This document shows, one piece after another, positions 1 to 32,000 of a stretch of DNA of 32,000 bases. Position 1 is the stretch's first letter. Every line of letters begins with the position of its first letter. The notes below the pieces were generated by a model that saw only the letters and a program-made list of their open reading frames with translations, searched no databases and was not told the DNA's origin. This DNA is from an archaeon GW2011_AR10 (lineage in GTDB: Archaea > Iainarchaeota > Iainarchaeia > Iainarchaeales > GW2011-AR10). The position numbers were made by a program, and so were the translations under genes. The stretch lies in the NCBI GenBank assembly GCA_000830275.1, contig CP010424.1, forward strand, positions 420,001 to 452,000. Direction: 5' to 3'.

Positions 1-7562: not shown

Positions 7563-8033
7563 ATGAAAAGAAAATACCCCGGGTTGTTTCGAGGCTGCCT
7601 TGACATAAGCGGTAAAGGAGAGGTGAGAGGGAACGGGCTTTTTCACATGAGAACTAATGATCTTAGGGCAAGCCAGGTTATTACGGGGTGGAAGACAAAC
7701 GCGAGGCTTTACTGGAATTTGGGGGGGAGAATTTTGCGGGCCAGAATTGAGCCAGGCTATTACACTTATCATGAAGACCGGAAAGCGCATATAAGGAAGC
7801 TTATTGAGGAAACATTTCAAATTGCGAAAGAACGCGGGATAAAAACTGTTTTCTTTGACGGCATTGAACTTGGCCCAAAACAGCTTGAAGGTTTAGGGCT
7901 TGAACTAATTGGCAGGAAAAAAATCGAGGGGGAAACCGGGATTTTTGCCCACATAATCCACACCGGCGAGCATTTTGGGCAGCGAAGCCACAAGGCAGAA
8001 ATTGTTCTGTATTATTACAAAAAGGGGCTTTAA
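7563..8033 (+). CDS. hypothetical protein (156 aa)
   Basis: ATG lies 5 nt after the upstream stop. No family recognised. The C-terminal half (RKAHIRKLIEETFQIAKERGIKTVFFDGIELGPKQLEGLGLELIG) is vaguely GNAT-like but lacks the Q/RxxGxG/A motif. Confidence 0.5.
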   Translation: MKRKYPGLFRGCLDISGKGEVRGNGLFHMRTNDLRASQVITGWKTNARLYWNLGGRILRARIEPGYYTYHEDRKAHIRKLIEETFQIAKERGIKTVFFDGIELGPKQLEGLGLELIGRKKIEGETGIFAHIIHTGEHFGQRSHKAEIVLYYYKKGL

Positions 8034-8041
8034 AGGCAGAG

Positions 8042-8323
8042 TTAAGCCACTAGTTCTATTTTTTTCATCCTCTTTGGGATTACAAAGTAGTGCTTGGTTT
8101 TGCAGGCAGCGCATTCAGCAACAAATGTGGGCTTCTTGTTCTGCTTTTTTACAGTGGCAGTGAACTCCGCTTTTCCGCCATAGCCTTTCTTGTGCTTTCT
8201 AATATTCTCCCTCGTGCCCCAGGACATAGCTCTTGCTTTTCCGGGCTTGAACTGCTTGAGCTTCTGCGAGGTATGCGAATTGCACTTCTTGCAGTAGTCC
8301 TGAACTTCTTTAGGTAGATTCAC
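8042..8323 (-). CDS. rpl44e: 50S ribosomal protein eL42 (L44e)
   Basis: YCKKCNSHTSQKL...GKARAMSWGTRENIRKHKKGYGGK...ECAACKTKH is the eL42 zinc-ribbon pattern. GTG start with GGTG upstream. Confidence 0.9.
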   Translation of the reverse strand: MNLPKEVQDYCKKCNSHTSQKLKQFKPGKARAMSWGTRENIRKHKKGYGGKAEFTATVKKQNKKPTFVAECAACKTKHYFVIPKRMKKIELVA

Positions 8324-8448
8324 TTAAAACACCAAAAAACAGGGGTATTTTTCATATTGAAGTAGTTCTGGAACCTTTTTAATCCTTTTGGAAAGCCGGG
8401 AAAATAATAATCATAAGCTATAATAAGGAGAAAGCAATTCATAATATC

Positions 8449-9249
8449 ATGTTTTCTGCGCTGGTGCAGGGATTAAAAGACCTGGCTTTAAAGCCATCTA
8501 TTCTGCTTCCTGCAATTGTTTTCGTGCTGTTCAACGCGGTTCTGGCTGCCTTAAGCCAGGACACCATATTAGAGTTCTTTTACAACGTGATTTTCCTTGA
8601 GCAGCTGCCTTACGCCACGAATTGGGTGGAATTTTTTTACTTTTTTGTAATGATTTATTTCTGGCAGTTGCTTGCACTGGCACTGGTGCTATTTTTGGCT
8701 TACACCGCCAGCTTCTGGATGGCTTTTTCCTACAGCGCCTTCGTGAAAAACAAGGGAAAAACAGGGGCTGTTGCAAGCTCAACTCATGCGCTCTCAAGGA
8801 TTGGAAGCGCTGTAAGCCTTGCAGTTTTTTTCGGCATTGTGACACTGCTTTACGGCTTTCTGCTCATGGTTTTCTTTCTTTTAACCAGCCTGCCGGGGGA
8901 AAACATTGTGGGAGGATTAGGCCTGCTGCTCTTCCTGCTGTGGCTGGTTTTTGGCGTTTACCTCTTAGTGAAACTGCTTTTCCTCCCTTACATAGTTGGA
9001 GTGGAAGAATCCAAAACCAAGAATGCGGTGGAAAAGGCATGGCAGTGGAGTGGAAAGCACTTTTTTGGCATAATTGTTGTTTCACTAATAGTGGGCATTA
9101 TTGCTAATGTCATTGCCTTGGCTGGTTCGGCTTTAAGCGACTTTTTCGGGGAAAGCTTGGTTGCAGTTGCCGTGGTTGCACTGTTTGTTTCTGTTTCAGT
9201 GGCTTACTCTAACCTTGTTTTCGCGCACTATTATAATTCCACCCGCTAA
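8449..9249 (+). CDS. polytopic membrane protein, unknown function
   Basis: 266 aa with about 6 hydrophobic helices. No motif recognised. Confidence 0.65.
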   Translation: MFSALVQGLKDLALKPSILLPAIVFVLFNAVLAALSQDTILEFFYNVIFLEQLPYATNWVEFFYFFVMIYFWQLLALALVLFLAYTASFWMAFSYSAFVKNKGKTGAVASSTHALSRIGSAVSLAVFFGIVTLLYGFLLMVFFLLTSLPGENIVGGLGLLLFLLWLVFGVYLLVKLLFLPYIVGVEESKTKNAVEKAWQWSGKHFFGIIVVSLIVGIIANVIALAGSALSDFFGESLVAVAVVALFVSVSVAYSNLVFAHYYNSTR

Positions 9250-9309
9250 GAAATTTCATATTAAAAACCTAACATTCAAAGAAAATTAATAGGGCCTTAA
9301 AGTGAAAAA

Positions 9310-12300
9310 ATGCTGCGAGTAAACAAACTGCTGCTGAAGAATTTCAAGTCGTTCAAGAAGGCTGAAATACCCTTTCACGAGGGTTTCACAGCAATTGCCG
9401 GAGCGAATGCAAGCGGAAAATGTGTAGTTGGAGAAACGCGGATTCTCCTGCCCACAGGCGAAAGCAAGAAAATCAGGGAAATTGTGGAAGAAAACATTGA
9501 AAAGGCAAACAAAAAGCAGTTCCTTGAGGACGGCATAATCGGTTTTGTGGAGGACCCTAAACTTAAAGTAATCAGCCTCAATCCGCATACGCTTAAGGCA
9601 GAGGAAAGAATGGTAAGCGCAGTTGTGCAGAGGCTTTGCCCTGAACGATTGCTGAAAATAAAAACTAGAACAGGAAATGAAGTGACAACCACTGATTACC
9701 ATCCGTTCTTCAGCATCAACGAAAACGGGGTTTATTCGCTGCAGGCAAAAGACCTGAAAGAGGGGATTTTCATTGCTCTGCCTAGGGATTCCAGCGTGAA
9801 CAATGCAAAGAGCACTTTTTTCATTGAATTCCTGGAAGAGTTTGAGGCAAAAGACAATGTTTACGTGCCTTTTAATGAAAAATACCTGGAGCTGCTTGAC
9901 GATTACATTAAAATCACCCGGTGCTCCTTGAAAGAAACAGCGAGAAAGTTTGGCGTGCCGGTAATGGCATTGAAGGGATTGAAAAGCAAGCAGGCAATCA
10001 ATTTTGCGCACCTCGTAAAAATACTGGTGTTTTTGGGTTTTGAGCCGGAAATGATTGCGGAATTAATCCCGAAAGTAAAAGGAAAAACGCACAACATCGA
10101 AACCAAAATGGTTTGGAGAAACTCAAAAGAATTTTCAAGGTTATTGGGGTACATTTTTGCTGAAGGAAGCGTGTCAGGAAAAAACATCAGGGTTGTCAGC
10201 AAAACACCTGAAATTGTTGAGGATATTAAAAACATGTCCAAAAAAATTTTCGGGCTGGATGCAAAGGTATACAAATACAAGAACAAGGCATTTGACATCA
10301 TCCTGTACTCGCATGCGGTTTACAGGATTTTTTCAAAATTCGGGCTCGCAGAGGGGAAAAACGCAAAATCAAAAAAAATACACTGCATATTTTTCAGGCA
10401 CTCAAACAAAGCGGAATTCGCTGCCTTTTTGGATGGGTATTTATCCGGAGACGGATTTGTTTCAAAAAGCGTTATAAGCAGTACAACTGCAAGCGAGCAA
10501 CTTTCCAGAAACATTGAGGACATTTACCTTTCACTCGGAATAGTCGCACGGCGCAGAAAAATCACCAAAACAATCAAGGCAACAAGCTTCCGGGGAAATT
10601 ATTGGGAAGTGGTTGTAAGCGGCTACTCAAACATTCAGACATTTGCTGAGGAAATAACCCTTACGAACAAGTTCAAGATAAAAAGGGTTCATGAGCTTGC
10701 AAAAAATGGAAAGCACACTAACACGGATGTTATCCCAAACATAAACGGGTTAATCAAAAAGGCATGCCTGGAAGAAGAAGTAAAGTACGCGATAAAGAAG
10801 AATAAAAACATAAAACTTAAGTCTTACGCTGATTTTGCATGTTTTCCAAGCAGGCATGGCCTCCAAGAAGCAATGGAGCAGGAATTTGCAGGAAAACAAT
10901 CACAAAAAACGGTTCTACTGAACTCACTGGCACACTCTGATGTTTTTTGGGATTCAATCTTGTCAATTGAGGAAGTTGAAAAGAAACCGAAATATGTTTA
11001 TGACTTGTGTGTTGATTACTCGCACAATTTCATTGCAAACAACATTTTTGTGCACAATAGCAATGTTCTTGACTCACTGCTTTTTGTTTTCGGCATAACC
11101 AGCCTGAAAATGCTGCGCGCCTCAAAGCTCACTGAATTGGTCAACCATGATTCAAAGGAAGACTACGCCAAGGTTGAAGTGGAGCTGCAGGATGGTGAAA
11201 AAACCTGGCAGATTTCTAGGACCATTGACACTCGCGGCCAGTCAGTGGTTAGGCTGGATGGCAGAAAGAAGGGCCTAAACGAGGTTACTTCCCTGCTTCA
11301 AGAGCTGGGGGTAAAGGCTACAGGCCACAACATTGTGGTGCAGGGCGACATCACCAGGATTATTGAGATGAGCCCAAAGCAGCGCAGGGAAATAATTGAC
11401 GAAATAGCAGGGTTGGCTGAATTCGAGGAAAAGAAAGTGGAGGCATTGAATAAGCTTGAGAAAGTTGAGGAAAGAATAAAGGACGCCAACATTGTCCTTA
11501 ATGAGAGGCAGGCATACCTTGAAGAACTGGAAAAGGAAAAAGCAGCTGCCTCGCGATTCAATGAACTCACTGAAAAGCTCAGGAAAAGCAAGGCAACAAT
11601 TCTCTTCGAGGAGAGCAGGAGGTTAAGGGAAGAACTGGGAAAAGCCGAGAAAGCCATTGATGCTGCGCGGCAAGAAATACAGAGGCAGGAAACAAAGCGC
11701 CAGGAGCTGCTGGAGCAAGAGAAAGCCGCGGAGGAAAAAATCGAGGAACTAACCAACAGGCTCATTAAGCTGAACGAAAAAACTTATTCAACCATTGGAA
11801 AAGAGGTTGAAGAGAAGAGGTCTGAGAGCAGAATCCTGAGGGACAGACTGGAACAGAAAAAACTCTCAATTGAAAGCCACTCGAATGTTCTCTCAAAACT
11901 GAAGGCTGAAGCGTCTTCGCTTAAAGAGGAAATGGAAGTAAAGGAAAAGCTTGCTGCCGGCACAAAAGAAAAAATTGTGGCCTTGGAGCAAAGCTTGAAG
12001 GAACTAGGCCGGGAAAAAGAAGCTGTCACTGCAAGGATTTCACCTAAAGACAGGGAAGTAAAAGCAAAAGAGAAAGAGCTGAGAGGAATTGAGAGCAGCA
12101 TCTCTGAACTCAAGGAACTGCTTTTTGAGAAAAGGATTTCGCTGGAAAAGCACTCAAAGGAGAAAGAAGTCCTAAACAGGAAACTCTCAGAGCTTGGAGA
12201 GGAAAAAAAGCAGCTTGAGGCACGGCTGGAGGAAAAGAAAAAACTTGAAAAGCAGATGCAGGGCTTTACTGACCTAAACCCCCAGAAAGTGCTTGAACTG

Positions 12301-13926
12301 CATGAAAAAAAAATTGAAAGAATTATGGAGGACCTCCATTTTGAAAGGGGGCAAACCGGGCACCTGAAAGATTCTGTAAACTCGCTTAAGGGCATTAAAG
12401 CAAAGTGCCCTGTATGTGATCAGAGCATTGACAGGAAAACAGTTGAGCAGCTGATAAAGGCGAGAGACGAAAATATAAGGAACCTTTCAAAGAGCATTGA
12501 AAAAAAGCAAAGCGAGAGAGAGCTTTTAGGCAGGCAGAAGGCCGAAGCGCTTCATAACCTGCACTTGCTGAGCGAGCTAAAGGGAAAGCTGAATGCATTT
12601 GAGGCAGTGGATGAAAGGTTCAGGGAAAAAAGCAGGGCAATTATTGAACTCAAGGAAAAGCTTTCAGGAATCGGCACAGAAAAGTTTTCTGCGGAAATAA
12701 AAGCGATTGAGTCAAAAATTTCTAGGCTGGCAGAACAGAAAGGCGCGCTGGACAAACAGCTGTTTGCCTCCAAGGAATCGTTTGCGGAAAGCAACCTTGA
12801 CGAACTGCTTGGAAAAATTGATGCCCTGAACGCTGAAAAGTCACGCAATGAAACAACACTTGCAAGGCTTGAAAGCGAGCTATTGCACGGCATTGAAAGA
12901 AGGCTGAAAGAAATTGAAAGGGAAAAAAAGGAAAGAGAAGAGCAGAACTCGTCTTTGCACAGGGAATTGAATGAGAGCCAAAAAAAACTGGCTGAACTTG
13001 AAGGGGAGCTGAGCGTAAAGGAAGCTGAAATGAGGAAGGCAGAGTCATCCAGCAAGCTGTTGGAGGAAGAAAAGCTTAGACTCCAGACAAGGCTCGTAAA
13101 TATTGAGGAAAAATCCAATTCAGTTGAAGCAAAGATTTCAAAGGTGGAAAAAGAAATCAACGAGCTTAATCTCGGCAAGTCAAAGAACGAAGTCAGGCTG
13201 TCAGACTTAGAGGAAGAACAGAAAGCGTTTGGGGAAATACAGCCATTCAAATCCTACAACCTTCAGGAACTAAGGCAAGGAATTCCTGCAATAGAGAAAG
13301 AAATTTCATCGCTCGGCGCAATCAACATGAAGGCGCTGGAAAGGTTTGGCGAGTTAAGCAAGGAAGTAAGCGAGATGCGGGAAAAAGTAAGCAAGCTTGA
13401 CGAGGAAAGGCAGGCAGTTGCTGAAATGATTGACAAAATAGAGTTAAAGAAATTGAATGTTTTCATGCAGTGCTTTGAGCAGATAAGCAAAAAATTTTCA
13501 GACCTTTACTACCTGTTTTTTGAGGGAGAGGGAAAACTGGAGTTAAGCAGCAAGGAAGAGCCACTGGAAGGAGGCCTGCTGATTCAGGCAAAGTACAAGG
13601 AGGACAAAATGAAGAGCATTGACGCAATGAGTGGCGGGGAAAAAACCTTAACCGCGCTGGCATTTCTGTTTGCGATTCAATCCTTTGAGGCAGCCCCATT
13701 CTACATTTTTGATGAAGCTGATGCAGCGCTTGACAAGGAGAATTCATTGAAGCTTGCAAGAATGATAAAGGAAGTAAGCAAGACCTCACAGTTCATTGCA
13801 ATAACCCACAATGATGCGATAATAAAGGCAGCTGACCAAATAATCGGGGTTGCATTAAACCAGCAGAAGAGTTCAGTCATAGGGTTAAGGCTGAAAGAAA
13901 GGGCAGCTACCGCTTCAAACACTTAA
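9310..13926 (+). CDS. smc: SMC-like chromosome ATPase precursor (intein-containing); 992 aa after splicing
   Basis: - Walker A GANASGK|S is split by the intein.
- Q-loop region: VVQGDITRIIEMSPKQRREIIDEIAGLAEFEEKK.
- Signature motif: MSGGEKTLTALAFLFAIQ.
- Walker B: PFYIFDEADAALD.
- H-loop: QFIAITHN.
- Long Glu/Lys/Leu coiled coils, with a central CPVC motif rather than a hinge. Confidence 0.9.
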   Translation: MLRVNKLLLKNFKSFKKAEIPFHEGFTAIAGANASGKCVVGETRILLPTGESKKIREIVEENIEKANKKQFLEDGIIGFVEDPKLKVISLNPHTLKAEERMVSAVVQRLCPERLLKIKTRTGNEVTTTDYHPFFSINENGVYSLQAKDLKEGIFIALPRDSSVNNAKSTFFIEFLEEFEAKDNVYVPFNEKYLELLDDYIKITRCSLKETARKFGVPVMALKGLKSKQAINFAHLVKILVFLGFEPEMIAELIPKVKGKTHNIETKMVWRNSKEFSRLLGYIFAEGSVSGKNIRVVSKTPEIVEDIKNMSKKIFGLDAKVYKYKNKAFDIILYSHAVYRIFSKFGLAEGKNAKSKKIHCIFFRHSNKAEFAAFLDGYLSGDGFVSKSVISSTTASEQLSRNIEDIYLSLGIVARRRKITKTIKATSFRGNYWEVVVSGYSNIQTFAEEITLTNKFKIKRVHELAKNGKHTNTDVIPNINGLIKKACLEEEVKYAIKKNKNIKLKSYADFACFPSRHGLQEAMEQEFAGKQSQKTVLLNSLAHSDVFWDSILSIEEVEKKPKYVYDLCVDYSHNFIANNIFVHNSNVLDSLLFVFGITSLKMLRASKLTELVNHDSKEDYAKVEVELQDGEKTWQISRTIDTRGQSVVRLDGRKKGLNEVTSLLQELGVKATGHNIVVQGDITRIIEMSPKQRREIIDEIAGLAEFEEKKVEALNKLEKVEERIKDANIVLNERQAYLEELEKEKAAASRFNELTEKLRKSKATILFEESRRLREELGKAEKAIDAARQEIQRQETKRQELLEQEKAAEEKIEELTNRLIKLNEKTYSTIGKEVEEKRSESRILRDRLEQKKLSIESHSNVLSKLKAEASSLKEEMEVKEKLAAGTKEKIVALEQSLKELGREKEAVTARISPKDREVKAKEKELRGIESSISELKELLFEKRISLEKHSKEKEVLNRKLSELGEEKKQLEARLEEKKKLEKQMQGFTDLNPQKVLELHEKKIERIMEDLHFERGQTGHLKDSVNSLKGIKAKCPVCDQSIDRKTVEQLIKARDENIRNLSKSIEKKQSERELLGRQKAEALHNLHLLSELKGKLNAFEAVDERFREKSRAIIELKEKLSGIGTEKFSAEIKAIESKISRLAEQKGALDKQLFASKESFAESNLDELLGKIDALNAEKSRNETTLARLESELLHGIERRLKEIEREKKEREEQNSSLHRELNESQKKLAELEGELSVKEAEMRKAESSSKLLEEEKLRLQTRLVNIEEKSNSVEAKISKVEKEINELNLGKSKNEVRLSDLEEEQKAFGEIQPFKSYNLQELRQGIPAIEKEISSLGAINMKALERFGELSKEVSEMREKVSKLDEERQAVAEMIDKIELKKLNVFMQCFEQISKKFSDLYYLFFEGEGKLELSSKEEPLEGGLLIQAKYKEDKMKSIDAMSGGEKTLTALAFLFAIQSFEAAPFYIFDEADAALDKENSLKLARMIKEVSKTSQFIAITHNDAIIKAADQIIGVALNQQKSSVIGLRLKERAATASNT
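9421..11058 (+). mobile_element. 546-aa intein with a LAGLIDADG homing-endonuclease domain, inserted in the SMC P-loop
   Basis: - Block A: Cys1 in CVVGETRILLPTGE.
- Block B: TxxH in EVTTTDYHPFF.
- LAGLIDADG motifs: LLGYIFAEGSV and FLDGYLSGDGFV.
- C-terminal block: VYDLCVDYSHNFIANNIFVHN, followed by +1 Ser.
- The flanks rejoin to GANASGK-SNVLDSLLFVFG. Confidence 0.9.
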
Positions 13927-13955
13927 AGGCACAAGATTTCCCGTTCACAGGGCAA

Positions 13956-14984
13956 CTATTCCTCGAAAAGAACCTCGATAACTGCATTGCTTTTGAGGTC
14001 TGCAACGAATTTGTCGTACAATTCTTCTTTTTTCCTTTCACCCAAAACGCCTTGAATATCTTCCTTGAAATCCTCAAACGTTTCTTTTTTGTCAGTTACT
14101 TTAATTATGTGGAAACCAAAAGATGTTTGAACGGGTTCGGACAACTGGTTGAGGTCCAGCGCGAATGCCGCATCCTCAAATTCCTTAACCATTGCCCCTC
14201 TTCCAAAATAGCCAAGGTCGCCTCCAAGAGCACCTGATGCAGTGTCAGTTGACTGCTTTACTGCAAGCTCAGAAAAATCAGCGCCCTCTTTTAGCTGCCC
14301 TAAAATCTGCTGGGCTTCTTCCTCTGTTTCAAGGAGAATGTGGCTTGCCCTTATCTGAACAATGCTGTCTTTGTTTTCCTCAAAGAATGCTCTTGCCTCT
14401 TCTTCTGATATTGGAATGTCTTTGAATAAAACGTCATCAAGGAGTTTCTGCACTGTGAGATATTCATTTACGGCTTCAACAAGTTCTTCTTCAGTAGTTG
14501 TTCCTGACTCAAGAAGTGCCTGAATGTTCTCTTGCTCTTCACTCCAGAACTCATCAAACTCCTGCTGGGAAACCGAAATTCCATTTTTTTTAGCTTCACT
14601 TAGAAGCAAGGCGTTCTCAATTAGCCCCTCCAAAACAAACGACTTGGAAACCTGGCTTTTCAAGTAATCAGGCACTGCAGCATACCTTTCCTCAACATCT
14701 GACACATAAATTATTTCACCGTTCACAATTGCTGCAACCGCATTGTTGTCGGATAAGGCTGGCTCGGAACTGAAGTTTTGGTCCACTGAACCATCAGAAG
14801 CAGTCAATGCAATCCCCTGGTTGTCCGGCAAAACCACGTTTCCGGCTTGATTGCCAGAAGAGTTGAACAAAACCAAAAATGCGATAAGCGCAACCACCAG
14901 CAAAGCAGCACCAAAAAAAACCGCTTTTTTGGGAATTGCTATTTTATCATCAACAGATGGGGCCACTAAAAGAATGGCTAGCAA
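13956..14984 (-). CDS. membrane-anchored parvulin-type peptidyl-prolyl isomerase (PrsA/SurA-like)
   Basis: N-terminal TM anchor (AVFFGAALLVVALIAFLVLF). Parvulin domain ASHILLETEEEAQQILGQLKEGADFSELA...GGDLGYFGRGAMVKEFEDAAF...FGFHIIKV. TTG start; the exact start is uncertain. Confidence 0.85.
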   Translation of the reverse strand: MLAILLVAPSVDDKIAIPKKAVFFGAALLVVALIAFLVLFNSSGNQAGNVVLPDNQGIALTASDGSVDQNFSSEPALSDNNAVAAIVNGEIIYVSDVEERYAAVPDYLKSQVSKSFVLEGLIENALLLSEAKKNGISVSQQEFDEFWSEEQENIQALLESGTTTEEELVEAVNEYLTVQKLLDDVLFKDIPISEEEARAFFEENKDSIVQIRASHILLETEEEAQQILGQLKEGADFSELAVKQSTDTASGALGGDLGYFGRGAMVKEFEDAAFALDLNQLSEPVQTSFGFHIIKVTDKKETFEDFKEDIQGVLGERKKEELYDKFVADLKSNAVIEVLFEE

Positions 14985-15051
14985 AAGGTATTTATTTGTT
15001 TCTCGGAAAGGAAAGCAAAAACAGATTATGCGGATTAAGAAACGACAATTT

Positions 15052-15849
15052 TTAAATTGGCACTAGCCCAGACAAAAAAACACCAATACCAAATGAAATT
15101 ATTGCTGTCAGGCCGCCTATTAACAGCATTTCAATTCCTGCTTCAAGCCAGTTCTTTGCTATTACGAGAGAGCGGAGCGAGCCAACTGCAAAAATTGTTA
15201 TAAATGTAAGGGCAAGCGCAATTGGAAAAGCCAAACTATTTTCGATTGGATAAAAAACTGAAAACACGAAAACCATCAAAGGCACAAACCCGGCTATCAG
15301 GAAAGCAAAGTAGGTGTAGGCTCCGGCCTTTAAGGGGCTTTTCTGTGCAGGAATCATGCCCAGCTCCTCAACCATCATCGTGTCAACCCAGACGCTTTTC
15401 TTGGAGGTAATCAGTCCAACAAGCTGTTCAAGCGTTTGACCGCTGAATCCTTTCCTCCTGTAAATTTGCCGTATCTCTTCGACTTCTCCCTCAGGGTAAT
15501 TTTCAACCTCCCAAGCCTCTCTTTCCCTTTCCCTTTTGAAGTAATCCTGCTCTGACTTCATTGAAAGATAGTTGCCTGCAGCCATTGACAAGCCGTCAGC
15601 CAAAAGGTTAGCGAATCCAAGGATTATTATGATGCCTGCACTTAACCCAGCGCCGGCAGCGCCAGCCACAACAGCAAAAGTAGTTACTATCCCATCCAAG
15701 GCACCGTAAACCATGTCCCCAACATAGTCTCCGTGCCCTTCCTGTGCCTGCTCTTCATCAAATGCTTTATGCGAGTGGGCTTTTTTTGTTTCCTCAAGGC
15801 TTCTCTTGCTGTAAGCCAGCCTTGCTTTCTGCACCCGATTAGTGAGCAT
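15052..15849 (-). CDS. VIT1/CCC1-family iron/manganese transporter
   Basis: DMVYGALDGIVTTFAVVAGAAGAGLS and LGFANLLADGLSMAAGNYLSMKSE motifs. C-terminal TM bundle. Confidence 0.85.
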   Translation of the reverse strand: MLTNRVQKARLAYSKRSLEETKKAHSHKAFDEEQAQEGHGDYVGDMVYGALDGIVTTFAVVAGAAGAGLSAGIIIILGFANLLADGLSMAAGNYLSMKSEQDYFKREREREAWEVENYPEGEVEEIRQIYRRKGFSGQTLEQLVGLITSKKSVWVDTMMVEELGMIPAQKSPLKAGAYTYFAFLIAGFVPLMVFVFSVFYPIENSLAFPIALALTFITIFAVGSLRSLVIAKNWLEAGIEMLLIGGLTAIISFGIGVFLSGLVPI

Positions 15850-15920
15850 AAGAATATTGGCAGGAAAGAAAATTTAAATGTAGGCTCATGACATTAAATG
15901 CAGCGGATTTCTTTTGGTTT

Positions 15921-16325
15921 CTAATCTTTTCTGCCAAAAATCTTTTTCAAGTAAAGTATTGCAAACACTATAACCGCGGCAGAAACAGCTGCAAGATAAT
16001 AACCTATTCCTATTGCAATGCCAGCTGCCGCCAAAACCCACAAGTCAGCTGCAGTTGTTAGGCCTCTAACCCTGTTCTCTGAGCGAAAAATTGTTCCAGC
16101 TCCAAGGAAGCCTATGCCAGTAACAACTCCTGCAGCAATCCTGCTTGTGTCTGAAGCTCCAACAAACTGCGTTGAAACGATTGTGAAGAGAGTTGCACCA
16201 ATGCAAATTAGCATGTGTGTCCTAAGGCCGGCAGGCTCGTCATCTATTTCTCTTTCAAACCCGATTAGCGCACCTAACCCTGCAGCAAGCAAAAGCCTTA
16301 CAAAAAGGTCAAACTCTGAAAGCAT
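15921..16325 (-). CDS. MgtC/SapB-family membrane protein
   Basis: LLLAAGLGALIGFEREIDDEPAGLRTHMLICIGATLFT is the MgtC signature region. Confidence 0.85.
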   Translation of the reverse strand: MLSEFDLFVRLLLAAGLGALIGFEREIDDEPAGLRTHMLICIGATLFTIVSTQFVGASDTSRIAAGVVTGIGFLGAGTIFRSENRVRGLTTAADLWVLAAAGIAIGIGYYLAAVSAAVIVFAILYLKKIFGRKD

Positions 16326-16361
16326 TCAAAACAATTAGTGAAAAGTTGTTAATAAAGGTTT

Positions 16362-18857
16362 CTAAGCACTCTGCTCTGGCTGGACAAAAGGCTTTTTTTT
16401 GGCAGGAGCTTTGCCTGTTTTACCGGCTTGTTTTGCTGCCTTTAAAGCAGTTTCCTTATACTGTGGTTTTTGTTTTAAAGCGTAAGGCTTTTTAGGCGCA
16501 AATGACTGCTTTTTACTTGCAGCCGGTTTGGATGTTTTTTGCACGCCTTTCTTCAACTGCCCCATTTCCTGTTTTTCCCTTTCAAGCTCAAGGCTTTCCT
16601 TCCAACCCATGCCATGCAACTCAGAAATTCTTTTCTCAAGAACCGCAGACCTTTTTTTGAACTCGCCCTTGGACAGCAGGCCATCCCTTAAGTGAGCATT
16701 TAGTTCCCTTAACCTTGTCTTCAAGGCCTCAACCTCTGCCTCATTTTCCTCAATTTCAAGCAAAGTTTTCACTCTTCTCGCCCTCAAAGACTCAAGGGAA
16801 GCAAGCTCAGCAGCGTACCTATTAGCCAGCTCTGCGTGCTTTTCCTCGCTTATTTTGCCAGCAGTGAAGGCAGTATCTGCCTTTCTTTGAAGCTCTTTCA
16901 CGCTCTGCATTTCAGAGGCAATAGAAAACCTCTTCTCACCCCTCAAAATTGTAATGGTTAACACTATTCCAAACAAGAAAACCGCGCCAGAAAACATGAC
17001 AAGGACACCAAGCATTAAAGGCGAATCAAAAATGTTTGACTGAGAAGGAGCTGGAGCACTTAAACCATTATCCGCCTCAATTATTTCCGACTCATCCAGG
17101 GAAGCAAAGCGCTCATACATTGGAGAGGCAGCCTCAAAAACTTCTTCAGCCAAAGAAACCAGGCCAATGCCGTTCTTCAAGGAATTGACTGCCTGGGTTC
17201 CCTGATTCAATTCCTTATAGTAATTGGCTGAAGCCAAAAAGAACTTGGCGTGGTCCAAGTAAAGCACAGGCCAAGCAAAATCGAAACTTGAACTTAAAAT
17301 CTTTTGCTCCAGCACATTAATCCTCTGCTCCAATTCAGAGTAGAGGCCCTCAACGTTTTTTCCTTCAACAGCTGCCTCGCTTGAAGCAAGCGCTTTAGCT
17401 GAAGCCGAATCAAAAGCCGAAGCAGCATTCCAGCCTAGTTCCCTTTCAACCTTTGCAGCGTTAAGCCTCCTGACAATATCTTCCTTGTCACCAGAAGTGA
17501 GCAGTGTAACAGAGTTCTCTGCTTCAACAATCAAGCTGTCAGCCATTTCCTTGAACGCATCTGTTTTCCTTACACGCTTCACTGACTGCCTTGTTATCTC
17601 ATAGAAATCCTTGGAAACATCATACCATGCAGCAGCAAACTCGTAATCCCTGATTTTCTCGAATACTGCTCCTAAATCAGTGCCATTGCCAGTGTCAACC
17701 ACAATTGTCTGAGTGTTGAGAAGCCTCTCAACGTTTATCTCAGCATAGGTTAAGCGCTGCTGCGCTGAAACATGCCACTCAAAGAAATCAATTGGCACTG
17801 ACTTGTCAAGGTCCATGCGCAGGTTCTCAATGTCTTTGCGCAAAATATCCAGCTTCAGTTCAAGAACCGTAGAATTGAGCGCAAGAATGGATGGGTTGTC
17901 GGAAATATCTCTAACAATCATTGCGTTAACCCTTGCAAGGAACGCGAAGTTTGCGGCGGAGTAAAGGTAGTTCTGGTCGTTTAGGATTTCAGCCTGCCTT
18001 ATTGTCTGCTCTGCATCATTCAAAGTGTCAAGCAGGGTGTTAACCAAGGAAGTGTCCTCAAGCAGTGTTGTTGAAAGAGAAGTGCGGGCGCTCTCGATAA
18101 TTGCTTTTGTTTCCTTCAAATAGTTTGAGGTGAGCTCCTTCATAACCCCCAAGTTTGGCTTATAAGTTATTTCCTGCGGCACAAAGTCAGGCACTGCTTC
18201 CTCTGCTGTCTGGTTAATGTCAATCTCTTCAATGTCAGAGAAAGCATATTTTAGGACTTCATCAATTGTTGAGACTTCCACAACCTTCAAACCAAACTCT
18301 TTCGGAGCATAATCAACCAAGTTAATGCTCTGAACCTTTCCATCAATTTTAACTGTCTGGATGGCCTCGCCCTTTGGAATCATGAACAGTTTAATGCCTG
18401 TGTTTGCTGCTTCCGCTGTTTTCTCAAAAACGCCTCCAACAGGCCCAACGAAACCGTCACTGCTAATTGTGCCAGTAAGGCTTACATTGCTTGGAAGAAC
18501 CTTGCTCTGCAGCATTGAAATAACCAGCAAGCTCATTGCTGCGCCAGCGGATGGGCCCTCAACAAGCGAAGCGTTCGAGGCAATCGAAAACTTGTAGTCA
18601 AAGCTGCTTACCTGCCCGGAATAATTCCTCGCAAGGTTTACTGCTTCTCTCGCGGCATTCTGCGTTGTTGTTCCAACCAGTGGCTCAACTGAGGTCCAAA
18701 CCTTTCCAGTGCCTGGGTCCAAATCAAGCACTAGGTCAGCTGCCAGGCCCTGCCCCTCAGTGGTAACAGCGTAAATCTTCATTTCTCCGTGCTCAACAAC
18801 AGCTAAAACACTTGAAGCGTACAGCAGAACAAACAAAAAAAACAGCAGCCTCTTCAT
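16362..18857 (-). CDS. secreted, C-terminally membrane-anchored Lon (S16)-like serine protease with a long helical ectodomain and a Lys-rich cytoplasmic tail
   Basis: - Signal peptide: MKRLLFFLFVLLYASSVLA.
- S16 domain: VEGPSAGAAMSLL...SLTGTISSDGFVGPVGGVFEKTAEAANTGIKLFMIP aligns with the E. coli Lon catalytic Ser/Lys region.
- TM helix at residues 615-639.
- Start: ATG 18857 preferred (GGTG 5 nt upstream); the ORF track starts one codon earlier at GTG 18860. Confidence 0.8.
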   Translation of the reverse strand: MKRLLFFLFVLLYASSVLAVVEHGEMKIYAVTTEGQGLAADLVLDLDPGTGKVWTSVEPLVGTTTQNAAREAVNLARNYSGQVSSFDYKFSIASNASLVEGPSAGAAMSLLVISMLQSKVLPSNVSLTGTISSDGFVGPVGGVFEKTAEAANTGIKLFMIPKGEAIQTVKIDGKVQSINLVDYAPKEFGLKVVEVSTIDEVLKYAFSDIEEIDINQTAEEAVPDFVPQEITYKPNLGVMKELTSNYLKETKAIIESARTSLSTTLLEDTSLVNTLLDTLNDAEQTIRQAEILNDQNYLYSAANFAFLARVNAMIVRDISDNPSILALNSTVLELKLDILRKDIENLRMDLDKSVPIDFFEWHVSAQQRLTYAEINVERLLNTQTIVVDTGNGTDLGAVFEKIRDYEFAAAWYDVSKDFYEITRQSVKRVRKTDAFKEMADSLIVEAENSVTLLTSGDKEDIVRRLNAAKVERELGWNAASAFDSASAKALASSEAAVEGKNVEGLYSELEQRINVLEQKILSSSFDFAWPVLYLDHAKFFLASANYYKELNQGTQAVNSLKNGIGLVSLAEEVFEAASPMYERFASLDESEIIEADNGLSAPAPSQSNIFDSPLMLGVLVMFSGAVFLFGIVLTITILRGEKRFSIASEMQSVKELQRKADTAFTAGKISEEKHAELANRYAAELASLESLRARRVKTLLEIEENEAEVEALKTRLRELNAHLRDGLLSKGEFKKRSAVLEKRISELHGMGWKESLELEREKQEMGQLKKGVQKTSKPAASKKQSFAPKKPYALKQKPQYKETALKAAKQAGKTGKAPAKKKPFVQPEQSA

Positions 18858-19004
18858 CACTACACCACTTCCGGAGCCATTCTAAAATTTAATAATTAAA
18901 GAAATATAAAATAAACAGGTATGATAAACTGGTATGTGCAAAACTAGAAAAGCCCATGGACTATAGCAAACTATGGGAAAACCCAAGAAAAAAGAAAACA
19001 GGCT

Positions 19005-19313
19005 TCAGCCAAACAATGAGCCAAGCCCTTCAGCAGCTTCCTCTTCGGTTTTTCCCTGCTCTTCCTTTACTTCTTCCTTTTTTGCCTCTGCTTTTCCGCC
19101 TGCATGCGCTGCTGGCTGAACTTGGACAGCCTGTGCAACTGCAGCCTTCTCGATTGCTTCATCTATGTTGACTTCTTTGAGTGAAGCAATGAGTGCCTTT
19201 ACCCTGCTGGCATCTGATTCAATGCCTGCAGCCTTCAGCACTTTGGCCACTGCATCCTCTGTTATGCCCTTCTTGGCAGAGTGCAAAAGCATTGCGCTAT
19301 ACACATACTCCAT
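19005..19313 (-). CDS. rpl12: 50S ribosomal stalk protein P1 (L12e)
   Basis: [19 protein letters not shown]... ending [13 protein letters not shown], the conserved stalk tail. Confidence 0.92.
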
Positions 19314-19317
19314 TTTT

Positions 19318-19324
19318 TCACCTC
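19318..19324 (-). promoter_or_regulatory. Shine-Dalgarno GAGGTGA, 4 nt upstream of the rpl12 ATG
   Basis: Plus-strand tcacctc; minus strand reads GAGGTGAaaaaATG. Confidence 0.6.
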
Positions 19325-19429
19325 GCTTAATTGTAACAACCTAATTAAGTAATTAAGCAACATTTCGTTCACTCATTCCCTGCATTTCTTTTCCATCCAT
19401 ATTCTCACTCCATTTTTGCATTATATTCG

Positions 19430-20302
19430 CTATGGTTTCGCCTCTTTCTTTTCCTCAGGCAAAACTTCAGGCGCAACAGCTTTCAATGAATCAGCATTTG
19501 CCTTTGCCTTTGCAAGCAATTTCGGCATTGTTTCTTCTGTGAAAACCTCTGCCTCGAATGCAACAGCTTTTGCATCATTGAATGCCTTTTGAACCAGCAA
19601 AGGCATTGTCTGCTTAGTGAAGTAACATGCATTGAATGCAAGGTTGAATGCTTTCCTGTGGGCACTGGCAAACTTCTGGAAAACTACCTCAGTGTCAATA
19701 TCCAGGATTTTTGCCTCAAACACTTGGCCGCCTTCAATTGCTGAAACAACGGAGAGGCCAACCTTAACCGGCCTGATGTTCAGCTTTAAAAGCATTCCGG
19801 CAACAGGCTTTGAAACCGCCTGCCCTTTCCTTGTTACAATTTTGTCCTCTGCAATCGCAATGGTGGCACCCTGCACTCTAACACTCAAGCCAGCTGCCTT
19901 AAGGTCACTTAAAGCAGGACCCGGCGGCAAGCCAGTATCGCCTGCAGGCACAACAATGTCTTCCTCCGCAATGTGGCCTTCCTTTGCGGGCATGCTTCCC
20001 TTGTTTTTCTTAAGGAATGAAAACAGCTCAAACGGATTCATTGAAGTAAAAATAACTGCACAGCTTTTGTTAGCGTAACCTGTTAAAGGTGCAACCTTCT
20101 TGTTTTCCTGCAGCGCTTTCTTTATAACCCTTGTCTTTGATACAACAATTGTTCCTTTGCCGCGCAGTTTCTTCCTAATGCCCTGAAACAACGAAGCAGG
20201 AAACATGTTTAAGTCAGCAATAGCAACAACAGGATATGCTTCTGTCAGCCTCTTTATTTCCTGCAGCCCGGCTTCCTTCCATTCCCTGTTATGGCGGGTC
20301 AT
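19430..20302 (-). CDS. rpl10: 50S ribosomal protein uL10 (P0), lacking the conserved C-terminal stalk tail
   Basis: N-terminal REWKEAGLQEIKRL...YPVVAIADLNMFPASLFQGIRKKLRGKG. Three P1-binding helix repeats (FTKQTMPLLVQKA..., FTEETMPKLLAKA...). Ends ...PEEKKEAKP. Confidence 0.9.
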   Translation of the reverse strand: MTRHNREWKEAGLQEIKRLTEAYPVVAIADLNMFPASLFQGIRKKLRGKGTIVVSKTRVIKKALQENKKVAPLTGYANKSCAVIFTSMNPFELFSFLKKNKGSMPAKEGHIAEEDIVVPAGDTGLPPGPALSDLKAAGLSVRVQGATIAIAEDKIVTRKGQAVSKPVAGMLLKLNIRPVKVGLSVVSAIEGGQVFEAKILDIDTEVVFQKFASAHRKAFNLAFNACYFTKQTMPLLVQKAFNDAKAVAFEAEVFTEETMPKLLAKAKANADSLKAVAPEVLPEEKKEAKP

Positions 20303-21171
20303 TCTGCATCATCCTCCGATGCAGCTGCCACAGTTTTCTGCTTTACTGGTTTTCCAGCAGGCCCCTGCTTTTTTTCATGGCTCTTTAATGGTTTCTCTGC
20401 CTTGGTTTTCTGCGAAACTAATCTGCTGCTTTTTTCAGCGCCCTCTGGCTTAGCTTTGTGGAAAATTTTTTCAGTGCCTTCTGGCTTGGTTTTGTGGGAA
20501 ACCATAATGCCTTCCTTTGCGCCAATCTTAATCGGTGGACCCATTGAAAGCTTTAGGTAAACTGACTTTATGTTCTGCTCTCTTTTCTCAAGGCCCTGCA
20601 CGACAGCATTGAAAACAGCTATAACATTATCTGCAACTTTCCTGTCCTCATCCTTTTCCCTGCCAACGGTTACATGCACTAATGGCATGAACTTGCCTTT
20701 TTTGTTGGAAACGTTGAGTGAAGTGCTTGACTTTGAAATCATTTCCTCGAATGAATTGATGGAAGGCTGAATCGGCTTAGGCATTTTTCCTCTCGGGGCA
20801 AGCTGCTGCCCAAGATACTTTCCCACAGCAAGTATTGCCTGGCCCTCGGCAAGCAGGACATTATAGTTTGAGACCAATTCCTCAACGTCTTTTTTCTTGA
20901 GGCTCGGAATCTGCTCATCCATTATGATTTTCGAGGCCTTGCCCTTTAGCTGTGAGGCAAAGTCTTTGTCCTTTACAAATACAAGCGTTTTTACCTCGCT
21001 ATGCTTTCCAGTTGGATTAGGCATCGTAACCTCAACGTCAACCCTGTTCTCTGCCTTCTTGAAGTCAATGCCCTTGAAGTTGATAGTCAAGTCAATGCTT
21101 TGAACAAAGTTTCGCTTCTTGGATGCATCACGCATTCTCTGGAGTGCCTCAAGCACTTCTTGGTCCTTCAA
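20299..21171 (-). CDS. rpl1: 50S ribosomal protein uL1 with a ~70-aa Lys/Pro/Glu-rich C-terminal extension
   Basis: RNFVQSIDLTINFKGIDFKK...VEVTMPNPTGK...VYLKLSMGPPIKIG is a uL1 core. TTG start with AGGAGGT upstream. The stop overlaps the rpl10 ATG (ATGA). Confidence 0.9.
   Translation of the reverse strand: MKDQEVLEALQRMRDASKKRNFVQSIDLTINFKGIDFKKAENRVDVEVTMPNPTGKHSEVKTLVFVKDKDFASQLKGKASKIIMDEQIPSLKKKDVEELVSNYNVLLAEGQAILAVGKYLGQQLAPRGKMPKPIQPSINSFEEMISKSSTSLNVSNKKGKFMPLVHVTVGREKDEDRKVADNVIAVFNAVVQGLEKREQNIKSVYLKLSMGPPIKIGAKEGIMVSHKTKPEGTEKIFHKAKPEGAEKSSRLVSQKTKAEKPLKSHEKKQGPAGKPVKQKTVAAASEDDAE
20425..20496 (-). repeat. 2 x 36-nt tandem repeat inside the uL1 extension (HKTKPEGTEKIF / HKAKPEGAEKSS)
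   Basis: Units 20425-20460 and 20461-20496 match at 28 of 36 positions, counted by eye. Confidence 0.8.
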
Positions 21172-21288
21172 TTCAAATACCTCCTAACCAAAAGGTTAGT
21201 TCAAGCGGTGCCAAAAACAGGCAAAATATTAATTAATTCTTAAAAATAAAGGTTTAAATTACTTCTCTTGGGCTTTGCTTTTCGCTTT

Positions 21289-21780
21289 TTAGCTTTTCTT
21301 CGCTTCTTCAGGGAAAACAGAATCCCATTTTCCTTCATCGAACTCTCTCTGGATTTCCTTTGCTTTCTTTCCCTCAACTGTTACGCCCATGCTGTTGCAG
21401 GTGCCAATTATTTCTCTGACCGCGCTTTTAATCTTGTAAGAGGAAAGGTTGTCGAGCTTCATTTCAGCAAGCTCCTTCACTTGACTCATTGAAATGTTGC
21501 CAACGTTTTGTTCCTTTGGGTTCGCTGCTCCCTTCTGGAGGCTTATTTCCTTTTTGATTAATGCGCTTACCGGAGGGCTTCCGACTTCCACTTCAAAGCT
21601 CTTGGAGGATGCATCAACCTTTACTTTAACCGGAACCTTCATTCCGGAAAAACCCTTTGTTTTGTCGTTAATGGTGCTGACAACTTGGCTGATGTTCACC
21701 CCTAATGGGCCCAAAGCAGGCCCCAATGGTGCACCAGCACTTGCCTTGCCCCCCTCAACCAAAACAGAAATCTCAGGCAT
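21289..21780 (-). CDS. rpl11: 50S ribosomal protein uL11
   Basis: GGKASAGAPLGPALGPLGVNISQVV...VPVKVKVD is the classical uL11 N-terminal domain. Confidence 0.93.
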   Translation of the reverse strand: MPEISVLVEGGKASAGAPLGPALGPLGVNISQVVSTINDKTKGFSGMKVPVKVKVDASSKSFEVEVGSPPVSALIKKEISLQKGAANPKEQNVGNISMSQVKELAEMKLDNLSSYKIKSAVREIIGTCNSMGVTVEGKKAKEIQREFDEGKWDSVFPEEAKKS

Positions 21781-21820
21781 AAAAATTCTCTCTTTTTTCT
21801 TTTCCTATTTGCCGCAAATT

Positions 21821-22261
21821 CTACTCCTTGATTATCCTTATGTGCTCCGCACTAATTGTAACAGGAATTTTTACTGCTGCTTCAAGCAGCTCAACCGTTA
21901 CCTCTTCCTTGGTGTCATTGACTCTTATTACCTTTGCCCTCTCCCCTTTAAAAGGCCCGGCAATTAGCTCAACCTTCATGTCGGGCTTGATGCTCTTCAT
22001 TAAGGGCTTTGCCTCAAGGAGAGAAGAAAGCTCCTCAATTTTAACTTCGCCCCCAACAATGCCTCGGCCCTTTACGTGAGAAGTGTTTGCAATGCCCCTT
22101 CGCACAGTCATCTCGTTGTCTGCCTCAATAAGGATGTAACCCTTTAAGCCAGGAATAACCGAAACCGAGTAAATGTTAAGGCCCTCCTTGCTTATCTTGT
22201 TCGACATAATGTCTGTAACAAGGCTTTCCTGCCCAACCGTTGTCCTTATCGTGAAAATCAC
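21821..22261 (-). CDS. spt5: transcription elongation factor Spt5 (archaeal NusG)
   Basis: NGN domain (IFTIRTTVGQE...GYILIEAD) plus KOW motif (GPFKGERAKVIRV). GTG start with AGGTGG upstream. Canonical position between secE and rpl11. Confidence 0.9.
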   Translation of the reverse strand: MIFTIRTTVGQESLVTDIMSNKISKEGLNIYSVSVIPGLKGYILIEADNEMTVRRGIANTSHVKGRGIVGGEVKIEELSSLLEAKPLMKSIKPDMKVELIAGPFKGERAKVIRVNDTKEEVTVELLEAAVKIPVTISAEHIRIIKE

Positions 22262-22359
22262 TCAAACCACCTAAAAACAATAAAAAAAACCCAAAGAAAA
22301 CAGGCAAAAAAATTCAAAACAATTAAAAAAGTTAAACTGAAAAGGGTTAAAAAGGCTTT

Positions 22360-22536
22360 CTATAAGCCCAGCTTCAGAAACCTGAAAACAAAGGTTAAAA
22401 CAAAGCCAAGGGCTGCAATCAATATTATGCCAATGCCGGTTATTTTCGCCATCTGCTTGTACTCGCTCCAGTCAGGCTTCTTCGAAACCGAAAAAATCCT
22501 CTTGCTCTGCTCCACAAACTGCCCGAAATCAAACAT
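22360..22536 (-). CDS. secE: preprotein translocase SecE / Sec61-gamma (58 aa; below the ORF-track cutoff)
   Basis: Hand translation: MFDFGQFVEQSKRIFSVSKKPDWSEYKQMAKITGIGIILIAALGFVLTFVFRFLKLGL. It has the KKP..EY..AK.T..G motif plus a single TM. It sits between ftsZ and spt5, as in other archaea. Confidence 0.8.
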   Translation of the reverse strand: MFDFGQFVEQSKRIFSVSKKPDWSEYKQMAKITGIGIILIAALGFVLTFVFRFLKLGL

Positions 22537-22635
22537 TTTATCCCAACAAATCTTGGATGAGAAGAAATAAAAAAAGAAGGGGTTAAGGAAAAATCACGCC
22601 ACGAGAAAAATTGTATTATTGGTTCGCTAAGAAAT

Positions 22636-23772
22636 TCAGTCAGCAAAGCGGATGCCCAAATCAATTTGGCCCTCGTAGCCTTTTCCTGGCTCTGCCACAG
22701 AATCAAGGTACGGGAACCTGCCGCCGGCAACAACAATCATTGCCTGAATCTGGTTGCGCGGCACATTATCATCAATCATTGCACCCCAAATGATGTGCGC
22801 ATTAGGGTGGATTTTGGCTGAAACAGCTTCAACAATCATTTCTGCCTCGCGCAAAGTCATGTCAGAGCCGCCAACAACATTAACAAGTGCTCTGTTGGCA
22901 CCACTTATGTCCACATCCAGGAGCGGTGAAGTCAAAGCGTTTTCAACTGCTTCAAGCGCCCTTGCATCAGTTGCTTTCTGGGAGTCGCTTTCACCCAAAC
23001 CAATCATTGCAGCCCCGCCTTTCTGGAGAATGGTGCGCAAATCTGCAAAGTCAAGGTTGATTAAGCCTGGCTTTGTGACCAGTTCAGTTATGCCTTTGAC
23101 CGCGTTGGTTAAAACTTCGTCTGCAACCTTGAAAGCAGCATTCACCGGCAAATCAGGAGCGATTTCAAGAATTTTGTCGTTCGGAATAACTATTACAGTG
23201 TCAACGTTTTCCTTGAGCCTTGCCAATCCCTCCAACGCATTCTCGGTTCTCTTCCTTCCCTCAACCGTGAAAGGCAACGTAACAACACCAATCGTCAATG
23301 CCTTTATTGACTTCGCGATTTCAGCAACAACAGGAGAAGCACCAGTGCCAGTTCCTCCACCCATGCCGCAGGTAATGAACACCAAATCGCTTTGCTTGAG
23401 CAGTTCCTTAAGCTCTTCAAGGGATTCCTGAGCAGCGCTCTCTCCAACCATCGGATCAGAGCCAGAGCCAAGGCCCCTAGTGAGCTTTCTGCCTATGAGA
23501 ATTTTCCTGTCAGCTTTGGCTTTCAATAAGTCTTGCGCGTCAGTGTTAATTGCGTAAGTTTCAGCGCCTGAAACGCCTATTTCAGACATTCTCGTAATAG
23601 TGTTGCCGCCGCCACCGCCAACCCCAATAACCCTGATTTTTGCTTGGCCAACCTCAAGAATCTTAAGTAGCTCTCTTTCCTCTATGTCAGTTCTCTTCCT
23701 TGATTTAGGTGCAGGGTTAAGGCCTTGCTGGTCTCTGACCCTCTTCAAAGCCTTGTCAACAACAGTTTTCAC
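22636..23772 (-). CDS. ftsZ: cell division GTPase FtsZ
   Basis: VIGVGGGGGNTITRM and GMGGGTGTGASPVVAEIAK tubulin signature. GTG start with AAGGAG 8 nt upstream. Confidence 0.95.
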   Translation of the reverse strand: MKTVVDKALKRVRDQQGLNPAPKSRKRTDIEERELLKILEVGQAKIRVIGVGGGGGNTITRMSEIGVSGAETYAINTDAQDLLKAKADRKILIGRKLTRGLGSGSDPMVGESAAQESLEELKELLKQSDLVFITCGMGGGTGTGASPVVAEIAKSIKALTIGVVTLPFTVEGRKRTENALEGLARLKENVDTVIVIPNDKILEIAPDLPVNAAFKVADEVLTNAVKGITELVTKPGLINLDFADLRTILQKGGAAMIGLGESDSQKATDARALEAVENALTSPLLDVDISGANRALVNVVGGSDMTLREAEMIVEAVSAKIHPNAHIIWGAMIDDNVPRNQIQAMIVVAGGRFPYLDSVAEPGKGYEGQIDLGIRFAD

Positions 23773-23971
23773 GTTACTACTCCTTCAAAGCGGAAAAAGC
23801 CGAAGTATATATGTTCTCCCTTAAATAAATTTAAATTAATACCCTTTCCCTGAGAGGATTTGCAACTGGGAAGTGGTTAAAAGGCTTACAGCCACGCTGC
23901 AGGGCCTAGAAATTTTGAAAACCGCAGAATTACCTGATTCAAAAAAATTAAAGCTGTTTGCCATCGATTCA

Positions 23972-23979
23972 TTTAAATA
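23972..23979 (+). promoter_or_regulatory. TATA box TTTAAATA upstream of prs
   Basis: Consensus archaeal TATA about 33 nt before ATG 24009. It lies inside the longer TTG-started ORF of the track, which argues for the ATG start. Confidence 0.5.
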
Positions 23980-24008
23980 AAACTAATTCGTTAATAATCC
24001 TGAACAAA

Positions 24009-24893
24009 ATGCCTAAAGCAATTGCAGTGCTGAGCAAAGGCAAAGGCTTTGCAGCGAAGCTCTCCGGGAAGCTTGGAATCAAAAAGCTTCCGCTCAAGTT
24101 GGATGTATTCCCAGACGGCGAATTATACGTAAGGTTTTTGGGTAGCGTGAAAGGAAAAACCATTTACATGGTGCAGAGCCTGAGCGGTGCTCCAAACAAT
24201 GCCCTGCTGGAGTTGTTCCTTGCCGCAAGAACAGCAAAAGAGCTCGGCGCAAAAAAAGTTTTCGGAATACTCCCATACCTTGGTTACATGCGCCAAGACA
24301 AAAGGTTTAAGGCAGGGGAATGCTTTTCCGCGAAAGAGGTTGCGTGGCTGTTGAGCAACTGCCTTGACAGGCTTTACACCTTTGACGCGCACCTCCACAG
24401 AATCAAATCATTGAACAAAATTTTCAGGATTCCGGCAAAAAATCTTAGTTCTGCTAAGCCAATAGCCGCATACATCAAGAAAAAATTTTCCAGCAAAAAT
24501 ACAGTTATTGTTGGCCCGGACATTGAGAGCTCGCAGTGGGCTGCAAAAATCGCGAAAAGCATTGGCTTTGAGTCAACAATTCTGCGCAAGAAGAGGTTCC
24601 ATTCAAGGAAGGTTAAAGTGCACGTTCACAAGGAACTTGAATGGAAAGGAAAAAACGTTGTCATCGTTGACGACATTGTGAGCTCTGGCCACACAATGGC
24701 TGAAGCAATCAAGGCAGTGAAAAAGCGAGGAGTCAAAGAAGTGCATTGCATCTGCATTCACGCAGTCTTCTCCGAGGATGCGCTGCGCAAAATCAGAAAA
24801 GCAGGCGCAAAAAGCATTGCAAGCTGCAACACGATTCCTCATGCAACAAATAAAATTGATGTGAGCGGTGAAATGGCGGAAGAACTTCGATGA
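24009..24893 (+). CDS. prs: ribose-phosphate pyrophosphokinase (PRPP synthase)
   Basis: FPDGELYVRF, ALLELFLAARTAKELGAKKV, ILPYLGYMRQDKRF, and the PRPP loop VVIVDDIVSSGHTM. Confidence 0.9.
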   Translation: MPKAIAVLSKGKGFAAKLSGKLGIKKLPLKLDVFPDGELYVRFLGSVKGKTIYMVQSLSGAPNNALLELFLAARTAKELGAKKVFGILPYLGYMRQDKRFKAGECFSAKEVAWLLSNCLDRLYTFDAHLHRIKSLNKIFRIPAKNLSSAKPIAAYIKKKFSSKNTVIVGPDIESSQWAAKIAKSIGFESTILRKKRFHSRKVKVHVHKELEWKGKNVVIVDDIVSSGHTMAEAIKAVKKRGVKEVHCICIHAVFSEDALRKIRKAGAKSIASCNTIPHATNKIDVSGEMAEELR

Positions 24894-25486
24894 AAAGAGT
24901 ACTGTATGTTCCTGTAACAGGACGAGGAAGAAAACCAAAACTACGCAGGCTTAGTAAATCTTCTAGTTATTCTGGAGTTGAACGTGAAGTTGTCAAGCAA
25001 TTAAGAGGAACCTTAAAACCGGCAAAGGCTATTGCAAAAGACTTTGGGATTCCTAGGAGCATGGTTACAACAATAAATCGCAGGCATGGCTGCAGAAGCA
25101 GATATATTTCTTACCTTGTGGGCCAACGACTTGGATTGAAATGGCGAGAACTCCCAAAAAGAAACCTTCTCTCCGTAGAACATAAAAATAGAATTATTAA
25201 GCAAAATCTTCGATTCATTAGAAATTTTGCCGGAAAGTACAGGGAGTGGGGCACAAAACAAGACAGGGAGGATTTAATGCAGCAGGCTACTTTAATGGCA
25301 TTTGAAGCACTGGATCATTATGACCCGGCTCTTTGCAGCGAAAGGGTCTTTGTTTTACTTGTTACAAGGAAAGTAATCAGGGCAACTGGTTATGACATTC
25401 GCTTGCAGAAAAAACTTTTCAGCAGTCTTGATGAATTCCCTTTGCTTGAATCCCATGCAACCGGAAAAGAAAAACCACATATTTAA
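24890..25486 (+). CDS. hypothetical DNA-binding protein: N-terminal HTH plus sigma-70 region-2-like domain
   Basis: ATG overlaps the prs stop (ATGA). Residues ~40-66, KPAKAIAKDFGIPRSMVTTINRRHG, look like an HTH. Residues ~98-166, IIKQNLRFIRNFAGKY...REDLMQQATLMAFEALDHYDP...VFVLLVTRKVIRA, parallel sigma-70 region 2 ([16 protein letters not shown]...[18 protein letters not shown]...). Confidence 0.6.
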   Translation: MKRVLYVPVTGRGRKPKLRRLSKSSSYSGVEREVVKQLRGTLKPAKAIAKDFGIPRSMVTTINRRHGCRSRYISYLVGQRLGLKWRELPKRNLLSVEHKNRIIKQNLRFIRNFAGKYREWGTKQDREDLMQQATLMAFEALDHYDPALCSERVFVLLVTRKVIRATGYDIRLQKKLFSSLDEFPLLESHATGKEKPHI

Positions 25487-25537
25487 ATACAAGTTTGCTA
25501 CATAATTGTTTTAAGCCGCAAAGGCCGGAGTCCTCTG

Positions 25538-25548
25538 TTTTTATTTTT
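25538..25548 (+). terminator. oligo-T tract (tttttattttt) after the sigma-like gene
   Basis: Lies about 50 nt after the stop at 25486 and is preceded by a short GC stem (gccgcaaaggc). Confidence 0.45.
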
Positions 25549-25563
25549 CCGCGAGAAAGAAGG

Positions 25564-25571
25564 TTTAAATA
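25564..25571 (+). promoter_or_regulatory. TATA box TTTAAATA for the pyr operon
   Basis: Consensus TATA with a purine-rich BRE-like agaaagaagg upstream, about 30 nt before the pyrB start at 25602. Confidence 0.55.
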
Positions 25572-25601
25572 TCTTTAATGTCAATAATTTGAAGGGTTGG
25601 A

Positions 25602-26549
25602 TTGAAAGGAAAAAACCCGGACAAATTCTCGCTGACAGACGTTGTTTCAATCGCTGATTTTTCCAGAGCAGACATCGAATTTGTTTTGCGCAGGGCAGCG
25701 GAAATGGAGAAAACGCCGCAAAGCAAAAAAGAAAAAATCCTGCACGGCAAAACTGTTGCCTCGCTTTTCTTTGAGCCAAGCACTCGCACAAGGCTGAGTT
25801 TTGAAACCGCGATTCAAAACCTTGGCGGGAAAGTAATTGGCTTTCCAGAAGCTGAAGTTACCTCGGGCCAGAAAGGGGAAACAACAAGCGATGCAATCAG
25901 GATAATTGCCAATTACGCTGACATTATTGTTATGCGGCATTACATTGAGGGCGCGGCACGCAGGGCAGCAGAGATTAGCAGCAAGCCAATAATTAATGCT
26001 GGCGACGGCTCGAACCAGCACCCAACGCAAACCCTTCTTGACCTTTACACAATAAAAAAAGAGTTCGGAAAAATCGACGGATTAAGCATCGGAATGGTTG
26101 GAGACCTGAAGTATGGCAGAACTGTTCACAGCCTAGCTTACGCGCTTGCACTGTTCAAAGAAATAAAGCTTTACCTTATTGCGCCTGATTCGCTTAAAAT
26201 GCCACGACACATAATTGAGGACATAAAAGGAAGGGTTGCAGTGCATGAAACCTCTGACTTGAACAAGTTTTTGCCGGAGGTTGACATACTCTATGCAACG
26301 CGCATCCAGAAGGAAAGGTTTCCGGATGCAGTTGAGTACGAGAAAGTGAAAAACGTTTACATTATCAGGAAAAAAACCCTCCAGAACACAAAAAAAGGGT
26401 TCAGGATAATGCACCCGCTGCCACGCGTAAATGAAATCTCCACAGACCTTGATGACACGGAAGCGGCAATTTACTTTAAGCAGGCCGCAAACGGCATCCC
26501 AATCAGAGAAGCAATCCTTTCAATTCTTGCAGGGGCGAAGAAGAAATGA
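25602..26549 (+). CDS. pyrB: aspartate carbamoyltransferase catalytic subunit
   Basis: FFEPSTRTRLSFE, HPTQ and HPLPR motifs. TTG is the first possible start after an in-frame stop at 25590. Confidence 0.93.
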   Translation: MKGKNPDKFSLTDVVSIADFSRADIEFVLRRAAEMEKTPQSKKEKILHGKTVASLFFEPSTRTRLSFETAIQNLGGKVIGFPEAEVTSGQKGETTSDAIRIIANYADIIVMRHYIEGAARRAAEISSKPIINAGDGSNQHPTQTLLDLYTIKKEFGKIDGLSIGMVGDLKYGRTVHSLAYALALFKEIKLYLIAPDSLKMPRHIIEDIKGRVAVHETSDLNKFLPEVDILYATRIQKERFPDAVEYEKVKNVYIIRKKTLQNTKKGFRIMHPLPRVNEISTDLDDTEAAIYFKQAANGIPIREAILSILAGAKKK

Positions 26550-27028
26550 AGGAAAAAGATTCCGGGAAAGAGAAAATGGGGGAAAAAAAGATTTACATCA
26601 CTCCAATAAAGGAAGGAACTGCAATTGACCATCTTGCGCCAGGTGCAGCGCTGAAAATACTTGAAGTTCTTGACCTAAAGGAGTTTCCCGTAACAGCTGC
26701 AATGAATGTTGGCAGCAAAAAAATGGGGAAAAAGGACCTTATTTTCATTGAGGGAAAAAAGCTCTCAGGAAAGGAAACAGAAAAGATTGCGCTGATTGGG
26801 AAAGGTGGAACCCTCAACATCATCAGCAATGCAAGCATTGTGAAAAAAGTGCAGCTAAACTATCCCGAAGAGGTCAGCGGCATAATCAGGTGCATTAATC
26901 CTAAATGCATTTCAAATGCCGAGGGAATTCCTGCAAAGTTCTCGATTAAGAGTGAGCCGCTGAAGGCAACCTGTTTTTACTGTGAAACAAGAATGAATGA
27001 GAACGAAATAATTAATTCAATAAAGTGA
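26546..27028 (+). CDS. pyrI: aspartate carbamoyltransferase regulatory subunit
   Basis: ITPIKEGTAIDH, plus a C-terminal zinc domain CINPKCIS...CFYCE. ATGA overlap with pyrB; ATG 26576 is an alternative start. Confidence 0.9.
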   Translation: MKEKDSGKEKMGEKKIYITPIKEGTAIDHLAPGAALKILEVLDLKEFPVTAAMNVGSKKMGKKDLIFIEGKKLSGKETEKIALIGKGGTLNIISNASIVKKVQLNYPEEVSGIIRCINPKCISNAEGIPAKFSIKSEPLKATCFYCETRMNENEIINSIK

Positions 27029-27032
27029 GCCC

Positions 27033-27944
27033 ATGCTTGAAACGAATTTGGCAGGAATCAAGCTGAAAAACCCGACAGTATTGGTTTCTGGAATCCTTGG
27101 CGTGACAGGGCAAAGCATGGCTCGCGCAGCAAAAGGCGGAGCGGCAGCAGTAACAATGAAAAGCGTGGGCCCGAAGCCTTGGCTTGGCTACCATAACCCA
27201 ACGGTTGTTGCAAACGAGCACTTCATGTTGAATGCTGTTGGCCTGCCTTCCCCTGGCTACAAAAACAATGAAGCAGAATGGAATGGCTTAGGGGAACTGC
27301 AGAAAAAAGACGTTAGGGTTTTCGCAAGCCTTTACGCTTGGACGCTGGAAGAAATGGAGGAAATTGCTGAAAGCATAGCTGCAAGGAAGCCTGACTTGAT
27401 TGAAATTGATTTGAGCTGCCCGCACATGAAGGAAGCAGGAGAATTCGCTTTCAACCCTGAGCAGGCAGCTGCAGCTGTCAGCGCGGTTAAAGGAAAAGCA
27501 GGAAAGGTTCCAGTGTTTCCAAAGCTGAGCCCGAACACTAACCGAATGGTTGAGATTGCAAAGGCATGCGAGGAGGCAGGAGCTGACGGCATTTCAGCAA
27601 TCAATACTGTTGGAGGAATGGCAATTGACATCGAAATGAGGAAGCCTGTGCTTGCAAACAAAACAGGGGGCATTTCTGGCCCTGCAATCAAGCCGGTTGC
27701 AATCAAGGCGGTTTATCAGTTGTATGATGCCTTGAAAATTCCTGTTCTTGGAATGGGAGGCTGCACCAATGGAAGGGACGCAATTGAATTCATTCAAGCA
27801 GGAGCCTCAGCTGTGGGCATTGGCACGGCAGTATATTACCGCGGCATTGATGTTTTCAGCAAAGTATGCTTGGAAATGCAGCAGTGGATGAAAGAAAATT
27901 CTGTTAAAAGCGTGAAGGAACTGGTGGGGGCAGCGCATGAATAA
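27033..27944 (+). CDS. pyrD: dihydroorotate dehydrogenase, class 1B catalytic subunit
   Basis: LKNPTVLVSGILG, MKSVGPKP, NAVGLPSPGY, DLSCPH, GGISGPAIKPVA. Confidence 0.92.
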   Translation: MLETNLAGIKLKNPTVLVSGILGVTGQSMARAAKGGAAAVTMKSVGPKPWLGYHNPTVVANEHFMLNAVGLPSPGYKNNEAEWNGLGELQKKDVRVFASLYAWTLEEMEEIAESIAARKPDLIEIDLSCPHMKEAGEFAFNPEQAAAAVSAVKGKAGKVPVFPKLSPNTNRMVEIAKACEEAGADGISAINTVGGMAIDIEMRKPVLANKTGGISGPAIKPVAIKAVYQLYDALKIPVLGMGGCTNGRDAIEFIQAGASAVGIGTAVYYRGIDVFSKVCLEMQQWMKENSVKSVKELVGAAHE

Positions 27945-28779
27945 AAACGTTTTAAGCGAATTGCATCGCATGGATTTCCCGAAGGCAGCCAGCATTGAAA
28001 GGGTTGAAACCGAAAACGGGAACACGAAAACTTTTTACTTTAAAAACGAGTGGAATGCAAGGCCGGGGCAGTTCTTCATGGTGTGGCTGCCTGGCATTGA
28101 TGAGCTGCCGATGAGCCCATCGCTTCTTGGAAAAGAGTTGGCAATAACGGTTGAGGGCAGAGGCAATGGAAGCAGAAAAATGCTTGAGTGGAGAAAAGGC
28201 GACTTGGCGGGATTGCGCGGGCCATATGGCAGCACTTTTTCGTTGAAAGCCAGAAAGCCTTTGATTGTTGCAGGCGGCATTGGCGTAACACCATTGGTGA
28301 CGCTGGCGCAGGCATTCTTTACTGAGAAGGGCATTAAGCCGGAGTTTGTTTACGGTGCTCGCACCAAAAGACAGTTCATTCTGCTAAAGCACATCAAAAA
28401 ATATTCAAACCTGCATTTAATGACTGACGATGGCAGCACAGGAGGAAAAGGTTTAAGCACTGACAAAATGCGGGAGCTGCTTGGAAAAGGAAAGTTTGAT
28501 TCTGTTTACGCTTGCGGGCCAGAGCAGATGATGGTGAAAGTGCTTGAAATAGCTGGAAAAAATAAGCTGCCGTGCGAGTTAAGCTTTGAAAGGTTCATGA
28601 AATGCGGTTTCGGTGTATGCGGCCACTGCATGCTTGATGACAAAATCGTGTGCATTGACGGCCCTGTCCTGAGTGCAGCGCAGCTAAAAAAGTCAGAAGA
28701 CTTCGGAAAATACGCAATTATTAGGACGGGAAAGAGGGTTCCGCTGAAAGAATTTTTTGAGTGGAAAGACGATGACTAA
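27937..28779 (+). CDS. pyrK: dihydroorotate dehydrogenase electron-transfer subunit (FAD/2Fe-2S)
   Basis: Ferredoxin-reductase-like fold with the C-terminal cluster CGFGVCGHC...C. 8-nt overlap with pyrD. Confidence 0.88.
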   Translation: MNKNVLSELHRMDFPKAASIERVETENGNTKTFYFKNEWNARPGQFFMVWLPGIDELPMSPSLLGKELAITVEGRGNGSRKMLEWRKGDLAGLRGPYGSTFSLKARKPLIVAGGIGVTPLVTLAQAFFTEKGIKPEFVYGARTKRQFILLKHIKKYSNLHLMTDDGSTGGKGLSTDKMRELLGKGKFDSVYACGPEQMMVKVLEIAGKNKLPCELSFERFMKCGFGVCGHCMLDDKIVCIDGPVLSAAQLKKSEDFGKYAIIRTGKRVPLKEFFEWKDDD

Positions 28780-30088
28780 TGCGGATTTGCTGCTTCAGAA
28801 CTGCACAGTTCTGAGGAAAGGGAAACCAGAGCAGTCAAACGTTTCGGTTAAGAACGGGCTAATTGAAAGTATTTCAAGTGAGGCAGTGCAGGCAAAGAAA
28901 ACCGTTGACTGCTTGGGAAAACTGGTTATGCCTGCAGGAATTGACGTGCACGTGCATTTCAGGGTGCCGGGAGCAACGCAAAAAGAGGACTGGAAAACAG
29001 GGAGCAGGGCAGCGCTTGCAGGGGGCATTGCAACAGTGCTCGACATGCCTAACAATAAGCCGGCAGCCATAACAGGCAAAGTGCTTGCATTTAAGAGGAA
29101 AACCGCTGCAAGGGATTCGCTCTGCAACTACGGCTTTCATTTCGGTGCAACGCCTGAAACTATTGGCACTATCGCAAAGTTAGTGCACGTTAATTCAGTC
29201 AAGCTTTACATGGGGGCCAGCACAGGCAACCTGTTGTTTGGTTCAGGCGCAAAACTCAAGCAGTTGTTTTATGCATCGAAGCAGAAGAACCTTGTTGTGT
29301 GCGTTCACGCTGAGGACGAGCAATTAATAGTTGAGAACTCAAACAGGTTCATGAAAAAAACTGATCCGCTGATTCACGGAATGGTTAGAAGCAGGGAAGC
29401 AGAAATTCTGGCGGTTGAGAAAGCTTTAATCGCGCAGGAGGAAACCGGCAACAGGCTGCATTTCTGCCACATAAGCTGCAGGGACAGCATTGAAATGATT
29501 GCTGAAGCAAAAGAGGGAGGCAGAAAAATAAGCTGTGAAGTAACCCCCCACCATCTTTTCTTGGAAGAGAAAAGCATTGAGAAGCTGCGGAATTTTGGGA
29601 AAGTCAATCCTCCGCTGAGGCAGCAGAACGATGTAAATGCATTGTGGAAAGGCATTGCTGACAAAACTGTTGATGTGGTTGCATCAGACCACGCACCGCA
29701 CTTGCCGCTGGAAAAGAAAAAAAGCTACTGGAGTGCTCCGTCAGGAATTCCGGGCATTGAAACAATGCTGCCCTTGCTTTTCAATGCAGCAAGCAGTGGC
29801 AGGCTAAGCCTTGAAAGAGTAAACGAACTGGTGTGCGGGAACCCTGCAAAAATTTTTGGCATTAAAGGAAAAGGGTTTCTGGAGAAGGGAATGGACGCTG
29901 ACCTCATAGTGGTGGACTTGAACAGGAAAAAACATGTAAAGAATGAGGAGCTTTTCACTAAATGTGGGTGGAGCCCTTGGAACGGGGAAACCTTTAAAGG
30001 GGTTGTCGAGAAAACAATTGTTAGAGGCAATATTGTGTTCGACAATGCCTTGTTTGCTTCTGATTTCAGGGGAAAAGAGGTTTTTTGA
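28772..30088 (+). CDS. pyrC: dihydroorotase
   Basis: GIDVHVHFRVPG...KEDWKTGSRAALAGGIATVLDMPN, and later VASDHAPH. ATG 28772 (MTNADLLLQNC) is preferred over the TTG at 28757. Confidence 0.9.
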   Translation: MTNADLLLQNCTVLRKGKPEQSNVSVKNGLIESISSEAVQAKKTVDCLGKLVMPAGIDVHVHFRVPGATQKEDWKTGSRAALAGGIATVLDMPNNKPAAITGKVLAFKRKTAARDSLCNYGFHFGATPETIGTIAKLVHVNSVKLYMGASTGNLLFGSGAKLKQLFYASKQKNLVVCVHAEDEQLIVENSNRFMKKTDPLIHGMVRSREAEILAVEKALIAQEETGNRLHFCHISCRDSIEMIAEAKEGGRKISCEVTPHHLFLEEKSIEKLRNFGKVNPPLRQQNDVNALWKGIADKTVDVVASDHAPHLPLEKKKSYWSAPSGIPGIETMLPLLFNAASSGRLSLERVNELVCGNPAKIFGIKGKGFLEKGMDADLIVVDLNRKKHVKNEELFTKCGWSPWNGETFKGVVEKTIVRGNIVFDNALFASDFRGKEVF

Positions 30089-30684
30089 TGGATGAAAAAA
30101 AGATTTGCTTGGACCTTTTCGAGATTGGCGCAATAAAGTTCGGAAGCTTTACGCTGAAAAGCGGGAAAAAAAGCCCGATTTATATTGACTTGAGGGTGCT
30201 TGTTTCTTATCCGAGAGTGCTTAAAGATGTAGCGGCAGCTCTTTATGACAAGACAAAGGGCCTTGAGTTTGACCGCATTGCAGGAATTCCTTACGCGGCA
30301 ATCGCAATAGCAACAGCTGTAAGCCTTCACGCAGAGGTGCCAATGATTTACCCAAGAAAAGAGCAGAAAGAGTACGGCACCAAAAGGGCAATTGAAGGGG
30401 TTTTCGAGAAAGGTGAAACAGTGCTTGTGTACGATGACCTGATTACCACCGGGGCAAGCAAGTTTGAGGCGATTGCTCCACTGGAAGAGGCAGGGCTGAA
30501 AGTTAAGGACATTGTGGTTTTGGTTGACAGGGAGCAGGGCGGAAAACAAGAGCTTGCAGTAAAAGGCTACAAGCTGCATGCAGTCATGACAATTTCAAAG
30601 CTGCTTGAATGCCTGATGGAAAGCAGAAAAGTAACAGAAAAACAGTTCAGGGAAGTAAAAAAATATTTGGATGGAGAAAAATGA
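30088..30684 (+). CDS. pyrE: orotate phosphoribosyltransferase
   Basis: FTLKSGKKSPIYIDLR and the PRPP loop VLVYDDLITTGASK. ATG 30088 has GAGGT 6 nt upstream and a TGATG overlap with pyrC. Confidence 0.92.
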   Translation: MDEKKICLDLFEIGAIKFGSFTLKSGKKSPIYIDLRVLVSYPRVLKDVAAALYDKTKGLEFDRIAGIPYAAIAIATAVSLHAEVPMIYPRKEQKEYGTKRAIEGVFEKGETVLVYDDLITTGASKFEAIAPLEEAGLKVKDIVVLVDREQGGKQELAVKGYKLHAVMTISKLLECLMESRKVTEKQFREVKKYLDGEK

Positions 30685-31388
30685 GTTGGCCTATAAATAA
30701 GAACAAGAGCATTATTCCTGCATGCGACTTTTCTTCGCTTAAAAAACTAGGGGAAATCGTGGAAACCACGCATGACTTGAAGGGCGTTGGAGCATACAAA
30801 ATCGGTTTCCAGCTGGCATTATCGCATGGGCTGCCAAAAGTGGTTAAAGAAGTAAGGGAATTCACTGACAAGCCAATAATTTATGACCACCAGAAAGCCG
30901 GCACTGACATTCCTGAAACAGGGAAAGGGTTTTCGGGGGTTTGCAGCAGTGCAGGAATTGATGCCGTTATTCTTTTCCCTTTTGCTGGCATTGAAACAGA
31001 GGCTGAATGGATTCTGGCATGCAGGGAAGCACGCCTTGGAGTAATAGTTGGCGGGGAAATGACTCACAAGGGCTTTCTTGAAAAAGAAGGGGGCTTCATT
31101 TCAGAGAAGGAGGCAGAAAAAATTTATTTTACGGCAATTGAGAATGGGGTGAAAGATTTTGTTGTTCCGGGCAACAAGCCGGAAAAAATCAGCCATTACA
31201 GGAAACTGATTGATGGGAAGGTAGCTGAAGCAACTCTTTACTCTCCAGGCCTTGTAGCGCAGGGAGGAAAAATAACTGATTCTGGAAAAGCTGCAGGCAA
31301 AAAATGGCACGCAATTGTTGGAAGAGCAATTTACGAATCCGGGAATCCAAGAAAGGCAGCTGAAGAGCTCTCCAAGGAACTCAAGTAA
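30681..31388 (+). CDS. pyrF: orotidine 5'-phosphate decarboxylase (divergent)
   Basis: ATGA overlap with pyrE. TIM-barrel-like pattern: IIPACDF..., YKIGFQL, IIYDHQKAGTDIPET, LYSPGL, HAIVGRAIYESGNPRKAAEEL. Position at the end of the pyr operon. Confidence 0.78.
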   Translation: MSWPINKNKSIIPACDFSSLKKLGEIVETTHDLKGVGAYKIGFQLALSHGLPKVVKEVREFTDKPIIYDHQKAGTDIPETGKGFSGVCSSAGIDAVILFPFAGIETEAEWILACREARLGVIVGGEMTHKGFLEKEGGFISEKEAEKIYFTAIENGVKDFVVPGNKPEKISHYRKLIDGKVAEATLYSPGLVAQGGKITDSGKAAGKKWHAIVGRAIYESGNPRKAAEELSKELK

Positions 31389-31389
31389 T

Positions 31390-32000
31390 TCATTTCCTTA
31401 AAATTAGGAAAGCAATAACTGCAACTGCAATAACCAAGAAGACAAGCACGCCAAACAACAGTATTGCAATGATTACTCCGCCGATAATGAGCCACGTTAA
31501 AGTGTCGTTAGAAGGGCTTGTTGGGTTTATTGAATCACTTGGAGTTATGCCTTCATCTGGCTGCAGTTCAGGCTGCCCCGGCTGCTGGTTTTCATCCTCT
31601 GCTCCAATTTCTGGTTCCGGTTCAGTTTCTGGTTCAGGTTCAGTTTCTGCTTCAGGCACTGGTTCTGGCTCTGCTGAACAAGAAGCAGGTTCCTCTAAGC
31701 TGAAGGAACTATAAATTGGGGTAAAAGTTTCAATTGAACCACTGTATTGGGAAGAAGGAATAGTGAACGCAACAGAGTAAATGTTTTTCTTGCTGCCAAC
31801 CGTTTCACCGATCATTAGAATTTCTTTCCCGCGATAATTGGTTGAAATTTCCCTGTATTCCTGCGAGAAAGCCTTGAAGCCACCTATCAGGAAAGAGACT
31901 GAAGCACCTTGCTTTTCTAGGTCTCCTGTATAGGTTGTGTCAAAGTAGGCTGAAGCATAATCTGCCGGATCAGAGTAAGTGCTGACAGAATAGGAGTCGC
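31390..32000 (-). CDS. surface/membrane protein, 5'-partial (continues beyond the window); acidic Pro/Glu/Thr linker plus C-terminal TM anchor
   Basis: I translated the frame upstream of the Met listed in the ORF track by hand. It stays open to position 31998 (...DSYSVSTYSDPADYASAYFDTTYTGDLEKQGASVSF...). The C-terminus is EPEPVPEAETEPEPETEPEPE...LTWLIIGGVIIAILLFGVLVFLVIAVAVIAFLILRK. Confidence 0.6.
   Translation of the reverse strand, partial: DSYSVSTYSDPADYASAYFDTTYTGDLEKQGASVSFLIGGFKAFSQEYREISTNYRGKEILMIGETVGSKKNIYSVAFTIPSSQYSGSIETFTPIYSSFSLEEPASCSAEPEPVPEAETEPEPETEPEPEIGAEDENQQPGQPELQPDEGITPSDSINPTSPSNDTLTWLIIGGVIIAILLFGVLVFLVIAVAVIAFLILRK
31613..31666 (-). repeat. about 3 x 18-nt imperfect tandem repeat encoding the (E/T)PEPE linker
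   Basis: Units: ggttccggttcagtttct / ggttcaggttcagtttct / gcttcaggcactggttct. Confidence 0.7.

What the first reader, a model, noticed from the sequence alone, without database searches (positions are those of the whole stretch)
9310..13926. SMC-type ATPase heads joined by a Rad50-type CxxC zinc hook instead of a hinge domain
- Seen: after conceptual intein removal the protein is 992 aa.
- Seen: both heads follow the SMC pattern closely. N-terminal head: VVQGDITRIIEMSPKQRREIIDEIAGLAEFEEKKVEAL. C-terminal head: GAINMKALERF..., MSGGEKTLTALAFLFAIQ, PFYIFDEADAALD, QFIAITHN. As I remember both families, this is far closer to P. furiosus SMC than to Rad50.
- Seen: there is no ~150-aa globular hinge. 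Almost exactly at the midpoint (residue 487 of 992 spliced; nt 12406-12417) lies SLKGIKAKCPVCDQSIDRKTVEQL, flanked on each side by ~330 aa of heptad-rich sequence. The Rad50 hook in P. furiosus reads ...KCPVCGRELT...
- Knowledge: SMC proteins dimerise through the hinge and Rad50 through a shared Zn at the hook. Archaeal rad50 normally neighbours mre11/herA/nurA, and none is present here.
- Inference: a hybrid architecture, with SMC heads (and presumably a kleisin interface) plus hook dimerisation. It may represent a distinct SMC-superfamily branch.
Basis: partly seen in the sequence, partly recalled or inferred. Interest (0 to 1): 0.75.

Follow-up and report, generated by a model that had tools for sequence, protein, structure and literature searches.

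The report
Hinge-less archaeal SMC with zinc hook
The chromosome-organising SMC ATPase of a tiny DPANN archaeon has lost the hinge domain that normally joins two SMC molecules and carries a Rad50-like CPxC zinc-hook motif in its place, a swap I could find described only as a laboratory construct.

Summary
ORF 9310-13926 (+) encodes a 1538-aa precursor. Removing a 546-aa intein from the Walker A loop leaves a 992-aa protein.

- **Heads:** they are clearly SMC type. NCBIfam SMC_prok_A scores 208/223 bits on the N-/C-head, against Rad50 61/44 and ASRP 32/36. The best PDB matches are Pyrococcus Smc heads.
- **Centre:** no SMC hinge is detected, although the same model finds hinges in the closest canonical relatives. 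At the apex (residue 487) lies CPVC.
- **Conservation:** CPxC is present in 111 of the 120 closest homologues, always about 355 residues after the Q-loop. Of 69 central segments, 56 hit Pfam Rad50_zn_hook.
- **Structure:** AlphaFold gives an uninterrupted coiled-coil hairpin whose best structural matches are Rad50 hooks.
- **Origin:** the window matches archaeon GW2011_AR10 (Iainarchaeota/Diapherotrites). The hinge-less clade is monophyletic, sister to hinge-bearing Micrarchaeota SMCs, and sits in a conserved ribosomal-protein neighbourhood. It is therefore a derived SMC ortholog, not a Rad50, an ASRP or a separate superfamily branch.
- **Variants:** some clade members have also lost the hook, and one syntenic relative keeps a hinge.

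Zinc-mediated dimerisation and a ScpA partner are inferred, not shown. I found no prior description of this natural architecture.

The parts
9310..13926 (+). Whole gene: 1538-aa precursor of a hinge-less, hook-bearing SMC (992 aa after protein splicing), including the stop codon
   Evidence: ORF list. 100% identical to P0001 'chromosome segregation protein [archaeon GW2011_AR10]'. SMC_prok_A 551 bits.
9310..9420 (+). N-extein: spliced residues 1-37, the first beta strands and Walker A up to GANASGK
   Evidence: Translation and splice-junction mapping.
9421..11058 (+). 546-aa intein with a LAGLIDADG homing endonuclease, inserted between K37 and S38 of Walker A. It starts with Cys, ends with His-Asn, and the +1 residue is Ser.
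   Evidence: Pfam Intein_splicing 98 bits and LAGLIDADG_3 68 bits. The same insertion site is occupied in 9 of 120 relatives by 545-551-aa or 190-192-aa inteins.
11059..11415 (+). Rest of the N-terminal ATPase head (spliced residues 38-156), including the invariant R57 (within LRASK, nt 11113-11127) and the Q-loop VVQGD (nt 11335-11349)
   Evidence: The N-head (spliced residues 1-177) scores 207.6 bits on SMC_prok_A against 61 for Rad50 and 32 for ASRP. Motif coordinates. AF2 secondary structure.
11416..12390 (+). Ascending coiled-coil arm (spliced residues 157-481), with helix breaks at 196-207 and 362-367
   Evidence: AF2 full-length model: helices 157-195, 208-361, 368-443 and 445-481. Collinear with the arms of SMC_prok_A.
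12391..12432 (+). Apex or hook loop (spliced residues 482-495) containing CPVC (nt 12406-12417). It replaces the ~170-aa SMC hinge.
   Evidence: C, P and C are the only invariant columns of the central region. Pfam Rad50_zn_hook hits 56 of 69 members. The AF2 hairpin has pLDDT 95.9. The top Foldseek hits are the Rad50 hooks 5gox and 1l8d. Extended consensus L-x-K-x4-C-P-[VTI]-C-[DE]-x2-[LI].
12433..13332 (+). Descending coiled-coil arm (spliced residues 496-795), with helix breaks at 550-553, 574-576, 610-615, 761-771 and 788-795
   Evidence: AF2 full-length model. Residues 500-982 align with positions 677-1165 of the 1165-position SMC_prok_A profile, so the hinge part of the profile is skipped.
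13333..13923 (+). C-terminal ATPase head (spliced residues 796-992): signature motif MSGGEK (nt 13627-13644), Walker B FYIFDEAD (13699-13722), D-loop (13723-13734) and H-loop ITHN (13801-13812)
   Evidence: C-head alone scores 222.9 bits on SMC_prok_A against 44 for Rad50 and 36 for ASRP. PDB: Pyrococcus Smc heads 248-313 bits. Foldseek: 4i99 Smc head TM 0.87-0.88, rmsd 2.6 A for 4i99_B.

Best explanation
This is the SMC (condensin-type) ATPase of Candidatus Iainarchaeum (archaeon GW2011_AR10, a DPANN archaeon).

**Shown**
- It descends from a canonical hinge-bearing archaeal SMC.
- The ~170-residue hinge dimerisation domain has been replaced by a ~14-residue turn carrying a conserved CPxC[D/E] motif at the tip of SMC-length coiled-coil arms.
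- The heads, arm length and genomic position are those of the lineage's SMC.

**Inferred**
- Two protomers are held together at the apex by one Zn2+ bound by the four cysteines, as in Rad50.
- This would give a constitutive homodimer whose ATPase heads engage and disengage with ATP and organise chromosomal DNA. It presumably does so together with a kleisin (ScpA) encoded elsewhere in the genome.

**Precondition**
- The protein becomes active only after the 546-aa intein splices out of its Walker A loop.
For: **Heads**
- SMC_prok_A scores 551 bits on the full protein and 208/223 bits on the N-/C-head alone. Rad50 scores 61/44 and ASRP 32/36.
- PDB phmmer ranks Pyrococcus Smc heads first (248-313 bits), and Rad50 heads at 50-68 bits.
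- The full-length AF2 model's best Foldseek hits are Smc4, P. yayanosii Smc and the Pf Smc head (TM 0.87-0.88).

**Apex**
- No hinge is found, with a positive control in the nearest canonical SMCs.
- CPxC is present in 111 of 120 homologues, with an extended conserved motif.
- Rad50_zn_hook is hit by 56 of 69 central segments, best E 4.6e-7.
- The AF2 hairpin has pLDDT 95.9, and the top three PDB matches are Rad50 hooks.

**Arms**
- The hook sits 354.9 +/- 3.9 residues after the Q-loop and 301.7 +/- 3.4 residues before the C-head motif.
- It occupies the position (residue ~487) where the hinge starts in Micrarchaeota SMCs.

**Orthology**
- The hinge-less clade is monophyletic in 100/100 bootstraps. 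It groups with hinge-bearing Micrarchaeota/DPANN SMCs in 98-100/100.
- In the 1.84-billion-protein library there is a score gap between the family (>=239 bits) and hinge-bearing SMCs (<=208 bits).
- The same gene neighbourhood (L44e, SMC, Lon-like, P1/P0/L1/L11/Spt5/FtsZ) is found in all loci examined. This includes a hinge-bearing relative, P0145.

**Precedent**
- A B. subtilis Smc carrying the P. furiosus Rad50 hook is functional (PMC5344682).
- Hook and hinge are interchangeable in Rad50 (PMC6969161).
Against: - Zinc binding and apex dimerisation are not shown. AF2 was run on a monomer only.
- Nine of the 120 closest homologues, and about a quarter of the full-length family representatives, have neither hinge nor hook although they occupy the same locus. 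The hook is therefore dispensable in some lineages and might not be the main dimerisation device.
- No scpA or scpB gene lies next to any hinge-less smc.
- An ScpA profile search returned only Micrarchaeota-type ScpAs in its top 120. A kleisin partner in Iainarchaeota is therefore unproven.
- I could not check whether the same genomes also carry a second, canonical SMC or a Rad50.
- The window's own Rad50_zn_hook score is just below Pfam's gathering threshold.
- Foldseek E-values for the hook are weak (~0.02), as expected for coiled coils.
Confidence: 0.75

Rival explanations
1. The CPxC apex is not an intermolecular zinc hook. It only caps or stabilises the coiled-coil turn, for example with an intramolecular metal or a disulfide. 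The protein would dimerise elsewhere (arm-arm rod contacts, ATP-engaged heads, a bridging partner) or act as a monomer closed by a partner.
For: - Hook-less, hinge-less relatives of 905-957 aa occur at several places in the clade. They are not monophyletic (0/100 bootstraps).
- They occupy the same genomic locus, so they are presumably functional without any apex module.
- Hinge-less SMCs without CxxC have also been reported in marine Actinomycetes (PMC12153180).
Against: - Two cysteines cannot complete a tetrahedral zinc site within one chain, and no other conserved Cys or His is nearby.
- The conserved flanks (L-7, K-5, [DE]+4, [LIV]+7, K+12) match the Rad50 hook profile over 47 of its 52 positions.
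- Conservation of C-P-x-C is absolute across sequences only ~34% identical in this region.
Confidence: 0.15
2. It is a Rad50 orthologue or functional replacement, a DNA double-strand-break repair ATPase working with Mre11. Its heads would only happen to resemble SMC.
For: - A hook motif sits at the coiled-coil apex.
- The total length (992 aa) is nearer to archaeal Rad50 (~880 aa) than to SMC (~1170 aa).
- DPANN genomes are reduced, so one protein might cover two roles (inference only).
Against: - The heads score 3.4-5 times higher on SMC than on Rad50 profiles.
- PDB ranking puts Rad50 heads far below every SMC.
- The clade is nested in archaeal SMC with 98-100% bootstrap.
- The arms are collinear with SMC arms, and the locus is that of a hinge-bearing SMC relative.
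- No mre11, herA or nurA lies in the window or in nine related loci.
Confidence: 0.04
3. It belongs to the archaea-specific SMC-related proteins (ASRP: ClsN/coalescin, Sph1/2), the known SMC-like family with a zinc hook.
For: ASRPs combine SMC-like heads with a hook (PMC9389158). The NCBIfam ASRP model gives 138 bits on the full protein.
Against: - 138 bits is far below the ASRP cutoff of 300 and below the SMC_prok_A score of 551.
- On the heads alone ASRP scores 32-36 bits against 208-223 for SMC.
- The ASRP profile is 593 positions long, whereas this protein is 992 aa with full SMC-length arms.
- Its nearest relatives are hinge-bearing SMCs.
Confidence: 0.03
4. It is a paralogous or defence-type SMC-like ATPase (Wadjet JetC, Lamassu LmuB, MADS) that coexists with a canonical SMC.
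For: PADLOC gives hits to mad3 (183 bits) and LmuB (84 bits). The presence of a second SMC in these genomes could not be checked.
Against: - The PADLOC scores are far below the SMC score and cover generic head regions.
- No defence partners are nearby. The gene lies in a conserved housekeeping neighbourhood across relatives only ~40% identical.
- The gene tree mirrors the Iainarchaeota/Micrarchaeota relationship.
- None of the nearest hinge-bearing SMCs that carry a name is attributed to Diapherotrites.
Confidence: 0.03

Closest known systems
Canonical archaeal Smc of Smc-ScpA(B) condensin (NCBIfam TIGR02169 SMC_prok_A; Pyrococcus Smc, PDB 4i99/5xei/5xns)
   Same: - The ABC head has all motifs and is the closest in sequence and predicted structure.
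- The arms are of SMC length, with joint- and elbow-like breaks.
- Phylogenetic position and chromosomal neighbourhood are those of the lineage's SMC.
   Different: - The hinge (PF06470) is absent and is replaced by a 14-residue CPxC turn.
- The protein is ~170 aa shorter and falls below the equivalog cutoff (551 against 729 bits).
- scpA is not adjacent, unlike in most Euryarchaeota (PMC7055376).
Rad50 zinc hook (Pfam PF04423; PDB 1L8D, 5GOX)
   Same: CPxC lies at the tip of an antiparallel coiled coil. There is profile similarity over 47 of 52 positions, and Rad50 hooks are the best structural matches of the predicted apex.
   Different: - The heads, arms and evolutionary origin are SMC, not Rad50.
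- There is no Mre11 neighbour.
Engineered chimeras: B. subtilis Smc carrying the P. furiosus Rad50 hook (PMC5344682), and Rad50 carrying a MukB hinge (PMC6969161)
   Same: The architecture is the same as the Smc(Zh) construct, with SMC heads and arms joined by a hook. The chimera supports growth, which shows the design can work.
   Different: Here the swap arose in nature, is fixed in a whole clade, and has a tightly conserved arm length (+/-4 residues). Its function has not been tested.
ASRP (ClsN/coalescin, Sph1/Sph2), archaea-specific SMC-related proteins with a zinc hook (PMC9389158; NCBIfam NF045487)
   Same: Archaeal SMC-superfamily ATPases that carry a hook instead of a hinge.
   Different: ASRPs are much shorter (593-position profile) and have divergent heads. 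This protein scores 138 bits against a cutoff of 300, and its heads score 32-36 bits.
'Hinge-less' SMC cluster of marine Actinomycetes (PMC12153180, 2025)
   Same: Bona fide SMC heads and arms with the hinge lost. It resembles the hook-less members of this clade.
   Different: That cluster is bacterial and explicitly lacks a CxxC motif. The clade described here is archaeal (DPANN) and mostly carries CPxC.

Membership tests
SMC sensu stricto (TIGR02169 SMC_prok_A / Smc-ScpAB condensin) | ABC-type head with Walker A, Q-loop, signature motif, Walker B, D-loop and H-loop, closest in sequence to SMC heads | tested here: met
   Motifs located. Heads alone score 208/223 bits on SMC_prok_A against <=61 for any other family. 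Pyrococcus Smc heads are the best PDB hits. Foldseek 4i99 TM 0.87-0.88.
SMC sensu stricto (TIGR02169 SMC_prok_A / Smc-ScpAB condensin) | Two ~300-residue antiparallel coiled-coil arms | tested here: met
   AF2 helices 157-481 and 496-858 with a few breaks. Collinear match to the profile's arms. Conserved arm length.
SMC sensu stricto (TIGR02169 SMC_prok_A / Smc-ScpAB condensin) | Central globular hinge dimerisation domain (Pfam PF06470) | tested here: not met
   No hinge hit in the protein, in 69 central segments, or in any of 120 homologues. The same models detect hinges in Micrarchaeota SMCs and in 78 other SMCs.
SMC sensu stricto (TIGR02169 SMC_prok_A / Smc-ScpAB condensin) | Score above the curated equivalog cutoff | tested here: not met
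   551 bits against a cutoff of 729.4. The shortfall corresponds to the skipped hinge part of the profile.
SMC sensu stricto (TIGR02169 SMC_prok_A / Smc-ScpAB condensin) | Descent from SMC (phylogeny and synteny) | tested here: met
   The clade is nested in archaeal SMC and groups with hinge-bearing Micrarchaeota/DPANN SMCs at 98-100/100 NJ bootstrap. A hinge-bearing relative, P0145, occupies the same locus.
SMC sensu stricto (TIGR02169 SMC_prok_A / Smc-ScpAB condensin) | Kleisin partner ScpA (with or without ScpB) encoded in the genome | tested here: inconclusive
   No scpA or scpB lies within +/-10 kb of any hinge-less smc. The ScpA searches found only other lineages. The whole genome could not be read. 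The sister lineage Micrarchaeota has non-adjacent scpAB (PMC7055376).
Rad50 | CxxC zinc hook at the coiled-coil apex | tested here: met
   Met at the level of sequence and predicted fold only. Zinc binding itself is not testable with these tools.
Rad50 | Rad50-type ATPase head (NCBIfam Rad50 equivalogs) | tested here: not met
   Best Rad50 model scores 126 bits against a cutoff of 700. On the heads alone it scores 61/44 bits, against 208/223 for SMC.
Rad50 | Genomic association with mre11 (and herA/nurA in archaea) | tested here: not met
   None in the 32-kb window or in nine related loci.
ASRP (ClsN/Sph; NF045487) | Profile score above the cutoff, and the short architecture modelled by the 593-position ASRP profile | tested here: not met
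   138 bits against a cutoff of 300. 992 aa with SMC-length arms. The heads score 32-36 bits.
Intein (the insertion within the gene) | Splicing blocks with N-terminal Cys, C-terminal His-Asn and a +1 nucleophile, with an optional homing endonuclease | tested here: met
   Intein_splicing 98 bits and LAGLIDADG_3 68 bits. C...HN|S junctions restore the GKS Walker A. The same site is occupied in 9 of 120 relatives.

The most novel reading that the evidence does not exclude
A whole DPANN lineage (Iainarchaeota/Diapherotrites) would organise its chromosome with a single SMC that has no hinge and is held together by a Rad50-type zinc hook. Repeated secondary loss of even the hook would then show that a dedicated apex dimerisation or DNA-binding module is not required for SMC function. 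A conserved six-helix membrane protein, encoded immediately upstream only where the hinge is missing, might act as a new partner that tethers or closes the complex.
Probability: 0.2. Interest if true: 0.85.

Novelty: new variant of a known kind. Interest (0 to 1): 0.68.

Why it matters
- **Roles proposed for the hinge.** The hinge is treated as a defining part of every bona fide SMC. It has been proposed as a DNA-binding site, a DNA entry gate and the anchor for loop extrusion.
- **What was known.** The laboratory chimeras I found showed that a Rad50 hook can stand in for it. I found no report of such a swap occurring and persisting in nature.
- **A graded natural series.** This clade contains a hinge with short arms (P0145), hooks with tightly fixed arm length (the majority), and members with neither (several lineages). 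All sit in the same chromosomal position. That makes the question 'what is the hinge for?' directly testable with natural proteins.
- **Possible origin of other hook proteins.** The series also gives a plausible route by which hook-bearing SMC-like proteins such as ASRP or Rad50 could arise from hinge-bearing ancestors.
- **Annotation.** Many of these proteins carry only generic names such as 'AAA family ATPase', others are called chromosome segregation proteins, and the window's protein falls below the SMC equivalog cutoff.

Tried and rejected
1. **ScpA by N-terminal motif.** Searching the fetched loci for the bacterial-style ScpA motif (F.GPLDLL) found nothing, because the motif recalled from memory was wrong for archaea. 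Reading the ORFs downstream of smc in halophile and methanogen loci gave the archaeal motif GEIDPWDIDI and real ScpA/ScpB sequences.
2. **Local ScpA/ScpB HMMs.** They found scpA next to smc in 15 loci, but in no hinge-less or Micrarchaeota locus.
3. **Word-indexed ScpA searches.** The search with the ScpA of an uncultured archaeon gave only 21 hits. The profile search that followed returned 120 Micrarchaeota-type ScpAs. None was named Diapherotrites, and none lay on a contig whose length matched a hook-SMC contig. The question 'do these genomes have a kleisin?' therefore stays open.
4. **Genome-contig scan.** It was useless for distribution but supplied outgroups and positive controls.
5. **Conserved 274-aa winged-helix protein (5184-6008, -).** I considered it as a divergent kleisin or kite. 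It has no Pfam match and no similarity to the ScpA or ScpB HMMs, so I set it aside.
6. **Defence-system SMC.** Rejected on PADLOC scores and gene context.
7. **Literature.** Searches for SMC + zinc hook + DPANN/Diapherotrites, hinge + CxxC + archaea, and DPANN + Rad50/ScpA found no description of this architecture. The library holds open-access papers only, so an earlier mention cannot be excluded.
Full report
**1. What is in the sequence**

The ORF at 9310-13926 (+) encodes 1538 aa. Residues 38-583 (nt 9421-11058) form an intein. It starts with Cys and ends with His-Asn, and the next residue is Ser. It matches Pfam Intein_splicing (98 bits) and LAGLIDADG_3 (68 bits). Removing it restores the Walker A sequence GANASGKS and leaves 992 aa.

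The spliced protein has only three cysteines, and two of them are in this motif.

The protein is 100% identical to a database entry named 'chromosome segregation protein [archaeon GW2011_AR10]', carried on a 1.24-Mb contig. I take that organism to be Candidatus Iainarchaeum (Iainarchaeota/Diapherotrites, DPANN) from my own knowledge. One search returned only the lineage of that genus. The window is an ordinary archaeal chromosomal region with ribosomal proteins L44e, P1, P0, L1 and L11, Spt5, FtsZ and a pyrimidine operon. It has no scpA, scpB, mre11, herA or nurA.

**2. The heads are SMC heads**

- **NCBIfam, full protein:** SMC_prok_A 551 bits, SMC_prok_B 396, ASRP 138, best Rad50 model 126.
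- **NCBIfam, heads alone:** the N-head scores 207.6 on SMC_prok_A against 61 (Rad50) and 32 (ASRP). The C-head scores 222.9 against 44 and 36.
- **PDB by sequence:** Pyrococcus Smc heads come first (5xei 313, 5xns 273, 4i99 248 bits). Bacterial Smc heads follow (~130-158 bits), then eukaryotic SMC1-4 (~92-145 bits). Rad50 heads come far below (50-68 bits).
- **Predicted structure:** a full-length AlphaFold model (pLDDT 79.3) has the two-lobed ABC head. Its best Foldseek matches are yeast Smc4, P. yayanosii Smc head with joint, and Smc5/6. The P. furiosus Smc head matches at TM 0.87-0.88 (rmsd 2.6 A for 4i99_B). Rad50 appears only at rank 9.
- **Motifs:** Walker A, the invariant R57, Q-loop, signature motif, Walker B, D-loop and H-loop are all present.

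**3. There is no hinge, and the apex looks like a Rad50 hook**

- **Hinge absent.** Pfam finds no SMC_hinge in the protein or in any of 69 central segments of family members. This is not a sensitivity problem. The same model scores 95-99 bits at residues ~488-600 of the nearest canonical SMCs, from Micrarchaeota. A local hinge HMM found hinges in 78 other SMCs and in none of the 120 closest homologues.
- **Profile alignment.** Residues 500-982 align with positions 677-1165 of the 1165-position SMC_prok_A profile. The hinge part of the profile is simply skipped, and the protein is 173 residues shorter than the profile.
- **Hook profile.** Pfam Rad50_zn_hook matches the window's central 154 aa at 23.4 bits (E 5e-5, gathering score 24.3). 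It matches 56 of 69 family members at E <= 0.01, best 4.6e-7.
- **Conservation.** C, P and C are the only invariant columns in that region, which has 34% mean identity. Over 125 sequences the motif extends to L(-7) 88%, K(-5) 65%, C-P-[VTI]-C, [DE](+4) 92%, [LIV](+7) 98% and K(+12) 80%.
- **Predicted fold.** AlphaFold predicts helix 2-70, a 14-residue turn and helix 85-153 at pLDDT 95.9. The three best PDB matches are the human and P. furiosus Rad50 hooks, 5gox and 1l8d. Their E-values are weak (~0.02), which is normal for coiled coils.
- **Full-length model.** It shows no globular domain between helices 157-481 and 496-858. It has a few breaks that plausibly correspond to the SMC joint and elbow.

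**4. It is a clade, and it is the lineage's SMC ortholog**

- **Hook and hinge never co-occur.** Of the 120 closest proteins (39-54% identity; named Diapherotrites, 'ainarchaeum', or generic archaeon, and one Micrarchaeota), 111 carry CPxC, 9 carry neither hook nor hinge, and none has a hinge.
- **A discrete family.** I searched 1.84 billion cluster representatives with the C-head. The family (53 representatives, >=239 bits) is separated by a gap from the next proteins (<=208 bits). The full-length proteins in that second tier are almost all hinge-bearing SMCs of mostly ~1100-1220 aa, and none of them carries CPxC. Those that carry names are Micrarchaeota or 'DPANN group' SMCs.
- **Tree.** NJ trees on 359 head columns give the hinge-less clade 100/100 bootstrap. 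Its grouping with hinge-bearing Micrarchaeota/DPANN SMCs gets 98-100/100, inside the archaeal SMC_prok_A-type radiation.
- **Synteny.** The neighbourhood L44e(-), ~260-aa membrane protein(+), SMC(+), then a Lon-like gene and the P1/P0/L1/L11/Spt5/FtsZ genes, recurs around relatives only ~40% identical.
- **Arm length.** The hook sits 354.9 +/- 3.9 residues after the Q-loop and 301.7 +/- 3.4 before the C-head motif. This fits the finding that Smc function depends on arm length and register (PMC5344682).

The protein is therefore a derived SMC. It is not a Rad50, not an ASRP, and not an independent superfamily branch.

**5. Variants that shape the evolutionary story**

- **Hook-less members.** P0028, P0033, P0051, P0067, P0091, P0107, P0110, P0116, P0121 and others are 905-957 aa and lack both hinge and hook. 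They are not monophyletic (0/100). Those I looked up (P0033, P0067 and P0091) sit in the same locus. The hook therefore seems to have been lost more than once.
- **A hinge-bearing member.** P0145 is 1012 aa with arms about 70 residues shorter per strand. It has a bona fide hinge and lies between L44e and the Lon-like gene like the others. It groups with the hinge-less clade in 99/100 replicates, but its position within the clade is unresolved. It is sister to all the rest in only 13/100. Its hinge is closest (35-43% identity) to hinges of the sister group, which is compatible with vertical retention.

Distance trees cannot decide whether the hinge was replaced once, with P0145 basal, or more than once.

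**6. How it most likely works**

- **Shown:** SMC heads, SMC-length arms, a hook-like apex, orthology to SMC, and an intein that must splice before Walker A is intact.
- **Inferred from established knowledge of Rad50 hooks:** two CPxC motifs from two chains bind one Zn2+ and make a constitutive dimer. The ATP-driven head cycle would then act on DNA as in Smc-ScpAB.
- **Precedent:** B. subtilis Smc with the P. furiosus hook is functional (PMC5344682). Hook and hinge are interchangeable in Rad50 (PMC6969161).
- **Weak points:** zinc binding is untested, the hook-less relatives exist, and the kleisin is missing from the evidence. scpA lies directly downstream of smc in many archaeal loci I fetched. 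It does not in Micrarchaeota, where scpA-scpB pairs lie elsewhere (PMC7055376 Table 2), nor in any hinge-less locus. My searches did not reach an Iainarchaeota ScpA.

**7. Comparison with what is known, and novelty**

Known relatives of the idea are:

- Rad50/SbcC hooks.
- ASRP (ClsN/Sph), an archaeal SMC-related family with a hook, but with short arms and divergent heads (PMC9389158).
- The engineered chimeras.
- A 2025 report of hinge-less SMCs in marine Actinomycetes that explicitly lack CxxC (PMC12153180).

I found no paper that describes a natural bona fide SMC with a zinc hook. The searchable library is open-access only. Many of these proteins carry only generic names such as 'AAA family ATPase', while others, including the window's, are called chromosome segregation proteins. 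I rate this a new variant of a known kind.

**8. Verdict**

Interest is moderately high. It is a natural hinge-to-hook replacement with naturally occurring hook-less and hinge-bearing siblings, so the role of the SMC hinge can be tested directly.

Noticed in passing
window 9421-11058 (+): A 546-aa LAGLIDADG intein splits the Walker A loop (GK|S) of the SMC. The same site carries full-size (545-551 aa) or mini (190-192 aa) inteins in 9 of the 120 closest relatives, including one hook-less member (P0040).
   Followed up: partly
window 8449-9249 (+); L001 9137-9943; L002 9177-9956; L004 9078-9869; L089 7142-7918; L090 7006-7797; L091 7216-7995: A ~260-aa protein with about six hydrophobic helices and no Pfam family lies directly upstream of every hinge-less smc examined, on the same strand and 5-200 nt away. 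It is absent upstream of the hinge-bearing relative P0145 (L088) and of the Micrarchaeota smc genes. It may be co-transcribed. A functional link is speculation, and there is only one hinge-bearing comparison inside the clade.
   Followed up: partly
P0028, P0033, P0040, P0051, P0067, P0091, P0107, P0110, P0116, P0121, P0129, P0131, P0137, P0142, P0151; loci L089-L091: SMCs of the same clade and the same locus have neither hinge nor CxxC. They are 905-957 aa (P0040 is 1509 aa because it carries an intein) and are scattered at several positions in the tree. How they dimerise, if they do, is unexplained.
   Followed up: partly
L088 5188-8226 (protein P0145): A 1012-aa SMC with a normal hinge but arms about 70 residues shorter per strand. 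It lies in the same L44e/Lon-like synteny and groups with the hinge-less clade in 99/100 replicates. It could be a transitional or hinge-retaining form. It rests on a single 11.5-kb contig.
   Followed up: partly
window 5184-6008 (-): A 274-aa protein with an N-terminal winged-helix-like segment and no Pfam match is conserved near the smc locus in most related contigs (178-254 bits by phmmer). It shows no similarity to the ScpA or ScpB HMMs.
   Followed up: partly
window 2236-2342 (+): Rfam finds a tRNA of 107 nt (44 bits), presumably containing an intron. ARAGORN reported no tRNA in the window.
   Followed up: no
window 16362-18860 (-): An 832-aa protein whose only Pfam match is a Lon protease C-terminal domain, at residues 98-207. 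The remaining ~600 residues are unassigned. It is conserved next to smc in all related loci.
   Followed up: no
window 24890-25486 (+): A 198-aa ORF in this archaeal genome gives a weak Pfam hit to bacterial Sigma70 region 2 (26.4 bits, E 6e-6), which is unexpected for an archaeon.
   Followed up: no
window 6061-7557 (+) and 7506-8033 (+): Two ORFs of 498 and 175 aa that overlap by about 50 nt and have no Pfam match. They are basic and repetitive in composition. Whether they are real genes is unclear.
   Followed up: no
L086 6001-7195; L087 6001-7199: In Micrarchaeota-type contigs, scpA and scpB are adjacent and lie near trm5, spt5 and L11 rather than next to smc. This agrees with Table 2 of PMC7055376.
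   Followed up: partly

Follow-up and report, generated by a model that had tools for sequence, protein, structure and literature searches.

Gene organization at the locus

The window analysed, a 32,000-nucleotide stretch of archaeal DNA, encodes between prs and the pyr operon a 198-aa protein that is a 100% match to AJF60002.1 / QT03_C0001G0506 of archaeon GW2011_AR10 (Diapherotrites, DPANN). The features of the locus and of the protein, all on the forward strand, are as follows.

23972..23979, +, TATA box TTTAAATA, about 30 nt 5' of the prs ATG (sequence)
24009..24893, +, prs, ribose-phosphate pyrophosphokinase (Pfam Pribosyltran_N, Pribosyltran)
24890..25486, +, gene for the HTH plus sigma2-like protein, 198 aa (ORF list; 100% identity to P0017)
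24920..24958, +, basic N-terminal tail, residues 11-23, GRGRKPKLRRLSK (pLDDT ~50-60 over residues 1-27)
24971..25087, +, three-helix HTH, residues 28-66 (pLDDT ~97; family alignments)
25088..25174, +, family-specific linker, residues 67-95 (alignments A1-A3)
25175..25432, +, sigma-70 region-2-like helical domain, residues 96-181 (Pfam, hhalign, AlphaFold/Foldseek)
25433..25483, +, C-terminal tail, residues 182-198 (pLDDT ~52; no domain)
25538..25548, +, oligo-T tract TTTTTATTTTT, 3' of the sigma-like gene (sequence)
25564..25571, +, second TATA box TTTAAATA, about 30 nt 5' of the pyrB start (sequence)

The reading frame and its overlap with the prs stop codon, both described in the original prediction, were confirmed: the ATG of the sigma-like gene (24890-24892) and the TGA of prs (24891-24893) overlap as ATGA, and the prs ATG at 24009 is backed by a 294-aa gene call in L001, an independent assembly from a sister population. 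Because of the ATGA overlap and the single TATA box upstream, prs and the sigma-like gene probably form one transcript, and the TATA box at 23972-23979 is, judging from its sequence, probably the promoter for the pair. Archaeal transcription terminates at T-runs, and the oligo-T tract downstream of the sigma-like gene is probably an archaeal-type terminator. The Pfam-identified pyrB gene starts at 25602, 115 bp after the end of the sigma-like gene, and the second TATA box is predicted to be a separate promoter of the pyr operon; the T-tract and fresh TATA box noted earlier before pyrB were both located. A scan for bacterial-type promoters and terminators gave only background levels. Genes upstream encode Spt5 (NGN-KOW), SecE, L11, L1, L10 with an archaeal insert, P1, LonB and FtsZ, and the downstream genes are pyrB-pyrI-pyrD-pyrK-pyrC-pyrE-pyrF; every marker within the window is archaeal, which bears out the archaeal genome setting assumed for this gene.

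The integrity of the contig, for which a check had been recommended, was examined by comparison with the L001 assembly, which is colinear with the window at 99.5% nucleotide identity over 16.9 kb, including both gene junctions. A chimeric join is therefore ruled out. The exact 198-aa protein is present on 19 contigs, one of them 1.24 Mb long, and the members of its 90% cluster are all 97-100% identical. The only difference in the gene between the two populations is a 12-nt in-frame indel, with zero substitutions, by which KSSS just past the basic tail is deleted in the sister population; all sampled populations have an unbroken reading frame.

Domain composition of the sigma-like protein

The AlphaFold model of the whole protein had a mean pLDDT of 83 and a pTM of 0.72. 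The sigma-like stretch IIKQNL...KVIRA lies at residues 102-165 (nt 25193-25384), close to the residues ~98-166 originally proposed. The Pfam model Sigma70_r2 (PF04542), named beforehand as a check, matched residues 103-161 at 26.4 bits (E=6e-6; profile positions 2-59 of 71), 2.4 bits above its gathering cut-off of 24 bits, and the trimmed core matched it at 27.2 bits. A PHROG sigma-factor family, phrog_1740, was matched at E=1e-5, and hhalign aligned module 1 of the protein family with region 2 of E. coli RpoD/E/S/H/FliA at 82.6% probability (E 9.7e-6). The protein did not pass the NCBIfam sigma-70 model TIGR02937, with 27 bits against a cut-off of 42.9.

The predicted fold agreed with these profile matches. 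The domain consists of helices at residues 96-105, 107-115, 123-143 and 151-181, and its domain-only AlphaFold model (pLDDT 88.6) had sigma2 domains as all 50 of its 50 best Foldseek matches in the PDB, with probabilities of 0.77-1.00 and weak E-values of 0.04-0.35. One of these matches, 5h6x_A, gave a TM of 0.65/0.68 and an rmsd of 1.8 Å. For most of them the rmsd was ~2 Å over ~72 residues, as for the bacterial sigma2 domains of RpoS, SigA and sigma-70, and for the E. coli RpoE domain it was ~3.5 Å. The superposition on sigma2 suggested in the original prediction was thus obtained, with Foldseek E-values above 0.03. When the whole protein was used, sigma factors again ranked first, yet with poor global superposition and E-values of at least 0.1. 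A TFB/cyclin-like fold was considered and rejected, since the whole-protein search gave one stray cyclin match at a probability of 0.07. Among the viral structures of BFVD, phage sigma factors were matched in part, and no protein with the same architecture was present. The trimmed core profile of the family matched nothing meaningful among PDB sequences, sigma factors included, and the full-length family profile matched Lrp/MarR/Z-alpha winged helices alone, because this profile contains an additional wHTH at the N-terminus, which is missing from the window protein. As the Foldseek E-values were weak and the PDB profile search was silent, the sigma2 ancestry is indicated by convergent, moderate evidence with no single strong match. 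Taken together, the sequence profiles and the modeled structure support the conclusion that residues ~96-181 constitute a true domain of the sigma-70 region-2 type, encoded on an archaeal chromosome.

The E. coli RpoD sequence quoted in the original prediction proved nearly exact when compared with the real gene, and the proposed parallel with it, "almost motif for motif", held for regions 2.1-2.2 and broke down in region 2.3, where the aromatics are replaced by aliphatic residues. In region 2.2, a segment that contacts core polymerase in sigma-70, D128-L129-x-Q131 of the window protein lines up with D403-L404-x-Q406 of the E. coli factor, so that a polymerase contact is conceivable. This D-L-x-Q motif is kept in 3 of the 14 module-1 copies of the family, and the conserved positions of the sigma2-like module are residues of the hydrophobic core. 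The aromatics of regions 2.3/2.4 (E. coli Y430, W433 and W434) serve -10 strand separation; they align with F154-V-L-L-V-T159 of the window protein, in which at most one aromatic is left; all 14 family copies have aliphatic residues in place of the Trp pair.

The absence of a region 4 after the sigma-like part, noted in the original prediction, was confirmed: merely 33 low-confidence residues follow, neither Sigma70_r4 nor Sigma70_r4_2 matched C-terminal to region 2, and the C-terminal tail matched no Pfam or NCBIfam model where sigma factors carry region 3/4. Sigma factors are responsible for bacterial promoter recognition, and archaea use TBP, TFB and TFE for initiation. Archaea possess one archaeal-type RNA polymerase (PMC7289017). 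Because the window protein has neither the residues for -10 melting nor a region 4, and its host presumably has an archaeal polymerase, it is not a promoter-melting sigma subunit.

The N-terminal part contains the HTH and the basic stretch reported earlier, the HTH-like stretch KPAKAIAKDFGIPRSMVTTINRRHG at residues 43-67 and the basic stretch at residues 11-23, which is AT-hook-like and predicted to be disordered. Helices at residues 28-40, 45-52 and 56-66 form a three-helix HTH fold in the AlphaFold model (pLDDT ~97). The proposed identity of this HTH as sigma region 4 could not be established: the window core scored 12.7 bits (E=0.09) against Pfam Sigma70_r4 and also matched CENP-B_N weakly, the HTH lay below the Pfam cut-offs of Sigma70_r4 (24.1 bits) and HTH_7 (23.8 bits), and hhalign gave 57% probability against E. 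coli sigma region 4. For these reasons it is called a generic three-helix HTH. The HTHs of relatives matched HTH_7, HTH_23 and HTH_28 weakly, and one relative, P0003, reached 26.5 bits against Sigma70_r4 with a best stretch of merely 22 residues. The linker at residues 67-95 matched no Pfam family and carries the conserved motifs G-C-R-S, in which R69 is invariant, and G-L-x-W-x-x-L-P. Cys68 of the linker co-occurs with Cys149, and the two might be in contact or act as a redox switch.

The protein family and its genomic settings

An exhaustive search of a library of 1.84 billion protein representatives yielded 14 true matches, which provide about 13 divergent relatives of the window protein, ~25-40% identical to it over the matched stretches. 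Residues ~28-170 align with P0002-P0010, P0012 and P0014-P0016 at E-values of 5e-22 to 9e-4, and the matches cover the HTH plus sigma2 with their order unchanged. P0011 and P0013 were excluded as unrelated repeat proteins that score via summed repeats. The family architecture comprises one or more HTHs, the conserved linker and a sigma2-like module that is present once or twice, and in the family, the window protein included, the HTH is followed by the C-R-S / G-L-x-W-x-x-L-P linker and by a sigma2-like module with the motif A-L-D-x-Y-x-P-E-L...F-V-L-L-V. Conserved positions are few in the family, and most of them (L38, I48, R69) lie in the HTH and linker, the HTH being the best conserved part (L38 and I48 in alignments A1/A2). 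Relatives carry additional wHTH or transposase-type HTH copies, in the longer relatives an ECF-like motif, [ED]-D-[IV]-x-Q, is preserved in the second module, and independent Sigma70_r2 signals were obtained for five other family members, two of them above the cut-off.

A word-indexed homology search added no new members: with the single protein and with the family profile alike, it recovered just the near-identical cluster and one relative already known. A back-translated pattern of the single protein had no match in the species genomes of GTDB, and the family alignments diverged too much to yield patterns for genome or viral contigs. Because these pattern scans were unsuccessful, the phyletic range of the family rests on cluster names and neighboring genes. 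The named members are Diapherotrites MAGs, and all contigs on which the family was seen had neighbors that are archaeal or uninformative; five of the eight distinct homolog loci examined have archaeal markers (Hjc, Rpr2, L35Ae, L34e, thermosome, prefoldin, Rpo11, LonB and others). Genes adjoining the homologs include those for Hjc, L35Ae, AdoHcyase, TyrRS, complex I/prefoldin, LonB and HMG-CoA reductase. A mobile-element or viral origin was rejected, as no viral genes, integrase or transposase were present near the window gene or its homologs. Two small toxin-antitoxin-like gene pairs lie at some distance from two homologs.

The original suggestion of a domain-permuted sigma-like family not described in archaea was thus upheld in part: a small family does keep the order HTH, then sigma2. 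It was not upheld as to novelty, since DPANN sigma-70-class genes were reported in Castelle et al. 2021 (PMC8204110) and the UniRef name of the protein already reads 'RNA polymerase sigma-70 region 2 domain-containing protein'.

Possible functions and comparison with known systems

The domain composition, fold, family and archaeal chromosomal setting of the protein were demonstrated by the above analyses, and several explanations of its origin and role were compared. That an unrelated helical bundle matches sigma2 by chance, or that the locus is an assembly chimera, is scarcely credible. The Pfam score is only 2.4 bits over its cut-off, the NCBIfam sigma-70 model failed, the Foldseek E-values exceed 0.03 and the family profile has no PDB sigma matches; against this, Pfam, PHROGs, hhalign and Foldseek all point to sigma2 and nothing else, other family members give Sigma70_r2 signals of their own, and the colinear independent assembly and the 19 contigs with the exact protein argue against a chimera. 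It is also very improbable that a bacterial or phage sigma gene gained by horizontal transfer persists here only as a functionless relic in decay. The great rarity and divergence of the family, the loss of its functional sigma residues, and the GC3 of the gene (0.32 versus 0.44-0.53 for its neighbors) are consistent with such decay; this low GC3 could reflect foreign origin or weak selection. However, the frame is intact in all sampled populations, with the in-frame indel in the disordered tail as the sole difference, the multi-part architecture persists at 25-40% identity in different genomic contexts, and the fold prediction is very confident.

A sigma-like action was also considered. In it, the domain derived from sigma2 would bind the clamp coiled-coil of polymerase subunit Rpo1N (A'), the homolog of the beta-prime clamp helices to which sigma2 binds in bacteria. 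The HTH would read a promoter-proximal element, and polymerase would be recruited or blocked together with TFE and Spt4/5 or in competition with them. The region 2.1-2.2 pattern kept by the window protein, including D128-L129-x-Q131, and the [ED]-D-[IV]-x-Q of the second modules favor such an action, and Castelle et al. 2021 left the transcription role of DPANN sigma-like genes open (PMC8204110). Nevertheless, this action is regarded as improbable, considering that D-L-x-Q occurs in so few module-1 copies, that conservation falls on buried hydrophobic positions, and that the melting residues and region 4 are missing. Alternatively, the gene might be a dedicated local regulator of prs and of the pyrBIDKCEF operon, by analogy with PyrR, which occupies a similar position upstream of bacterial pyr operons. 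This is unlikely. The link with nucleotide metabolism, as first proposed, had been drawn from position: the gene overlaps prs, ends shortly before pyrB, and retains this arrangement in the sister population, which at 99.5% identity gives no independent support. At all eight distinct homolog loci examined, however, the neighbors are unrelated and never prs or pyr; a search for repeats and palindromes common to the prs and pyrB promoter regions found only the TATA boxes shared, and no operator-like motif was found in either promoter, so that any DNA-binding specificity of the protein is entirely inferred.

The explanation that is considered probable, with modest confidence, is that an exapted sigma2 domain forms part of a rare, fast-evolving, lineage-specific DNA-binding regulator. 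The protein consists, in order, of the basic tail, the three-helix HTH, the conserved linker and the helical domain, which on this reading descends from region 2 of bacterial sigma-70-family factors. With its HTH it would bind specific DNA sequences and thereby regulate transcription, the exapted sigma2-derived domain would serve as a structural or protein-interaction module, and in the host the gene would be co-expressed with prs from the shared promoter. A securely identified sigma2 domain that archaeal chromosomes have kept, in a rearranged protein unable to act as a classical sigma, would be a clear instance of a core bacterial transcription module put to new use by exaptation. Should the domain be no more than a scaffold in an HTH regulator, which is deemed likelier, the protein would be a modest addition to the lineage-specific archaeal transcription factors; if the clamp contact persists, it would offer a route to test whether the sigma2-clamp interface is transferable between polymerase lineages. 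Little credence is given to the idea that the domain was retained in this archaeal lineage through docking on the clamp coiled-coil of archaeal RNA polymerase. If true, it would mean a bacterial sigma-type polymerase contact on an archaeal/eukaryote-like enzyme, with its own HTH for promoter targeting, that is, a natural hybrid of two initiation systems with which it could be tested whether sigma2-clamp recognition predates the bacterial-archaeal split.

The window protein shares with bacterial sigma-70-family factors, of groups 1-3 and of the ECF type, the region 2.1-2.2 pattern N-L-R-x-I...A-x-K-Y...D-L-x-Q...A-L-D-x-Y-D-P, and differs from them in that its HTH precedes rather than follows region 2, region 3/4 is absent, the region 2.3 aromatics are aliphatic and the host polymerase is presumably archaeal. 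B. subtilis RsoA, the partner of SigO, and phage T4 gp55 likewise have a sigma2-like module without a covalent C-terminal region 4; compared by description, these proteins work with bacterial core polymerase and have kept promoter opening, whereas the window protein has its own N-terminal HTH and is archaeal. An archaeal precedent consists of DPANN sigma-70-class genes, mainly of Woesearchaeota, grouped as protein family fam00359 (Castelle et al. 2021, PMC8204110), which, like the window protein, have a bacterial-type sigma domain, no anti-sigma partner and an unclear role. That family is mainly from Woesearchaeota, whereas the named members of the window family are Diapherotrites; Castelle et al. 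name neither the window protein nor the HTH-then-sigma2 architecture, and the available portion of their supplementary text mentions neither fam00359 nor 'sigma'. The present analysis adds a concrete, structurally supported example to that earlier, bare report of DPANN sigma-70-like genes. In the archaeal regulators Tfx, Bat/HTH_10 and the LuxR solos, which have HTHs of the sigma4/LuxR type, domains annotated as sigma-derived serve as ordinary DNA-binding modules (PMC5413776); these are region-4-type HTHs without region 2, whereas the secure sigma part of the window protein is region 2.

Genomic setting and assembly integrity

The sigma-like open reading frame (198 residues in the ORF list) lies between prs and the pyr genes. 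The layout described in the original prediction, in which the ATG overlaps the prs TGA as ATGA and a T-run and a TATA box precede pyrB, was borne out on the sequence:

23972-23979: TATA octamer identical to TTTAAATA, ~30 nt before the prs ATG
24009 (+): ATG of prs (ribose-phosphate pyrophosphokinase; Pfam Pribosyltran_N and Pribosyltran), directly upstream of the sigma-like gene
24890-25486 (+): sigma-like gene
25538-25548: T-run downstream of the sigma-like gene
25564-25571: TATA box TTTAAATA, between the T-run and pyrB
25602: start of pyrB, followed by pyrI, pyrD, pyrK, pyrC, pyrE and pyrF (Pfam)

The prs start agrees with a 294-aa prs gene call in L001, a sister-population contig, and the sigma-like gene is probably co-transcribed with prs. 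Its composition (GC 0.40, GC3 0.32; GC3 of neighbours 0.44-0.53) would fit either foreign ancestry or low expression but proves neither. The probable ftsZ promoter is an AT-rich stretch at 23821-23840 that contains TATA-like sequences (TTAAATAAATTTAAATTAAT) and lies ~50-70 nt upstream of the divergent ftsZ (start 23772, minus strand); it has partial complementarity to the prs TATA region.

The window is plainly of archaeal origin, with upstream genes for Spt5 (NGN-KOW), SecE, L11, L1, L10 with the archaeal insert, an acidic P1 protein and LonB, and also FtsZ. AJF60002.1 (QT03_C0001G0506), from archaeon GW2011_AR10, whose genome includes a 1.24-Mb contig, shows 100% identity with the sigma-like protein, and near-identical copies carry the label Candidatus Diapherotrites. 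A chimeric assembly join at the gene was excluded, as the independent Rifle aquifer assembly L001 runs colinear with the window from 15149 to 32000, with a nucleotide identity of 99.52%. Inside the gene, the sole difference is a 12-nt in-frame deletion (window 24953-24964; L001 about 9804), which takes KSSS out of the serine-rich disordered tail.

Several other features were recorded. The pyrD gene, intact in the window (27033-27944, 303 aa), was called in L001 (11872-12785) as two pieces of 40 aa and 262 aa, probably owing to a frameshift or sequencing error. A 107-nt tRNA gene at 2236-2342 (+), matched by Rfam (44.1 bits) and missed by ARAGORN, presumably contains an archaeal intron. A 1538-aa SMC/Rad50-type ATPase (9310-13926, +) has an intein inserted near its N-terminal P-loop (Intein_splicing, residues 46-583), including a LAGLIDADG_3 homing-endonuclease domain (residues 371-449). 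Two neighbouring paralogous Glyco_trans_1_3 glycosyltransferase genes (3081-4130, - and 4130-5206, -) overlap by one base, and three sizeable ORFs, 5184-6008 (-), 6061-7557 (+) and 8449-9249 (+), of 273-274, 498 and 266 aa, had no Pfam match.

Domain architecture and family

Several independent lines of evidence established that the protein contains a domain corresponding to region 2 of bacterial sigma-70-family factors (sigma2). Pfam Sigma70_r2 matched residues 103-161 (E=6e-6) with 26.4 bits, slightly more than its curated cut-off of 24, and the PHROG sigma-factor family phrog_1740 matched at E=1e-5. Almost all NCBIfam matches were to sigma models, every one under its cut-off (TIGR02937, 27 vs 42.9), and the best match among PDB sequences by direct comparison was cyanobacterial SigA, with marginal E-values. 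Comparison by hhalign of the family's sigma-like-module profile with an alignment of E. coli region 2 (RpoD, RpoE, RpoS, RpoH and FliA) gave a probability of 82.6% (E=9.7e-6) over 49 columns, representing regions 2.1-2.2.

The full-length AlphaFold2 model (pLDDT 83, and about 97 across most of residues 30-160; pTM 0.72) has sigma2-like helices at residues 96-105, 107-115, 123-143 and 151-181. Foldseek ranked sigma factors first for this model, with E-values of at least 0.1. For a domain-only model (residues 90-187, pLDDT 88.6), all 50 of the top 50 PDB matches were sigma2 domains (probability 0.77-1.00; rmsd ~2 Å over ~72 residues for most; sequence identity ~20%), with E-values of only 0.04-0.35, which are expected because the domain is small and helical. 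Phage sigma factors were also returned from a viral structure library. This convergence of methods on sigma2 makes chance similarity or an artefact extremely improbable.

Of the peptides on which the original prediction was based, the sigma-like one was located at residues 102-165, the HTH at 43-67 and the basic stretch at 11-23, and the E. coli RpoD sequence that it quoted was almost exact. Residues 28-66 form a three-helix HTH (pLDDT ~97), and most of the few conserved positions of the family, such as L38, I48 and the invariant R69, fall in the HTH and the following linker. "Resolvase/sigma-r4-like" was a fair generic label for this HTH, which is real, but its identity as region 4 was not established: Pfam matches were sub-threshold only (Sigma70_r4, 12.7 bits; CENP-B_N), and hhalign gave probabilities of 57% against E. 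coli region 4 and 30% against region 3. Therefore, a true sigma4-sigma2 permutation was not established either. The HTHs of relatives weakly matched HTH_7, HTH_23 and HTH_28, or ISL3-transposase HTHs in P0014; the one relative above the Sigma70_r4 cut-off, P0003, has a best stretch of only 22 residues.

The linker (residues 67-95), with motifs G-C-R-S and G-L-x-W-x-x-L-P, is family-specific and matched no known family. Cys68 (25091-25093) in G-C-R-S and Cys149 (25334-25336) in an E-L-C-S-E loop between regions 2.2 and 2.3 tend to co-occur among 13 family members (both in five, neither in five, one in three), a trend that is not statistically secure; the two may form a redox pair or mark a contact between domains.

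HMMER was run exhaustively over 1.84 billion cluster representatives and returned 16 matches at E < 1e-3, from which P0011 and P0013, unrelated repeat proteins, were left out. The remaining 14 were the query's own cluster and 13 relatives, 25-40% identical to the query over matched stretches that take in the HTH followed by the sigma-like part, as in the query. Within the query's 90% cluster every member (97-100% identity) comes from a single population, which leaves no orthologue of intermediate divergence for comparison. Most relatives carry additional winged helices (one or two, Lrp/MarR-like) at the N-terminus, and P0014 has three transposase-type HTH copies. A second sigma2-like module follows in tandem in P0006, P0008, P0009, P0015 and P0016 (loci L007, L016 and L019). 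The two modules are related (hhalign 77%, E 2e-5, 70 columns); in these members module 1 is degenerate and module 2 is more canonical and ECF-like, retaining on inspection by eye the pattern [ED]-D-[IV]-x-Q and I-A-x-N. Scored by itself, module 2 passed the Sigma70_r2 cut-off in P0008 with 28.6 bits and in P0009 with 34.6 bits; in P0006 and P0016 it stayed under the cut-off (15.8 and 18.3 bits, respectively), as did the single module of P0014 (21.3 bits).

Function of the sigma2-derived domain

The protein is not a sigma factor. Its similarity to sigma-70 ends past region 2.2, so that the predicted parallel through regions 2.1-2.3 held for 2.1-2.2 and failed at 2.3. There, F154-V-L-L-V-T159 stands in place of the E. 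coli aromatics Y430, W433 and W434, the strand-separating and -10-recognising residues, and the position of the Trp pair is aliphatic in 14 of 14 family copies. The conserved positions of the module (L141, Y144, F154, V155, L157 and V158) lie in the hydrophobic core. As originally noted, no region 4 follows, and Pfam, NCBIfam and AlphaFold found neither region 3 nor region 4 after the domain, just a 33-residue low-confidence tail. As in archaea generally, transcription in the host would depend on TBP, TFB, TFE and an archaeal polymerase (PMC7289017).

Beyond the demonstrated domain make-up, fold, family and archaeal setting, it is somewhat probable that the protein works as a transcription regulator, which would bind DNA through the HTH, perhaps with assistance from the AT-hook-like basic tail, with the sigma2-derived domain as a scaffold or interaction surface. 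The main rival is that this domain still touches the clamp coiled-coil of the polymerase, which is homologous between bacteria and archaea. The region 2.2 motif D-L-x-Q that the protein keeps (D128, L129, Q131) would fit such contact, but its presence in only 3 of 14 module-1 copies, hence without family-wide conservation, counts against it, and contact is unlikely; the importance of the protein would be far greater only if contact were demonstrated. Decay to a relic is very unlikely, given an intact reading frame in all sampled populations and the same architecture in very divergent relatives.

A local regulator of prs and pyr, as the original prediction had suggested from gene position, would be a special case of the HTH-mediated regulator and is doubtful. 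The prs and pyrB promoter regions have nothing in common except TATA boxes, and no prs or pyr genes lie beside the homolog at eight distinct loci, with the near-identical sister contig counted apart. Neighbours there were Hjc, an archaeal primase-like Toprim protein and Rpr2; L35Ae and RNase HII; AdoHcyase; a class-I tRNA synthetase and a cytidylyltransferase; complex I subunits, prefoldin, L34e and thermosome; Rpo11 and LonB; ThyX and HMG-CoA reductase; the eighth was a short, uninformative contig. Therefore, a role in nucleotide metabolism is unsupported beyond one species. Archaeal marker genes were present at five of the eight loci, the other three being uninformative.

Relation to described archaeal proteins

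The original observation was thus confirmed and its interpretation partly supported. Its statement that such proteins were not described in archaea did not hold: UniRef names this one "RNA polymerase sigma-70 region 2 domain-containing protein", and sigma-70-class genes (fam00359) were reported in DPANN genomes, above all Woesearchaeota, by Castelle et al. 2021, who excluded binning errors, detected no anti-sigma factors and did not settle the mechanism (PMC8204110). HTHs of the sigma4/LuxR type are likewise known from archaeal regulators (PMC5413776). Our literature search found no description of the HTH-linker-sigma2 architecture, of its variants with tandem sigma2 modules, of the melting residues being lost, or of a small family with Diapherotrites MAGs as named members. 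Sigma-derived domains were already known from archaeal proteins, and the HTH-linker-sigma2 form is a new variant among them.
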